64,000 nt of DNA from a bacterium (lineage in GTDB: Bacteria > Zhuqueibacterota > Zhuqueibacteria > Residuimicrobiales > Krinioviventaceae): assembly GCA_963675755.2 (NCBI GenBank), contig CAXXMD010000003.1, positions 832,001 to 896,000 of the forward strand, in the 5' to 3' direction. The notes below the pieces were generated by a model. The model was not told where the DNA came from, did no database searches, and saw nothing but the letters and a program-made list of their open reading frames with translations. Positions 1-64,000 of the stretch are shown here, piece by piece. How positions within the stretch are numbered: position 1 is the first letter of the stretch; each line of letters opens with the position of its first letter. A program made the position numbers and the translations under genes.

Positions 1-446
1 GCATTGAGATAGATTTGCGTGCCATTTGTAGTATCACCCACATACGATAAAGCAGAACCATCTTTAGCATCATGTTGAGTGATCCGTATGGAACCATACA
101 ACGATTCCCCAACCAACTTGCGTATAATAGATTCCGGCTGTAGCACATGACTTCCGTTAGCAACCAGAAACTCGGGTTCTATATCAAGACGGGATTTAAA
201 GGCGTCAATTAATTCAGGTAAAACAAGGGGCAATCTACACTTTCTGGTGTGATCGGGTATGATACACAAAACCGATTCGCCGGATTTTACATTTTTTTCG
301 AGCTGAGTCAAAAGTTCTTCAACACCCTGGCGAATCAAATCCATTTCATTTGAAAATGCTGACGTGGCTTTTGGCTCAAGCACCGACCAGTCAACATTTT
401 CAAATGGAGTAAACTCTATATATTGCTTACCGTATTTTAATTTCAC
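1..446 (-). CDS. larA: LarA-family nickel-pincer lactate racemase/epimerase, N-terminal part (runs off the left edge of the window)
   Basis: Manual translation from GTG at 446: MKLKYGKQYIEF...LCIIPDHTRK...LVANGSHV...ITQHDAKD...YVGDTTNGTQIYLN. The PDxTR, GxH and HD...GxT motifs match LarA. Not in the ORF track because it is truncated. Confidence 0.75.
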   Translation of the reverse strand, partial: MKLKYGKQYIEFTPFENVDWSVLEPKATSAFSNEMDLIRQGVEELLTQLEKNVKSGESVLCIIPDHTRKCRLPLVLPELIDAFKSRLDIEPEFLVANGSHVLQPESIIRKLVGESLYGSIRITQHDAKDGSALSYVGDTTNGTQIYLN

Positions 447-490
447 AATTTGTCCTTTTTAATCATATAAGACAAATTAGCAAAATCCAA

Positions 491-964
491 TTAATCAAGC
501 AAGTTTAAAATCTCTTCACCATGTTCGGCAGCTTTGACTTTATGAAATGCCTGCTCAATTTTGCCATCTTTACCTATGACAAATGTTTTTCGAATAATGC
601 CAAAATAGGTTTTACCATACATCTTTTTTTCGCCCCACGCGCCAAAAGACTCGGCAACTTTATGATCTTCATCTGCTAAAAGCGGAAAATTTAGCTCATG
701 TTTTTCAATAAATTTATCATGAGATTTTAAACTGTCAGGACTAACACCCAGCACAACAGTATCTTTATCTTCTATTGCCGGCAGATTGTCGCGAAAAGAA
801 CACGCCTCCTTGGTGCAGCCGGATGTATTGTCTTTGGGATAAAAATACAGAACAACTCGCTTTTTACCCAAATAATCCTGCAAAGAAATGGTTTCACCTG
901 TACTTGATGGCAAGGAAAAATCAGGTGCCTTGTCTCCTTTTTCCAACAGCTTTACATCACTCAT
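491..964 (-). CDS. bcp: Thioredoxin-dependent thiol peroxidase (BCP/PrxQ)
   Basis: FYPKDNTSGCTKEACSFRD motif, 157 aa. Confidence 0.95.
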   Translation of the reverse strand: MSDVKLLEKGDKAPDFSLPSSTGETISLQDYLGKKRVVLYFYPKDNTSGCTKEACSFRDNLPAIEDKDTVVLGVSPDSLKSHDKFIEKHELNFPLLADEDHKVAESFGAWGEKKMYGKTYFGIIRKTFVIGKDGKIEQAFHKVKAAEHGEEILNLLD

Positions 965-1859
965 TATACCTCCAATTCAAATATTCAATTCCATTACTAA
1001 ATTCTGTTAATTCCAGATCCAGGTCAGCTAATATCAAAGAGTTATCGCACACATTATCCCGGATTAACATATTTAACCGATCGCGGTCAATAGGAGAAAA
1101 CGGGAACAATTGCGCAATACCTACCAAAAGTTTTGACAATCCCAGTGGAATATGGATCGGCCTGCAGTGTTTCCGGATGGCTTTTCCCAACAGCTCCAGT
1201 TGTTTGTCAAAAGATAAAGCTTCAGGGCCTCCAATATCATATGATTTTTTAAAACTCTTTTCATTTTCCAGAGATCGAGTTACAGCTCTGGCAATATCAT
1301 TTACGGATACCGGCTGATGCTTGTATTTTCCATTTCCAAATACTGGGTACAATCCCAAAGGGCTTTTACGTATTACCTCTGCAATCATGGAATATACAGC
1401 ATCATTAGGGCCATAAATAAAAGAAGGTCGGAAAACAGTATAATCCAAACCACTTTCCCGAACCGCTTTTTCAGCCAGTCCCTTGCTCTTAAAATAAGGG
1501 GTAATTCCTTCTTCGGCAGCGCCCAATGCGCTCATATGGATAAAACGCTTAATGCCACATTCAGACGCAAGTTTTACCAGCTCCTCGGTTGCCTGTGTGT
1601 TTATCCGTTCAAATGTGATGCCTTTACTGGGTTTTTCCTCAATAATAGCTACAAGATGGATTATAGCGTCAAAATCAGCAAGATACTCACGATAACTTGC
1701 AGGGTCAGAGACATCTGCAATCAATTGTTGAACAGGCAGACCATCGAGGCGGGTGTTGGATTTCCTTACAATGCATCCCACTTTAAATCCATTGTCCAGC
1801 AGTTCATTTAAGACAGCTGAACCGACAAATCCGGTTGCGCCTGTTAACAAAACATTCAT
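957..1859 (-). CDS. Atypical SDR / NAD(P)-binding protein, complex I NDUFA9-like
   Basis: TGATGFVG Rossmann motif, HMSALGA, YFKSK, RPSFIYG. Confidence 0.8.
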   Translation of the reverse strand: MNVLLTGATGFVGSAVLNELLDNGFKVGCIVRKSNTRLDGLPVQQLIADVSDPASYREYLADFDAIIHLVAIIEEKPSKGITFERINTQATEELVKLASECGIKRFIHMSALGAAEEGITPYFKSKGLAEKAVRESGLDYTVFRPSFIYGPNDAVYSMIAEVIRKSPLGLYPVFGNGKYKHQPVSVNDIARAVTRSLENEKSFKKSYDIGGPEALSFDKQLELLGKAIRKHCRPIHIPLGLSKLLVGIAQLFPFSPIDRDRLNMLIRDNVCDNSLILADLDLELTEFSNGIEYLNWRYNE

Positions 1860-2987
1860 TTATACTTTACCTGCAATTATTTCCTGATAATAGGCTTCAT
1901 ATTGTGGTATTATCTTTTGCGTATCAAACACATCGACTGCCTTTGCTCTTGCTTCTCGCTTAAACTTTAGCAGTTTTACATCGTCGCTTAACAAACCGAT
2001 TATACTGTCGGCCATCGCATCAATATCACCAACGTCATGCAAGTATCCATTTATGCCATGATCTACCACTTCGGGTATACCCCCGACGTTAGACCCGACA
2101 ACCGGTGTTTCGCAGCTCATGGCTTCAAGGGCTGCAAGCCCGAAACTCTCTTCGCTACTGGGCAACAGGAACAGGTCCGCACATCCCAGAAGGTTTTCAA
2201 TATAATCCTGGGTTCCCAGATACAATACATCCTCAATCACGCCCAATTCTTTTGCCAGTTCCTGAGAAGCCTGACGCTCCGGTCCCTCACCTACTAACAG
2301 CAAACGACTCGGAACCTTTGCATGGACTTTGGCAAATGCACGAATAATATCCGGCAATCGCTTAACTTTGCGAAAATTTGATGCATGCAGAATTAGCTTT
2401 TCATTATTGGGTTTGAATGGTTTTGCATCACAATTTTTTATTTCACCGGTAAAACGATTTGTATCTACAAAATTATACAATGTTTTAATATTATTCTGAA
2501 TGGAGAATTCTTTTTTTGTACGCTCGGTTAAATAATTAGACACTGCCGTTACACCATCAGATTGTTCAATACTGAATCGAACAGCTTCAAAAAAAGTGGC
2601 GTCTTTACCTACCAGGGTAATATCCGTACCATGTAATGTTGTAACAATCCGGGGACCGGTGCCGTTCATAATCTGCCGTGCAAGATATGCACTGACAGCA
2701 TGAGGTATTGCGTAATGTGCGTGGACCACATCCAGCAAATACTCGCGGGCTATCTCTATGATCTTTGTCGCTAAACTCAGATCATAAGGCGGATATTTAA
2801 ACAAAGGATACGCTGACACATTGACTTCATGATAAAACACATTTTGTTGAAATCCACGCAAACGAAACGGGGAACTGTAACTTATAAAATGGACTTCGTG
2901 TCCCAATTTCGCTAAATTCAATCCCAGCTCTGTTGCCACAACGCCGCTGCCGCCGTGAGTGGGATAACAAACCATTGCAATTTTCAT
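1860..2987 (-). CDS. bshA: N-acetyl-alpha-D-glucosaminyl L-malate synthase (GT4, bacillithiol biosynthesis)
   Basis: [54 protein letters not shown]. Start moved to ATG 2987, downstream of a GGAG site. Confidence 0.93.
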
Positions 2988-3081
2988 AATCACTCCATAT
3001 TTATGCAAATGTAAACCCCGTTTAATAGAAATGTTATTCCATTTTTTTTTAAATATCAAGGCAAATGTTCAACACTTGGAC

Positions 3082-3110
3082 TTGATTTCTTGAAAGGAAT
3101 TCCGTAAATT
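3082..3110 (+). promoter_or_regulatory. Putative sigma70 promoter of the lepA operon
   Basis: TTGATT-N17-TAAATT, about 40 nt upstream of the lepA ATG. Confidence 0.4.
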
Positions 3111-3151
3111 AAATGTTTTTATAGCATGTTTATTCAATTAAAGAAGAGTAT

Positions 3152-4948
3152 ATGAATCAGGAACATATAAGAAATTTTTGTATAATTGCCCATATTGATC
3201 ATGGCAAATCAACATTGGCTGACCGGTTGTTAGAAGAAACCGGCACGCTCAGTAAAACGGAAATGCAGAACCAGGTGCTTGACAGTATGGACCTGGAACG
3301 TGAACGCGGCATTACCATCAAAATGCATGCAATCACCATGGAGTACAAGAGTAAAGACAATCAAAAATATATTCTCAATTTGATTGATACTCCCGGACAT
3401 GTGGATTTTACCTATGAAGTTTCTCGAAGCCTTGCCGCATGTGAAGGCGCTTTGCTCATTGTAGACGCGGCCCAGGGTGTTGAAGCCCAAACCGTCAGTA
3501 ATTTGTACATGGCAATAGAAAACGATCTGGAAATCATTCCTGTCATTAACAAAATTGACCTGCCTAGTGCACAGATAGATGATGTTAAACAGCAAATCAT
3601 TGACCTTATTGGTTGTAAAGATGAAGAGATTGTACTGACAAGTGCAAAAACCGGCCAAGGCATTAGTGATATTCTGGAAGCCATTGTCAAGACGGTTCCC
3701 GCACCAAGCGGTGATCCCGATGCACCCACCCGTGCGCTGATTTTTGATTCCATGTTCAATTCATATCGTGGTGCCGTTGCATACATTCGTATCAAAGACG
3801 GGTATATCAGCAAAGGCCAGGATATAAAATTCTTTTCCACAGGCAAGGTCTATGAAGCCCAGGAAGTGGGCATTTTCCGTATGCAGCAAATAAAACGGGA
3901 CAAGCTCTCTGCAGGTGAAGTAGGCTATATTATTGCCGGCGCCAAAGAAGTCAAGGATACCAAGGTAGGTGATACAATTACAACCATGGATAATCCTGCT
4001 CCTGAACCGCTTTCCGGATACCGTGAAATTAAACCCATGGTTTTCAGCGGATTATTTCCATCCGATACGGATGATTATGAAGACTTGCGTGCAGCGCTTG
4101 AAAAATTAAAGCTGAACGACTCGGCTCTCTTTTATGAACCGGAAACCTCGGTTGCCCTGGGTTTTGGTTTCAGATGCGGTTTTCTTGGCTTACTTCACAT
4201 GGAAATCATCCAGGAACGCCTTGAACGTGAGTACCTGCTCGATCTGGTAACTACAGTTCCCAACGTAGAGTTTCATTGTTACACAAACAGCGGTGAAAAG
4301 CTGATTGTAGACAATCCCGCCAACCTTCCATCTTCGGGAGATATCAATCGTGTCGAAGAGCCTATTATCCGTTCAAGCATATTGACACCGTCTGAATTTG
4401 TTGGTAACATTATGGCATTGGCGCAGGAGAGACGCGGAACTTATTTAAACACCGAATATATCGACAAAACACGCGCCAACCTGCATTATGAATTTCCCCT
4501 TGCTGAGGTTATTTTTGACTTTTACGATAAACTGAAATCCATAACGCGCGGTTATGCATCTTTTGATTATGAATTCAAAGAATACAAACCCAGCAGAGTA
4601 GTACGTCTCGATATCCTGCTCAATGGCGATAAAGTAGACGCTTTATCCGTAATTGTACATGAAGACAAGGCATATGACTGGGGACGCAGAGTTTGTGAAA
4701 AACTCAAAGAGTTGATTCCCAGACAAATGTTTAAAATTGCTATACAGGCTTCTATTGGCAGCAAGGTAATTTCGCGCGAAACCATAAACGCATTACGTAA
4801 AAACGTAACAGCAAAATGTTACGGCGGTGATATCAGTCGTAAACGTAAACTTTTAGAGAAACAAAAAGAGGGTAAAAAGCGAATGAAGCAACTGGGTACT
4901 GTACAGGTGCCGCAGGAAGCTTTTCTTGCCATACTGAAAACTGACTAA
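3152..4948 (+). CDS. lepA: Translation elongation factor 4 (LepA)
   Basis: [59 protein letters not shown]. Confidence 0.99.
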
Positions 4949-4952
4949 GCTA

Positions 4953-5711
4953 ATGATTAAACTGTCAAATTTATATAAATCATATGGTAAAGTTGCCGCA
5001 GTAAATAATCTGGACCTGGAAATCAATAATGAATTTTTTGTTTTTTTAGGTCCCAATGGGGCAGGCAAAACCACTACCATAAAAATGATGACAGGTCTCA
5101 TTCAACCTACACAGGGGGCTATAGAGATCGGCGGCATTGATATGCTTCAAGATCCGGAAAACGCCAAGGCAAAGTTTGGATTGGTGCCGGAAGAACCGTT
5201 CCTCTATGAAAAACTCACCGGAATTGAGTATATTCGATTTATTGCCACCCTGCACAAGGTACCCCAATCTCTGACTGAATCCCGTATGCAGCAGTTGTTC
5301 GACATTTTCAACATTCAGGAACGTGTTGGAGACTTTATAGAAGACTATTCGCACGGTATGAAGCAAAAAATTGCCATTGTTGCCGCGCTTATACATGATC
5401 CCCAGGTGCTGATTTTAGACGAGCCCACATCCGGGCTGGACCCCAAAGCTGTCAGAAACCTGAAAGACTTGCTAAAGGGTTGGGTTGAAAAAGGCCGAAC
5501 GGTTTTCATGTCTACACACATTTTAGAGATTGCTGAATCCATGTGCGACAGGATTGGTATTATTAACAAAGGCGAACTTGCAGCCCTGGGCACTCCTGCG
5601 GAATTACGCAGCCAGTACGCTAATAACGGAACGCTTGAAGATCTGTTTCTGAATCTTACAGATTCAGCAGGCAGTGACAGCGTTCATTCTTTTCTGAGCA
5701 GCGAGCAATAA
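4953..5711 (+). CDS. ABC transporter ATP-binding protein (ABC-2 exporter type)
   Basis: Walker A GPNGAGKTT, signature YSHGMKQK, Walker B LILDEP, H-loop. Confidence 0.95.
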   Translation: MIKLSNLYKSYGKVAAVNNLDLEINNEFFVFLGPNGAGKTTTIKMMTGLIQPTQGAIEIGGIDMLQDPENAKAKFGLVPEEPFLYEKLTGIEYIRFIATLHKVPQSLTESRMQQLFDIFNIQERVGDFIEDYSHGMKQKIAIVAALIHDPQVLILDEPTSGLDPKAVRNLKDLLKGWVEKGRTVFMSTHILEIAESMCDRIGIINKGELAALGTPAELRSQYANNGTLEDLFLNLTDSAGSDSVHSFLSSEQ

Positions 5712-5712
5712 A

Positions 5713-7341
5713 ATGCTGTTTGTTTTGATAAAAAACAGATTATTGCTGCTTACCGCTTTTCTTCGTAAAAAAAAACGCTCCCAACTATCGCAGTCGCGTT
5801 CTTCGCTCGCTTTTGCTGCTGTTCATCCCCTGGTGGGTGTATCAATCAACAGTTGAGCTCTTTTCCAGCTGGACGATGCTTCCCGGCTTTAAAATTGATA
5901 TCATCTTCAACTATACGCTTCTCAGTATTACCGGCTTGTTTTTTCTCATGATCTTTAGCGGCATACCGCTTGCGCTGCATTACCACTTTTTGGCCAAAGA
6001 TCTGCCGCTCTTGTTTTCACTGCCCATTAAAAAAAACCACCCTGTTTCAATACAAACTGTTTGAAACAAACACTCGCCAACAGCACTGCCTTTGCCCTAA
6101 TTGGCTTACCCATTCTTTTGGCCTTGTTTTTTGTGTTAAATTATAACCTGGTTTATCTGATTCCTTTTTTGATCTTGATAGCTGTTTTCCTGATTATCCC
6201 TTCCGGAATCTCTTCCCTCTTGTCAGCGTTAATTGCTTTCATGCTGCCGGTAAAAAAAAGCCGCCAGGTATCTTCAATCATACTGGGATTCATAATCATT
6301 GGAATATGGACTCTGATTCAGTTTTATAATTTTGACCGCATTGACCCGTTTTCGGGTGAATTTGATCGCGCTATTTTTGAGCACTATTTAGGCGACAACT
6401 CGATCCAGCACATGAGTTGGATGCCTCCTGTCTGGCTGATTTTGTCGTTAAAAACGCTGTTAACAGGTACAATTACTCATTTCGTCCTTTATGCGGGTTT
6501 GCTAACCGGGATGTGTATTGTACTGGGTTATATATCTTCCTGGTTATTGCAATACGCACACGATAATGAAAAATTTGTTTTTTCAGAGACTGCAATGTTT
6601 CCACATCAAGCAGTAAAAAGAACCAGTAAAGCAACTCAAATTAAAAGCCACAAGGTTTTTACTGCATTGATAGAGCGGGACTGGAAACTCAACATCCGTG
6701 ACAGTCGATTTGTAACACAAATGTTCTTTTTTGTTGCGCTGGTGATTGTGTTTTCCACGGCACTGAACACAACCCTGCCTATTACAAATGAAACTATTAG
6801 TCACTATCAGCCGTTTACATTACTGATACTTGCTGCAACGATTATGGCAGGCGGACTGGCATCCCGTTCCATTGCAATAGAGAAAAAAGCATTTTATAAC
6901 AATCTGCTTTGCCCGTTGCCGTTTTCTTTTCTGCTGCATTCAAAAAAGGTGTTACCCGCAATATTGACATTTTTAGCAGTATTCATCGGGTTGCTTACAA
7001 TTTCTATTATTAGCAGACCCTCACTGATTATTATTGCACAAATGACTGTTTTTCTGTTGTTTCACATTGCTGCCATTACCGGGATAGGATTATTGATAGG
7101 CGTAAAATACTCTCAATTAAAATGGGACAATCCCCGCGCCATGCTGGGCGAAACCGGAGGCGTTTTGTTGAATGTATCCATTTTGTTATATACCGGCATT
7201 TTGGTTTTAACCGGTGCTGCTTTGGCTGCAATAAACACCTGGTTTGCTTTAATAATTATGATTATCTTGTCTATAGTTACATTTTTAGCTACATCTATAA
7301 TTGCAAAAAAACAAATGGTTAAAATAAAAGAATGTTTTTAG
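5713..7341 (+). pseudogene. Putative ABC exporter permease (about 540 aa) broken by three apparent +1 frameshifts; pseudogene or sequencing error
   Basis: ATG at 5713 lies right after the ATPase stop. The frame shifts at A9 (5767-5775), A8 (6029-6036) and AAA near 6068. The pieces join as MLFVLIKNRLL..RKKNAPNYRSRVLRSLLLLFIPWW..LPIKKTTLFQYKLFETTLANS.. followed by many TM helices. Confidence 0.65.
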
Positions 7342-7348
7342 AGGAAAG

Positions 7349-8071
7349 ATGAAAAAGAAAAATGTTATTCGAGATTATGTAGAGTCTTTTGCGTTTGCAT
7401 TGATTGTTGCATTACTGATCCGTGCGGTTATCATCCAGTCTTATAGAATACCTACCGGATCCATGAAAGATACACTTTTGGTGGGTGACTTTTTACTGGT
7501 TAACAAGTTTGTTTACGGAGCCAAAACCCCTGACCGTATCATTCTTACCGACATACAGCTCCCCTCTTTTCGATTTCCCGCTGTAAAACAACCCAAACGG
7601 GGTGATATTGTAGTTTTTCAGTATCCACGTGACAAAAAACTGAATTACATCAAACGCTGCGTAGCCCTGGCCGGAGACACCATAGAAGTCAAAAACAATG
7701 TCGTGTTTTTGAATAATAAACCTTACGAAACTGCAGAATTCCAGAAAAAAGAATATGATCCCGAAGACCGTTTTGAAGTCAACTATTACTCGGTCAAGAC
7801 ATCTCTGGGTAAAGAATATACTATTCGCCGCTATGCTAAATACAAATCCAGGCTGGCAGATTTCGGACCGGTAGTCGTGCCTGAAAATCATTTGTTCATG
7901 ATGGGAGACAATCGGGATAACAGCGCAGACAGCCGTGTTTGGGGATTTATGCCCATGGAAAACATTGTGGGCGAAGCGCTGATTATCTACTGGTCATGGG
8001 ACAAGTTCCCACCCTTGTGGAAGATTGTATCCAAGGTCAGATGGGAGCGCATTTTTGACGTAATCCGTTGA
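7349..8071 (+). CDS. lepB: Signal peptidase I (copy 1)
   Basis: IPTGSM (catalytic Ser), YIKRCV (catalytic Lys), MMGDNRDNSADSR. Confidence 0.97.
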   Translation: MKKKNVIRDYVESFAFALIVALLIRAVIIQSYRIPTGSMKDTLLVGDFLLVNKFVYGAKTPDRIILTDIQLPSFRFPAVKQPKRGDIVVFQYPRDKKLNYIKRCVALAGDTIEVKNNVVFLNNKPYETAEFQKKEYDPEDRFEVNYYSVKTSLGKEYTIRRYAKYKSRLADFGPVVVPENHLFMMGDNRDNSADSRVWGFMPMENIVGEALIIYWSWDKFPPLWKIVSKVRWERIFDVIR

Positions 8072-8094
8072 TAGCGATCTTTTAACCAACTTTT

Positions 8095-8125
8095 AAGGGC
8101 GGCAAGCAATTGCCGCCCTTTTTTT
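8095..8125 (+). terminator. Intrinsic terminator after lepB copy 1
   Basis: AAGGGCGGCAA-GCAA-TTGCCGCCCTT followed by a T run. Confidence 0.85.
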
Positions 8126-8182
8126 ATCGCTTGTTTTTTAGACAAAATTTGATTTATTTATGTTTTTAGAAAACGAGGTGAA

Positions 8183-8905
8183 ATGAGCAAGAAAAATGTC
8201 ATTCGGGAATATGTTGAAGCTTTTGTGTTTGCCATTGTAGCGGCTCTTGTTCTACGGGCTTTTGTCATTCAGGCATTTCGAATTCCAACCGGGTCTATGA
8301 AAGATACACTCCTTATTGGCGATTTTCTCCTTGTTAACAAATTTGTTTATGGTGCGCAAACGCCAGAACGCATCATGCTAACTGACATCAAGCTCCCTTC
8401 TTTTCGATTTCCCGCCCTGAAAAAGCCTAAACGGGGCGATATTATTGTATTCAAATACCCCAAGGATGAATCCCTCGACTACATCAAACGGTGCGTAGCT
8501 ATTGAAGGAGATACCGTTCAGGTTATGGATGGCATTGTTTTTCTCAATCACAAGCCTTATGAGAAACAGGAATTCACACATAAAGAATTTGATGCCGAAG
8601 AAGGAATTTACATCAATTATTTTAAAATTAAAACTGTGCTGGGCAAAGAATATACCATCCGTAAATACGCCGGCATAACTCCCAGCAGCAGGTACTATGG
8701 CCCCATAGTTGTCCCCGAAGGTCAATACTTTATGATGGGAGACAATCGGGACAATAGCGCAGACAGCCGTATCTGGGGATTTATGCCCAAGGAAAACATT
8801 GTGGGCGAAGCTCTGGTTATCTACTGGTCATGGAATATGCACGAACCGCTTTGGAAGATCACATCAAAAATCCGTTGGAATCGCATTTTTGACGTCATCC
8901 GGTAG
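8183..8905 (+). CDS. lepB: Signal peptidase I (copy 2, tandem paralog)
   Basis: Same motifs and same length (240 aa) as copy 1. Confidence 0.97.
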   Translation: MSKKNVIREYVEAFVFAIVAALVLRAFVIQAFRIPTGSMKDTLLIGDFLLVNKFVYGAQTPERIMLTDIKLPSFRFPALKKPKRGDIIVFKYPKDESLDYIKRCVAIEGDTVQVMDGIVFLNHKPYEKQEFTHKEFDAEEGIYINYFKIKTVLGKEYTIRKYAGITPSSRYYGPIVVPEGQYFMMGDNRDNSADSRIWGFMPKENIVGEALVIYWSWNMHEPLWKITSKIRWNRIFDVIR

Positions 8906-8909
8906 CCTG

Positions 8910-10088
8910 ATGAACAGTGTTTCTCTATATTTTCACATCCCCTTTTGTAAACACAAATGTATCTATTGTGATTTTTACTCTATTACAAGTCTGGACAATA
9001 CAGCCACATTCATAAAATCTTTAAACATTGAACTGGAACAGATTCTAGACAAAATCAAAGATCGTTCTGTCTCTACCATCTATTTTGGAGGCGGCACGCC
9101 TTCGCTGATTGATCCGTCAATCTATAAATCCATACTTGAACGCATCAATAGCCAGACCAATATGACTCTGGATTGCGAAATCTCTTTCGAGGCCAATCCC
9201 GGGACACTGTTGGATGCAAATCTGGCAGATTTTTTAAATGCCGGATTTAACAGAATAACCATAGGCACACAATCCTTTCAGGATGATGAATTGAAAATCC
9301 TGAGTCGCATACACAACAGTGAACAGGCCGTCTCTGCAATCCAAAAAGCGAGAAACGCGGGATTCAACAACATTGGCATTGACCTGATTTTTGGTATTCC
9401 CGGCCAGAGTCTGGCTAATTGGGAAAACAATATATTCAAGGCAGTGGAGCTCGCACCTGATCATATTTCCATGTATGGCCTGACCATTGAACAGGGCACA
9501 CCGCTGGACAAAGCAATACGAAACCGCACACTGTACAAATGCGATGAAGAACTTGAACGGGATATGTACATTCTGGGAACCGATATTCTGGAAAAACATG
9601 GATACCGTTTGTACGAGATTTCCAACCTGGCAAAACCGGGCTTGGAATCGCAGCATAATCAAAAATACTGGGACGGGTCCACGTATTACGGATTAGGACC
9701 ATCCGCGCATTCCTTTGACGGGAATTCTCGCTGGTGGAACATTGCCAATGTACATAAATACAACGCCAATCTTCAAAACAATGTGTCCGTCATTGAGAGC
9801 ACTGAAACCCTTAACCACGAACAACGTCTTGAAGAAATGATACTGCTGGGTTTGCGTAGAACGACTGGCATATCCCTGGAAGATTGGCAAAATCTTGCCG
9901 GTTATGAATTGCATACCAAAGCTGCGGATGTGATTACCCGCCTTGGAGGGATAGACAGCGAGACAAAACCCTTTGCACAATCGCCCTCTGGTAAATTATT
10001 GACTCTAAATAAAAAATCCCTGGCATTGACCCGCCAGGGACTGTTGTTATACGATTCTGTTTGTGAACAATTGTTTGATATTATTTAA
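8910..10088 (+). CDS. hemW: Radical SAM heme chaperone HemW
   Basis: YFHIPFCKHKCIYCDF (CxxxCxxC), YFGGGTPS, HNQKYW (HNxxYW). Start set at ATG 8910. Confidence 0.9.
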   Translation: MNSVSLYFHIPFCKHKCIYCDFYSITSLDNTATFIKSLNIELEQILDKIKDRSVSTIYFGGGTPSLIDPSIYKSILERINSQTNMTLDCEISFEANPGTLLDANLADFLNAGFNRITIGTQSFQDDELKILSRIHNSEQAVSAIQKARNAGFNNIGIDLIFGIPGQSLANWENNIFKAVELAPDHISMYGLTIEQGTPLDKAIRNRTLYKCDEELERDMYILGTDILEKHGYRLYEISNLAKPGLESQHNQKYWDGSTYYGLGPSAHSFDGNSRWWNIANVHKYNANLQNNVSVIESTETLNHEQRLEEMILLGLRRTTGISLEDWQNLAGYELHTKAADVITRLGGIDSETKPFAQSPSGKLLTLNKKSLALTRQGLLLYDSVCEQLFDII

Positions 10089-10914
10089 AAATTTTCACAT
10101 TCTGCGATGCATCAATAGGCAATGTAAATGCTCCCAGGGGACTGTTCAATTGCGCGCTTCCCACTATTCCACAATCTACAGACTTGCCTGTTAGCAATGA
10201 ATATAATGATGAAAGTCCTGACAGGTTAAGTGACAAGGGGATACTGACTTCACCACTCTGTTTTGCTGGAATTTCTGCAAGCTTGTCTGTCATTCCGGTT
10301 GCTACTGAATTGCCGCCCAGGCTGATGTTATAATCCAGTTTGCCCAGATTAAACGCAAAAGAGTTGATATTTTCAATCCCCAGATTCACAGCAAGATCTA
10401 CCCCTGAAAAACCCATTTTATCAATTTTCACACCTTTGAGACTGATCTTGGGCACACGTACATTGGGCAGAGTTCCTTTTTTGTTAAAAGGAATATTTAC
10501 ACCCGCAAGCAAACCACCGGGTTTAAAATTACCGGTCAGGTGATAAGAGAGTGAATCTAAATCTTTGACCTTGGTCATGAGTGAATACAATTCCTTGAAA
10601 TTGATCTTGATGGGTATATTGACAGTGCTTTTGGATTGCGGGGTAATGCTCAGGGTTTTGTCCTCGGTACCTTTTAAAAACTCGTTATCTTCAATAACAA
10701 ACTGATAATCAAATCCCAACAATTCCACTCCAAAGACATTGGGGTTGTTCACATCCAGTCCAAAATCGAGCGTCACATCCTGGAATGAGAAATCATTCAT
10801 AGCAACATTGCTCACCCGAACAGTAGGTGCCTGGACCATTTCCTGCAATGCGGCACAGCCTGCCAGCAATCCCGCGGCTATAACAACCGTCAGGATCCAG
10901 ATTCTTTTTTTCAT
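10081..10914 (-). CDS. LEA type 2 (WHy) domain lipoprotein with two tandem domains
   Basis: Lipobox LAGC; VNNPNVFGVEL and IENINSFAFNL (NPN-type) repeats; GGAGG RBS. Confidence 0.8.
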   Translation of the reverse strand: MKKRIWILTVVIAAGLLAGCAALQEMVQAPTVRVSNVAMNDFSFQDVTLDFGLDVNNPNVFGVELLGFDYQFVIEDNEFLKGTEDKTLSITPQSKSTVNIPIKINFKELYSLMTKVKDLDSLSYHLTGNFKPGGLLAGVNIPFNKKGTLPNVRVPKISLKGVKIDKMGFSGVDLAVNLGIENINSFAFNLGKLDYNISLGGNSVATGMTDKLAEIPAKQSGEVSIPLSLNLSGLSSLYSLLTGKSVDCGIVGSAQLNSPLGAFTLPIDASQNVKIFK

Positions 10915-11089
10915 GTAGCCTCCTGAAAATTCGCTTTGCGAAAAAGTATTTTTTTTTGTATTGTAAGTACTGAACACCTTGTAAATACGGAACATTCCAA
11001 CATTTACGTACTAATAGTAGTGAAATATTATCAGAAATGAAACTGTTAAGACAAAAAATCAGATAGAATAAAACTCGGGAGAAGAATAC

Positions 11090-11569
11090 ATGCCATCCAA
11101 AACCACTGCAAAAGAACCTGAAAGCGTTAAAGCTGACCTTGGAAAACGCTTTATTGCAGCAATAATTGACTCGCTTATTGCGTATGCAGCCTGTCTCATT
11201 CCGTTAATTGGCGGATTTCTGGGTGCTGCTTATATGCTGCTAAGAGACGGATTAGATTTTGAATTTATGGATAAACGTTCAATTGGCAAGAAATTGATGA
11301 ATCTCCGTGTTGTTACAACAGATGACACCGAGATGGATTTAAACAAATCCATCAGACGTAACTGGATCTTTGCCGCGGCAATCCTGCTCAGTTCTGTTGT
11401 TACACTACTTTTGATTGTATCCATTGTGGGCATAGCACTTATTCCGCTTGTTATGCTTTTGGTTATTGGAGCGTTTGTTGTAGAAATCGTTTTTATTGTT
11501 ACCCGCCCGGATGGCTCTCGCTGGGGTGACCAGCTTGCCAATACCAAAGTCATTGAAGTAGAAGATTAA
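11090..11569 (+). CDS. RDD family membrane protein
   Basis: KRFIAAIID, SIGKKLMNLRVV, RWGDQLANTKV. Confidence 0.85.
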   Translation: MPSKTTAKEPESVKADLGKRFIAAIIDSLIAYAACLIPLIGGFLGAAYMLLRDGLDFEFMDKRSIGKKLMNLRVVTTDDTEMDLNKSIRRNWIFAAAILLSSVVTLLLIVSIVGIALIPLVMLLVIGAFVVEIVFIVTRPDGSRWGDQLANTKVIEVED

Positions 11570-11651
11570 GGGCCCTTTGGGGGCCTTGCCCCCAACAGGA
11601 TATTGATTACTCATCGGTACTATTCCGCAATCAGAATTTACGGAGCAGAGA

Positions 11652-12491
11652 ATGGAAATTATTGTAAATGGCGAAACCATAGCCAAAGAGATATGCAACC
11701 AGGAAGTACAAAATGTTTGGCGCAGCAATCGTGAACTGCCAGACGATCAAATCAAAGAGATCGCCTCTCAAAATATAATTGACTGGACCATCATCCGGCA
11801 GCAGGCTACAAAAACCATAAAACATGTTCCTCCCGCTGAAATAGACAAGGCGTTTCAGGAGCTCAAAGCCAGTCACGGCGGCGATGAACAATTTTACTCG
11901 AGTTTTAATATTACCCCCAAGGATGACAACAAGGTCAAAACAGATCTCGAGACCAATATCAAAGTAACCCAGTTTTTAACGGACCTGACCAAGGATGTAC
12001 AGGAACCGGATGACAACGCCATTAAAGTCTATTATAAAGAACACACAGAAGAGTTTACAAACCCTGAACAGATCCATGCCGCTCATATCGTTCGGCCTGT
12101 TGATCCCAGAAATGCACAGGAATTGTACAAGGAAATGCTTGAAATCCGTACCAAACTGTTGAACGGCGCTGAATTCTCTGACATTGCAGATCAGCATTCT
12201 TCCTGCGATGATAATGGCGGCGATCTGGGAACCTTTGCTCCCGGTCAGATGGTAGAAGAGTTTGATACCGTTGTCTTTTCCATGAATGCAGGTGAGGTCT
12301 CTCCTGTCTTTTTGACCCAGTTTGGATACCACATAGCCAAGGTTTATGAAAAATTTCCGGCCAGTCAAAAGCCCTTGACAGACTGCCGTGAAGATATACT
12401 TGACAGGCTCGCTACCGATCTCAAAGACGATCATATTGCAGCCTGGGTAGATACAGTCAAAAAAACTGCCGATATTCAAATTAAGGATTAA
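11652..12491 (+). CDS. Parvulin/PpiC-type peptidyl-prolyl cis-trans isomerase
   Basis: IHAAHIV, FSDIADQHS, GGDLGTFAPGQMVEEFD, TQFGYHI. Confidence 0.9.
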   Translation: MEIIVNGETIAKEICNQEVQNVWRSNRELPDDQIKEIASQNIIDWTIIRQQATKTIKHVPPAEIDKAFQELKASHGGDEQFYSSFNITPKDDNKVKTDLETNIKVTQFLTDLTKDVQEPDDNAIKVYYKEHTEEFTNPEQIHAAHIVRPVDPRNAQELYKEMLEIRTKLLNGAEFSDIADQHSSCDDNGGDLGTFAPGQMVEEFDTVVFSMNAGEVSPVFLTQFGYHIAKVYEKFPASQKPLTDCREDILDRLATDLKDDHIAAWVDTVKKTADIQIKD

Positions 12492-12500
12492 GAGGCAAAG

Positions 12501-13763
12501 ATGGACCCAACCCGTACTCTGATACGCTTTGCAGCCGCACTTGCCATTGGCATTTTAATAGGATTACAGCGGGAATATGCTTTCAGTGACAAACGTGGAG
12601 AATTGGCTGCGGGCGTTCGCACCTTTGCACTTTTTGCCCTGATTGGTGCGACCTCGGCAATGATGACCGATATATTGGACTCTCCTTTGCCATTGGCGAT
12701 CATTCTGGTTATTGTTGGTTTATTATTGGCTGTAAATCACTTTATTCAGGCGTGGCGGGGTGTATCAGGACTCACAACGGAGGCCGCAGCACTGGTTACC
12801 CTCATTGCCGGTGCCCTGTCTTTTTGGGGATATATTGCCATAGCAGTAGCCATTGGTGTAGCAACAACCATTCTGCTGTCCTTTAAACTAGAGCTGCATA
12901 CTTTTGCAAGACACCTGACCCAGGCAGATATCTTTTCTACGCTCAAATTTGCGTTCATTTCTCTGATCATTTTGCCGGTACTGCCCAACTCGTCTTATGG
13001 ACCGGAACCCTTTAATGTGTTTAATCCATACAAAATCTGGCTTTTGGTGGTTTTTATCTCGGGTATCAGCTTTGTGGGTTATATTCTCATCAAAATGATT
13101 GGTCCTCGCAAGGGTATAAGCCTGACCGGACTACTGGGTGGACTTGCGTCCAGCACAGCGGTTACGCTTAGTTTTACACAAAAAAGCAAAGAGAATCTTG
13201 TTCTGGCAAAACCCTTTGCCCTGGCAATTCTGATTGCCTGGACTGTCATGTTTGCCAGATTACTGATAGAAGTTGCCGCGGTAAACAGCGCACTGGTAAC
13301 CCTGCTTTGGATCCCCATTACTGCGTCAATAGCGGCAGGACTATTATATTGTCTGTACCTGTATCGCTCGCAGCATTATGAATCCGAGCAGGAACAGCCC
13401 AGTTTTTCGAATCCCTTTGAACTGGGACCCGCTATTAAATTCGGATTGATCTTTGTTATCATTCTTTTTGTTGCCAAAGCCGCACAGATTTATTTCGGAG
13501 ACACGGGTATTTATCTGGCAAGTCTGGTTTCAGGTATTGCCGATGTTGATGCCATTGCCCTTTCCGTTGCACGGCTGAGCCTGAGTGATGGCGGTCTGGC
13601 GCACGATACCGCTGTACGCGCCATTGTTTTCGCTTCCGTGTCCAATACGTTTACCAAAGGTGTAATTGTACTGGCCGGTGGTAGTAAAGAACTGCGCAAA
13701 GCCATACTACCGGGATTCATCCTGATGATGGTTACCGTATTAACTGTTTCATTTTTAATCTAG
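12501..13763 (+). CDS. MgtC/SapB family + DUF4010 membrane protein
   Basis: IGILIGLQRE, AGVRTFAL, GLTTEAA, GGLASSTAVT, SGIADVDAI. Confidence 0.85.
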   Translation: MDPTRTLIRFAAALAIGILIGLQREYAFSDKRGELAAGVRTFALFALIGATSAMMTDILDSPLPLAIILVIVGLLLAVNHFIQAWRGVSGLTTEAAALVTLIAGALSFWGYIAIAVAIGVATTILLSFKLELHTFARHLTQADIFSTLKFAFISLIILPVLPNSSYGPEPFNVFNPYKIWLLVVFISGISFVGYILIKMIGPRKGISLTGLLGGLASSTAVTLSFTQKSKENLVLAKPFALAILIAWTVMFARLLIEVAAVNSALVTLLWIPITASIAAGLLYCLYLYRSQHYESEQEQPSFSNPFELGPAIKFGLIFVIILFVAKAAQIYFGDTGIYLASLVSGIADVDAIALSVARLSLSDGGLAHDTAVRAIVFASVSNTFTKGVIVLAGGSKELRKAILPGFILMMVTVLTVSFLI

Positions 13764-13771
13764 GTTGTTAT

Positions 13772-14725
13772 ATGCAGGATAAAATTGTATTGGGGATCAG
13801 CACCTGTCTGCTAGGAGAAAAAGTAAGATATGATGGCGGCCACAAACTGGACCGCTATCTGTACGATACACTGGGGCCTTTTGTGAACTGGGTACCGGTA
13901 TGTCCGGAAGCGGATTGCGGTCTGCCCATTCCACGAGAAGCCATGCATCTTGAAGATTCTCCCCAGGGACCGCGACTGATGACCATCAAATCCGGTATTG
14001 ACCATACAGAAAAAATGATGACATGGGCCGAAAAACGCCTGAACGAACTGGAAAAAGAAGACCTTTGCGGCTATATTTTTAAAACCAAATCCCCCAGCTC
14101 GGGCATGAGAGATATAAAACTCTATCATGCAAACGGACATATCAAACACGCCAAAAGCGTTGGACTTTGGGCAAAAGCATTCATGGAGCGTTTTCCTGGT
14201 ATACCGGTAGAAGATGAAGGCCGTTTGAACGATCCCGGTTTGCGAGAAAACTTTATAGAGCGTATTTTTGTGGTGCACCGCTGGAAAGAATTCCTGCGCA
14301 ATGATGGATCTGCCAAGGGATTGGTTGAGTTTCACACCAATCACAAACTACTGATCATGGCACACCATACGGAAAAGCTCTATGAACTGGGACGCATTGT
14401 CTCGAATCCTAAAGCCATGCCGCGTGAAGAGATGCTGGTGCAATATTACGATTTGCTGATGGAAACCCTAAAGCTCAAATCCACGATCAAGAAAAACACC
14501 AATGTGCTGGACCACATTATGGGGTATTTCAAAAAAGAACTTTCAGCGGATGAAAAACAGGAATTAAAACAAATCATCGCCAATTATCACAACGGACTCG
14601 TTCCTCTCATTGTTCCCGTAACCCTGCTGAACCACTTTGTTCGTAAATTTGACGATTCTTATCTCAAACGCCAGCACTATCTCAATCCCCACCCCACCGA
14701 GCTGATGCTAAGGAACCATGTATAA
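13772..14725 (+). CDS. DUF523/DUF1722 (YbgA-like, 2-thiouracil desulfurase-like) protein
   Basis: STCLLGEKVRYDGGHK, VCPEADCGLPIPRE, KSPSSG, YLNPHPTELMLRNHV. Confidence 0.88.
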   Translation: MQDKIVLGISTCLLGEKVRYDGGHKLDRYLYDTLGPFVNWVPVCPEADCGLPIPREAMHLEDSPQGPRLMTIKSGIDHTEKMMTWAEKRLNELEKEDLCGYIFKTKSPSSGMRDIKLYHANGHIKHAKSVGLWAKAFMERFPGIPVEDEGRLNDPGLRENFIERIFVVHRWKEFLRNDGSAKGLVEFHTNHKLLIMAHHTEKLYELGRIVSNPKAMPREEMLVQYYDLLMETLKLKSTIKKNTNVLDHIMGYFKKELSADEKQELKQIIANYHNGLVPLIVPVTLLNHFVRKFDDSYLKRQHYLNPHPTELMLRNHV

Positions 14726-14761
14726 GATATAAATCTCTCAAGAAGGTAATAATTTTTCAAA

Positions 14762-14796
14762 TATTTGCCAGGCACCTTGTTGGTGCCAGGCAAATA
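14762..14796. repeat. Imperfect palindrome or bidirectional terminator between convergent genes
   Basis: TATTTGCCAGGCACC-TTGTT-GGTGCCAGGCAAATA. Confidence 0.55.
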
Positions 14797-14827
14797 CATT
14801 TCACTTAAAACTCTAATTAACAAAATT

Positions 14828-16285
14828 CTACATCCCCGTCAACATCTCTTTGGCGGGTTTACGTACATAGGCATAGACATACGCCTGTTCATTAAAATTC
14901 GCGGCCTTTTCACAATATGCTTTTGCCTTTTCCTTGTCGCCCAGGTTTAAATATACTTTGGCCAGGTAATACAACACTCTGGGATTCCTCATATTCGCTT
15001 GTTCAAGCTCGGTTGCCGCATCCTGCCAGTTTTCCTGCTGCATGGCCAGCATCCCCTTTAACAAGTGAGAGGCACGCAATTGCCCCGTGTTGTTTTTGCG
15101 CTTGGCGATTTGTGTGTATTTTAAAATCTTTTCCGCAGCTTGCTCGTACCGTGCTTCTTTGATATCAACACGAATCTGATTAAACAGCAGCCCCTGTTTT
15201 GCCGCTTCTTTTTGGTCCTGATTCACCATTTCAGAGCTTTCAAATAACGCTTGTGACATATCATATTTGGCCAGAGCTCCCTGATAGTCTTTTTGAGCAA
15301 ACAAGACATCACCCATTACATTTACATCGTTAGACATGTCTACATAATTATTATTGGTTTTAGCTTCTTCATACATTGTATTTAAAAGCTCCATCGCCTT
15401 TTCATAATCCTGGTTGTCAATGCGGCAACGCAGCATTCCAAACTGTGCGTTACGTTTGTTGCCATAATCCGGCACCTTGTCATAATAAGTTTGAAATACA
15501 TCCAGTGAATGCAAGTGCTGGTCCATCAACATATAATTGGTCCCAATTCCCAGATAAGAGACATAAAACTCGGGATCCAGATCCAACGCTTTTTTGTAAG
15601 CAGTTATAGATTCATCAAACTTGCCTTGTTTCATCAAGATTTCAGCATAGGAATCCCAGGGATTGGCCTGGTCCGGTATCAATTCCGTATATTTTTTGAT
15701 TGTTTTCTCGGCCTTGTCATATTGATTGCTATATAAATAGATATATGCCAACTGATTATACGCTGGCGCAAATGCAGGTTCTACCTGAATGGATTTTTCC
15801 AAAGAGCCTATAGCATTATTCCAATCCTGTTGTCCTGAATAGAAAATACCCAAATTCATATAAATTCGTTTATCATTGGGGTACATTTCTACCAACTGCA
15901 TCAATTTTTCTATCTGGGTTTGACGATCTCCGGTAAAACCGGCATCAGTGGCTTCAAGAAAGATCTTTTCTCCGTCAGAGACTTTATCTTTTAAAGAAAT
16001 TGCCTTGCTGTAATGATTAAATGCTTTATCGGCATCTCCGCCTCCAAACTCGGCAAAGGCCAATTGTAAATGCGCCATGGCAAATTCTGGATCCAAAGCA
16101 AGTGCCTTTTCATACAGTTCTTTTGCATTTTGCCTTTTCAAATTATCGGCAAATGCCTGTGCCTGATGATAAAGCGCCAATGCATCTTTTGAAGAGGTGG
16201 TAACAGGTAATTCTTTATTGCCCATTGAGCAGGAAATGAACAATACCGCAATAAACAGAATAAAGACTTTCTTTTGAATCTTCAT
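14828..16285 (-). CDS. Tetratricopeptide repeat lipoprotein (paralog A)
   Basis: Lipobox FISC; several TPRs (ALALDPEFAMAH, PAYNQLAY, ANPWDSYAEILMKQGKFDESI); 485 aa. Confidence 0.85.
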   Translation of the reverse strand: MKIQKKVFILFIAVLFISCSMGNKELPVTTSSKDALALYHQAQAFADNLKRQNAKELYEKALALDPEFAMAHLQLAFAEFGGGDADKAFNHYSKAISLKDKVSDGEKIFLEATDAGFTGDRQTQIEKLMQLVEMYPNDKRIYMNLGIFYSGQQDWNNAIGSLEKSIQVEPAFAPAYNQLAYIYLYSNQYDKAEKTIKKYTELIPDQANPWDSYAEILMKQGKFDESITAYKKALDLDPEFYVSYLGIGTNYMLMDQHLHSLDVFQTYYDKVPDYGNKRNAQFGMLRCRIDNQDYEKAMELLNTMYEEAKTNNNYVDMSNDVNVMGDVLFAQKDYQGALAKYDMSQALFESSEMVNQDQKEAAKQGLLFNQIRVDIKEARYEQAAEKILKYTQIAKRKNNTGQLRASHLLKGMLAMQQENWQDAATELEQANMRNPRVLYYLAKVYLNLGDKEKAKAYCEKAANFNEQAYVYAYVRKPAKEMLTGM

Positions 16286-16680
16286 GAAAACCTCCGAAAA
16301 ATTTATTATATGTCAAGAGAGTTATTTACCGAAAGCAAAAGTGTGAGAGGTAGAAAAGAATGATTGAATGGAATTCACTAGCGATGCTTTAAAAACAAAA
16401 CCCAATACCACAAAATTTCCATCAAGCATTAAATTCAATCATATTTTTTTTTAGTATTGTAATGTGCATTTGTTTATTTAAAATCCTATTATGCGCTATT
16501 ACCGGTACCTGGATTGTACACTCAATGATAAATCGGATTACAATAACAAAATGATGTTCCGGGCTGGGTGTCAGAGCTGAAAAATAACGTGACGGAGAAC
16601 GCCCTGCTTATCTCCGTCACAATCTAAAAGATACTTTTGTCCCCAACTAATGGCGGACCTGTTAAAAGAATGTTTTGAAC

Positions 16681-16710
16681 AAAAAAAGCCAGACACTAAA
16701 AGTGCCTGGC
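16681..16710 (-). terminator. Intrinsic terminator downstream of the RND/TolC operon
   Basis: Minus strand GCCAGGCACT-TTT-AGTGTCTGGC followed by T7. Confidence 0.7.
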
Positions 16711-16796
16711 GAATTATCAATATTCAAAACGAATCAAGAATCAGATCTAATCAAGGTAATCCTACAATCTTTTAATCAAGGTCTTTAATCAGGATC

Positions 16797-18143
16797 TCAG
16801 CGACCCGTAACCTGCAGATACCGGGTTTTGTTAACCAGATACTGCGATTTGGCATCAATCAACTGATCTTCTGTCTGCTGCAACAATGCCTGGGCCTCCA
16901 AAAGGTCCGAAACCGTAATCAATCCGTTATCATAACTATCCTGATTGACCTTTAAATTCTCATCTGCCTGGGCTTTGGCTTCCAAACTCAACTGATACTG
17001 CTTGTAAGCATCTGTAAAGTCCTGCCAGGCTTTTTGAATTTGCAACAGCAACAACTCGGATGTATTGGCCAGATTGTTTTTGGCAATATTTTCTTTAACC
17101 TTGTGTTCCTGCAATTCATGCGTGCCGCCCCACCATCCCGAGATGGGAACAGCAACCGTACCATAAACCATGCTGTTGGTCTGTTTATCAAATTCATCTA
17201 CTTTGACATACAAACCGTTTATGCCCACACCTGCCTGTGGAAGATGCTTACCAACAGACATTCGTGTTTGCAGCTTTTCAGCTTTAACAGATAACTGCAG
17301 CAATTGATACTCGTCCCGATTAACCAGGGCGCTGTTCTTGTCCACATAAAATGTTTCCGGCGTATCCTTGACTACCAGTTCATCTCTCAATACCAGGGTG
17401 GTATCTAAAGAAATGCCCAGGTTCTGACAAAAAGCCATGTTAGCAAGCTTCTTTCCGTTCAACAACTTTGACTGCTGCAAAAGCACCTTGTTGAGTTCCA
17501 GTTTAACTTTGAGAACATCATTCTTCATTACAATACCTGCCTCATAGGCATCATTAACCTGGTCTTGCAAACTGTTCAACATTTCCAAATATTTATCAAT
17601 GGTTTTGGTCTTTTCATCGAGCGATACAATTTGCCAGTATTGCTCCTCGGTTTTCAGTACAATTTCATCTTTTTTCAGATCATGCTTGTATTTAGTAGCA
17701 TCTACACCTACCGATGCAAGCTTGTTTCCGTTATAGATCCGTCCACCTGCAAATACAGGCTGTAAAGCATTCACAAAACCCACCGTTCCTTTTTTCAACA
17801 GTGCCAGATCCATTCCCGGAAAGTAGGCAAACTGTGAAGGGTTCATCAGGGTTGCAGGATTCCCATCCCACACCGGCAGGTTCACTGCATCAATACTGGT
17901 CTCGATCACATTTTTATCCATTTCGAACATCATACCGCCGGCATCAATCTGGGGGAAATAATGTGTAAATGCAGCTTTTTTGACCTGCTTTGCGGCTTTG
18001 ATCTCAAGCGCGCTATTTTGTATTTCAGTATTGTTTTGCAATGCAAGTTCAATGCTTTGATCAAGAGTTAATATACCTTGAGAAAAAACCTGAAATGCAC
18101 AAAAGAGCAAAATCAATGCTATATATAATTTCATATTCTTCAT
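16797..18143 (-). CDS. TolC-family outer membrane efflux protein
   Basis: Signal peptide, LTLDQSIELALQNN, two OEP-like repeats (AGIVMKNDVL, NGLITVSDLLEAQ); adjacent to the RND gene. Confidence 0.92.
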   Translation of the reverse strand: MKNMKLYIALILLFCAFQVFSQGILTLDQSIELALQNNTEIQNSALEIKAAKQVKKAAFTHYFPQIDAGGMMFEMDKNVIETSIDAVNLPVWDGNPATLMNPSQFAYFPGMDLALLKKGTVGFVNALQPVFAGGRIYNGNKLASVGVDATKYKHDLKKDEIVLKTEEQYWQIVSLDEKTKTIDKYLEMLNSLQDQVNDAYEAGIVMKNDVLKVKLELNKVLLQQSKLLNGKKLANMAFCQNLGISLDTTLVLRDELVVKDTPETFYVDKNSALVNRDEYQLLQLSVKAEKLQTRMSVGKHLPQAGVGINGLYVKVDEFDKQTNSMVYGTVAVPISGWWGGTHELQEHKVKENIAKNNLANTSELLLLQIQKAWQDFTDAYKQYQLSLEAKAQADENLKVNQDSYDNGLITVSDLLEAQALLQQTEDQLIDAKSQYLVNKTRYLQVTGR

Positions 18144-18148
18144 ACCGA

Positions 18149-21100
18149 TCAATTCTCCATAACTTTTAATTCATTACGGTGTGCAAGAGAATACAACACC
18201 GGAAGCACCAACAGGGACAATACAAGCGCAAATAGTAATCCAAAACTTATTACGGATCCCAATGGGCCCCACAAGGGTGAACGGCTGATGACCATGGGAA
18301 AAACGCCAACAGCAGCTGCTGCAGCGGTTAAAAAGATGGGACGCATACGGCGCTTGGCAGCGGATATAGCGGCCTGCTCTACCTCCATACCGTGCTCAAA
18401 TCTCAGTTCATCCGCATACGAGAGATAAATTATACCATTACGAACCACAATACCGAATAAACCAATTAATCCGATAAATGCTGTTACGCTAAAAGGATAC
18501 CCGTTAACCAGAACACCCAGCGCCGCACCAAACAAGCTCAGGGGCATGGTTACCATAATAAGTACAGATTTTTTGATACTTTTAAACTGAAATAACAGGA
18601 TTAAAAAGATAATGGCAATGCTGATAGCGAGTGAATAATACAACGGTGTCATTTCTTCCACCTGCATCTCAAGTTCACCACCATAATGTACAGATATATC
18701 ATCTGACAGATTAAGCTTTGCAATCATGGGTTCTATTTGAGCCAAAAGATCAGATGCATAATACCCTCTCATGGGATCAACAGACACGGTCAAGGTCCGT
18801 ACACCATTACGATGAACTATCTCTCCTTCGCTCCAGGTTTGTTCTGCATCAGCCAATTGCCGCACCGGTACCGCAGTTGCCATAAACATGGATGTAACAT
18901 ACATATCCATTATATCACTCATATCAGATTTAACTTTTTTATCTATCCGAAGGTTTACATCAACGGGGTAATCATCTTCCCAGATTGTAGATACCGGGAA
19001 ACCCTTGGTGCCAATAAGCAGAGAATAGTCCAAATAGGTTTTGGAATATCCCATTCGGCTGGCCTGGTCTTCTTTTAAATTCAACTGCACGGATTGCAGC
19101 GGTTCTTTATAATTTGTACGCGCCCATTGCACACCATCCAGCGTTTGGATTTGCTCTATCAATGCATTCCCGGCTTTTTTCAGACTTTTGATATCCGGTC
19201 CGGTAAACCGAACTTCAATAGCAGCATCAGATGTAACCATTTCCAGTTGTTTCCACTTTACATGCGCATTGGGAAAATAATTTCTATATTTCACCGAATA
19301 CTCGTTCAGAATATCTTCTGTTGCCTTGTTTGACTCGGTAATGACAAGTAATTGTCCATAATGCTTGGCCGGAAACTGGGGAGCATAAAGTGAGTTAAAA
19401 CGCGGTGAACTGCTGCCCACAAAAGCCGCAATATCTTCAACCCGACTGTCTTTTAACAACAGTGTTTCTACCTGCTGAATAACACGGTCTGTTTGCTGCA
19501 GCGAACTTCCAACTGGTAAATACACCTCTACCGCAAACTGATTACGCTGAAATGCAGGAAACGGTTTTTGTGGTGTTATAAGCAGCATCAACAAACCAAG
19601 CACAAAAGAAAGGATACCGACTAATACAATGACCTTTTTATTCCGAAAGGACTTTTCCAAAAGGTTGTCATAAAAAGCCTGCAATCTGTCAAGAAAGGAT
19701 CGCTTTTCCGATTCACTATTACTTTTTATACCGTGTTTAATAAATGTATAACTCATCAAGGGTACCAGCAAAACAGATACAATCAAAGACAGAAACAATG
19801 CTATGGCTATGGTTACCGGCAACGACCTTACAAAATCCCCGGCAAGACCAGTCATCAACTTTGTCATGGGTAAAAAACATACCACAATAATCAATGTTGC
19901 AAAGAACACGGATCCAAACAGATCCCCCACACTTTTTGATGCCGCATCGTGTGGAGATACTCCCTGGTCCAATTTTTCCACATAATTATCAATAATTACA
20001 ATAGCATTATCTACAACCATACCCAGCACAATAATCAGTCCCGCTAACGATACGGTTTGCAGGCTAATACCAAACATCCACAACATACCAACAGTCATTA
20101 AGACCGATATGGGAATTGCCGATGCCGCAACAAAGGCAACCCGTTTTGGCAACAGTAATACGGTTACCAAAATGACCGCAATAATTGCAAGGGCAAACTC
20201 TTTTAAAAAGTGTAAAATAGATTCAGACACAAAATGCGGCATATCGGATATAAGGCCTACATTCACATCCGATGGCACCTCGCTCTTGAATTTATCAATA
20301 ACTTTATTAACCTTGGCACCATATTGTACAATATTATTACCGGGCTGCATTTCAAGCGAGATGATCAGACATTTCTTGCCATTAAAACGGATAAAGGAAT
20401 CCGGTTCTTTATATTCACGAACAACCTTTGCAATGTCTTTGACACGAACAACCTGACCGGTTGGGTCAGAGTATACGATCTGATTGGCAATATCACTTTC
20501 TGTATTATATCCTGAAGGAATGTGAATAGGTCGAATATATTCTCCGTCATCAATTTCACCCGCGTAATTTACCATACCCTCCGGTCTCAGGGCGGCAATA
20601 ACAGTCAAAGGCTTTACTCCATAATAGGCCAGCTTGGCATCATCAATATAGACATTGATCTCTTCTTCCTGCAGGCCAAAATGCTTAACCCGAGAGGTTG
20701 CCGGTATCGCACGGACATCGTCTTCAAATGTTTCTATATATTTTTCCAGCTCTTTGTATGTTTTGGTTTCAGATTCAACAGCCAGCAAAATGGCAGATGT
20801 ATTTCCAAAATCTTCATTTGCGGATAATGACATAACTCCCGAAGGCAGTTGGCTTTTAAAATCATCCAAACCATTACGGAGTTTTGCCCAGAAAAGCTTG
20901 GGTTGTTTTAATTTTCGCTGAACTTCAACGTATACAACCATAACATTTTCTTTAGAGATGGAAACAGTCTTTTCTTTGTCAATCTCTTCATACTGGAACA
21001 GATAATTCTCAACTTTTTTAGTCAACTGTTCTTCCACCTGGTGAGATGTTGCGCCGGGATAAATACCAATGACCAATCCTTTTCGTACACTGAATTCCGG

Positions 21101-21223
21101 GAACTCGTCCCTTGGCATATTGAACAAGGCAACTGTACCGAAAACCACAAACAACAAGGTTGTAATAATTAACAATTGCTTATAGTCCAGTATAATATCC
21201 ATTAATGTTTTTTTATTTTTCAT
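18149..21223 (-). CDS. RND efflux transporter permease (AcrB/AcrD/AcrF family)
   Basis: 1024 aa; GMVVDNAIVI, GIVVRNGI, RMRPIFLT. Confidence 0.96.
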   Translation of the reverse strand: MKNKKTLMDIILDYKQLLIITTLLFVVFGTVALFNMPRDEFPEFSVRKGLVIGIYPGATSHQVEEQLTKKVENYLFQYEEIDKEKTVSISKENVMVVYVEVQRKLKQPKLFWAKLRNGLDDFKSQLPSGVMSLSANEDFGNTSAILLAVESETKTYKELEKYIETFEDDVRAIPATSRVKHFGLQEEEINVYIDDAKLAYYGVKPLTVIAALRPEGMVNYAGEIDDGEYIRPIHIPSGYNTESDIANQIVYSDPTGQVVRVKDIAKVVREYKEPDSFIRFNGKKCLIISLEMQPGNNIVQYGAKVNKVIDKFKSEVPSDVNVGLISDMPHFVSESILHFLKEFALAIIAVILVTVLLLPKRVAFVAASAIPISVLMTVGMLWMFGISLQTVSLAGLIIVLGMVVDNAIVIIDNYVEKLDQGVSPHDAASKSVGDLFGSVFFATLIIVVCFLPMTKLMTGLAGDFVRSLPVTIAIALFLSLIVSVLLVPLMSYTFIKHGIKSNSESEKRSFLDRLQAFYDNLLEKSFRNKKVIVLVGILSFVLGLLMLLITPQKPFPAFQRNQFAVEVYLPVGSSLQQTDRVIQQVETLLLKDSRVEDIAAFVGSSSPRFNSLYAPQFPAKHYGQLLVITESNKATEDILNEYSVKYRNYFPNAHVKWKQLEMVTSDAAIEVRFTGPDIKSLKKAGNALIEQIQTLDGVQWARTNYKEPLQSVQLNLKEDQASRMGYSKTYLDYSLLIGTKGFPVSTIWEDDYPVDVNLRIDKKVKSDMSDIMDMYVTSMFMATAVPVRQLADAEQTWSEGEIVHRNGVRTLTVSVDPMRGYYASDLLAQIEPMIAKLNLSDDISVHYGGELEMQVEEMTPLYYSLAISIAIIFLILLFQFKSIKKSVLIMVTMPLSLFGAALGVLVNGYPFSVTAFIGLIGLFGIVVRNGIIYLSYADELRFEHGMEVEQAAISAAKRRMRPIFLTAAAAAVGVFPMVISRSPLWGPLGSVISFGLLFALVLSLLVLPVLYSLAHRNELKVMEN

Positions 21224-21242
21224 TTTATCTAATTCCTGTTCA

Positions 21243-22283
21243 TCAGTTAACTATAACTACTCTGGCGCCATCCATCAATTTTTGGTGTCCTGCAACGACC
21301 AATGTTTCACCTGTCGTTAATCCATCGACAATCTCTACACCATTCCGCGCCAATGCACCGGTCGTTACCCATTTACGTTTTGCAATTGTATTATTTTGTT
21401 CAACAGTATATACAAATGTTTTACCCGATTCGTCTACCATTACCGAATAATTGGGAACAACCACACTTGAAGAACTTTCTGATTTTTCAAGCGTAACGTC
21501 ACAAATCATACCCGGTTTTAACACATTATTTTGATTGGCAATTGAAACTTTGACCTTGTAAGCACGTGACAAAGGATTCGCTACCACACCCACCTGCTCT
21601 ACAACGCCATCAAAAATTTGCTTTCCAAGGGCTGCCACGTTAACCTGACAATTCTGATTTCTTGATATATTTACGATTTCATTTTCAGGAACAGAAATGG
21701 AAGCATAAACCTTGTTTATTTTCACAATATTAATAGCAGTGATTCCCGGAACGATGGTCATGCCCGGTTCAATAGAACGGCTGCCAATATAACCATTTGA
21801 AGGGGCATACAATGCACAATCATCCAGATTTTTTTTGGATATTGCACTGGCTGATTTGGCTTGCTGCAGTTTAGTTTCAACATCAATAAACTTGATCTCG
21901 GGTAAATTACCATTTTCATACATGGGTTTTAACCGGGCATAGGCATCCTTGGCCTGATTATAAGTAGCGAGCGCCATTTCATATGCATTGCTCAGGGTTT
22001 CTTTGTCAAGTTCTGCAAGCAATTGGCCTTTTTTTACATAATCTCCTTCAGAGACCAACACCTGCTCAACGCGACCGGTCACCATAAAACTCAGGGGAAC
22101 AGATTCTGACTCTACAATAGAGCCACTGTACGCAATGGATTCTTGAGTATTAAAAGATTCAACTGTTTGAACATTGACATTCACAGCATCTTGTTGCTGT
22201 ATTGCCGCATTGCCATTTTTACAACTGTTCATAAACAAAACCGCAAACAATAATACCAAAAGCGGTATAATTTTTTTCAACAT
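21243..22283 (-). CDS. RND periplasmic adaptor (membrane fusion protein)
   Basis: Lipobox-like MNSC; GRVEQVLVSEGDYVKKGQLLAELD, LYAPSNG, LKPGM. Confidence 0.93.
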   Translation of the reverse strand: MLKKIIPLLVLLFAVLFMNSCKNGNAAIQQQDAVNVNVQTVESFNTQESIAYSGSIVESESVPLSFMVTGRVEQVLVSEGDYVKKGQLLAELDKETLSNAYEMALATYNQAKDAYARLKPMYENGNLPEIKFIDVETKLQQAKSASAISKKNLDDCALYAPSNGYIGSRSIEPGMTIVPGITAINIVKINKVYASISVPENEIVNISRNQNCQVNVAALGKQIFDGVVEQVGVVANPLSRAYKVKVSIANQNNVLKPGMICDVTLEKSESSSSVVVPNYSVMVDESGKTFVYTVEQNNTIAKRKWVTTGALARNGVEIVDGLTTGETLVVAGHQKLMDGARVVIVN

Positions 22284-22321
22284 TTTAATTCCTTTCAGCA
22301 AAGTACGGATTACCAATTCTA

Positions 22322-22966
22322 TTAAATTTCTATTTTTTCAGCACCCGCAACGCTTTTAGGGTCCTGATCAATTAATTTTTTTACATATAAAAGTCTTTGC
22401 ACAACTGTCACATTTGCCAAAACAGCAAGCATGACAATTACGGATTTTAAAATCAATCCCTGAAAAACCAATCCCAATGACAACAATACCAGTCGTTCAG
22501 CACGCTGCAGTAATCCGGTTTTACAGGACACGCCCAATCCATCAGCACGGGCTTTAACATAACTCACAATAAAAGAACCGGTTAATGCAATGGCCAGCCA
22601 TAAACTCCACACCGACTCTCCTGAACGATAAAAGTATATACCCAAACCAGTCATAATAAAAGCTTCGTTAAACCTGTCCACCGTAGAATCCAGAATAGCT
22701 CCAAAAGAACTGGTTTGATTTGTATATTTCGCTACCTGTCCATCAAAGATATCAAATAATCCCATGAGTATAAAAGAGGTTACAGCTAATCCAAACCAGT
22801 TCATAGACACAAACACACCTGCAAGAAAGCCAAATCCCAAACTGATCAGGGTAATAGTATTTGGCTTGATACCAAGATGTGACAATAAAGTTGAAATATT
22901 CAGCATTCGATCACAAAACCACTGCTCAAACGCATTGGGCAATAAACCATTTGGTGATTCTGACAT
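22322..22966 (-). CDS. CDP-alcohol phosphatidyltransferase family protein
   Basis: PNTIT; DIFDGQVAK...FGAILDSTVDR (DxxDGxxAR...GxxLDxxxD); SYVKARA, RAERL. Confidence 0.92.
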   Translation of the reverse strand: MSESPNGLLPNAFEQWFCDRMLNISTLLSHLGIKPNTITLISLGFGFLAGVFVSMNWFGLAVTSFILMGLFDIFDGQVAKYTNQTSSFGAILDSTVDRFNEAFIMTGLGIYFYRSGESVWSLWLAIALTGSFIVSYVKARADGLGVSCKTGLLQRAERLVLLSLGLVFQGLILKSVIVMLAVLANVTVVQRLLYVKKLIDQDPKSVAGAEKIEI

Positions 22967-23000
22967 GTCATACCTCAAAATTCAAGTGAGCTGCCAATCT

Positions 23001-23027
23001 TTCGACCAAAACAGTTTTTTGGTCGAA
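23001..23027. promoter_or_regulatory. Candidate TetR operator 1
   Basis: TTCGACC-N13-GGTCGAA upstream of the CDP-transferase/RND operon; same half-sites and spacing as the site at 23672. Confidence 0.7.
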
Positions 23028-23081
23028 AATACTGTAAAAAAACATGTCGCCTGGGAAAATCCAGTCGAATGATTTACTCTA

Positions 23082-23657
23082 TTATCTCTTTTCTAAACCT
23101 TTATACAAAATATCCAGCATTGTTTTAATATCACGGCTCAAGGTAACGTCTACATTCTCCACAATAAGTGGATACTCGAAGCCTTTAAGTGCAATCGTCA
23201 TCATACGTGCAACCATTGTAGTATCAATAACTTCAAATATTTTACGTTTAATACCATCATCAAGAATGTCTTTAATGGTCTCCATTTCATTCTCGATAAA
23301 TTCTTTACGGATCTGATTTATAAACTCATAATGGGTAAAAAACTCGTCTTTAATGGTCGTATAATAATTACCCAACTCTCTTAAATGTGTCATACGTGTC
23401 AGGATGTATTTATATAGCTTTTCCTTTGGCGAATCTACAGTAAGTATTGCCTGCCTTGTTTTTTGACGCAGCACCGCGGCTTCTCTTTGTATCACAGCAA
23501 TAAAGATCTCTTCTTTACTTTTAAAATAATAATACAGAGATGCCTTGCCCATTCTGGCTTCTTTAGCTATTTCATCCATTGTGGTTTTTTGAATACCATA
23601 ACGCGCAAACCTTTTTTGTGCAATGGATATTATGTTTTCTTTTTTGTCTTCTGCCAT
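23082..23657 (-). CDS. TetR/AcrR family transcriptional regulator
   Basis: FARYGIQKTTMDEIAKEARMGKASLYYYFKSKEEI HTH. Confidence 0.96.
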   Translation of the reverse strand: MAEDKKENIISIAQKRFARYGIQKTTMDEIAKEARMGKASLYYYFKSKEEIFIAVIQREAAVLRQKTRQAILTVDSPKEKLYKYILTRMTHLRELGNYYTTIKDEFFTHYEFINQIRKEFIENEMETIKDILDDGIKRKIFEVIDTTMVARMMTIALKGFEYPLIVENVDVTLSRDIKTMLDILYKGLEKR

Positions 23658-23671
23658 CTCAACCTCGATTA

Positions 23672-23727
23672 TTCGACCAAAAACGTTCTACGGTCGAAAA
23701 TATACTAAAAAAACACGCTTTGTTCAA
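23672..23727 (-). promoter_or_regulatory. tetR promoter (TTGAAC-N17-TATATT) abutting candidate TetR operator 2
   Basis: Operator TTCGACC-N13-GGTCGAA at 23672-23698 lies directly downstream of the -10 hexamer. Confidence 0.65.
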
Positions 23728-23832
23728 GCATAATTTTTAAAACTTTTAATTATACGGCACTTTTCTGAAAATGTTTCACAAACAGATTTAATATCAGCAG
23801 TGCAAATAATAACACTGCTGATATTAAATTCT

Positions 23833-25290
23833 TTACAGGGTTGCAAGCAAATCCGTTGCCTGTTTGCGAACATAGGCCCAGTTGTAATTGTTTTCATTGA
23901 AATTAACAGCTTTACTACAATATTCTTTGGCTTTCTCCGGTTCCCCCTTGGCACGATATACCTGAGCAAGACAGCACAAATTACGTGGATTCCTCAAATT
24001 TGCCTGTTCAAGCTCTGCTATTGCATCTTCCAGTCGGTTTTCCTGCATTGCCAGCAATCCCAATAACTGGTGATGGTTCATGAGCTGATTGTTGTTGTTT
24101 TTCATTTTGGCAGTTTCAGCATACTGAACGATTTTTTCTCTGGCCTGTTCATAATATCCTTTCATAATATCTACACGTATTTCATCAAAAAGATATCCCT
24201 GAACCAGATTCTCCTTTTGGTCCTGGCCTATTAATTCGGAATGCTGTACAAGTTCATTGGCTTCATAATATTTTCCCAATGCATCTGTATACATGGCCTT
24301 TTCAAAATAGAGATCACCCAGAACGTTCAAATCTGCTGCAATATCCAGATCATTGTCACCAGCTTTGGACTTTGTTAATCGTAATTCAGCCAAATTTATT
24401 GCTTTATCCAGGTCCTGATTATCAATACAACACCTGATTTTTGCAAAATCTGCAAGTCGCTTTTGCCCTTCATCCGGGGCTTTTTGATACCAGGTATCAA
24501 AGATCTGCATTGCTTTTTCAGGTTCCTGCATCAGGATATAATTGGTACCCATCCCATTATAAGACATTAAAAACCCGGGATCCATTTTAATAGATTTTTG
24601 ATACGCTTCGACAGACTTTTCAAACTTGCCCTGCTTTAGCAAAATCTCTGCATACGAATCCCAGGGATTTGCTTCATCAGGTATCAAATCTGTGTATTTT
24701 TTAATCATCTCTTCTGCCTGATCAAATTTCTCATTGTAAAGGAATGAATACGCCAGTAAATTATAAGCGGGTGCAAAACGAGGATCAATAACAATGGTCT
24801 TTTGGAGTTCACTTATCGCTACATCCCAATCCTGTTGATTCGCATAAATAGCGCCTCTGTTGAAATGCAACCGTTTATCCTGTGGAAACATACTTACCAA
24901 TTGAGCGGCGAGTTTCTTTTCTTTTTGGGTATCTCCATCGAATCCTGCCTGAATATTATCAAGATAGAGTCGCTCGCCTTCTGTTACTTTATCGCGCAAA
25001 GACATGGCTTTATTGAAATGCTTAAAACCAACCATGGTATTGCCGGTTTGAAAGTAACAAAAGCCCAGATTCAGGTGTGCCAGCGCAAAATTTTTATCGA
25101 TTTCAATTGCCTTTTGATATTCCGGAATCGCTTTTTCAAATTTCAAATTATCGTCCAGTACTTGAGCCACAAAGAAATGAGTCAATGCTTGCTTGGAGGA
25201 TGTAGTTACAGGCATTTCAGTTGGTATTTGCGTACAATACACAAACAGCAAAAAAAACATTGTGAACATCCAAATCATTTTGTTTAACAT
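23833..25290 (-). CDS. Tetratricopeptide repeat protein (paralog B)
   Basis: 485 aa, colinear with 14828-16285 (PVTTSSK, DKRL/DKRI, ANPWDSYAEIL, AELEQANxRNPR, AYVRK). Confidence 0.85.
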   Translation of the reverse strand: MLNKMIWMFTMFFLLFVYCTQIPTEMPVTTSSKQALTHFFVAQVLDDNLKFEKAIPEYQKAIEIDKNFALAHLNLGFCYFQTGNTMVGFKHFNKAMSLRDKVTEGERLYLDNIQAGFDGDTQKEKKLAAQLVSMFPQDKRLHFNRGAIYANQQDWDVAISELQKTIVIDPRFAPAYNLLAYSFLYNEKFDQAEEMIKKYTDLIPDEANPWDSYAEILLKQGKFEKSVEAYQKSIKMDPGFLMSYNGMGTNYILMQEPEKAMQIFDTWYQKAPDEGQKRLADFAKIRCCIDNQDLDKAINLAELRLTKSKAGDNDLDIAADLNVLGDLYFEKAMYTDALGKYYEANELVQHSELIGQDQKENLVQGYLFDEIRVDIMKGYYEQAREKIVQYAETAKMKNNNNQLMNHHQLLGLLAMQENRLEDAIAELEQANLRNPRNLCCLAQVYRAKGEPEKAKEYCSKAVNFNENNYNWAYVRKQATDLLATL

Positions 25291-25509
25291 GGCATTCTCC
25301 TCCCATTTGTTAAACGTTGTTTTGAATTAAAGAACGATTTATTGCGCGAGGAGTACCGAAAGAATAGAAATAATACTTGAGGGGTCAATATCCCATAGAT
25401 GTTTCTGTAACATTTTTATAAAAATAAATATTTCAAATGCATTTTTATTGATATAAAGGACAAAATGCATTATTTTATTGAATATTCATTCATTTACAGG
25501 ACATAATAT

Positions 25510-25944
25510 ATGAATACCAATCCCCGAATCATGCAGGTAGAAATGCCAATAAAAATATATGCATACGATATTGACCTCATGGGCATTGTCAGTAATCTGG
25601 TATATGTAAGATGGTTTGAACATCTTCGTTCCGCGTTTCTTGATACTTATTTCCCGCTTGAAAAAATGCTGAATGAAAACAGCTCGCCCATTTTGGCAAA
25701 AACAGAGATTGAATATAAATATCCCCTAACTATTCAAGAGAATCCCATTGGCACAACCTGGATCATCAATATGAAAAGGTCCCGTTGGGAAATGGGTTTT
25801 GAAATATCAACCGCTGATCGTATCCATTGTAGAGGCAAACAAACCGGATATTATTTCAACATGGAAACACAAAAACCCGCACCCATGCCGGATGTTTTGT
25901 ACAATCAATTCATTAAAGAAAAAACGCTTCTTGAAACAAAATAG
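25510..25944 (+). CDS. Acyl-CoA thioesterase (4HBT/YbgC hotdog family)
   Basis: YDIDLMGIVSNLVYVRWFE motif. Confidence 0.85.
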   Translation: MNTNPRIMQVEMPIKIYAYDIDLMGIVSNLVYVRWFEHLRSAFLDTYFPLEKMLNENSSPILAKTEIEYKYPLTIQENPIGTTWIINMKRSRWEMGFEISTADRIHCRGKQTGYYFNMETQKPAPMPDVLYNQFIKEKTLLETK

Positions 25945-26072
25945 TATATACGTATTCTTTGGCATTTCAAAAAACATCACATGCCGCCTGAAACCTATTA
26001 TTAATCTCAACGTTTAATAAAATAATAAAAAAAGTTGATTTAATTTCAAACCAAAAATAAAACATTGAAGTA

Positions 26073-26101
26073 TTGACAATTATATCTAAATACTTTATAC
26101 T
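26073..26101 (+). promoter_or_regulatory. Putative sigma70 promoter
   Basis: TTGACA-N17-TATACT upstream of the alpha/beta hydrolase. Confidence 0.65.
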
Positions 26102-26121
26102 TATATGGAGCAGGACAATAA

Positions 26122-27000
26122 TTGTGCAGACATAAAACTGGTACAAGAATGCTTATAAAGAATCTGTTTTTACATCGGGAAACTGTCAGGGTTAACAACA
26201 TTAATCTTTTTTATCGTGATACACTGGGTGATAAAGCCCCCATTCTGTGTCTGCATGGCAGGTGGGGACGTGGTGAGACATGGATTGATCTCATTACCCG
26301 ATATAAAAAAGAGTATAGAATCATTGCGCCTGATCAGCGGGGTCATGGATTGACTGAGAAACCGGATTCCGGTTACTCTGCAAAAGATATGGCCAGAGAT
26401 GCTTACGAACTGCTCAAACAGTTGAATTGCATGCCTGCGGTAATTATTGGACATTCTATGGGTGCCAGAATTGCGGCATATCTAAGTGCACACTTTCCTG
26501 AAGCAGTAAAAGCATTGGTTATTATAGACGAAAATGCGGATGGCAGCGGCAGTAGCTTGAATGATGTTAAACCCAAAAATAAAGATCCATTGGATGACGG
26601 TTTGACTACAAACTGGCCAACACCATACCCAACCTATCAGCATGCTATTGAGCACCTCAACAACCTGTACAGCAGGCAGACCAACATTCAATACTTTTTA
26701 GACAGTCTGTATGAAACATCAGATGGGTATGATTATCTTTTTTCCAGAAAAGCGATGAAATCTATTGAAAATGAATATCAGGATTTCTACTCCCTGCTGC
26801 ACAGCATCGAGTGCCCTGTTTTATTTGTACGCGCCAAAGACAGTTGGTGTCTGACGGAACAGGCAGCCAGCAAAATGTGGTCGCAGATAAAAAACTGTAC
26901 CTATATTGAAATTGATAATTCTGACCACATGGTTTATGCCGATAATGCAGACCAATTTTATTCACATCTGGAATCGTTTCTCGCTACTCTGGATGTGTAA
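26122..27000 (+). CDS. Alpha/beta fold hydrolase
   Basis: LHG, PDQRGHG, GHSMG nucleophile elbow, C-terminal DH. The start may be ATG 26149. Confidence 0.9.
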   Translation: MCRHKTGTRMLIKNLFLHRETVRVNNINLFYRDTLGDKAPILCLHGRWGRGETWIDLITRYKKEYRIIAPDQRGHGLTEKPDSGYSAKDMARDAYELLKQLNCMPAVIIGHSMGARIAAYLSAHFPEAVKALVIIDENADGSGSSLNDVKPKNKDPLDDGLTTNWPTPYPTYQHAIEHLNNLYSRQTNIQYFLDSLYETSDGYDYLFSRKAMKSIENEYQDFYSLLHSIECPVLFVRAKDSWCLTEQAASKMWSQIKNCTYIEIDNSDHMVYADNADQFYSHLESFLATLDV

Positions 27001-27002
27001 CG

Positions 27003-28211
27003 TTGAAAATAAACGGTAAAATCACCCGTCGTTCGTTTCTAAAAACCACACCGGTTCTTTTTTCTCCCGTTCTTACCTGCTCATCCAGGGTCACTGTTAA
27101 GACACCCACTTTTAGTTATGGCTGGACGACCTGCCTGACTTATGAAACAGGCAATCGCCAACTGGGATTCGAGTATTTCAGTAATGTATTGGATGAAATG
27201 GCCCGGCACGGTATGGACCATTTACTGGTGATGATGGCCAGTCACGGTTATTATGATCCTTTGAACCATGGGCTGGCGTGGCCGGCTCAAAACCCCAAAC
27301 TTTTGCCACAGATTGATGCAAGTGCGGTAAATGCAAATCCTGAAACCGAATTCTTTTCCCAAATCATTGAAAAGGCCCATAAGCTAAATATAAAGGCATT
27401 CATTGAGATCAAATATCTGGGTATGATCGGCATGGATGATGGCTATCCCGGTTGGGGGACAAAGAAAAAATATAACGGCGAGTATGTTTTTACCATCCGG
27501 CCTGAAGCGAGTGAATACGAACGCAAAGCGATTGAAACATTGCAGATCTGCTGTGATAACGCACAATCACACCAATATATGCGAGACAAGATCACGGATG
27601 TGCTTGTCCGCTATAACAATCTGGATGGTATTGTGCTTGAGCATCCTTCCTATTCCGGAAGCACTTGTTACTGCCAGGATACACGCAATCGCATAAAACA
27701 GGACACCGGAAAAGAAATTGAAGCTTTAACCAAAGATGAATTTCAAGAATGGAAGTGCCTCCGCATTCGGGATACACTGATCGATCTGAAAACCCTTGTT
27801 AAATCCATTAATCCAAAATTCCAGTTTGGTTTTTACACCGGATTTTCACCCAATGATGGAGATGTGAAAGGGTATCAGTTGAACCGGGGACACGGCATTG
27901 AAACGCTGAAACAGGTGGGGCTCGATTTTGTGATGCCCTATTGCGAAGGCCGCCATATTGAAAATGAAACCCGCGAAATCCAAAAAGTGATTGAACACCT
28001 TGATCCCCTGCCCTGCTATGTGCACACAACCATCCGCAGGAACCCGCCGCATAATTACAAACTGCCGCCCAAGGGGCCGGACTATATTCACAATATCATT
28101 GCCTGGGCACAGGCCTACCAGAAACAAAATCCACGTTTCAAAGGTATGTCATTTTTTAACGAAGTTAAGCTGCCGCCGGAAAACCGGCAGGCGGTATATG
28201 ATTCTATCTGA
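27003..28211 (+). CDS. Tat-exported putative TIM-barrel glycoside-hydrolase-like protein (family uncertain)
   Basis: TRRSFLK twin-arginine motif; IIEKAHKLNIK, LDGIVLEHP, CYC pattern as in GHL10-like barrels. Confidence 0.5.
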   Translation: MKINGKITRRSFLKTTPVLFSPVLTCSSRVTVKTPTFSYGWTTCLTYETGNRQLGFEYFSNVLDEMARHGMDHLLVMMASHGYYDPLNHGLAWPAQNPKLLPQIDASAVNANPETEFFSQIIEKAHKLNIKAFIEIKYLGMIGMDDGYPGWGTKKKYNGEYVFTIRPEASEYERKAIETLQICCDNAQSHQYMRDKITDVLVRYNNLDGIVLEHPSYSGSTCYCQDTRNRIKQDTGKEIEALTKDEFQEWKCLRIRDTLIDLKTLVKSINPKFQFGFYTGFSPNDGDVKGYQLNRGHGIETLKQVGLDFVMPYCEGRHIENETREIQKVIEHLDPLPCYVHTTIRRNPPHNYKLPPKGPDYIHNIIAWAQAYQKQNPRFKGMSFFNEVKLPPENRQAVYDSI

Positions 28212-28255
28212 CCAGATTGTTAATAAGCTATTCACGCATTGCTACGGAGTTATGG

Positions 28256-29671
28256 ATGAAAAAGTTTTCTCAATTGTTATTTATATTTTTTTCATTAACA
28301 ACTATTATTTTTGCTGCTGATCGTATCGTAAATGTCTATTATTATCCCTGGTATGATGTTACACGTCACTGGGGTGAAGGCTATCTCAGAGATCATCTCG
28401 TTCCTCAGCAAATGCCAATGCTTGGCGAATATTCAAATCGTGACAGCGAGATAATAGAACAGCATCTAGACTGGTCGGACAGCTATGGCATAGACAATTG
28501 GGTTTGCAGCTGGTGGGGACCCGACAGCTGGGAAGATGTAACCATTCTGGACCATATTGTCCCCCAAATGGAGAACCATCAAACAACTTATTGTTTACTG
28601 TATGAAGCGGCTGGACTTTTAAACCTCTCTAACGATGCCATTGAATTTGATAACGATAGGGCAGCAGCTTTGCGCAATCATTTCGATTACATGGCCCAAA
28701 ACCATTTCAATAATCCCCATTATCAAAAAATAGATGGCAGACCGGTAGTATATATCTATTTGACCCGCACCTTTACAGGTGATTATAAAAACGCATTGCA
28801 ACAGGTCCGTGACGACATGAACACCCTGGGATACAATGTTTACCTTGTTGGCGATGAAGTCTACTGGGGAGACGCAAATTATGAGCGAATTGCAACCCTG
28901 GATGCTATTACCGCTTACAACATGCACGGTCCGCATGAATACGCAGGCTATCCCCAGGATACCGGTTTTATTGAGGATGTAGCAGAAAAGTATGAATATT
29001 ACAGAAATGCCGCTCAAATATTGGGTGGGGGTGCCAAATTTATCCCCAAGATCATGCCCGGCTTTAATGACAGAGGCGTCCGGTTGGATGCGGACCACTA
29101 TATCATCCCCAACCAAGTCCACCCTGATTCCAGTCAAACCAGTACATTTGAGCATTTTGCAGATGCGGTGGAACACCTGATAGACCCTGATTTGAATATG
29201 GTATGCATTACCTCGTTTAACGAATGGCATGAAGATACACAGATAGAACCGACCATAAACACTGCAACCACCCAAACAGACGACAGTGAAAATAATGATT
29301 ATACTCAAAATTTCAGCTATACAGGTTACGGATTGGATTACCTGGAAATCATTCGGGATAAATACACTGACAATAATACAAGTGTAATGGATTCGGAACA
29401 AATCCCATCATCATTCAAGCTGCTACAAAATTATCCCAACCCCTTTAATCCTTCCACACAAATATCGTATAAACTTTTAACGTCGGGTCACGTCAAACTT
29501 TTAGTATATGATATTCAGGGCCGGGAAATACAACAACTTGTTGATGAATTTCAAAATCCGGGGATTTATCATTACTCGTTCAATGCAAAAACGCTGGCCA
29601 GTGGGATCTATTTTTACCGACTTTTCGGGAGCAATCAATCTATTACAAAAAAAATGGTGCTCCTGCAATGA
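28256..29671 (+). CDS. GH99-like glycoside hydrolase with T9SS type A C-terminal sorting domain
   Basis: YYYPWY, SWWG, PGFND, ITSFNEWHEDTQIEP; C-terminal QNYPNPFNPSTQISY...LASGIYFYRL...TKKMVLLQ. Confidence 0.82.
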   Translation: MKKFSQLLFIFFSLTTIIFAADRIVNVYYYPWYDVTRHWGEGYLRDHLVPQQMPMLGEYSNRDSEIIEQHLDWSDSYGIDNWVCSWWGPDSWEDVTILDHIVPQMENHQTTYCLLYEAAGLLNLSNDAIEFDNDRAAALRNHFDYMAQNHFNNPHYQKIDGRPVVYIYLTRTFTGDYKNALQQVRDDMNTLGYNVYLVGDEVYWGDANYERIATLDAITAYNMHGPHEYAGYPQDTGFIEDVAEKYEYYRNAAQILGGGAKFIPKIMPGFNDRGVRLDADHYIIPNQVHPDSSQTSTFEHFADAVEHLIDPDLNMVCITSFNEWHEDTQIEPTINTATTQTDDSENNDYTQNFSYTGYGLDYLEIIRDKYTDNNTSVMDSEQIPSSFKLLQNYPNPFNPSTQISYKLLTSGHVKLLVYDIQGREIQQLVDEFQNPGIYHYSFNAKTLASGIYFYRLFGSNQSITKKMVLLQ

Positions 29672-29681
29672 ATCATAAGCC

Positions 29682-30479
29682 TTATTCCATCCAGCCATAA
29701 AACGTGCGGGTATATTTCCACTCTGTACCCGTTTTTTCATATTCTGCCGTACCTCCCGTACTCCACGAATCACGATAGAACAGAATTGCTTTGGGTTCAT
29801 CCTCATTCATAATCACCATTGAAACATGAGGAAAAGAATAATAATGAAAAGACGGCACCCAGTGATTATGATACAGCGCAAATTTGGATTCAAGAAAACC
29901 AACTTTATCCCACACATACTCCCAACTCTGCCATTCAGAGTTATAAAAACTCTCTAAACCGGAATATTCGGATATATAAAAATTAAGCACCTCTTTATAT
30001 CTGTCTGTTAAATAAAGCACATTTTGACCGGTATCCCGAACCTGTGGCCAGAACGGAGCTATTTCGTTAAAGTCCAATGCAGAATATTCAGACGCCGCAC
30101 CTACCCCGTATCGGCTTGAATCTACAACAATGTATACAATCTCATTCTGCAAAACCAGGTATTCAGACTCTAGATACTCTCTTGAAGGTTTGTAAAAATC
30201 ATAAAACAGTTGGTAAATTTCTTTATCCCAATCTGAATTATAATTTGGTTGATTTGCTTCTTGCGCATAAACTTTGTTCCAGGCATCACAAAAGGAATTC
30301 AACTGGTGTTGAGACTGGCTCGTATAAGCCGATCTCAATAAAACGTCTTCGGATTTTACCACATACATGGAATCTATGGGATGGTTGAACGAGATTACAA
30401 ACTCGTCGGGTTGGAATGGAGATTTTGTGGTTTCACAGAACAATAAAAACAGGAAAAATACGGGCAATAATTTTTTCAT
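29682..30479 (-). CDS. Hypothetical (lipo)protein
   Basis: MKKLLPVFFLFLLFC signal, GAGGGG RBS, about 265 aa; no recognised domain. Confidence 0.65.
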   Translation of the reverse strand: MKKLLPVFFLFLLFCETTKSPFQPDEFVISFNHPIDSMYVVKSEDVLLRSAYTSQSQHQLNSFCDAWNKVYAQEANQPNYNSDWDKEIYQLFYDFYKPSREYLESEYLVLQNEIVYIVVDSSRYGVGAASEYSALDFNEIAPFWPQVRDTGQNVLYLTDRYKEVLNFYISEYSGLESFYNSEWQSWEYVWDKVGFLESKFALYHNHWVPSFHYYSFPHVSMVIMNEDEPKAILFYRDSWSTGGTAEYEKTGTEWKYTRTFYGWME

Positions 30480-30596
30480 TTTTCTTCCCCTCATTTAACT
30501 CCTATAGTGTATAGAAAATCTAAATATGATGCAAGAGAAATACAAGATTAATATTAAATTGTGCTGACAAACCTGCTGTTCTCAAAAAACAATACC

Positions 30597-30736
30597 AGAA
30601 CACGAATGACACAAATGATACGAATTTTCACAATTTTTTCAAGGATACTAATTAATGATAATATATCTCTAGGATTAATACTAATACATCAAATACGATT
30701 TATGGAAATCAGTGTCATTCGTTTTTTTCGTGTTCT
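30597..30736. repeat. Imperfect inverted repeat built from CACGAAT-type short repeats
   Basis: AGAACACGAATGACAC...GTGTCATTCG...TTCGTGTTCT. Confidence 0.55.
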
Positions 30737-30860
30737 ATCTCTTCCTTTGACTTTACAACCTTTCCTTCGCAGCATCTTTTATTTTACAAAAGATACCCGA
30801 TTTTATTCTTGAAATAAAACTATGCATTTACTATTTTGATCAAACCCAACAAAAGGATGT

Positions 30861-31958
30861 ATGATTATGAAAAACAGACGTGACTTTATAAAAACCGTAA
30901 CTGCCGCGGTCTGTACTGCCCCCTTTGCGGCTTGCAGCAAAAAAGAGGTTGATCCGCAAACCGTCAAAGGCGAATACGACCGGATATCTGATTTCTGCAA
31001 AAGCCTTGTGCCCATGAACCGGATATTAGAGATGGAAGGCTATTATGTCTGGTGCAATACCCCCATATACGGTCCGGACAACAAGGTGCATGTCTATCTA
31101 TCCCGATGGAAAGAAGAATACGGCATGAGCGGCTGGATCCACAAATGCGAGATTGCGCACGCGGTTGCGGATAAACCGGAAGGTCCCTATGAATATGTGA
31201 GTACCGTTCTCGCTCCCCGTCCGGGTTACTGGGATGCCACCACCTGCCATAATCCGCATATCCAGCATATTGATGGCAAATATTGTCTATTCTACATGGG
31301 CAATTCAAACGGCAAGACCAATACCAAACGAATCGGTCTGGCTACAGCAGACAGCCCCTACGGTCCATGGGAACGTCCGGACAAGCCCCTGCTTGAAGCA
31401 GGTAAACCCGGCAGTTGGGATGATCACTGCACCACCAATCCGGCATTCATCAAACATCCTAATGGACAATACTGGCTCTACTATAAATCCTGGAACACTG
31501 CCGATTATGAAGCGGCAAAAGGTAAACGCATACGCGGCAACCGTCAATATGGTCTGGCCATTGCAGACAATATCTACGGCCCCTATATCAAATACGACAA
31601 GAACCCGGTAATCGATTTCTCATACCTGGGCGAAAACCAACAGCTTGAAGACGCTTATGTGTGGGTGGAAGATAAAAAGATCAAACTCATTGCGCGGGAT
31701 ATGGGATTTTTTGATCATTTTGCGGGATTGTATTTTGAATCGGATGATGGTCTGAAATGGCCGGAACCGGAAATCGCTTTTTTTGGTACGGACCACTATT
31801 TTGAGCAGCCACCCAAACCCAAACACCTGAACCGATACGGACGGCTGGAACGCCCGCAATTGCTGCTCAAAGATGGTAAACCCGATTATCTGTTTACCAC
31901 TTCGCAAGGCGGTAAATATATGACGTCAAGCGGGTATGTATTTAAAATAAAATCCTGA
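30861..31958 (+). CDS. Five-bladed beta-propeller glycoside hydrolase (GH43/GH117-like), Tat lipoprotein
   Basis: NRRDFIK Tat motif plus FAAC lipobox; AVADKPEGPY, TCHNPHI, WDDHCTTNPAF, LEDAYVW, LERPQLL. Confidence 0.8.
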   Translation: MIMKNRRDFIKTVTAAVCTAPFAACSKKEVDPQTVKGEYDRISDFCKSLVPMNRILEMEGYYVWCNTPIYGPDNKVHVYLSRWKEEYGMSGWIHKCEIAHAVADKPEGPYEYVSTVLAPRPGYWDATTCHNPHIQHIDGKYCLFYMGNSNGKTNTKRIGLATADSPYGPWERPDKPLLEAGKPGSWDDHCTTNPAFIKHPNGQYWLYYKSWNTADYEAAKGKRIRGNRQYGLAIADNIYGPYIKYDKNPVIDFSYLGENQQLEDAYVWVEDKKIKLIARDMGFFDHFAGLYFESDDGLKWPEPEIAFFGTDHYFEQPPKPKHLNRYGRLERPQLLLKDGKPDYLFTTSQGGKYMTSSGYVFKIKS

Positions 31959-31973
31959 TTCAGTATGAATCTT

Positions 31974-32075
31974 TGATCGCTCAGTAAACCGCAAGTTGGC
32001 AGATGCCGGGTGGAATATTGCGGGACGAATGTCCCTGTATGATATTCCACGATGCAGCAGTCTGCATCGCGATCA
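31974..32075. repeat. 102-nt multi-hairpin element, copy 1 (first arm degenerate)
   Basis: TGATC...GGAATATTGCGGGACGAATGTCCCTGTATGATATTCCACGATGCAGCAGTCTGCATCGCGATCA; same length as copies 2 and 3. Confidence 0.9.
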
Positions 32076-32121
32076 GTAAATAAATACTGGACATTCTTCA
32101 TTTTAATTCCCCAAAGTTATT

Positions 32122-32790
32122 TTAAAATAAATAACCAATAGTAAACTTTATACTATCTATTTTATCTTGAAGACTTACTCCTTCTATATTTTTTGTTGAA
32201 TACTTTGCTTGAATAACATTTATAGACAATGCAATTTGTTTATATGAAAATCGAAAACCTAAATAATAATTTTCTGTAGAACCGATCTTGCTATCTACAA
32301 GTATATAATCGAATTTGTATGGTTTTTCTTCAGGTTGCAGTTGTCTTATTTTTTTAGCTTGATTTGTTGTATTATCCTTTAATGGAATTGAAACACTATA
32401 CCCCATGAAAATATCAAATGAGAAATTTCCTCCAAAATTAAAAGTATATCCGGCTTGTAATGGTAATTCTAAAAGTGAAATATTGATATCAAAATCACCC
32501 GTCATTACAAATGATGCATATTCTGGTGGACTCATTGAAGGCCAAGTCCGTTCTTTGATATCAAATCGTTTATTCTGATAAAATAACCCTGTACCCACAA
32601 AACCGCCAAAGGTTTTCACTGGATAGTAATCCAATCCCAATCCTGTAGAAAATCCAAATTTTGGTGTACATGGATCATTACGAAATGTAGATTGGTTGAC
32701 GCCCAGTTCCACATATTGTACTGTTTTGGCCGTAACGTTTTGTGTAAAAAGCAATACCAGTACCCCAAAAAGAATTTTAAAAGTATTCAT
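32122..32790 (-). CDS. Outer-membrane beta-barrel (porin/PorT-like) protein
   Basis: Signal peptide; alternating aromatic beta strands (ISLLELPLQAGYTF); C-terminal beta-signal TIGYLF; paralog of 33257-33931. Confidence 0.75.
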   Translation of the reverse strand: MNTFKILFGVLVLLFTQNVTAKTVQYVELGVNQSTFRNDPCTPKFGFSTGLGLDYYPVKTFGGFVGTGLFYQNKRFDIKERTWPSMSPPEYASFVMTGDFDINISLLELPLQAGYTFNFGGNFSFDIFMGYSVSIPLKDNTTNQAKKIRQLQPEEKPYKFDYILVDSKIGSTENYYLGFRFSYKQIALSINVIQAKYSTKNIEGVSLQDKIDSIKFTIGYLF

Positions 32791-32832
32791 AGCCAATCCT
32801 TTTAAAAATAAAAGATTTTAGTATAAAAGATT

Positions 32833-33051
32833 GATCCCTACAGCGACCTTATAGCGATTCCCCTTATCGTAATGATATACCCCGTCACACATGAATACCC
32901 CTTGCGAATTATGTAATCAATAATTATTGTGTTTTGTACTTCCCTGTGAAATGCTGTTGTGAAAAATTGTCAATCTGCTTCCCACCCGGTTAACAATTAC
33001 AACAACATTATATATCTTTTAGAGTATAAGTAATTTGATCTCATTTGTAAA
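32833..33051 (-). promoter_or_regulatory. Promoter (TTTACA-N17-TATACT, 33023-33051) and conserved structured 5' leader B
   Basis: The leader shares TAATTCGCAA..TCATGT..GGGGTA..AAGGGGAA.CGC..CGCyGTAG with the leader at 34650-34856. Confidence 0.6.
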
Positions 33052-33097
33052 GCAAAATATTCGCAACAATCGCAAAAAAAACAATCTTAACTTCATT

Positions 33098-33199
33098 TGA
33101 TCACCCGGCAATCCGCCAGCTGACGGATGCCGGGTGGAATATTACGGGACGAATGTCCCTATAAGATATTCCACGATGCAGAAATCTGCATCACGATCA
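33098..33199. repeat. 102-nt multi-hairpin element, copy 2
   Basis: TGATC[ACCCGGCA..TGCCGGGT][GGAATAT..GGGAC GAAT GTCCC..ATATTCC][GATGCAGA AA TCTGCATC]..GATCA; about 40 nt of flank (33200-33240) is also shared with copy 1. Confidence 0.9.
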
Positions 33200-33256
33200 G
33201 TAAATAAATACTGGACATTCTTCATTTTAATTCCCCCAAGTTTTTGATTGTTTTTG

Positions 33257-33931
33257 TTAAAACAGAAATGCAAATGAAATTTTGATACTATCAATTTTAT
33301 CTCCCAAACTTGTATTTACTATATTTTCAGTTGCTGTTCTTGCACTCAAGTAATCTATACTGATAGACATGTTACGATAGGCTATACTTGTGCCGACCAG
33401 GAGATAGTTTGATGACGTTACATGTGTTTCATCCTTTTGCACATAATCAAATTCGAGATTTTCCTTTTCCTCCGGTGCAATTTCTCTACTTCTTTTTGGG
33501 TTCGATGTTGTGTTATCATTGAGAGGTACAGAAATAGCATAACCAGATAAAAAGGTTAAGGTAATGTGTTTTCCCACATCAATGGAATAACCCAACTTGA
33601 TGGGTATTTCAATGAATGTTATATTGATATCAAAATCTTTAATTGATACAAAAGAAGGTGTTGCTGGCGGGGCAGCAGAAGGTAACGTACGGTCCTTGAT
33701 ATCCATTTTTTTATTTTGAATACCCAGACCCCACCCCCAAAACCCCCCGAATTTTTGCCACGGATAGTAATCTATTCCCAATCCCCCGGAAATACCGTAA
33801 CCCGGCGTACAGCTTTCGTTACGGAAGGTTGACCGGTTTATGCCCAGTTCCACATATTTTACAGTTTTGGCCGCAACATTTTGTGTAAAAAGCAATACCA
33901 GTACCCAAAAAGGAATTTTAAAAATATTCAT
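33257..33931 (-). CDS. Outer-membrane beta-barrel (porin/PorT-like) protein
   Basis: Signal peptide nearly identical to 32122-32790 (VLVLLFTQNVxAKTVxYVELG); C-terminal ISFAFLF. Confidence 0.75.
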   Translation of the reverse strand: MNIFKIPFWVLVLLFTQNVAAKTVKYVELGINRSTFRNESCTPGYGISGGLGIDYYPWQKFGGFWGWGLGIQNKKMDIKDRTLPSAAPPATPSFVSIKDFDINITFIEIPIKLGYSIDVGKHITLTFLSGYAISVPLNDNTTSNPKRSREIAPEEKENLEFDYVQKDETHVTSSNYLLVGTSIAYRNMSISIDYLSARTATENIVNTSLGDKIDSIKISFAFLF

Positions 33932-33945
33932 TTCCTCTCCAAAAA

Positions 33946-34611
33946 TTAAAACTCATACCCCAATAAAATTAAATATGAATGCATCTCTTCATCATCAATA
34001 TCAGCTTTTCCCACTGTTTGAATTTCATAGAAATCATACATATAACGAAATTCTAACGAAATATGAAAAACTGACAATCCAAATCCTGAATGCAAACTCC
34101 AACCATTTTCAAATGCCGGATTTCCCATTTCCAGAATATAATCATAATCATATTTCACATTCGACCAATCATCCATATCGTGAATTTCAAAAAGGAATTC
34201 CTGTCTATTAGTTTTTGACATGTAAAATATTCTTGTAGAAAAAGACGGGCCGGCATAAAGGTTAAATCCTATTTTTTTATTTATTTGATAATGGTTTTTT
34301 AATAATAATGGGAATTCTATTACTCCTATGGAATAATTTATATTATGTGAAAAAATAGCCCCAGTATATGTTCCACCTAAAATAACATCATTCATTTCTC
34401 CTTTTTTAGCAGAATACATCAATTCTAAATTAATTGAAAAATATGTATTTACCGGATTATTTTTATAAAAACATAGTGTTGTTCCCGGTTTTGCTTTTGT
34501 TTCAATCGATCTGAACTTTGAAAAATTAGTTCCTATTTTGATTCCATAATTACTATCAGCATATATGGATGATAAAGAGAATAAAATTAAAACAATACAA
34601 AGACGTTTCAT
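33946..34611 (-). CDS. Outer-membrane beta-barrel (porin family) protein
   Basis: Signal peptide, YGIKIGTNFSKF, IEFPLLLK, YAGPSFS, C-terminal LLGYEF; AAGGAG RBS. Confidence 0.78.
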   Translation of the reverse strand: MKRLCIVLILFSLSSIYADSNYGIKIGTNFSKFRSIETKAKPGTTLCFYKNNPVNTYFSINLELMYSAKKGEMNDVILGGTYTGAIFSHNINYSIGVIEFPLLLKNHYQINKKIGFNLYAGPSFSTRIFYMSKTNRQEFLFEIHDMDDWSNVKYDYDYILEMGNPAFENGWSLHSGFGLSVFHISLEFRYMYDFYEIQTVGKADIDDEEMHSYLILLGYEF

Positions 34612-34649
34612 TATTAACTCCTTTTATAAATTGATCTTGAATTTAGCAT

Positions 34650-34856
34650 ACCTCTACGGCGGTCTGAAGGCGTTTCCCCTTGCTTTCATAATGTACCCCA
34701 CAGTACATGAGCATCTCTTTGCGAATTAGATTACAGTATTCACGTGTAGTACGACCCCGTGTAGCGCTGAATTACAAACGAGTTCCCTGATCATTCGTTA
34801 TAATTTACACATCCAGCACTCTTTTTTAGGATAGATAAATTATTCGATCTTGTCAA
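34650..34856 (-). promoter_or_regulatory. Promoter (TTGACA-N17-TATCCT, 34828-34856) and conserved structured 5' leader A
   Basis: About 210-nt leader with hairpins carrying GGG-rich loops; homologous to leader B. Confidence 0.6.
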
Positions 34857-35187
34857 GGGGAATTGTGTTCTTGAGCAATTTTTTATTATATGTCATCGGT
34901 TGTCAGTGAGCTAACCGAGGGGATTGGGACCAGGAGGAGAAAGAGTAAACGGCCCTTGTCCTTCGATACGTCCCGAATCAACATGTCGCGATGCAAAAAA
35001 TCTATGTCGCAATCATAGAAAAAAACAAGATAAATACCAGGCCTTCGATACTTGAATCCATTCACCCTTGGCGAATGGATTCAAACTCAGGCACCGGTTA
35101 TTGATAATAAAGGGAGGCAGTCCGCTTTCAGCGGACAAACGAAATAAATTTCGTTCTACATGTAGATCCCATTTTAATGGGATTGTC
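34739..35187. repeat. 449-bp direct repeat, copy 1
   Basis: Matches 37033-37481 at a constant offset of 2294, about 10 substitutions by eye. Confidence 0.97.
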
Positions 35188-35237
35188 CACCGTTAGGTGG
35201 ACTGTCTCCAAGACAATAAAAACACCCCCCTTAACAT

Positions 35238-35293
35238 ATTGGATAAACGGAGTTTATCCAGCCATGGCGTTCCCAAACAGGAGTTTGGGAACG
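35238..35293. repeat. Two adjacent REP-like palindromes
   Basis: TGGATAAAC-GGA-GTTTATCCA and CGTTCCCAAAC-AGGA-GTTTGGGAACG. Confidence 0.65.
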
Positions 35294-35587
35294 AGAAAAA
35301 TACTATGCTAACAAGCAAAATCGTAAAATAAATCACTTTTTTTTCTTTCATGTCAAGCTCCATATTAAATGTGTAATACTTTAAAGAGAATAAACATTTT
35401 GAAACATTATGTAAATAACAACTTGACAACTGCTATGCCTAAAATCAATTTAAGGTGCCACCATATTCGGTTTTCCAAATCTGCCCTTAATAAACACATA
35501 ATCAAATTCCCCCTTATTATTCAAATTGCTATTTTCAATTTTATTACTTTTATAATAATTTGTTTAATATGGTGTTAATATAATTCA

Positions 35588-36838
35588 TTACCAAAGGACA
35601 CTTACCCCCCTGTTTTTCAAAATGGGTATATATTCATTGATTGAAAGACTGTCAAGTGGATTGTCTGATAGAATAATACTAACCCCCTCTTGTAATCCTG
35701 TATTGTTAACCAGGGGTTCAATATTACTAATGTTATTGTGACTCATTGTAAGAAAATTAAGATTTGTTAATTTTTCTAACGATGAAATATCAGTTATATT
35801 ATTATAATCTAATTGTAATCTTTCAAGCTTTGTAAGTGTTGATAAAGGGGATATGTCAGAAATATGATTATGCTTTAAAAACAACAGTTCAAGCTTAATA
35901 AGGTTTGTTAACGGTTGAATTGTACTTATGTCGCATTTAGATAACCAAAGAAGACGCAAATTTACTAATTGGGTCAATGAGGTTATATCTTTTACTGATG
36001 AACCACTTAGCCATAATTCTTCCAAATGAACGAAATTGGATAGTATGGAAATATCACTGATTTGGAAATTGTACATAATATTGAGATATGTTAATTTTAC
36101 TAAATTCCGTAAAGGAGAGATATTCGTTATTTCGTTTGAATCCAGGTTTAGATAACGCAATTCAGTTAGGTCAGCTAATGGGGTAACATCTCTGATTTTA
36201 TAATTCTGACTGAAATTAACATGCTGCAAGTTTATCAAATTTGATAGTGGTGATAAATCTTCAATTTGCTGTAATACCATTGACAGATATTCCAGATTAT
36301 CACATTGTTCAACGCCATCTAATGTTGTGACGTCCTGAGTTACAATATCCCAAGATTTTAATGAATCCAGAGAGGCAAGTTCCGTATTTGATATTTTCAG
36401 CTTTGGGCTTTTTATCTGGAGGCGAGCGTGTAATTCCAACGCAGGATCTTTGAATGATACTTGTTCTCTTGGCAATACCGTTACGACCACTTGATCGGTA
36501 TTGCTTTGTTCACTCTCATTTGTAATTGTTAAAGTGTATTTATATGTCCCTTCTTTAAGAAAACCAAGCGTCTGGACCAACTTGTCTTTACCTTCTCCAG
36601 AAAATATAAATGATTCATTCGGGTTGTCAATATCTGCTGACCATTCACACCAGTAACTGTCCCCCGGTCCAGGATTCGATGACGTGGCATCTAATGTCAC
36701 ATACCCCCCCACAATTGTAGTTTGGTCAGGTCCGGCATTGGCAATCAAAGAATCGGTCGGTTCTGATGCGTTTTTATTACAACTGATGGTAACTAAAATC
36801 AAACAAATCAAAATACCCCAAAATGTGTTTTTTATCAT
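35588..36838 (-). CDS. Leucine-rich-repeat (internalin-like) lipoprotein with N-terminal PKD/Ig-like domain
   Basis: Lipobox TISC; IANAGPDQT..VTLDATSS..EGTYKYTLTIT; about nine 22-aa repeats of type LxxLxLxxNxIxDISPLxxLxx. Confidence 0.9.
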   Translation of the reverse strand: MIKNTFWGILICLILVTISCNKNASEPTDSLIANAGPDQTTIVGGYVTLDATSSNPGPGDSYWCEWSADIDNPNESFIFSGEGKDKLVQTLGFLKEGTYKYTLTITNESEQSNTDQVVVTVLPREQVSFKDPALELHARLQIKSPKLKISNTELASLDSLKSWDIVTQDVTTLDGVEQCDNLEYLSMVLQQIEDLSPLSNLINLQHVNFSQNYKIRDVTPLADLTELRYLNLDSNEITNISPLRNLVKLTYLNIMYNFQISDISILSNFVHLEELWLSGSSVKDITSLTQLVNLRLLWLSKCDISTIQPLTNLIKLELLFLKHNHISDISPLSTLTKLERLQLDYNNITDISSLEKLTNLNFLTMSHNNISNIEPLVNNTGLQEGVSIILSDNPLDSLSINEYIPILKNRGVSVLW

Positions 36839-37032
36839 TACGTTTCCTTTTCTTTATTAAGATCATATTTATTAAAAAATTAATCAATAGGAAAAACTCT
36901 AGTTTAAAATTGAGTTAATATCTCCACAACAGTTTACTCATAGAGTTGAACATTTAAACTAATTCAGATAGCGCCAGATATCAAGTCGCTTTTATAGCTT
37001 CTGTAATGACAAATAATATAGAATAAATATAT

Positions 37033-37481
37033 TTCACGTGTAGTACGACCCCGTGTAGCGCTGAATTACAAACGAGTTCCCTCATCATTCGTTATAATTT
37101 ACACATCCAGCACTCTTTTTTAGGATAGATAAATTATTCGATCTTGTCAAGGGGAATTGTGTTCTTGAGCAATTTTTTGTTATATGTCATCGGTTGTCAG
37201 TGAGCTAACCGAGGGGATTGGGACCAGGAGGAGAAAGAGTAAACGGCCCTTGTCCTTCGATACGTCCCGAATCAACATGTCGCGATGCAAAAAATCTATG
37301 TCGCAATCATAGAAAAAAACAAGATTGATACCGGACCTTCGATACTTGAATCCATTCACCCTTGGCGAATGGATTCAAACTCAGGCACCGGTTATTGATA
37401 ATAAAGGGAGGCAGTCCGCTTGCAGCAGACAAACGAAATAAATTTCGTTCTACTTGTAGGTCCCATTTTAATGGGATTGTC
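37033..37481. repeat. 449-bp direct repeat, copy 2 (contains TTGACA-N17-TATCCT on the minus strand, 37122-37150)
   Basis: See copy 1; the promoter here faces the LRR gene. Confidence 0.97.
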
Positions 37482-37559
37482 AACTGCCAGGAGGACTGGA
37501 GAGTGTGCCAAAACGTCTAGCATAAAAAATATTATCCAGCATTGCGTTTATATCAGTAT

Positions 37560-37661
37560 TGATCACCCGGCAATCCGCCAGCCGGTGGATGCCGGGTCGA
37601 ATATTACGGGACGAATGTCCCTGTATGATATTCCACGATGCAGAAATCTGCATCGCGATCA
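37560..37661. repeat. 102-nt multi-hairpin element, copy 3
   Basis: TGATCACCCGGCAATCCGCCAGCCGGTGGATGCCGGGT...CGATGCAGAAATCTGCATCGCGATCA; flanks differ from copies 1 and 2. Confidence 0.9.
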
Positions 37662-37933
37662 GTTTATTTATAACCCACCTGAGGTGGGTAAACGAAAAAA
37701 AATTCGTTCTACAGCTAATCGGGCCTATTTTTTATCCTATCATCCTTGAATCTTAAAAATCTTAATTCAGACAATTCTCCCGGGATTTTTTAAATGTATG
37801 AAACCCGGGCCACAGGCTCTGGCTACGGACTAATTCTTTTTACCTGACAAGCAAAGCAATGAACAGAACGGTCCAATTTTACTGTTTCAATAATGTTTAT
37901 AAATTAGTATTTTATAAGAAAACCGGAGATTCT

Positions 37934-39178
37934 ATGAGCTTATCAGAACCGTTAAAAAAACCATATATTTTTGAATTAACAGGTGTTGTACAGCATTACA
38001 GTTGGGGCGGCACCCGCTATATCCCCAATTTGATTAACATTGAAAACAATGATCAAAAATCTTTTGCCGAATACTGGCTGGGCGCACACGACAAGGCCCC
38101 TTCAACAGCAAGCGTTCATGACAATCAGGCGTTATTGAATGAACTGATCAAAAATTCACCGGATATGCTGCTTGGCAAAGAAACCCTTGATCGTTTTGGC
38201 CCAAGTTTGCCGTATCTGTTCAAAGTATTAGACGCAAGAGACATGCTCTCTATTCAGGTGCACCCCTCAAAGGATCAGGCAGAAGCTGGTTTTGAACGTG
38301 AAAACAAGGCAGGTATAGCGCTGAATGCACCAAACCGCAATTACAAAGACAACAACCACAAACCGGAAGTGCATGTAGCCCTGACCGATTTTTGGATGCT
38401 GCACAGCTTTCGCGAAGCCCAGGAGATTGATCATCTTTTAGAAAAGACCGAAGAATTTGCATCACTGTTGCCCGTTTTTAAAGAGGGTGGCATTGAGGCG
38501 CTGTATAGTCATATCATGCAGCTGCCCCAAACAGAAATAGATTCAATCCTGAATCCCATGTTCAACCGCTTGACACCCAAATATTACAATCGTGAATTGA
38601 ACAAAGAGAATCCCGATTACTGGGCGGTTCTGTCTGCGATCAAGTTCCCCATTGAAGGCGGTCATCGTGACCGGGGAATTTTCTCCATTTATCTGTTTAA
38701 TTTAATCCACCTCAAACCCGGCGAAGCCACATACCAGGCAGCGGGAGTACCGCACGCTTATCTGCAAGGTACCAATATGGAGCTGATGGCAAACTCGGAC
38801 AATGTGCTGCGCGGAGGGTTAACTCCCAAACATGTAGATGTGCCGGAACTGCTGAAAACCCTGAATTTTAAAGGCCAGCACCCAGATATCATCAGGGGAG
38901 AAAACATTTCCAAGGTTGAATCTGTCTACGCTACGCCGGCACCCGATTTTGAGCTGTCCCGTGTTTGTATTGATCGTGATAATCGATATAAAAGCCAGGA
39001 ACAACACGGCGCAGATATATGGATCGTTATGGAAGGTGATACAGATGTTTGCGGCAAAACCAATGTGATCAACCGCAAACGGGGCGAGGCATTTTTTGTC
39101 CCTGCGGACCTGCCCTATTCCGTAAAAACAGAGTCAACCGCACAGCTCTATAAAGCAACCGTACCTATGAATCAATAA
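37934..39178 (+). CDS. manA: Mannose-6-phosphate isomerase, class I
   Basis: QHYSWGG, AEYWLGAH, LPYLFKVL, LSIQVHP, NHKPE, HAYLQG, ELMANSDNVLRGGLTPKHVD; start set after a GGAG site. Confidence 0.95.
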   Translation: MSLSEPLKKPYIFELTGVVQHYSWGGTRYIPNLINIENNDQKSFAEYWLGAHDKAPSTASVHDNQALLNELIKNSPDMLLGKETLDRFGPSLPYLFKVLDARDMLSIQVHPSKDQAEAGFERENKAGIALNAPNRNYKDNNHKPEVHVALTDFWMLHSFREAQEIDHLLEKTEEFASLLPVFKEGGIEALYSHIMQLPQTEIDSILNPMFNRLTPKYYNRELNKENPDYWAVLSAIKFPIEGGHRDRGIFSIYLFNLIHLKPGEATYQAAGVPHAYLQGTNMELMANSDNVLRGGLTPKHVDVPELLKTLNFKGQHPDIIRGENISKVESVYATPAPDFELSRVCIDRDNRYKSQEQHGADIWIVMEGDTDVCGKTNVINRKRGEAFFVPADLPYSVKTESTAQLYKATVPMNQ

Positions 39179-39190
39179 CAGGAATTCCCT

Positions 39191-40429
39191 ATGAACATAT
39201 ATGCTATTATAATTCTCGTCACAATCATTCTGGATTATGTAATTGACCTGATAACAGACCTGCTCAACCTGAAATCTCTCAGCGGCGAGCTGCCGCAGGA
39301 ATTTGAGGGCTATTACGATGCGGAAAAGTACCGTAAATCACAGGACTATACCCGTGTTAATACACGTTTCGGGTTTATCACCGACACATTCGGGCTGGTT
39401 GTTACTCTGGTGTTCTGGTTCGCGGGTGGATTTCAGTACCTGGATTCCATTGTACGCGCCTGGCACCTGCACGAAATCTGGACCGGTTTGGCCTATATGG
39501 GCATTCTGGTAGCGGCACGGATGATCATCGGGCTGCCGTTCAGCATCTATTCAACATTTGTGATTGAAGAAAAATTCGGATTTAATCAAACCACGGTAAA
39601 AACGTTTATTCTGGATATCATCAAAGGTATCTTTCTTGGCATCCTCATTGGGGGACCACTGCTGGCAGGAGTTTTGGCATTTTTCCAGTATGCCGGCAGC
39701 ATGGCCTGGCTGTATTGCTGGATTGTGGTAACTATTTTCACACTCATCATCCAGTACATTGCCCCCACATGGATCATGCCCCTGTTTAACAAATTCAAGC
39801 CAATAGAAGACGGTGAGCTCAAAAGCAGTATCATGCAAATGGCAGAAGAGGTTAAGTTCCCGCTCAAAGAAGTAATGATTATGGATGGTTCCAAGCGTTC
39901 CAGCAAATCCAATGCGTTTTTCACCGGATTCGGCAAAAACAAACGCATCGCCCTGTTCGACACCCTGGTAGAACGTCATACCGTTGGCGAGTTGGTGGGT
40001 GTGCTGGCTCACGAGATCGGGCATTATAAAAAGAAACACATCCTCAAAGGCATGATTATCAGTATTGCACACTCGGGTGTGATGTTTTTTCTGCTGTCGC
40101 TGTTTATTTCACAAAAAGGACTCTTTGACGCGTTTTATATGCAGAATATATCCGTATATGCCGGACTGTTATTCTTTGGGATGCTCTACTCCCCCATTGA
40201 AATGATCTTGTCTATTTTCATGCAGATATCATCCCGTAAACACGAGTACGAAGCAGACCGGTTCGCGGTAGAAACCACCAAAGAGGGTGAAACCTTTATC
40301 GAAGCGTTGAAAAAGCTGGTGGTGCACAATCTTGGCAACCTGCGTCCGCATCCGGTTTATGTGTTTTTCAACTATTCTCACCCACCGGTGATGGAACGCA
40401 TTCGGGCCATTAGAGAGATAAAACCATAG
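39191..40429 (+). CDS. M48 family (Ste24-like) zinc metalloprotease
   Basis: LAHEIGH (HExxH), DGSKRSSKSNAFFTG, SRKHEYEADRFA, YSHPP. Confidence 0.95.
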   Translation: MNIYAIIILVTIILDYVIDLITDLLNLKSLSGELPQEFEGYYDAEKYRKSQDYTRVNTRFGFITDTFGLVVTLVFWFAGGFQYLDSIVRAWHLHEIWTGLAYMGILVAARMIIGLPFSIYSTFVIEEKFGFNQTTVKTFILDIIKGIFLGILIGGPLLAGVLAFFQYAGSMAWLYCWIVVTIFTLIIQYIAPTWIMPLFNKFKPIEDGELKSSIMQMAEEVKFPLKEVMIMDGSKRSSKSNAFFTGFGKNKRIALFDTLVERHTVGELVGVLAHEIGHYKKKHILKGMIISIAHSGVMFFLLSLFISQKGLFDAFYMQNISVYAGLLFFGMLYSPIEMILSIFMQISSRKHEYEADRFAVETTKEGETFIEALKKLVVHNLGNLRPHPVYVFFNYSHPPVMERIRAIREIKP

Positions 40430-40523
40430 CAGCACAATAAATCACAAACCAAAAGGGGTACGGTTATGTCAAAATCTTTTAAAATATTTTTGTTAAAAAT
40501 TCTAACTTGAAACGGAGCTATAC

Positions 40524-41684
40524 ATGAAATCCAGGATTTTTTTATTCAGCGTTATCACTCTTTGTATTCTTGCATTAACCGGCTGTTCCCCCAAATCAGA
40601 GATTACCCCGCCACCCGGTGTGGTAGTGACCTATTCTCCACCATCCTCCGGGATTTATACCGGTTCTCCCAGCCTGGTGATTCTGCCGGACGGCAGTTAT
40701 CTGGCCTCGCACGACGAGTATGGCCCCAATTCAACAGAGCATACTGAGGCTATTACAAGAATTTTCAAATCGTCAGACAAGGGTGAAACCTGGAAACAGA
40801 TTTCTACTCTTAAATATCAGTACTGGTCCAATCTGTTTGTGCACAAGGGCGCCCTCTATATTCTGGGTACCCGCAATCAAACGGGTTTTATGTCAATCCG
40901 ACGTTCTGATGATGGCGGTGTAACCTGGACTGAGCCGGTTGACGACAAATCCGGTCTTTTGTACAGTGATAGTAACTATCATTGCGCGCCCATGCCGGTA
41001 ATCGAACATAACGGCAGACTGTATCGTGCTTTTGAAGAACGCAGAGACCTCAACGGCTGGGGTGAAAGCTTTCTCGCTTTTGTTATATCCGCACCGGTAG
41101 ATGCCGATCTGCTTAATGCCGCATCCTGGACCAGTACAGAGCGCATTCCCTTTAATCCTGAATGGCCCGGCAACGGTTATCTTGAAGGCAACGCTGTATT
41201 CACTCCTGAGGGAAACCTGTTAAACATCCTTCGTCATGATTCTAAAAATGGCGGTTCTGCTACTGTCATCCACATTAATCCGGATGGTTCTTCCCAATTC
41301 GATCCTGCTAAAAATATAATCTCCTTTCCCGGCGGTAGTAAAAAATTCGTCATTCGCTTTGATCCGGAATCCGGATATTACTGGTCATTGTCCAATTGGA
41401 TCCAGGAGAAATATCGTACCCCAACCCCTTCAATGGTACGCAACACACAAACGCTTATTCGCTCAAAGGACCTGCTCAACTGGGAGATCCGGTCCATCAT
41501 TCTGGAACACCCAAACGTTGAAATTACCGGTTTTCAATATGTAGACTGGCAATTCGAGGGAAACGACATCATATTCCTGTCGCGCACAGCATGGGATGAC
41601 GGCAGAGGCACACCCACCAATTGTCATGACGCCAATTATATAACTTTTCACCGTATTACAAACTTTCGGGATACAGTGGATTAA
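40524..41684 (+). CDS. BNR/Asp-box beta-propeller (sialidase-superfamily) lipoprotein, copy 1
   Basis: Lipobox LTGC; Asp-boxes SSDKGETW, RSDDGGVTW, RSKDLLNW. Confidence 0.82.
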   Translation: MKSRIFLFSVITLCILALTGCSPKSEITPPPGVVVTYSPPSSGIYTGSPSLVILPDGSYLASHDEYGPNSTEHTEAITRIFKSSDKGETWKQISTLKYQYWSNLFVHKGALYILGTRNQTGFMSIRRSDDGGVTWTEPVDDKSGLLYSDSNYHCAPMPVIEHNGRLYRAFEERRDLNGWGESFLAFVISAPVDADLLNAASWTSTERIPFNPEWPGNGYLEGNAVFTPEGNLLNILRHDSKNGGSATVIHINPDGSSQFDPAKNIISFPGGSKKFVIRFDPESGYYWSLSNWIQEKYRTPTPSMVRNTQTLIRSKDLLNWEIRSIILEHPNVEITGFQYVDWQFEGNDIIFLSRTAWDDGRGTPTNCHDANYITFHRITNFRDTVD

Positions 41685-41739
41685 TTAATCAATGCACAAA
41701 TAAACTAACAATCATAAACTACCAAAGGAAGCCAGCTCT

Positions 41740-42918
41740 ATGTCAAAATCCGGAATTGTAGTATGGGTATCCATTATTCTCTGTTCACTCTTGTTAATTA
41801 CCGGCTGCGCACCCAAAGATCCGTATACGCCCCCTCCCGGTGTTGTGATTACCTATCACGCACCCTCATCGGGATTGTATGTGGCCTCTCCCAGCATTGC
41901 AATTCTACCGGACGGCAGCTATGTAGCCTGTCATGATTTCTACGGGCCCAATTCAAAAGAGGTTAACGATTCAAAAACACGGATTTTTAAATCGACAAAC
42001 ATGGGTAAAAGCTGGAAGCAAATTTCAAAATTGAAAAATCAATACTATTCTGATCTTTTTGTACACAAGGGCGTTCTCTATCTCCTGGGTGTCACAAGCC
42101 CGAACAGTAATATTACTATCCGTCGCTCTGATGACGGTGGTGTAACCTGGACCGAACCGGTTGACAACAAAACCGGTTTAATCGTTACAGAAGGCCATTA
42201 TCAATGCGGCGCAATGCCTATTACCGAGCACAACGGCAGATTGTATCGCGCGTTTGAAGATACCGAAAGAGGAAAAGACTGGGGCGAGTGCTTTATCTCT
42301 TTTACCATTTCAGCTCCTGTAGATGCAGACCTGCTGGATGCCGCGTCATGGACCGAATCAGAACATATTCCCTGGAATGAAGAATGGCCCGGCGGCGGAT
42401 TTCTTGAAGGTAATGTCCTGACAACCCCGGACGGTAATCTGGTTAACGTTCTGCGCCACGACAGTAAGAACGGCGGTACGGCCGCGATCATCCATATTCA
42501 ACCGGACGGGAAATCCGAGTTTAATCCCCCTGACGACATTATCGAATTCCCCGGTGGATGCAAGAAATTCACAATCCGGTTTGATCCCGAATCCGGATAT
42601 TACTGGTCGCTCACAAACTGGATTCAGGAAAAGTACAGAAACTCAAATCCTGAACGTACCCGCAATACCCAGGCACTCATCCGCTCCAAAGATCTGAAAA
42701 ACTGGGAAATTCGAGCGGTCATTTTAGAACACCCCACTTTCAAGATAACCGGGTTCCAGTATGCAGATTGGCAGTTTGATGGTAAAGATATCATTTTTGT
42801 GTCGCGTACGGCCTGGGATGATGGCAAAGAAACACCCCCCGGCTGTCATGATGCCAATTACATTACCTTTCATCGTATTAAAAACTTTAGAAAAAGAGTA
42901 GATAAATTAACCAATTAA
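41740..42918 (+). CDS. BNR/Asp-box beta-propeller lipoprotein, copy 2
   Basis: Lipobox ITGC; colinear paralog of copy 1. Confidence 0.82.
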   Translation: MSKSGIVVWVSIILCSLLLITGCAPKDPYTPPPGVVITYHAPSSGLYVASPSIAILPDGSYVACHDFYGPNSKEVNDSKTRIFKSTNMGKSWKQISKLKNQYYSDLFVHKGVLYLLGVTSPNSNITIRRSDDGGVTWTEPVDNKTGLIVTEGHYQCGAMPITEHNGRLYRAFEDTERGKDWGECFISFTISAPVDADLLDAASWTESEHIPWNEEWPGGGFLEGNVLTTPDGNLVNVLRHDSKNGGTAAIIHIQPDGKSEFNPPDDIIEFPGGCKKFTIRFDPESGYYWSLTNWIQEKYRNSNPERTRNTQALIRSKDLKNWEIRAVILEHPTFKITGFQYADWQFDGKDIIFVSRTAWDDGKETPPGCHDANYITFHRIKNFRKRVDKLTN

Positions 42919-42938
42919 AAAACACCAGAGGTAGCTCA

Positions 42939-44105
42939 ATGTTAAAATCCAGAATTGTAATGTGGGGATTCATCGTTCTCGGTTCAATTTTACTATTATC
43001 CGGTTGTGACCCAAAAGAAGCTTACACACCTCCACCCGGTGTAGTGGTAACCTATTCTGCCCCGTCTTCAGGATTGTATATCGGCTCTCCCAGTCTGGCG
43101 ATTCTTCCGGATGGCAGCTATGTGGCCTCGCACGATTTTTTTGGCCCCAATTCCAAAGAAGCCGATGATTCAAGGAGCCGTATTTTCAAATCTACAGACA
43201 AGGGTAAAACCTGGAAACAGATTGCCACGCTTGAAAAACAATTCTGGTCAAATTTGTTTGTGCACAGGGGTGCGCTATACATTTTTGGCACCAATAATCA
43301 GCATGGACAAATGATCATCCGGCGCTCTGACGATGGCGGCGTGACCTGGACCGAGCCGGTAGATGACAAATCCGGTCTGCTGTACAATGACGGTCATTAT
43401 CACTGCGCTCCCATGCCCGTTACCGAGCAAAACGGCAGATTGTATCGCTCTTTTGAAGAAACCGACAAGTCTAAAAAATGGGGCGAGTGTTTTATCTCGT
43501 TTACTATTTCAGCACCGGTAGATGCAGACCTGTTGGACGCATCATCCTGGACCGAGTCGGAACGTATTCCCTGGAACACGGAATGGCCCGGTGGCGGATT
43601 TTTGGAAGGTAACGCGATATTTACCCCTGACGGCGAGCTGGTTAACATTCTGCGTCACGACACTGAAACCGGCGGCACGGCTGCGGTCATCCACATTCAG
43701 CCGGACGGCAGCTCTGAATTTAATCCCGCTTCTGATATTATCGAATTTCCCGGTGGATGCAAGAAATTCTCAATCCGGTTTGATCCCGAAACCGGATATT
43801 ACTGGTCCTTGTCCAACTGGATACAGGAAAAATACCGCAACCCGAATCCTGAACGCACACGCAATACCCAGGCGCTCATTCGCTCCAAAGACCTGAAAAA
43901 CTGGGAAATCCGTGCGGTCATTTTAGAGCATCCCAATTTCAAGATCACCGGATTCCAGTACACCGACTGGCATTTTGAAGGTGACGATATCATCTTTGTA
44001 TCCCGAACAGCCTGGGATGACGGTAAAGAAACACCTCCCGGTTGTCACGATGCCAACTATATCACCTTTCATCGTATCGAGAATTTCAGGGAAAAGGTGG
44101 ATTAG
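42939..44105 (+). CDS. BNR/Asp-box beta-propeller lipoprotein, copy 3
   Basis: Lipobox LSGC; colinear paralog of copies 1 and 2. Confidence 0.82.
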   Translation: MLKSRIVMWGFIVLGSILLLSGCDPKEAYTPPPGVVVTYSAPSSGLYIGSPSLAILPDGSYVASHDFFGPNSKEADDSRSRIFKSTDKGKTWKQIATLEKQFWSNLFVHRGALYIFGTNNQHGQMIIRRSDDGGVTWTEPVDDKSGLLYNDGHYHCAPMPVTEQNGRLYRSFEETDKSKKWGECFISFTISAPVDADLLDASSWTESERIPWNTEWPGGGFLEGNAIFTPDGELVNILRHDTETGGTAAVIHIQPDGSSEFNPASDIIEFPGGCKKFSIRFDPETGYYWSLSNWIQEKYRNPNPERTRNTQALIRSKDLKNWEIRAVILEHPNFKITGFQYTDWHFEGDDIIFVSRTAWDDGKETPPGCHDANYITFHRIENFREKVD

Positions 44106-45104
44106 ATGAAAAAGCTGGTGTTGAGCACACTCGTTTTGGCGGTATTGTTGGTTTTTTGCAGGCAATCGGAAACCGTACCGAAAACTGGTGCCAAACCCGC
44201 CATGATGTTTGCGGATTCTTCACGCGGTGAGCCTTTTGCCAAAGACCCGGATGTGGCCTGGTACAAAGGCCGGTATTTGCTGTACTATACCATGCGCCCA
44301 TTCAGAGACGGACGCGAAAATGACGGTTATGGTATTGGCATAGCCGAAAGCAGTGACTTGACCCACTGGCAAAAGATTGCAGAGCTGCCGCCCGCGCATG
44401 ACTATGAGAGCAAGGGCATTTGCGCACCCGGTGCCATTGTGCTGAACGACACCCTTCACCTGTTTTACCAGACCTATGGCAATCGTGAAAAAGATGCCAT
44501 CTGTCACGCGTGGTCTGTTGACGGCATCCATTTTACGCGAAATGAGAGCAATCCCATATTTGCTCCGCATGGGGACTGGACTATTGGCCGCGCCATTGAT
44601 GCGGATGCTTTTGCCTGGCAAGACAAGCTGCTGCTCTATTTTGCCACACGCGATACCTCGTACACCTATCAGATACAGGGTGTGGCAGCGGCCCCGCTCA
44701 ACTCGAATTATGGCAGGAATTCCTGGAAACAGCTCACTGATTATCCCATTCTGGTACCCAAACTGGACTGGGAAAAGACCTGCATTGAAGCGGCAACTGT
44801 GTTTGAGCATAATGAAAAGCTGTACATGTTTTACGCCGGGGCCTATAACAACCAGCCCCAACAGATCGGTTGTGCAGTGAGCCGGGACGGTATCAAGTGG
44901 AAACGACTGTCGCAAAGTCCCATATTACCCAATGGCAATCCGGGGGACTGGAACGCCAGCGAATCCGGGCATCCCGGAGTGTTTGTGGATCGGGACGGGC
45001 AGATCTATCTGTTCTTCCAGGGCAACAACGACAATGGCAAAACCTGGTATCTGTCTAAAAAACGCGTCACCTGGAACGGGGACATGCCGGTACTGGTGGA
45101 TTGA
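44106..45104 (+). CDS. Five-bladed beta-propeller glycoside hydrolase (GH43/GH32-like)
   Basis: FAKDPDV, ICAPGA, RAIDAD, CIEAA, ESGHPGVF; signal peptide. Confidence 0.8.
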   Translation: MKKLVLSTLVLAVLLVFCRQSETVPKTGAKPAMMFADSSRGEPFAKDPDVAWYKGRYLLYYTMRPFRDGRENDGYGIGIAESSDLTHWQKIAELPPAHDYESKGICAPGAIVLNDTLHLFYQTYGNREKDAICHAWSVDGIHFTRNESNPIFAPHGDWTIGRAIDADAFAWQDKLLLYFATRDTSYTYQIQGVAAAPLNSNYGRNSWKQLTDYPILVPKLDWEKTCIEAATVFEHNEKLYMFYAGAYNNQPQQIGCAVSRDGIKWKRLSQSPILPNGNPGDWNASESGHPGVFVDRDGQIYLFFQGNNDNGKTWYLSKKRVTWNGDMPVLVD

Positions 45105-45110
45105 GAGGGA

Positions 45111-46088
45111 TTATAACCATCCCTCGTTTTTATACCATTCCGCGGTGCGTACAAATCCCTCTGCCAGGGGGATTTTTGGTGCGTACCCCAGCTCTTCCTT
45201 GGCGCGCTGGTTCGAGCACAGCCAGTCTTTTTGCTTCATCTCGCGGATCTTGTCGGGATTCAACAGCGGTGTTTTGCCGGTTATACGGGTGACTGCCAAT
45301 CCATATAGCGATAGCAGATCCAGCACAAAGGTCGGCACAAACAGCGTGACCAGCTTTTTCCCCAGTGCATGACCCAACAGTCTGCCAATGGCTTTCCATG
45401 TGGGCTCGCCATCGCCCGAGATGTAAAAAATCTTTCCGTCCGCTTTTGGGTTCTGCGCGGCAAGCAGCATTCCTTCCAGCAGATCATCGATATAGACCAT
45501 ACTGGCGCGTCCATTGCCGAAACCCAATACCGGCAAAAGCCCCCGGTTGACCTGCTGAAACATCTGGTACACATCCACATCACGGGGACCATATACCGAT
45601 GGCGGCCGGATAATAGTGACCGGGAACTCGTCCTTGTACTCCAACACCGCTTCTTCCGCAAGCAATTTGGAGCGTCCATAAGCGGAAACCGGTGCGGGTT
45701 CATCAAACTCGGTCCGCGCTTTGCCTTTGACAGCCGGGCCTCCTGCGGCCTGGCTGGAGACAAAAACAAATTTTTTAATGCTCGCATGATCCCGACAGGC
45801 ATTCAACAGGTTTCTAGTTCCGGTTGTGTTGGCTTTAATATACCCCGCTTCATCCCGGGCTTTGGTTACACCTGCAAGATGAAATACCCAGTCCACTTCT
45901 TTAACTGCTAATTCCAGACTGGCAGGGTCACTCAACTCTCCGTAAACATATTCAACATCAAGACCCTTCAGCCATTTCAGGTTACTGGTTTTACGTACCA
46001 TGCACCTGACCGTATGACCTTGCTTGATCAACCGTTCCACTAAAAACGAACCAATAAATCCATTACTCCCGGTTACCAGCGTTATCAA
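45111..46088 (-). CDS. NAD-dependent epimerase/dehydratase (extended SDR)
   Basis: TGSNGFIG, HLAG, VSSQAA, YGRSK, RPPSVYGPRD; TTG start after GGAGG. Confidence 0.9.
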   Translation of the reverse strand: MITLVTGSNGFIGSFLVERLIKQGHTVRCMVRKTSNLKWLKGLDVEYVYGELSDPASLELAVKEVDWVFHLAGVTKARDEAGYIKANTTGTRNLLNACRDHASIKKFVFVSSQAAGGPAVKGKARTEFDEPAPVSAYGRSKLLAEEAVLEYKDEFPVTIIRPPSVYGPRDVDVYQMFQQVNRGLLPVLGFGNGRASMVYIDDLLEGMLLAAQNPKADGKIFYISGDGEPTWKAIGRLLGHALGKKLVTLFVPTFVLDLLSLYGLAVTRITGKTPLLNPDKIREMKQKDWLCSNQRAKEELGYAPKIPLAEGFVRTAEWYKNEGWL

Positions 46089-46185
46089 ATTTTCCTCCTT
46101 GAATTCATAAATTAAGGTAAGCATTCAACAGATTTTTCTCAAGAATATTTAATTTCCCCCCTGTTTTCCATTTCATAGTAATTTC

Positions 46186-46214
46186 TTGACAAAATGTGGG
46201 TGAATTCCTATATT
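46186..46214 (+). promoter_or_regulatory. Putative sigma70 promoter of the spt-like gene
   Basis: TTGACA-N17-TATATT. Confidence 0.65.
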
Positions 46215-46303
46215 AACAAAGAACACCTATCTGAATGTATATAATATCAGCACTTGTTTTCGTATTCAATTATAATATAGATAGAACGGTAAGGAGAATA
46301 AGA

Positions 46304-47497
46304 TTGGCAGACCTGTTTAACAAGTGTTCAGGAGGCGCTGCGGCAAGAGCGCGACAGGCATTGCAAGATGGCTGGTATCCCTATTTCAAAGCTATTGAAA
46401 CCGGAGCCGACACAGAAGTCAGGATCAATGGACAAAAAATGATCATGATTGGCTCCAACAATTACCTGGGTCTCACTCAGGATGAGCGGGTAAAACAGGC
46501 AGCAAAAGACGCTATTGACAAGTATGGCTCAGGCTGTACCGGCTCTCGTTTTTTAAACGGTACACTCGATATTCATGAAGAGCTTGAAGACAAATTGGCT
46601 GAATTCATGAACATGGAAGCCGCGCTGCTGTTTTCTACAGGATTTCAAACCAATCAGGGCACCATTTCAACAATTGTAGGTCGTGGAGACCTGATCGTTG
46701 GCGACAATGAAAACCACGCCAGCATTGTTGACGGTACGCGTCTCTCATTCGGCAAGGCTCTACATTACCGCCATAACGACATGCAAGATCTCGATCGTGT
46801 ATTAACACTCAACAACAATAACGATCACGGTACACTCGTTGTATCGGATGGTGTTTTCAGCATGGGTGGAGATATTGTAAACCTGCCGGAACTGGTCAAA
46901 ATTGCAAAAAAACACCATGCACGTGTGATGGTGGACGATGCTCACTCTATTGGCATTCTGGGAGAAAATGGCCGAGGTACCGCTTCTCATTTCGGTTTGG
47001 AAAAAGAAGTTGACCTGGTGATGGGCACTTTTAGCAAAACCTTTGCAAGCATTGGTGGATTCATTTCTGGTTCTGAAGAAGTAATTCATTTCATCAAGCA
47101 CAATTCACGTGCGTTGATCTTTTCCGCCAGTCCCCCACCAGCAGCAGTTGCCACTGTACTAAAATGTCTCGAAATCATGCAGCAGGAACCGGAACGCATT
47201 GACAAACTGTGGAACAATTATCGCAAAATGAAAAAAGGGTATGAGGATCTGGGTTTTAATACCGGAAACACAGAAACCCCTATCATTCCCATTATTATTG
47301 GAGAAGATGATAAAACATTCATGTTCTGGAAAATGTTGTTTGAAGCAGGGGTATTTGTAAATCCTGTGGTAAGTCCTGCAGTACCACCAGGAATGTCTTT
47401 GCTGCGTACCAGTTATATGGCAACCCACTCTGAGGAAGAATTGGACCAGGTTCTTGAGATCTTTGGAAACGTGGGAAAGAAATTAGGCATTATTTAA
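46304..47497 (+). CDS. Alpha-oxoamine synthase, probably serine palmitoyltransferase (BioF/Kbl not excluded)
   Basis: WYPYFKAI, GSNNYLGL, GCTGSRFLNGTLDIH, DDAH, GTFSK (PLP Lys), LIFSASPPPA; TTG start after AAGGAG. Confidence 0.8.
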   Translation: MADLFNKCSGGAAARARQALQDGWYPYFKAIETGADTEVRINGQKMIMIGSNNYLGLTQDERVKQAAKDAIDKYGSGCTGSRFLNGTLDIHEELEDKLAEFMNMEAALLFSTGFQTNQGTISTIVGRGDLIVGDNENHASIVDGTRLSFGKALHYRHNDMQDLDRVLTLNNNNDHGTLVVSDGVFSMGGDIVNLPELVKIAKKHHARVMVDDAHSIGILGENGRGTASHFGLEKEVDLVMGTFSKTFASIGGFISGSEEVIHFIKHNSRALIFSASPPPAAVATVLKCLEIMQQEPERIDKLWNNYRKMKKGYEDLGFNTGNTETPIIPIIIGEDDKTFMFWKMLFEAGVFVNPVVSPAVPPGMSLLRTSYMATHSEEELDQVLEIFGNVGKKLGII

Positions 47498-47498
47498 G

Positions 47499-47528
47499 AC
47501 AAAGGCTGCTTTTTCAAGCAGCCTTTGT
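47499..47528. terminator. Bidirectional terminator between convergent genes
   Basis: ACAAAGGCTGCTT-TTTC-AAGCAGCCTTTGT. Confidence 0.75.
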
Positions 47529-47543
47529 TATTATCAGTATCAA

Positions 47544-47876
47544 TCAGTCCAGCCAATAAAGCATTCGGCCGCAATTTTCACAGGTAAACAGATCGCTCTC
47601 TTCTCTACCCTTTGCACCAATAGAGGTCGGTTGTCTGAGGAAACAACCCAGGCAGATATCATTTTTTACCGGAACGATGGCGCGTTTCAATTTTGCGCGT
47701 AATCTTTCATATCTGAATAACAAGGGTTTTTTAATCTTGGATGCCATTTCTTCGCGAGCTTTGGCAAGTTCAGTATTACCGGTAATAGAAAAGCCGAGTT
47801 TTTCAACTTCATTGGCTTCTTCAATCATCAAATCAATATCTTGCAGGGTTATCAAGGCTTCTAATTCTTTGTTCAT
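47544..47876 (-). CDS. C4-type zinc-ribbon domain protein (short DUF164-like)
   Basis: LITLQDID N-terminus, RYERLR, CLGC...CENCGRMLY. Confidence 0.8.
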   Translation of the reverse strand: MNKELEALITLQDIDLMIEEANEVEKLGFSITGNTELAKAREEMASKIKKPLLFRYERLRAKLKRAIVPVKNDICLGCFLRQPTSIGAKGREESDLFTCENCGRMLYWLD

Positions 47877-47881
47877 GTTTC

Positions 47882-48343
47882 TTATTCTCCACTGATAATA
47901 GAAATAAAATCGGTAAAAGATTCAACACCGGCAAACTTTTTACGGCTTGCATCATCTTTTAACAAGGTAACCAGTGATCCCAATGCGGGCAAATACTTGT
48001 TTTCCTCATCCAAAGGTGGTGCAATAATCATAAAGAATAAATTCACCGGCTTTTTATCTATTGCATCAAAATCCATGCCTTTTTGTGCTTTACCAAAGGC
48101 AATAAATACATCTGTAGCTGCTGTGGTTCTACCATGGGGTATGGCAATCCCGTTACCAATGCCTGTACTGCCAAGGGTTTCCCGCTGACGCAACATTTCC
48201 ATAACAATTTGTTTATTTTTAACTATTTTTTCCTGCACAAACAATTCGAGCAATTCGGTAAGGGCTTCTTCCTTGGTTTCAGCTTTCATATCGGGTATAA
48301 ACAAATTCTCGTTAAACAGTTGTGCCAATTCTGATTGTAACAT
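47882..48343 (-). CDS. PTS IIA component (Ntr/fructose type)
   Basis: RETLGSTGIGNGIAIPHGR, DFDAIDKKPVNLFF. Confidence 0.92.
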   Translation of the reverse strand: MLQSELAQLFNENLFIPDMKAETKEEALTELLELFVQEKIVKNKQIVMEMLRQRETLGSTGIGNGIAIPHGRTTAATDVFIAFGKAQKGMDFDAIDKKPVNLFFMIIAPPLDEENKYLPALGSLVTLLKDDASRKKFAGVESFTDFISIISGE

Positions 48344-48628
48344 CTATTCCTCCTCAGAGTCTTGTTTAGACTCTTTGTCTTGCTTTATTTGATTAATATA
48401 TTGGAAAATTTCAGGTTTTATAGAATCTTCTTTTATATCAAATTGCAACAGCATTTCTGCAATGATTTCAATTTTTTGGTTGGGCTGATCATCCTTTTTT
48501 AAAATAATCAAATTCTGATCATAAAACAGGCAGGAGCCGCTTTTAAAGTCACCTTTTTCATTACGAATTTCTATGCCCATATCTCTGGCAAGAGTCTCCA
48601 GAGCTTGAAGCACATCTTCATTTGACAT
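48344..48628 (-). CDS. Hypothetical protein
   Basis: Fills the gap between manC and PTS IIA in the same orientation; GIEIRNEKGDFKSGSC; start uncertain. Confidence 0.65.
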   Translation of the reverse strand: MSNEDVLQALETLARDMGIEIRNEKGDFKSGSCLFYDQNLIILKKDDQPNQKIEIIAEMLLQFDIKEDSIKPEIFQYINQIKQDKESKQDSEEE

Positions 48629-48636
48629 GCCCTTTA

Positions 48637-49713
48637 TTACAGATACTTTTCGTTTCCGTTTTGCCTTAAGTGTTCGGTTACCCATTTGACATCCTGTGAT
48701 CGTTCTCTATTGCATATCAACAAGGCATCATCAGAATCCACTATAATCAAATCCTTTACGCCAACTACACTCACCTGACGACCTGTTGATTCTATTAATG
48801 TATTACTCACATCTTTGAGAACCGCTTCTCCTTTAACCACGTTGCCGTTCTCATCTTTATCAGAAATATTATATACTTCTTCCCAACTGCCTACATCGCT
48901 CCAGCCAAAATCAGATTCCAATACAACCACCTGGCTGGCATGTTCCAGCACTCCATAATCTATAGATTGCCCCAACAGCTTGCTATACTCTTCATTTGTG
49001 ACTTTTTCTTCCCGTGGCTCGCCCAGGTTCGCATTGATCCGCTCAAGTGCCTGCCATAAATCGGGCATAAATTCTTCAAATGCATCCAGAATGGTATTTA
49101 CGTTCCAGATAAAAATGCCACTGTTCCACAAGAACTCTTTTGTTTCAAAGAACTTGTCGGCTGTCTCTCTGTCTGGTTTTTCAGCAAAAGTGCGGACATG
49201 GTAGGCACCACCGGTACTGTTGAATATGTCACCCTTTTGAATATACCCGTAACTGGTTGCCGGATACCGGGGTTCAATGCCCAAAGTAACCAAAGACAAG
49301 GGGTTTTCACGCACAATCTTTACACCTTTGGCAATAATCTCTGAAAAACGATCTGTTTCCGTTATCAGATGATCCGCAGGTGTAACTACCATAATGGCAT
49401 TCGGATTTTTCTTTCTGATATGCAGTGCGGACAAGGCAATACAAGGGGCAGTATTTCTACCAACCGGTTCTCTGATTAAATTTTCCTGTTTGATCCAGGG
49501 AAGTTGCTCGCGGATGAGAGGAGTTTGAAAATCGGTAGATACTACCATTACATCATCAGCGTCCACACATTTTAAAAATCGGTTGGCTGTCATTTGCAGC
49601 ATTGACTGGTCGCCAAACAGACTGAGAAACTGTTTTGGAAACAACCTTCTGCTTTTGGGCCAAAACCGGGTGCCGGCACCGCCGGCCATCACTAAAACCT
49701 TAGTATCTTCCAT
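48637..49713 (-). CDS. manC: Mannose-1-phosphate guanylyltransferase
   Basis: MAGGAGTRFWPKSR, PKQFL, EPVGRNTAP, PADH, FAEKPD, WNSGIF, WSDVGSW. Confidence 0.93.
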   Translation of the reverse strand: MEDTKVLVMAGGAGTRFWPKSRRLFPKQFLSLFGDQSMLQMTANRFLKCVDADDVMVVSTDFQTPLIREQLPWIKQENLIREPVGRNTAPCIALSALHIRKKNPNAIMVVTPADHLITETDRFSEIIAKGVKIVRENPLSLVTLGIEPRYPATSYGYIQKGDIFNSTGGAYHVRTFAEKPDRETADKFFETKEFLWNSGIFIWNVNTILDAFEEFMPDLWQALERINANLGEPREEKVTNEEYSKLLGQSIDYGVLEHASQVVVLESDFGWSDVGSWEEVYNISDKDENGNVVKGEAVLKDVSNTLIESTGRQVSVVGVKDLIIVDSDDALLICNRERSQDVKWVTEHLRQNGNEKYL

Positions 49714-49818
49714 AATTCGTTCTTTCACGTTCCAAGTATTAATATAAAAGAAAAAATAATAAATAAAAGAATAATATATTCTACACACCAATATTTGAAT
49801 AATTATTCAGAAAATATC

Positions 49819-49865
49819 AAAAAAAAACGATGTTAAACATATTTATAACATGTTTAACATCGTTT
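49819..49865 (-). terminator. Intrinsic terminator after trxA
   Basis: 16-bp perfect IR AAACGATGTTAAACAT/ATGTTTAACATCGTTT running into a minus-strand T run. Confidence 0.7.
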
Positions 49866-49908
49866 CAATCTTGATTATTTGATATCGGTAATCGATAATA
49901 TGTACTGC

Positions 49909-50235
49909 CTAAGCGAGGTGTGGAGACACTTTATCAACCAGCTGATTTTTAGCTACAGCACCAATCACTTGTTCTACTACTTCACCATCTTTGAACAACA
50001 ACAAAGTGGGTATACTACGGATTCCATATTTCATTGCTACTTGTTTGTGTGTATCCACATCCATTTTGGCAACTTTTAATTGTCCTTCATATTCACCCGC
50101 AAGCTCTTCTACAACCGGAGCGATCATTTTACAAGGGCCGCACCAAACTGCCCAAAAATCGACCAATACCGGAACATCCGAAGAGATTACATCCTGTTCA
50201 AAAGAATCATCAGTTACTTCAATTGGTTTACCCAT
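49909..50235 (-). CDS. trxA: Thioredoxin
   Basis: WCGPC, IRSIPTL. Confidence 0.98.
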   Translation of the reverse strand: MGKPIEVTDDSFEQDVISSDVPVLVDFWAVWCGPCKMIAPVVEELAGEYEGQLKVAKMDVDTHKQVAMKYGIRSIPTLLLFKDGEVVEQVIGAVAKNQLVDKVSPHLA

Positions 50236-50320
50236 TTAATAAATCTCCTATTCAATATTAGCATTCATTACTGTTTTCAACTTTTCCAACACCAAAACAT
50301 GGGTAGTTTATTTCATCAGT

Positions 50321-50800
50321 TTAAAACATTTTGATAATATAATAATACAACATCATGCCGGAAGCAGCTATTTTCAAACCAATTCCCAGAATTGTGCCTA
50401 CAAATACGCCAAATCCTGCTTTTAATGCATGGTCGCTCTCTTTTCCGGATAACAATTCGCCGGTAAATGCACCAATAAAGGTACCCAAAATCATTCCCCA
50501 GGGTGGGAAAAATATCAATCCCACCAGCAAACCGATTATTGACAACCACAAGCCCAGTTTAGAAGCGCCATATTTTTTTGCTCCCCAAACCGGTGCAATA
50601 TTGTCAAACACGGAAACAAATACCGTGATAATTGCCCAGAATATTAAAAATTTGGGACTGTAAATTTGCCAATCATTCACAAAAGAGATCAGCAAAAGTG
50701 CAGCATAACTAAGTGGTGGGCCCGGTACAATTGGCAGAATACATCCCGCCAACCCAACGATAGAGATCAATAAGCCCAATATGATCAATACAATATCCAT
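50321..50800 (-). CDS. DUF456 family membrane protein
   Basis: ILPIVPGPPL, GAKKYGASK, GxFIGAFxGEL. Confidence 0.88.
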   Translation of the reverse strand: MDIVLIILGLLISIVGLAGCILPIVPGPPLSYAALLLISFVNDWQIYSPKFLIFWAIITVFVSVFDNIAPVWGAKKYGASKLGLWLSIIGLLVGLIFFPPWGMILGTFIGAFTGELLSGKESDHALKAGFGVFVGTILGIGLKIAASGMMLYYYIIKMF

Positions 50801-51600
50801 TATGCATCCCCGTTTTTCCAGGATTTAAAACGATTTTCAATAAACTCGATGGTTTTAGCGTGTTGCTCTTTACCATTGCCCTCTATACTCATGGGCTCAC
50901 CGAATTCAATATAAATTTCTTTTTCCGAATAAATTCCGCCAAAGTCTTTTAACATTTTACCCTGACCCCAGGCATCTGTTTTCAACGCTACCGGAATAAC
51001 CGGTACACCGGCGCGTTTGGCCAGTTTTAAACCAATAGTATTGAAAGTTTCTGGATCAAAAGATTTTGTGCGTGTACGCTGTGGAAAGATAAATACAGAT
51101 GATCCACTATCTAATCTTGCCTGCCCATCATTCATCACAATTGACAGATCTTCGCGGGGATTTTCTCTGCCCACAATAACGGGATTCACACTCATCATTA
51201 CATGCCTGAAAACCGGATAGGTAGCCAGGCTCTTTTTGATTACAAAACTCATATTTCGATAGGGAGTAATGATTGATGATAACGCAAAAGTTTCTAACAC
51301 ACTCATATGATTTGCGGTAAAGACACAAGGAGTAGCCAAATTTTTAATATGGTCCAACCCTGTTATATGAAATTTGCACCCCACACTTTCCAAGGCTTGT
51401 ATTGTAGAATAACTTGATTTGGCCCATTCCTCAACCGTGTACTTGCCTTTTTTAGCAATAGAACTGGCTTTGAAAACAACATTTACAATCTTGCAATAAA
51501 ACACAAATGTGGGAAACAGCTTGGCAAACCAACTGATTTTGGGATTTGTTGTGTGGTACTCTCCATTTTGAACATCAAGAAATTGCGGGGCAGTATTCAT
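50800..51600 (-). CDS. 1-acyl-sn-glycerol-3-phosphate acyltransferase-like (lysophospholipid acyltransferase)
   Basis: ANHMSVLE (NHxSxxD/E), FPQRTR, AGVPVIPVAL. Confidence 0.85.
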   Translation of the reverse strand: MNTAPQFLDVQNGEYHTTNPKISWFAKLFPTFVFYCKIVNVVFKASSIAKKGKYTVEEWAKSSYSTIQALESVGCKFHITGLDHIKNLATPCVFTANHMSVLETFALSSIITPYRNMSFVIKKSLATYPVFRHVMMSVNPVIVGRENPREDLSIVMNDGQARLDSGSSVFIFPQRTRTKSFDPETFNTIGLKLAKRAGVPVIPVALKTDAWGQGKMLKDFGGIYSEKEIYIEFGEPMSIEGNGKEQHAKTIEFIENRFKSWKNGDA

Positions 51601-51720
51601 GTATTTTCCTTTGTAATTACGTTCTTTATATAAACTAAAAAATTGCGTATCTTTTTACTTAAATGCAAGTAGAATTTTATTTTTTCATACATTTCAAACA
51701 GATACGAATCCGGAGGTATT

Positions 51721-52701
51721 ATGCAAAAGGTAAAATGGGGAATTTTAGGGACCGGCAATATTGCAAAAAAATTCGCAGAATGCTTAAAATATGTTGATAA
51801 CGCAGAATTATGGGGTGTGGGTTCACGATTCCAGGAATCCGCTGACAATTTTATGACCGATCTCGATATCCCCAAACGGTATTCCAGCTACCAGGCATTG
51901 ATTGACGACCCGGATGTTCAAATCATCTATGTTTCTACACTCAACCACCTGCACTATGAAAACACCCTCGCCTGCCTGAATGCAGGTAAAGCCGTATTGT
52001 GTGAAAAGCCTTTTACCATTAACGCCAAAGAAGCAAAAGAGCTGATAGATCTTTCCAGATCCAAAAATCTCTTTTTGATGCAGGGATTATGGTCCAGATA
52101 TTTTCCCGTTTATGTACAGGTACGTGAATGGCTGCAAAAAGGCACCATTGGAGAGGTGGAAATGCTTACCGTTTCTCATGGATTTAGAGGAGATTTTAAT
52201 CCCAACAGCCGATTGTTTAATCCTGAATATGGTGGCGGAGCCCTGCTGGATGTGGGCATCTATACCCACTCGCTTGCGTCAATGGTACTGGGGCCTGTAA
52301 AATCTGTTCAGGCCAAAGCAGAAATTGGCCCGTCCGGTGTGGATGAGCTTCTTGCTACAATTCTTCACCACGAGAATGGCGGCATTTCCGTTCTGCAATC
52401 GTCTTTCCGTACAAATATGATCAACCAGGCAATTATCATGGGATCGAAAGGCTACATCCGTATTGCCCCGGCGTACTGGCGACCCAGAAAAGTATATCTG
52501 TGCATGAACGGTGAAGAAGAGCAGGAATTCAACATGCAGATTGATTCGCATGGCTTCCAGTTTGAAGCACAGGAAGCACAGGACTGTATGCTTGCGGGTA
52601 AATTAGAAAGCGACATCATGTCCAACGATGAAACATTAGCACTCATGGAATTGTTAGACACTATACGTGATAAAATCGGATTGACATATCCGATGGAATA
52701 G
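51721..52701 (+). CDS. Gfo/Idh/MocA oxidoreductase (copy 1)
   Basis: WGILGTGNIA, VLCEKPF, GGGALLDVGIY. Confidence 0.92.
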   Translation: MQKVKWGILGTGNIAKKFAECLKYVDNAELWGVGSRFQESADNFMTDLDIPKRYSSYQALIDDPDVQIIYVSTLNHLHYENTLACLNAGKAVLCEKPFTINAKEAKELIDLSRSKNLFLMQGLWSRYFPVYVQVREWLQKGTIGEVEMLTVSHGFRGDFNPNSRLFNPEYGGGALLDVGIYTHSLASMVLGPVKSVQAKAEIGPSGVDELLATILHHENGGISVLQSSFRTNMINQAIIMGSKGYIRIAPAYWRPRKVYLCMNGEEEQEFNMQIDSHGFQFEAQEAQDCMLAGKLESDIMSNDETLALMELLDTIRDKIGLTYPME

Positions 52702-52709
52702 GAACGGGT

Positions 52710-52804
52710 CCTCCGGGTGACTGTTGAAGAGTCTATACAATCTCCTTGTCGGAGAGTTTTTAGTTTTTTCAGGATTATGACCTTTTTCAACGATCACCGG
52801 GAGG
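52710..52804. repeat. Long imperfect hairpin between the tandem oxidoreductases
   Basis: CCTCCGGGTGACTGTTGAAGAGTC...GACCTTTTTCAACGATCACCGGGAGG. Confidence 0.6.
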
Positions 52805-52861
52805 TGGATAAGCGCTGTTTATCAATTACAAAAATTAAAAACTCATTTATCCGGAGGTTAT

Positions 52862-53842
52862 ATGCGTAATGTAAATTGGGGTATCATTGGTACCGGTAAT
52901 ATTGCTCATCAGTTCGCCAAAGGGCTGCAACATGCCAATGGTGCGGTCTTGCTGGGTGTAGGTTCCAGGTCACAGCAATCGGCTGATAGCTTTGCCAATG
53001 AATTTGATATTCCCCGGAGCTATGCCACATATCAGGCGCTTATAGACGATCCGGAAATCGATATCGTTTACATATCCACACCCAACAACCTGCATTACGA
53101 AAACACCAAAGCCTGCCTGAACGCCGGTAAAGCGGTACTGTGCGAAAAACCTTTTACCATCAATCTTGAACAGGCCAAAGAACTGGTACAACTTGCAAGG
53201 GACAAGAATCTTTTTTTGATGGAAGCCTTGTGGTCGCGATTCTTTCCTGCATATAAACAAATGCAGGATTGGTTAAAAGCCGGCACCATCGGGAATGTTG
53301 AAATGTTGTCCGCCAATTTTGGATTTTACGCGGATTATGAAGCCGACAGCCGGTTATACGATCCCGAGTTGGGTGGTGGCTCGCTTTTGGATGTGGGCAT
53401 TTACACCCTTGCACTGGCTTTACATGTATTGGGGCCTGTCAAAAGCATTCTGGCGCAGGCTGATCTGAGCAGCTCCGGTGTGGATGAGAACCTTGCCGTT
53501 ATTCTGCAGCACCAAAACAGTGGCACCTCTGTGCTGCAATCGTCATTTCGCACCAACCTGGTGAATCATGCGGCCATCAATGGTACCAAAGGGTACATCC
53601 GTATTCCGGATCCCTTTTGGCAGCCGGGTACACTTAATCTGTGCATGAACGATCAGCAAGAAGAAAAATTTGACTTCCCTTTTCAAAGTGAGGGCTATCA
53701 ATTTGAAGCAGAAGCGGCACAGCAATGCCTGCTTGAAAGAAAAATCGAAAGCGACATTGTACCGCACAAGGACACACTCGAGATTATGGAACTCATGGAT
53801 GCAATCCGTAAAAAAATCGGATTAAAATTTCCGATGGAATAG
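52862..53842 (+). CDS. Gfo/Idh/MocA oxidoreductase (copy 2, tandem paralog)
   Basis: Same length (326 aa) and motifs as copy 1. Confidence 0.92.
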   Translation: MRNVNWGIIGTGNIAHQFAKGLQHANGAVLLGVGSRSQQSADSFANEFDIPRSYATYQALIDDPEIDIVYISTPNNLHYENTKACLNAGKAVLCEKPFTINLEQAKELVQLARDKNLFLMEALWSRFFPAYKQMQDWLKAGTIGNVEMLSANFGFYADYEADSRLYDPELGGGSLLDVGIYTLALALHVLGPVKSILAQADLSSSGVDENLAVILQHQNSGTSVLQSSFRTNLVNHAAINGTKGYIRIPDPFWQPGTLNLCMNDQQEEKFDFPFQSEGYQFEAEAAQQCLLERKIESDIVPHKDTLEIMELMDAIRKKIGLKFPME

Positions 53843-53964
53843 AAACTGAACACCTCCCGGAGGTCCGGGACCTTGTTGTAAGGATTTATAAATTCATATA
53901 ATTATATTTGATTTAAAAAGGTTTTTTAATACATTTATTTTGAATATAATGGGAGTATAGAAAT

Positions 53965-54255
53965 ATGACCCGCTCTGAAATTCTCAAAATTTTAAAAAAA
54001 TATAAAAAAGATAATTCAAAAAAGTATGGAATTAACAATCTAGGGCTTTTTGGTTCTTATGCCAGAAATTTAGCAGATAATAAAAGTGATATTGATATAA
54101 TGATTGAAACCCGGGAACCCGACATGTATCAATTGGTCCACATTAAAGAAGAACTGGAAACATTATTTAACAAATCTGTTGATATTGTACGAATCCGGGA
54201 AAATATGAATCCCTATTTGAAAAAAAGAATAGACAAAGATGGCCAGTATGTATGA
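53965..54255 (+). CDS. Minimal nucleotidyltransferase antitoxin (MntA-like)
   Basis: LFGSYAR...SDIDI (GSx10DxD), 96 aa, overlaps the HEPN gene. Confidence 0.92.
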   Translation: MTRSEILKILKKYKKDNSKKYGINNLGLFGSYARNLADNKSDIDIMIETREPDMYQLVHIKEELETLFNKSVDIVRIRENMNPYLKKRIDKDGQYV

Positions 54256-54628
54256 CAAAACACTAGTCTGTGATATTCTGTATCAAATATTTGATGCTAC
54301 TCAAAAAGTGAGTCAACGTTTCGAGCCAATAAAAACAGTATCTGATTTTACAGACTCTTCTATGGGTATGGAAAAACTGGATTCAATTTGCATGTTACTA
54401 ATAGCGATTGGTGAAAGTTTAAAAAACATTGATAAAATAACAGACGAAACGCTATTAAAACAATTTCCTGAAATTGATTGGAAAGGCGCCAAAGGGCTGA
54501 GAGACATAATATCACATCATTACTTTGATATCGATGCAGAAGAAATTTTCTGGGTATGCGACAAACACATTCCACCGCTTGCAAAAACAATTGAAAAAAT
54601 AATATCGCACTTGAATTGTAAAAACTAA
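54248..54628 (+). CDS. HepT-like HEPN ribonuclease toxin (DUF86)
   Basis: IGESLKNI, PEIDWK, RDIISHHY (Rx4HxY). Confidence 0.92.
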   Translation: MYDKTLVCDILYQIFDATQKVSQRFEPIKTVSDFTDSSMGMEKLDSICMLLIAIGESLKNIDKITDETLLKQFPEIDWKGAKGLRDIISHHYFDIDAEEIFWVCDKHIPPLAKTIEKIISHLNCKN

Positions 54629-54678
54629 CAAACATAACCTCCGGGGATTGCATAGACTGGCATAAAGGGAGAGCAAGA

Positions 54679-55050
54679 ATGCCTTCAATCATTATAATCT
54701 GTTGTGGACTTGCAATTGCTTCTGTATGGACAGCGGATATAATCAGCGGCAAAAAGTTTGACAAAAAACATGGACTTTTGAAAGCCCGGGATCCGGAAAG
54801 CGGTTCTCTTTTGTTACCGCACTGGATTGCTGAATATTTAACAGCAATCAGCTTAATTGCTGCCGGAATCGGAATGTTAACCAGTCAACCCTGGGCATCT
54901 CCTTTATCTTTTCTTGCTTTGGGTGCGCTGGCGTATACGTCCATAAACAGTCTATCCTGGGCATTGGCAGAAAAAGAGAGACGGACATATGCCATCCCCA
55001 TGTTGATTTGTCTGGCAGGGGTGGTCGTCTCTTTGGTTATGCTGGTTTAG
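54679..55050 (+). CDS. Hypothetical membrane protein
   Basis: About 4 hydrophobic segments, GGAGAG RBS. Confidence 0.65.
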   Translation: MPSIIIICCGLAIASVWTADIISGKKFDKKHGLLKARDPESGSLLLPHWIAEYLTAISLIAAGIGMLTSQPWASPLSFLALGALAYTSINSLSWALAEKERRTYAIPMLICLAGVVVSLVMLV

Positions 55051-55202
55051 CAGAGAAGCTGTTTTTTGTCTGAATTATGATTTATAGGATTTGAGAAATG
55101 ACATGTTTACATTATATTAATAACATATTGGAACCTTATTCTTACAAGTAAATTCAGATTTGGAATCCGAGTTTCTGACATCTAACAAAACACAGTAAAC
55201 AA

Positions 55203-55670
55203 ATGATAGATTACGAAAAATCAAATATCCTATTAGGCAAAGAGTCATCTGAATATCTGCTGATTCTTGTTTATAATTTTACCTATCCAAATTCTACTGA
55301 TTTTTCAGATGGCAACTGGCTAAATACAAGAATCAAAATTAAAGTTGGTGGTTTTACTGCTGATTACGAAGCACTGCTAAGCAATGTAGATTTCTTTTAT
55401 TTTAAAAATGATTTGGAAAAATTATATACTAAACTTGATGGGACCGCAAAATTTAATTGTATTGAAGAATATTTACAAATAAAAATCAAAGGTGATGGGT
55501 TAGGTCGCTTTGCAGCCGATTGTATTGCTATTGACAAACCTGGTTACGGTCATGAATTAAAGTTTAGAATAGAATTTGACCAAACTGAAATCCTAAATAT
55601 GGTTAAAATGATAAATAGTTTATTGGACGAGTTTCCAATAAAAGATATTGAACAAATAGAACGGTATTGA
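55203..55670 (+). CDS. Probable WapI-like immunity protein
   Basis: DGNWL..IKVGGFTA..DLEKLY..LDGTAKF..EEYLQI..GDGLG..DQT pattern resembles WapI-family proteins (recalled, not searched); AT-rich. Confidence 0.55.
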   Translation: MIDYEKSNILLGKESSEYLLILVYNFTYPNSTDFSDGNWLNTRIKIKVGGFTADYEALLSNVDFFYFKNDLEKLYTKLDGTAKFNCIEEYLQIKIKGDGLGRFAADCIAIDKPGYGHELKFRIEFDQTEILNMVKMINSLLDEFPIKDIEQIERY

Positions 55671-55913
55671 TTCAAACTGCTACATGAATTATTGCCTCTG
55701 GAATTCAACAGGTCTCACCCCTCCGCGATCCTCTGCACCTCTGCGTTAAAATCAAACTCCCGGCCACTTGACTATTTGCTTGTAAAAAACAGACTTTATG
55801 ATTATTATGTTATCATAATCAAGCTTTTAAAATATCTGTATGACAGGGTGCCTGCCACCTTGATCTCTCCTTTTTATTCAAGCTGTGGAAACCAAAAGAA
55901 AGGTGTTTTTTAA

Positions 55914-57056
55914 ATGAAAAGCCAATCAAAGATATTGCCCCTCTTTCTAACAGTCGTATTGTTGTTACTTTCAAGCATACAAGTCATTGCATACGATGGA
56001 CTACAACCGGGCCTGGGGACCTTGCCCTTGCTGGGCCAGGGAACAACCCGTTCTATTTCTGCAGAGAATCCAACCGGTGAAAAGGGCAAGGGCGGCATGG
56101 CAATCCCTGATCCTACCGATCCCAAACCTGCCACTGCTGCCAGAGCTGCGGACGATCTGGGACAAGGTTGGAAAGTCCGCCCGTTCATCAGAGTGAATGC
56201 GGGCGAGACGGCAACGCTGATGGATGTATCCGGATCGGGTATTATTCAGCATATCTGGATGGTGGTAGAAGCCTGCAATCGTGGTATGGTTCTGCGGTTT
56301 TACTGGGATGGCGAAGAAACACCATCGGTAGAAGTCCCGGCGACCGAGTTTTTTGCAGTGGGCCATGGCAAAGCGGCACCGGTCAATTCGCTGGCTGTTA
56401 CGGTGAATCCCAGAAACGGCCTGTCCTGTTTTTGGCCCATGCCTTTTCGCAAGCACGCCAGAATCACAATGACCAATGAAACAAACAAAGATGTAGAACT
56501 GGTGGCCTACCAGATCACCTATGTGGAAACCAAAGTCCCGAAAGAAGCAGGCCTGTTTCACGCCCAGTATCGCAAGGCCTCACTGGCAGAGGGCAATCCC
56601 TATACCGTTCTTGACGGTGTCAAGGGACAGGGCCGCTATGTAGGGACCTTTATGGCCTGGACCCAAAGAGAACCCAAATGGTTTGGCGAGGGAGAATTTA
56701 AATTTTACATGGATGGCGATGGCAAATTCCCCACCATCTGCGGTACCGGTACAGAAGACTATTTTCTGGCAAGTTATGGCTTTCCGGGGCTTTATTCAAC
56801 AGCCTATTCCGGATCTGTGCTCAAAGCAGACGAGAATGGTACCATGCCGCAATATTGGAGCGTGTACCGGTGGCACATTCAGGACCCGATCAATTTTGAA
56901 CAGGATTTAAAAATAACTCTTCAAGGTTTGGGATGGGGTAAAAAATACAGAAAACTAACCAAGGATGATATTACCACCGTCGCTTACTGGTACCAGGCAG
57001 AGCCCCATGCGCCGTTCCCCAAACTTCCGGCACTTGAAACCCGACTGCGGGATTGA
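55914..57056 (+). CDS. Glycoside hydrolase family 172 (DUF2961)
   Basis: RSISAENPTGEKGKGG, GIIQHIW, YWDGEETPSVEVP, WPMPFRK, WFGEGE, ICGTGTEDYF, YRWHIQDPI. Confidence 0.9.
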   Translation: MKSQSKILPLFLTVVLLLLSSIQVIAYDGLQPGLGTLPLLGQGTTRSISAENPTGEKGKGGMAIPDPTDPKPATAARAADDLGQGWKVRPFIRVNAGETATLMDVSGSGIIQHIWMVVEACNRGMVLRFYWDGEETPSVEVPATEFFAVGHGKAAPVNSLAVTVNPRNGLSCFWPMPFRKHARITMTNETNKDVELVAYQITYVETKVPKEAGLFHAQYRKASLAEGNPYTVLDGVKGQGRYVGTFMAWTQREPKWFGEGEFKFYMDGDGKFPTICGTGTEDYFLASYGFPGLYSTAYSGSVLKADENGTMPQYWSVYRWHIQDPINFEQDLKITLQGLGWGKKYRKLTKDDITTVAYWYQAEPHAPFPKLPALETRLRD

Positions 57057-57097
57057 TCTGTATTAACAATTTGCGTTCCTGGTGCTTTTAGAATCAG

Positions 57098-57130
57098 AAC
57101 CTCCCGGAGGTCAGGGACCTCCGGGAGGTT
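57098..57130. repeat. Perfect 15-bp palindromic REP-like element
   Basis: AACCTCCCGGAGGTC-AGG-GACCTCCGGGAGGTT; partial relatives at 53852-53873 and 54637-54650. Confidence 0.8.
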
Positions 57131-57221
57131 GGTTAATCTCTGCGTTCTCCGCGCCTCTGTGTTAAAAAAATCACCACATCAATGAATGGGGTGGGGTATA
57201 AGCTCCCCACTACTTATAAAC

Positions 57222-57252
57222 AAAAAAAGCCCGAACCAAGTGGTCCGGGCTT
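57222..57252 (-). terminator. Intrinsic terminator after the sugar-phosphate isomerase gene
   Basis: Minus strand AAGCCCGGACC-ACTT-GGTTCGGGCTT followed by a T run. Confidence 0.75.
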
Positions 57253-57270
57253 GAACAATTCAAAATACTA

Positions 57271-58269
57271 TCAGTCTTTTCTTGAGAATGCTTCGTCAAA
57301 TACGCCTGAAGGAACGGAATATATAAAGTTTTTCATATATTCGCAGGCATCTTTGGCGCCAAATTCACGGTCCATGCCGGCATCTTCCCATTCAACAGAA
57401 TAAGGACCGGTATAACCAATCTGATTCAGTTTGCGGGTAAGGGCTTCAAAATCAACATCGCCGCGACCTACAGATACAAATTCCCATCCGCGTCCGGGTT
57501 GACCAAAATTCAAATGAGAGCCCAAAATACCGTTTCTGCCATCAAGATTTACAACACAGTCTTTCATGTGGCAATGATAAATGCGGTCTTTGAATTCTTC
57601 CAAAAAGACAACGGGGTCAATTCCCTGCCATACCAGGTGACTGGGATCAAAGTTGAATCCAAAAGATTTACGATGGTTAATCGCTTCCAACGCTTTATGT
57701 GTGGTTACAATATCATAAGCAATTTCAGTGGGGTGTACTTCAAGCGCAAAGTTTACACCGTTTTCTTCAAACACATCCAAAATCGGGTTAAACATTTCAG
57801 CAAAGTACTCGTAACCTTTTTCAATATCTGCCCAATCGTTTGGCGGAAATGAATACAACAGATGCCAAATAGATGAACCCGTAAAACCATTCACTACATC
57901 AACACCTAAATTCTTGGCAGCTTTGGCAGCAGCTTTCATGGATTTAACACCATGCTGGCGTTTCTTTTCTGCATCGCCCGCACAATCTGCAGGTGCAAAA
58001 CCGTCTGAACGACTGTCATTATTAGGATCACAAATCAACTGGCCTGTCAGGTGATTACTGATAGCCCAAACATCCAGTCCATATTTTTTCAAAGTCGCGC
58101 GTTTTTCATCGCAATAGGCTTTATCTTCTGCACCTTTGAATACATCAAAATGGTCGCCCCAGCAGGCAAGTTCCAAACCTTCGTAACCAAATTCTTTAGC
58201 TTTTTGGCAGACAGTTTCCAAAGGCAAATCTGCCCATTGGCCGGTACATAAAGTAATAGGATTGTTCAT
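57271..58269 (-). CDS. Sugar phosphate isomerase/epimerase (xylose-isomerase-like TIM barrel)
   Basis: TGQWADLPLE, ELACWGDH, ALEVHPTEIAYD, NFDPSH, HMKD, SVEWED. Confidence 0.9.
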   Translation of the reverse strand: MNNPITLCTGQWADLPLETVCQKAKEFGYEGLELACWGDHFDVFKGAEDKAYCDEKRATLKKYGLDVWAISNHLTGQLICDPNNDSRSDGFAPADCAGDAEKKRQHGVKSMKAAAKAAKNLGVDVVNGFTGSSIWHLLYSFPPNDWADIEKGYEYFAEMFNPILDVFEENGVNFALEVHPTEIAYDIVTTHKALEAINHRKSFGFNFDPSHLVWQGIDPVVFLEEFKDRIYHCHMKDCVVNLDGRNGILGSHLNFGQPGRGWEFVSVGRGDVDFEALTRKLNQIGYTGPYSVEWEDAGMDREFGAKDACEYMKNFIYSVPSGVFDEAFSRKD

Positions 58270-58298
58270 ATTTTCACTCCCTTGTAGATTGCTGTCAA

Positions 58299-59483
58299 TT
58301 ATTTAACCTTTTTTACCCATTTTTGATCACTGTTGCTGCTGTTTACAACAGTTTCAATAAAACACATACCTTCCAGACCGTCATCAACATTGGGGAAATC
58401 CAGTTCCAGTGCGGTTGGTTTGCGGCCTTCCATTTGTGCGCGCATGGTATCTGTACAGTTGAGATAGAGATTCGAGAACGCTTCAATAAACGCTTCTGGG
58501 TGACCCGCAGGAATTCTGCTGGCGCGTTTTGCAGCATCACAAAGATAATCGTTACCACGACGTAAGATCTGAACCGGTTGTCCCTGCTGATAAAAATACA
58601 GATAATTGGGATTTTCCTGGTACCAGCGAATACCGCCTTTGGTACCAAAAACGCGGATGTTTAAATCATTTTCCATACCGGTGCTGATCTGTGATGAATG
58701 CAAAACACCTTTGGCGCCATTGTTATAACGCAGCAGAATGTTAACATCATCATCCAGAACACGGCCTTGAACAAAAGATGTCAGGTCCGCGCAGAGTTCA
58801 TTAATTTTTAAACCAGAGATATAAGCTGCCAGATTTTCGGCATGTGTAGCAATATCACCCAAACAACCACCGGCACCAGCCTGTTTCGGGTCTGTTCTCC
58901 ATTCAGCTTGTTTAGAACCGGCTTCTTCCACTTTGGTCAGCAGCCAGTCTTGCGGATATTCTACAACGATTTTCTGAATTTCGCCCAGTTGACCGCTTTC
59001 AACCATATACTTGGCTTGTTTTACCATGGGATAGCCGGTATAGTTGTGCTGTAAAGAAAAAACTTTACCAGTCTTTTCAACAACGGCTTTTAACTCTTTG
59101 GCTTCTGCAACATCCATAGTCATGGGTTTTTCACAAACCACATGAAAACCTGCTTCTAAAAATGCTTTAGCTATGGGGAAATGCCAGTTATTAGGAGTAG
59201 TAACGGATACAAAATCAATACGTTTATCTTCCGGTAATGCCAGCTCGCCTTTGATCATGTCTTCATAATTTGCATAGGCACGACTGGGATCAATATTCTG
59301 CTCTATACCGGTTTCTTTGGATTTTGCAGGATCAATATCAAACGCACCGGCAACCAATTCATTACGGCCGTCAATACGTGCAGCTTTACGATGGACTTCA
59401 CCAATAAAGGCGCCGGGGCCACCGCCAACCATTCCCATACGCAGTTTACGTACAGCGGCTGAGCTTTCTTTACCCTCTATCAT
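58299..59483 (-). CDS. Gfo/Idh/MocA oxidoreductase
   Basis: MGMVGGGPGAFIGEVHR, VCEKP, HNYTGYPMV, GDIATHA, PAGHPEAF. Confidence 0.92.
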   Translation of the reverse strand: MIEGKESSAAVRKLRMGMVGGGPGAFIGEVHRKAARIDGRNELVAGAFDIDPAKSKETGIEQNIDPSRAYANYEDMIKGELALPEDKRIDFVSVTTPNNWHFPIAKAFLEAGFHVVCEKPMTMDVAEAKELKAVVEKTGKVFSLQHNYTGYPMVKQAKYMVESGQLGEIQKIVVEYPQDWLLTKVEEAGSKQAEWRTDPKQAGAGGCLGDIATHAENLAAYISGLKINELCADLTSFVQGRVLDDDVNILLRYNNGAKGVLHSSQISTGMENDLNIRVFGTKGGIRWYQENPNYLYFYQQGQPVQILRRGNDYLCDAAKRASRIPAGHPEAFIEAFSNLYLNCTDTMRAQMEGRKPTALELDFPNVDDGLEGMCFIETVVNSSNSDQKWVKKVK

Positions 59484-59895
59484 TTTACCTCCTTGATAAT
59501 GTTATATGATTATTGAAAAAATTATTCTAAAAAAATGTGGCAAGTCAAATAATATAGTAGCTGTTGTTTGAATTTTCAAGCACTTTGTTTTCAAAAATTT
59601 GGTATAATTATGATTTATTGTTCAAAATCAATTCCACCCGATCTCTTTTTTGCAACATTCCGTCAATAGGTTATATTTCTATCAATAGAATTTGTTTCAA
59701 AGTTTTTTATGATTTTAGTAAAGCAGTATAATATAGTCTCCCCAAACCTCAAAGTCAATTTTTTTATTTTTAACTAATAGTAACTAAAAAAATAACACAT
59801 TTAAAAATCCCCCCTTGTTTTTCAAGGTCTACGAATAAAGAAAATTTTTAATGGATATGGAGCCGGAAAAACCGACCTAAAATCAATAAAAATAC

Positions 59896-60100
59896 TTGAC
59901 TAAATTAAAAAAATGATGTAATTTTTATCGAATTAGTAATGTGCACCAAATCTCCTTGTTACGTTTTGCTGTATGGACACCTTGTATTCCGTCAAAGCAA
60001 TACAATTAGCACATAATTTTTTTTTCAACGATCACCACTTGTGTGTTGGCAGGGTATAACAGGTGTACAATCGTTGTACACATTTTGAAAGGATCTCCAC
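59896..60100 (+). promoter_or_regulatory. csp promoter (TTGACT-N17-TAATTT) and about 170-nt structured 5' leader
   Basis: Hexamers at 59896 and 59919; hairpin plus T9 at 59941-60025; hairpin at 60063-60081. Confidence 0.5.
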
Positions 60101-60304
60101 ATGGAAAGAGGTAAGGTAAAATGGTTTAATTCCTCAAAGGGTTTCGGATTCATAACAAAAGAATCTGGTGAAGACATTTTTGTTCACTATTCAGGTATTA
60201 ATGGTGATGGTTTTCGTTCTTTACAAGAAGGGGATTCTGTAGAATTCGAAATTGAGACTACAGACAAGGGACCTCAAGCGGCTAACGTAACGGTGGCACA
60301 ATAA
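60101..60304 (+). CDS. Cold-shock protein (CspA family)
   Basis: GKVKWFN, KGFGFI (RNP1), DIFVHYS (RNP2), GPQAANV. Confidence 0.97.
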
Positions 60305-60328
60305 AAAAAAATTGATATCGAAAAATTT

Positions 60329-60354
60329 GGCCCTGGCAATTGCCAGGGCTTTTT
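60329..60354 (+). terminator. Intrinsic terminator after csp (probably bidirectional)
   Basis: GGCCCTGGCAATTGCCAGGGCT followed by TTTT. Confidence 0.8.
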
Positions 60355-60357
60355 AGT

Positions 60358-61344
60358 TTATAAATAGTTTAGATCGTATTTAATCCACATTTGCTTTGTC
60401 TCCCCCGGTTCTACAACCAACAGGTTTGATTCTTTTTTATATCCTTTTGCATACAAGTTATGCGCGTCTGGTGAACAGGTTTGGTTTTCCATACAAAAAC
60501 AATTCGGTGGCTGCGAATAAATAACCATATGCGTAAACTCGTCAGATGCTTCCATGGTAAAACGGATGCCGGCATCCCTGGCTTCCCACCAGCTCACATC
60601 ACCTTCTCCAAATCCCCAAAACACATCATCCAGTGGCAGGGTATTCAAAGGCTGTTCTGAACGGATATCTGGTGAAAACTGGTCCATACTTTCCATTTCA
60701 CCTGTGGGCATTAATCCATCTAACAGCATATGCTTTTGAGCGGGAGCCCCTAAAAAAGTGTTTTCTTTGGTGCCCGGTATATTGAAAAACGGATGCAGCG
60801 CAAAGCCAAAGGGCATGGGACGTTTATCGAAATTTTCCACACTGATGGTAATAGTAAGCCCTGATGCATTCAACAGGTATTTTTGTGAAATACGGTGATG
60901 AAACGGCCAAAGGAAATACAAAGCTTCACCCGGTTCAAAATCCAGATAGGTTTCTACCTCTGCACCCCGATGTGATGATTTGGGCTTTTTAAAATACCAT
61001 TGAATGTTATGAACAAATCCATGTATAAAATGTTCATTCCAGTTGGGAGTAAATTTAAAAGTCTCGTTATTAAATGTAAACTGACTGTCTTTCATTCGTC
61101 CCGGTGAAGGATACAATACCGGGGTCCCAAAATTGCGGCTCTTGAGTTCTTTCATCTCGGGTGCTTGAAACATTGCTTCATGATCGCCCAGTTTAAAGGA
61201 AAACAGATTTGAACCCGCTTTTGGCACAATGCCAACACTTTTGCACAATTCAGGGTATTTAACAACATGTTCTAAAAATACAACATCCCAACCCGATGCC
61301 TTATCAAAAGCCATTTCACTGGTAAACTTTTCAACGGGGGCCAT
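60358..61344 (-). CDS. Aldose 1-epimerase family protein
   Basis: GTPVLYPSPGR, IHGFV, FGFALHPFF, LDDVF, FCMENQT. Confidence 0.88.
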   Translation of the reverse strand: MAPVEKFTSEMAFDKASGWDVVFLEHVVKYPELCKSVGIVPKAGSNLFSFKLGDHEAMFQAPEMKELKSRNFGTPVLYPSPGRMKDSQFTFNNETFKFTPNWNEHFIHGFVHNIQWYFKKPKSSHRGAEVETYLDFEPGEALYFLWPFHHRISQKYLLNASGLTITISVENFDKRPMPFGFALHPFFNIPGTKENTFLGAPAQKHMLLDGLMPTGEMESMDQFSPDIRSEQPLNTLPLDDVFWGFGEGDVSWWEARDAGIRFTMEASDEFTHMVIYSQPPNCFCMENQTCSPDAHNLYAKGYKKESNLLVVEPGETKQMWIKYDLNYL

Positions 61345-61359
61345 TTCTAACTCCAAAAT

Positions 61360-62595
61360 TTATTTTTTACGTTTCTGATATGCGTCTGCTAGTTCCATAA
61401 ATATCTCTAAATCACTATCCAAATTGTTTTGAGTGCCATCAAAATAAAACACCCTTATGGGATAATCATCCAAATCTTTACCAAGCTTTGGGTACACACT
61501 TTCGGTAATAATACCATTCATACAGGTAAAAGGACTAATATCTATTACGCCGGCGGCACCTTTTTCATGATACCAGATGGTCCTTCCCACACTCATAACC
61601 ATCTCGCCATGAGAACCGTCACGAGGCAAATAAGGTTCACTTCGGTTCAACAATTCCAAAACATGGTGCGGTTCTTCATATCCCACAAAATCCTCTTTAA
61701 CCAGTTTCAGCAACGGATTTTCGTCCCAATGCATAACCTGCTGGCGCAGGCGGCATTTAAGCATGTCCATGGAAAAACGTTTACCTTGTCTCTCTAACCG
61801 GACCCGCTCTTCGTCATTGGTGTACCACACCCATTCCGAAACATCAGACATCCAAACTTCACCACCAAGGGATTCTATTTTTTTTATAATATAATCATTA
61901 CTAAAATCATTCAAACGACAAAAGATCTCACCCACAATACCAATTAAAACTTTTTTTTGCAATTTATCAACCTTGATCTTTCTAAACTGGTCACGGCTTT
62001 GCTTTAAAGCATCTAGAATGGCATTCGCACGAACCCGCAGGCTGACATCCTGGAGAGCAACAGCGTTACAGACACGGTCAAGAGATTCATTGAACACCTT
62101 GTCTGTGGTTCCGGTTTCCAGTTCGTAGGGCCGGGTTTTTAACTGGAGCTTGCGCAAAATATCAGAACAAACAACAGCCATCCACGCGGTTCGCAAAAAT
62201 CCGGCACTGCCGGTCTGAATATCGTTATAGCCGCTGTAACTGGTGGGAGCAAAGATCAACACATCTTCAGCGCGCTCTTTGAATACCCTGCGTGCCAATG
62301 GCAGGTAATGACCATAACGGCAGGGTCCGTTTGACGTTGGCAGCAAAAAAGCGGTTTTGTCAGGATCGTATTCCGGTAATTGAGTGACTTTGAGAAAATT
62401 GCCCAAAGTAATAGCTTCGGGAAGGCACTCATCACCAGACAAGTATTGACGGGCAAGCTCTAACGTATGCATATCGCTTTCAGGGGAGGGTTTTGCGTCT
62501 ACTCCCAGCGACTTGAATGCGGCTGCCATACAACGCGAACCGACATAAGACATTTGGGGAATATATAATGTACGGTCTTTTAAGGATTTCGACAT
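61360..62595 (-). CDS. 2-hydroxyacyl-CoA dehydratase/activase-associated protein
   Basis: GDECLP, GPCRYGHY, IGIVGEIFCR, PFTCM. Confidence 0.75.
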   Translation of the reverse strand: MSKSLKDRTLYIPQMSYVGSRCMAAAFKSLGVDAKPSPESDMHTLELARQYLSGDECLPEAITLGNFLKVTQLPEYDPDKTAFLLPTSNGPCRYGHYLPLARRVFKERAEDVLIFAPTSYSGYNDIQTGSAGFLRTAWMAVVCSDILRKLQLKTRPYELETGTTDKVFNESLDRVCNAVALQDVSLRVRANAILDALKQSRDQFRKIKVDKLQKKVLIGIVGEIFCRLNDFSNDYIIKKIESLGGEVWMSDVSEWVWYTNDEERVRLERQGKRFSMDMLKCRLRQQVMHWDENPLLKLVKEDFVGYEEPHHVLELLNRSEPYLPRDGSHGEMVMSVGRTIWYHEKGAAGVIDISPFTCMNGIITESVYPKLGKDLDDYPIRVFYFDGTQNNLDSDLEIFMELADAYQKRKK

Positions 62596-62597
62596 AT

Positions 62598-64000
62598 TTA
62601 AACTTTCCGGGACTCTAGCGTATTCATAACAGATGCGTTTGTGTGAGACAACAAACCTTTGCTGGTCAAAAAAGCTTCGCAGCGGGTCATAATTCCGGCA
62701 TCGTTACTGTGATCATCAAACTGTAATGTCAAATAGGGTGATCCTAAACTGTCACCCACAAAATGTTTAATATAAGAATCAGGCCCACATTTAAAATTGG
62801 TAATATAAATTGCAGAAAAGCCTGCTTGCCGACCGGTAAACGTGGCTGCCTGCATGATCTTGCGGCCATAATTCCAAAACATATTTTCATGGTACTCGTG
62901 TATATCTATATTTTCAAAAGGCAAAAATTCCATGGGGATAATATTCATCCCGTACTGGTCACGCAATTTGCCCGGTACATTCAAATTGATGCCTGAATCA
63001 AACAAATTATAAGGACGCCCCAACAGCACTACGGCTTTGTGCCCTTGCAATGAGGATAAAACAGAACGACCGATCTGTTTTATCTGTTTTTCAAAGCTTG
63101 CTTGGGCAGCAAATGCAAGGTCAACCGCATTGTCACTGTTTTTAACCGATGCTCCCAGTTTTTTGGCAAAAGGACGCATGGTACGTTTTATATAATCCAT
63201 ACCTTTTCGATATCGAATAACCGGTATGAGCATTTTGTCTATTATGCTCTGATCATATATTGTTGATTTTACCACATAAGGAACGGTTTGCTCCCAGGGG
63301 CAGTACCACGATTCTTTTTCAGGAAATTCAGTCTGAGCATTCACAATATTGGGAGACAAGATATAATCTACATCTTTATCCAGCAAATCCATAAAATGCC
63401 CATGCGCGGCAATGATAGGAAAACAGGGATCAGCAATAGCAAGTTCCCGCCCCTGTTTGACAATACTCTTGTGGGTAATATCAGATAATATGATTTCCGC
63501 ACCCAGATAACCAAAATAGGTTCGCCAAAAAGGAAACTGGTCATAAAAATACATGGTCCGGGGAACACCTATTTTCACACCCAAACCATCCGGACCCTGC
63601 ATATCTTGCAGCAGCAAATCATTATATGTTTTTATCAAATCCGGAATTACCGGTTTTTGATCAAATTTCTTCTTTTTTCTAAACCGATCAGAGCACTTGT
63701 CGCCCCAATAGGTCTTTTCACCTTCAACGGTACATTCCTGCACATCACACTGGTTCGAGCACGCTTTGCAGCGAATATTGCGTACCTTGAAATCTACTTT
63801 TGAAAGATCAAATCCTCTAAACCGGGAAGGACCGGGTTGTGATTGCATCTTTTCTTTTGCCAAAAGTGCGGCACCTACCGCACCCACTACTCCATTAAAG
63901 GGAGGTATTGTAATCGTTTTATCCAAAACCGTAGCAAAAGCGGCAGATACTGCCCTGTTATATGCAGTACCGCCTTGAAAGAAAATATGATCACCAATTT
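62598..64000 (-). CDS. Acyl-CoA dehydratase activase (BadF/BadG/BcrA/BcrD + DUF2229), C-terminal part; runs off the right edge of the window
   Basis: The frame stays open to the window edge (KIGDHIFFQGGTAYNRAV..GAVGAALLA); CKACSNQC, PCFP, CPW, LLGRPYN, NFKCGPD, TRCEAF. Confidence 0.85.
   Translation of the reverse strand, partial: IGDHIFFQGGTAYNRAVSAAFATVLDKTITIPPFNGVVGAVGAALLAKEKMQSQPGPSRFRGFDLSKVDFKVRNIRCKACSNQCDVQECTVEGEKTYWGDKCSDRFRKKKKFDQKPVIPDLIKTYNDLLLQDMQGPDGLGVKIGVPRTMYFYDQFPFWRTYFGYLGAEIILSDITHKSIVKQGRELAIADPCFPIIAAHGHFMDLLDKDVDYILSPNIVNAQTEFPEKESWYCPWEQTVPYVVKSTIYDQSIIDKMLIPVIRYRKGMDYIKRTMRPFAKKLGASVKNSDNAVDLAFAAQASFEKQIKQIGRSVLSSLQGHKAVVLLGRPYNLFDSGINLNVPGKLRDQYGMNIIPMEFLPFENIDIHEYHENMFWNYGRKIMQAATFTGRQAGFSAIYITNFKCGPDSYIKHFVGDSLGSPYLTLQFDDHSNDAGIMTRCEAFLTSKGLLSHTNASVMNTLESRKV

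Follow-up and report, generated by a model that had tools for sequence, protein, structure and literature searches.

Does the group of surface-protein genes between a GH43-like glycoside hydrolase gene and manA belong to a dedicated cassette system, in which a folded 102-nt element (here called E) serves as the site of gene gain and loss, or is it reshuffled by more ordinary means? The question arose in a 64-kb stretch of bacterial DNA (the window), in which a first-pass annotation had read three direct copies of E as the delimiters of an array of self-promoted outer-membrane modules. We compared the window with OY843751.1, the complete 6.5-Mb genome of a related bacterium; all statements on variability refer to these two genomes only.

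Layout and variability of the locus

The locus is a small surface-protein gene cluster, the content of which differs between two related bacteria (Table 1). Its minus strand carries three PF13568 barrels and a PKD-LRR lipoprotein, and the co-oriented, AT-rich, exported genes of the first-pass description were recovered in full (three barrels, lipoprotein, gene stub and leaders A and B), with a GC content of 0.28–0.37 against 0.41 for the whole window and 0.45–0.48 for GH43 and manA. The density of hairpins was 2.0 per kb in the island versus 0.4 and 0.7 per kb in the remaining window. Pfam scanning of the 72 window ORFs (in part limited to the best five families per protein) found no transposase or recombinase family and no integron integrase, as anticipated earlier. 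The same database detected T9SS-like tails in window proteins. Relatives of the LRR protein bore the names KSB1, WOR-3, Calditrichaeota, Neomarinimicrobiota, Melioribacteraceae and Bacteroidetes. Tails and names together point to a bacterium of FCB type.

Core genes of OY843751.1 are 93–94% identical to those of the window, with third-position differences at 61/366 sites in GH43 and 69/440 in manA. The GH43–manA site is present there with other content, namely two barrel-3 paralogues, without the LRR gene and without barrel 1 or 2. A second barrel array (locus L009) lies elsewhere in OY843751.1, adjoining a frameshifted RAYT gene, and the two distant arrays have modules in common. A search for an empty site, which the first-pass annotation had proposed between the GH gene and manA, yielded no clean case for E in the two-genome comparison: the E1 site is occupied in both genomes, and at the E3 site OY843751.1 has no E but a replaced left flank.

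Table 1 Features of the variable locus and its flanks (window coordinates).
Feature	Positions	Strand	Remarks
GH43-like glycoside hydrolase, conserved left flank of variable locus	30861..31958	+	Pfam PF04616; 1031/1098 nt identical in OY843751.1
E1, 102-nt multibranched palindromic repeat	31974..32075		E also at same junction in OY843751.1
3' tail of barrel 1: RBS and about 8 codons of next gene, cut at E end; common to barrel 2 tail	32076..32121	-	
Barrel 1, PF13568 outer-membrane beta-barrel	32122..32790	-	No close OY843751.1 relative among matches listed
Promoter-like site (TTTACA-17-TATACT) and leader B, diverged homologue of leader A	32791..33051	-	Promoter by consensus only
E2, 102-nt element	33098..33199		Fold and alignment
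Barrel 2, PF13568, mosaic	33257..33931	-	First 66 nt and tail barrel-1 type; body nearly identical to L009 barrel
Barrel 3, PF13568	33946..34611	-	Nearly identical to OY843751.1 copy except 64-nt patch matching paralogue
Promoter-like site (TTGACA-17-TATCCT) and leader A, constant 5' head common to unrelated barrels	34612..34856	-	Promoter by consensus only
466-bp repeat copy R1 (promoter, half leader, decayed E, hairpin pile)	34739..35204		
Probable decayed E-family copy inside R1	34893..35015		
Two back-to-back GTAG-tagged REP-like palindromes	35138..35183		Same classes at L005, L008, L009, L012
Gene stub, about 19 signal-peptide-like codons running into another-family hairpin repeat (35268-35295)	35193..35351	-	Starts at 35351
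PKD-LRR lipoprotein	35588..36838	-	Absent from site in OY843751.1
466-bp repeat copy R2, leader cut at 37033	37033..37498		Decayed E at about 37187-37309
E3, 102-nt element	37560..37661		Absent at corresponding point in OY843751.1, left flank there replaced by other repeats
manA (phosphomannose isomerase), conserved right flank	37859..39178	+	Pfam PF20511; 1229/1320 nt identical in OY843751.1

Element E is a dispersed palindromic repeat

The three direct copies are real (93, 91 and 98 of 108 aligned bases identical), with no further full copy within the 64 kb. Their multibranched folds, with three inner hairpins on both strands, were not equalled in stability by any of 200 shuffles on either strand (z −4.5 to −7.1), in agreement with the earlier claim. 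Across copies the ends of E are fixed and the interior is variable (102–150 nt). Each end consists of TGAT plus a hairpin, the two end hairpins differing in sequence, and the 7-bp terminal inverted repeat is perfect in four of seven full-length copies, with one or two mismatches in the rest. No target duplication of at least 4 nt surrounds any of nine copies, the best being 2–3 nt in three of them. Background on attC is that it folds into one long imperfect hairpin; the lack of attC ends noted previously held for all nine copies, none having both RYYYAAC and GTTRRRY within 30 nt of its ends, and the single attC-type box found at one copy is located outside the element. A GTAG tag 0–2 nt 5' of a hairpin was likewise not found in E (the scan covered GTAG only).

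Genome scanning with a 26-nt E pattern gave 12 matches. Five of them, in five unrelated records, were discarded as chance, fitting the 26-nt pattern only, with HMM E-values of 0.03 or worse (none reported for L002). OY843751.1 holds seven exact matches at five loci, all intergenic (diverged copies would escape the pattern), and three of the five loci have neither barrel nor leader. Partial copies lie in opposite orientation, so that E occurs both ways round, and elsewhere it sits in piles of other, unrelated hairpin repeats. Three single copies adjoin accessory-type genes: a ResIII helicase, a nitroreductase with IS256, and a PemK/Panacea pair. E is therefore not specific to the island, and its reading as the island's own delimiter is not supported. 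Scatter in either orientation together with constant island content had been named in advance as the mark of ordinary duplication and repeat insertion; we found the scatter, and island content that was not constant. Hairpin piles also flank accessory genes elsewhere in the window, for example the MNT–HEPN pair at 53965–54628. We take E to be, probably, a low-copy, lineage-specific, non-autonomous palindromic repeat of REP/MITE-like character.

Three further ideas about E were rejected: action as an intrinsic terminator (one weak site versus 4.0 expected by chance), derivation of the left half of E1 from the L009 stub (30 versus 28 of 37 matches, indistinguishable) and a replication-strand bias (neighbouring copies have opposite orientations). 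In Rfam, nothing from the island, L005, L009 or L012 scored close to a gathering threshold. Plasmid and phage collections held nothing for E, the 466-bp repeat or the leader beyond two short matches (E-values 0.6–0.7), and no match covering the whole of E. A published description of E or of the locus was not found in the literature searched, mostly outside subscription journals.

A constant head precedes variable genes

The promoter repeat first reported as 449 bp is present and slightly longer, at 466 bp (34739–35204 and 37033–37498; 96.8% identity). Each copy is a mosaic, a feature missing from the first-pass annotation: a promoter and the leader's 5' half are combined with what is probably a decayed E and with two GTAG-tagged palindromes. 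The 3' 50 nt of the decayed copy are about 70% identical to E, and its score was reached by at most 1/500 shuffles against three of five family members and by 20/500 and 62/500 against the other two.

What repeats is more aptly described as a constant head, made up of E-family sequence, promoter and ~190-nt leader, with a variable gene behind it. Every unit has its own predicted promoter, by consensus match, with an E-family repeat 32–60 nt upstream of the −35 box. The same ~250-nt head fronts barrel 3, barrel 3' and the L009 barrels, its 5' half fronts the LRR gene, and the common sequence stops about 40–70 nt before the start codon, excluding the RBS. In the seven leader-A unit pairs with barrels of only 19–29% identity, the promoter-leader is 85–91% identical. 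E-family sequence lies just upstream of all seven leader copies, in loci that were fetched by the E pattern, to which leaders without E are invisible; all seven heads come from two arrays. Leaders A and B are homologous (59% over 195 nt). A conserved leader peptide was rejected on an eye count, the aligned small ORFs of A and B differing at all three codon positions. As for a strongly structured RNA, the fold of leader A is no more stable than those of its shuffles (z +0.85), leader B gave z −2.3, and paired changes are confined to the first stem and come from one diverged copy.

Several exchange points map away from the ends of E

Barrel 2 tracks barrel 1 over its first 66 nt (11 versus 2 informative sites) and the L009 barrel thereafter (105 versus 3), and its tail returns to the barrel 1 type from within the RBS onward; overall, barrels 1 and 2 are paralogues of 53% identity with a tail in common. 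Between barrel 3 and its orthologue 23 sites differ; a 64-nt patch holds 22 of these, and 21 match the paralogue. The first 501 nt show 0/167 third-position differences. Several mappable exchange points fall at coding ends, in RBS tails, in the leader or within hairpins rather than at the ends of E. Such a distribution favours gene conversion and homologous recombination, among them recent transfer between the lineages. Of the earlier picture of self-promoted modules that are gained and lost, the differing content, the modules in two arrays and the separate promoters stand, but the role of E as recombination site is not supported.

Gene stubs end at three repeat types (E, GTAG REP and a third hairpin family), so truncation is not specific to E. 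At L009 an E hybrid can be aligned to an R2–E3-like block that has suffered a ~300-nt deletion, both ends of which lie inside hairpins. GTAG palindromes adjoin E and occur in the 466-bp repeat and around the RAYT gene. The latter (NF047646), about 370 nt from the second array, supplies the co-occurring HUH/RAYT-type gene for which a search had been suggested, but it is flanked by its own GTAG repeats, unlike E; it is frameshifted in the assembly, at a homopolymer, which may be an assembly error.

Probable recombination across repeats and its alternatives

We consider this to be, probably, a hypervariable surface-gene locus associated with repeats, in which ordinary recombination across promoter and hairpin repeats reshuffles the genes. 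The units would be paralogous transcription units, each a constant head followed by a PF13568 barrel or another exported gene. Shared heads, conserved gene ends and E/tail blocks would provide the homology on which general recombination, gene conversion and unequal exchange rely, both within the genome and with DNA of relatives; hairpin-associated deletions would leave the stubs, variants would persist through selection for surface diversity, and E may influence the 3' ends of transcripts. The pattern observed (dispersed E, variable content, homogenised heads before unrelated barrels, mosaic genes, and near-identical barrels in diverged genomes) does not need a dedicated recombinase. Outer-membrane barrels would thereby diversify on repeat anchors, much as with NIME and REP2, in an uncultured lineage remote from Neisseria. 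Barrel genes have also been exchanged recently between two lineages, although about 16% of third positions differ in the core genes that flank the locus. Both the repeat family and the common 5' leader are additions to what Rfam contains.

It is unlikely, in our estimate, that E instead belongs to a dedicated non-integron cassette system. In such a system an HUH (Y1) enzyme from another locus, such as the RAYT next to the second array or a TnpA of IS200/IS605 type, would act on E as a folded single strand, and its cuts at the ends of E would capture, delete or move the adjoining unit. The fixed ends with a hairpin at each, the variable interior and the absence of target duplication are compatible with this, as is the position of the RAYT. 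TTGAT precedes one E end at six of seven independent sites (P about 0.006 at 32% T, in a post-hoc test) and is a motif reported next to IS605 transposons (10.1101/2023.11.20.567912); its last four letters can equally be read as E's own inverted repeat. The other end abuts three different sequences within arrays, each at most 2 nt from the end, a variety that homology alone does not predict, and together with TTGAT this hints at an HUH-type mover. Ten of 11 E copies with an intact variable-flank end (not all independent; E3 is the exception) face a stop codon 9–206 nt away. All three single copies adjoin accessory-type genes. Against a cutting enzyme stand the frameshift and the unlike repeats of the RAYT, the missing GTAG tag, the crossovers away from E ends and the lack of a clean empty site. 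By the IS608/ISDra2 pairing rule, the hairpin foot pairs with the cleavage site; the expected guide tetranucleotides are found at the right hairpin foot, or 1 nt away from it, in two of seven copies and not at the left foot. We hold it to be similarly improbable that E, with a new HUH end code (TTGAT on one side, ATCA on the other) and the promoter-leader, forms a self-promoting expression slot that captures relatives' promoterless surface genes up to the E end. If true, this would be integron-like gene shuffling without a tyrosine recombinase, in an uncultured FCB-type lineage, and an HUH enzyme that cuts E ends and carries neighbours would mean that REP/RAYT-type systems directly build gene arrays, an open question there.

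The heads also raise the prospect, which we rate as quite improbable, of a mobile promoter element (REP2/CREN- or Correia-like), an E-promoter-leader block spreading before surface genes and co-regulating them. Recurrence of one head before barrel 3, barrel 3', the L009 barrels and (5' half) the LRR gene, each of the seven heads with E-family sequence ahead, is what such spread would produce, but barrel 1 has a full-length, diverged leader homologue, and its proximal 5' UTR is similar to the one found in its relative at L009; this suggests that the leader is ancient in the family and was homogenised afterwards. Moreover, no interrupted-gene remainder follows any head, target duplication is absent and all heads are confined to two arrays. 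Ordinary tandem duplication of barrels with passive build-up of REP-like repeats, devoid of any role in variation, would account for the barrel 1–barrel 2 paralogy and for hairpin piles beside accessory genes such as the MNT–HEPN pair, but is rated about as improbable, given the differing content, the material common to two distant arrays and heads far more alike than the genes behind them.

Relation to known systems

Neisserial NIME arrays (dRS3/RS) are proposed to recombine with foreign DNA, with or without a specific recombinase, and the authors observed none outside Neisseria (PMC1797815). Like them, this locus has syntenic sites at which short repeats form mosaic piles, arrays that vary from one genome to the next, neighbouring genes that are mostly surface or exported, and IS insertions in arrays (PMC1797815). 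The comparison concerns only how such arrays work. The dRS3 motif has no match in the window; the repeats here are unrelated, longer and low-copy, and whole gene units differ as well as alleles. Neisserial REP2 and Borrelia IR-A and IR-B likewise place a repeat with promoter and 5' UTR before different surface-related genes (PMC3184786), whereas the head here is longer (~250 nt), follows a separate hairpin repeat, loses its common part before the RBS and start codon, and is known from two arrays only.

REP/REPIN–RAYT systems share with E an extragenic, dispersed, palindromic repeat with a clover-like fold, without target duplication and clustered with other palindromes (PMC3116915, 10.1101/279083), and true GTAG REPs and a RAYT (NF047646) occur in the same arrays as E. 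However, E lacks the defining GT[AG]G tag (10.1101/279083), has two end hairpins that differ from each other, is low-copy (seven exact-pattern matches in 6.5 Mb) and is not the RAYT-flanking repeat. In common with non-autonomous IS200/IS605 derivatives and MITEs, E is short, without transposase, and has fixed ends and terminal hairpins (PMC3184786), with TTGAT beside one end and a 7-bp terminal inverted repeat (10.1101/2023.11.20.567912, PMC3184786); it differs from MITEs in having no target duplication, and from IS200/IS605 derivatives in that the guide rule is inconsistently followed and no cognate transposase was identified. Integron cassettes and CALINs also consist of tandem variable genes with a folded repeat after each (PMC8618304), but E is multibranched rather than one long hairpin and lacks the RYYYAAC/GTTRRRY boxes (the motif used in the first-pass annotation), a promoter-leader precedes each unit, exchange points lie off the repeat, and the window encodes no integrase. 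On our analysis, the reshuffling of surface genes appears to resemble that of the repeat-flanked surface genes of Neisseria rather than the work of a new dedicated cassette machine.

Folded repeats in the island between GH43 and manA

The three copies of E, the 102-nt folded repeat (E1–E3, 84–91% identical), given in the first-pass annotation are confirmed, and the window has no other full-length copy. The predicted fold is an outer stem enclosing three hairpins, and 0 of 200 shuffles equalled its stability on either strand. The island's cargo, three PF13568 beta-barrel genes (barrels 1–3) and a PKD-LRR lipoprotein gene, lies wholly on the minus strand with GC below that of its flanks, and no transposase or recombinase family occurs among the 72 window ORFs, in agreement with that annotation on orientation, AT-richness and missing recombinase. 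Its 449-bp promoter repeat stands as a repeat (96.8% identity between copies) but measures 466 bp and is not a simple promoter repeat, being a composite of a −35/−10 consensus, half a leader, a probable decayed E and a pile of other hairpins with two GTAG-tagged members.

Features of the window and of E-bearing loci (L numbers) in the related chromosome OY843751.1
Feature	Location	Description
E1	31974-32075	Full 102-nt copy
E2	33098-33199	Full 102-nt copy
E3	37560-37661	Full 102-nt copy
Diverged leaders	34612-34822, 32791-33016	
Uninterrupted hairpin	35268-35295	Form split by IS1182 at L009
Lipoprotein-like gene beside island	29682-30494; L005:12546-12932	Unannotated; intact in window, shorter ORF in relative
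Inverted repeat upstream of GH43	30600-30740	Degenerate; two arms ~85 nt apart
BNR/sialidase-like lipoprotein paralogues	40524-44105	Three in tandem, 67-78% nucleotide identity; two at this site in relative
Toxin-antitoxin pair	53850-54660	Nucleotidyltransferase-HepT; AT-rich patch
WapI-like immunity gene	55203-55670	After toxin-antitoxin pair
Hairpin of the family flanking toxin-antitoxin pair	57098-57130	Family also beside E at L008
Paralogue pairs	7349-8905, 14828-16285 / 23833-25290, 51721-53842	Two signal peptidases, two TPR proteins, two Gfo/Idh/MocA oxidoreductases
RAYT (NF047646)	L009:12654-13134 (-)	In two frames; flanked by own GTAG palindromes
IS1182	L009:13448-14956	1600 bp; interrupts hairpin repeat; AGGA target duplication
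E-bracketed segment	L008:10001-14025	Full and partial E, inverted, around ~3.9 kb: nitroreductase, IS256, two unknown genes
Four-gene operon	L012:10073-12099	PemK-like and Panacea-domain genes; abutted by E, arranged as E1 beside GH43
~18-nt mini-hairpin	33111-33128, 37573-37590; L008:11038-11071; L012:9809-9841	Related copies within loops of different repeat families

Pieces of one hairpin family flank the toxin-antitoxin pair. The inverted repeat upstream of GH43 may resemble repeats that accompany GxxExxY-type genes.

Island content differs in a related genome

When the GTDB species genomes were scanned once for a pattern describing E's conserved end, 12 stretches matched; the window's own genome was not among them. 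Five were dropped as isolated 26-nt matches in unrelated records; the other seven fall at five loci of OY843751.1. This 6.5-Mb chromosome is syntenic with the window, and its core genes flanking the island are 93–94% identical. The comparison covers two genomes and ~100 kb of the relative.

Between GH43 and manA the relative carries E, a paralogue of barrel 3, a head (promoter plus leader), an E variant, barrel 3, another head, the window's long repeat and a hairpin pile of another kind, without the LRR gene, barrel 1 or barrel 2; the variable content proposed earlier is borne out. At a second array (L009), one barrel matches barrel 2 at 94% identity. The array also has a further barrel, two copies of the same head, E fragments, an IS1182 and a frameshifted RAYT (REP-associated tyrosine transposase), one of whose flanking GTAG palindromes cuts the gene after the barrel. 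Barrel 1 had no close OY843751.1 relative among 16 matches, and the best relatives of the LRR lipoprotein were 55% identical.

A constant head with a variable gene

Judged from sequence, the array unit is a constant head joined to a variable gene. In seven unit pairs whose barrels share 19–29% of residues, the heads are 85–91% identical in bases, which places the copying of the head much later than the divergence of the genes. E-family sequence lies 32–60 nt upstream of the −35 box in all seven promoter-leader copies, a count biased because loci were picked by E. The head of barrel 1 is an older version (59% identical), which suggests an old family leader homogenised later. The two diverged leaders retain their first stem, close to the predicted start site, where several paired changes occur; overall leader folding is unexceptional and Rfam gave no match. 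The leaders are possibly an undescribed cis-regulatory RNA.

Exchange points and the origin of variation

Barrel 2 is barrel-1-like over its first 66 nt (11 versus 2 informative sites), then resembles the L009 barrel (105 versus 3), and switches to barrel 1's tail within the RBS. Barrel 3 and the relative's copy show no third-position difference in 167 codons, against 61/366 in GH43 and 69/440 in manA, indicating recent transfer between the lineages. Barrel 3 differs from that copy at 23 sites, which cluster in a 64-nt patch, and 21 of them match the paralogue. The LRR junction falls mid-leader, the L009 E hybrid looks in alignment like the product of a deletion whose two ends lie within hairpins, and gene stubs terminate at three different repeat types. 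Such patterns are typical of homologous recombination, gene conversion and hairpin-associated deletion, the probable mechanism here.

E itself is dispersed. Three of the five relative loci (L007, L008, L012) carry it without barrel or leader, and partial copies also occur in opposite orientation, and its proposed role as the island's delimiter is not supported. Its ends are fixed and its length runs from 102 to 150 nt; all E loci lie amid other hairpin families, and the three without barrel or leader adjoin accessory-type genes. Nine copies lacked attC boxes, as first described, and target duplications of at least 4 nt; no clean empty site was found in the window and ~100 kb of OY843751.1. The mini-hairpin sits as if inserting into other hairpins, and a literature search on its six-residue reading found no paper.

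Some observations are at odds with recombination and deletion as the whole account. Within arrays, three different sequences abut one E end within 2 nt, and this end faces a stop codon within 9–206 nt in 10 of 11 copies, not all independent. TTGAT, a motif reported beside IS605 left ends (10.1101/2023.11.20.567912), precedes the other end in 6 of the 7 independent sites (post hoc P of about 0.006). A RAYT lies close to the second array, although its own repeats are GTAG-type, unlike E. An HUH-driven origin of E, and some end-directed deletions, are possible. A dedicated cassette system is unlikely. On the basis of two genomes, the array is real and actively varying, and most likely lacks a dedicated recombinase.

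Comparison with known systems

The locus is no integron array (PMC8618304). In its fold and placement E is similar to REPINs (PMC3116915), but the GT[AG]G tag of their definition (10.1101/279083) is missing. TGATC does not appear in the main text of a published survey covering GTAG- and CGTC-type repeats (PMC3733652). The head behaves like the promoter repeats of REP2 type (PMC3184786) but is not a member, its shared block ending before the RBS. Literature searches found no description of E; the array has an undescribed repeat family and a promoter-leader head shared among its units and, on two genomes, the locus is one of repeat-associated surface variation. In the way it works, its closest parallel is the NIME arrays of Neisseria, dynamic piles of repeats at syntenic sites next to variable surface genes (PMC1797815); it is not a member, since dRS3 is absent from the window.
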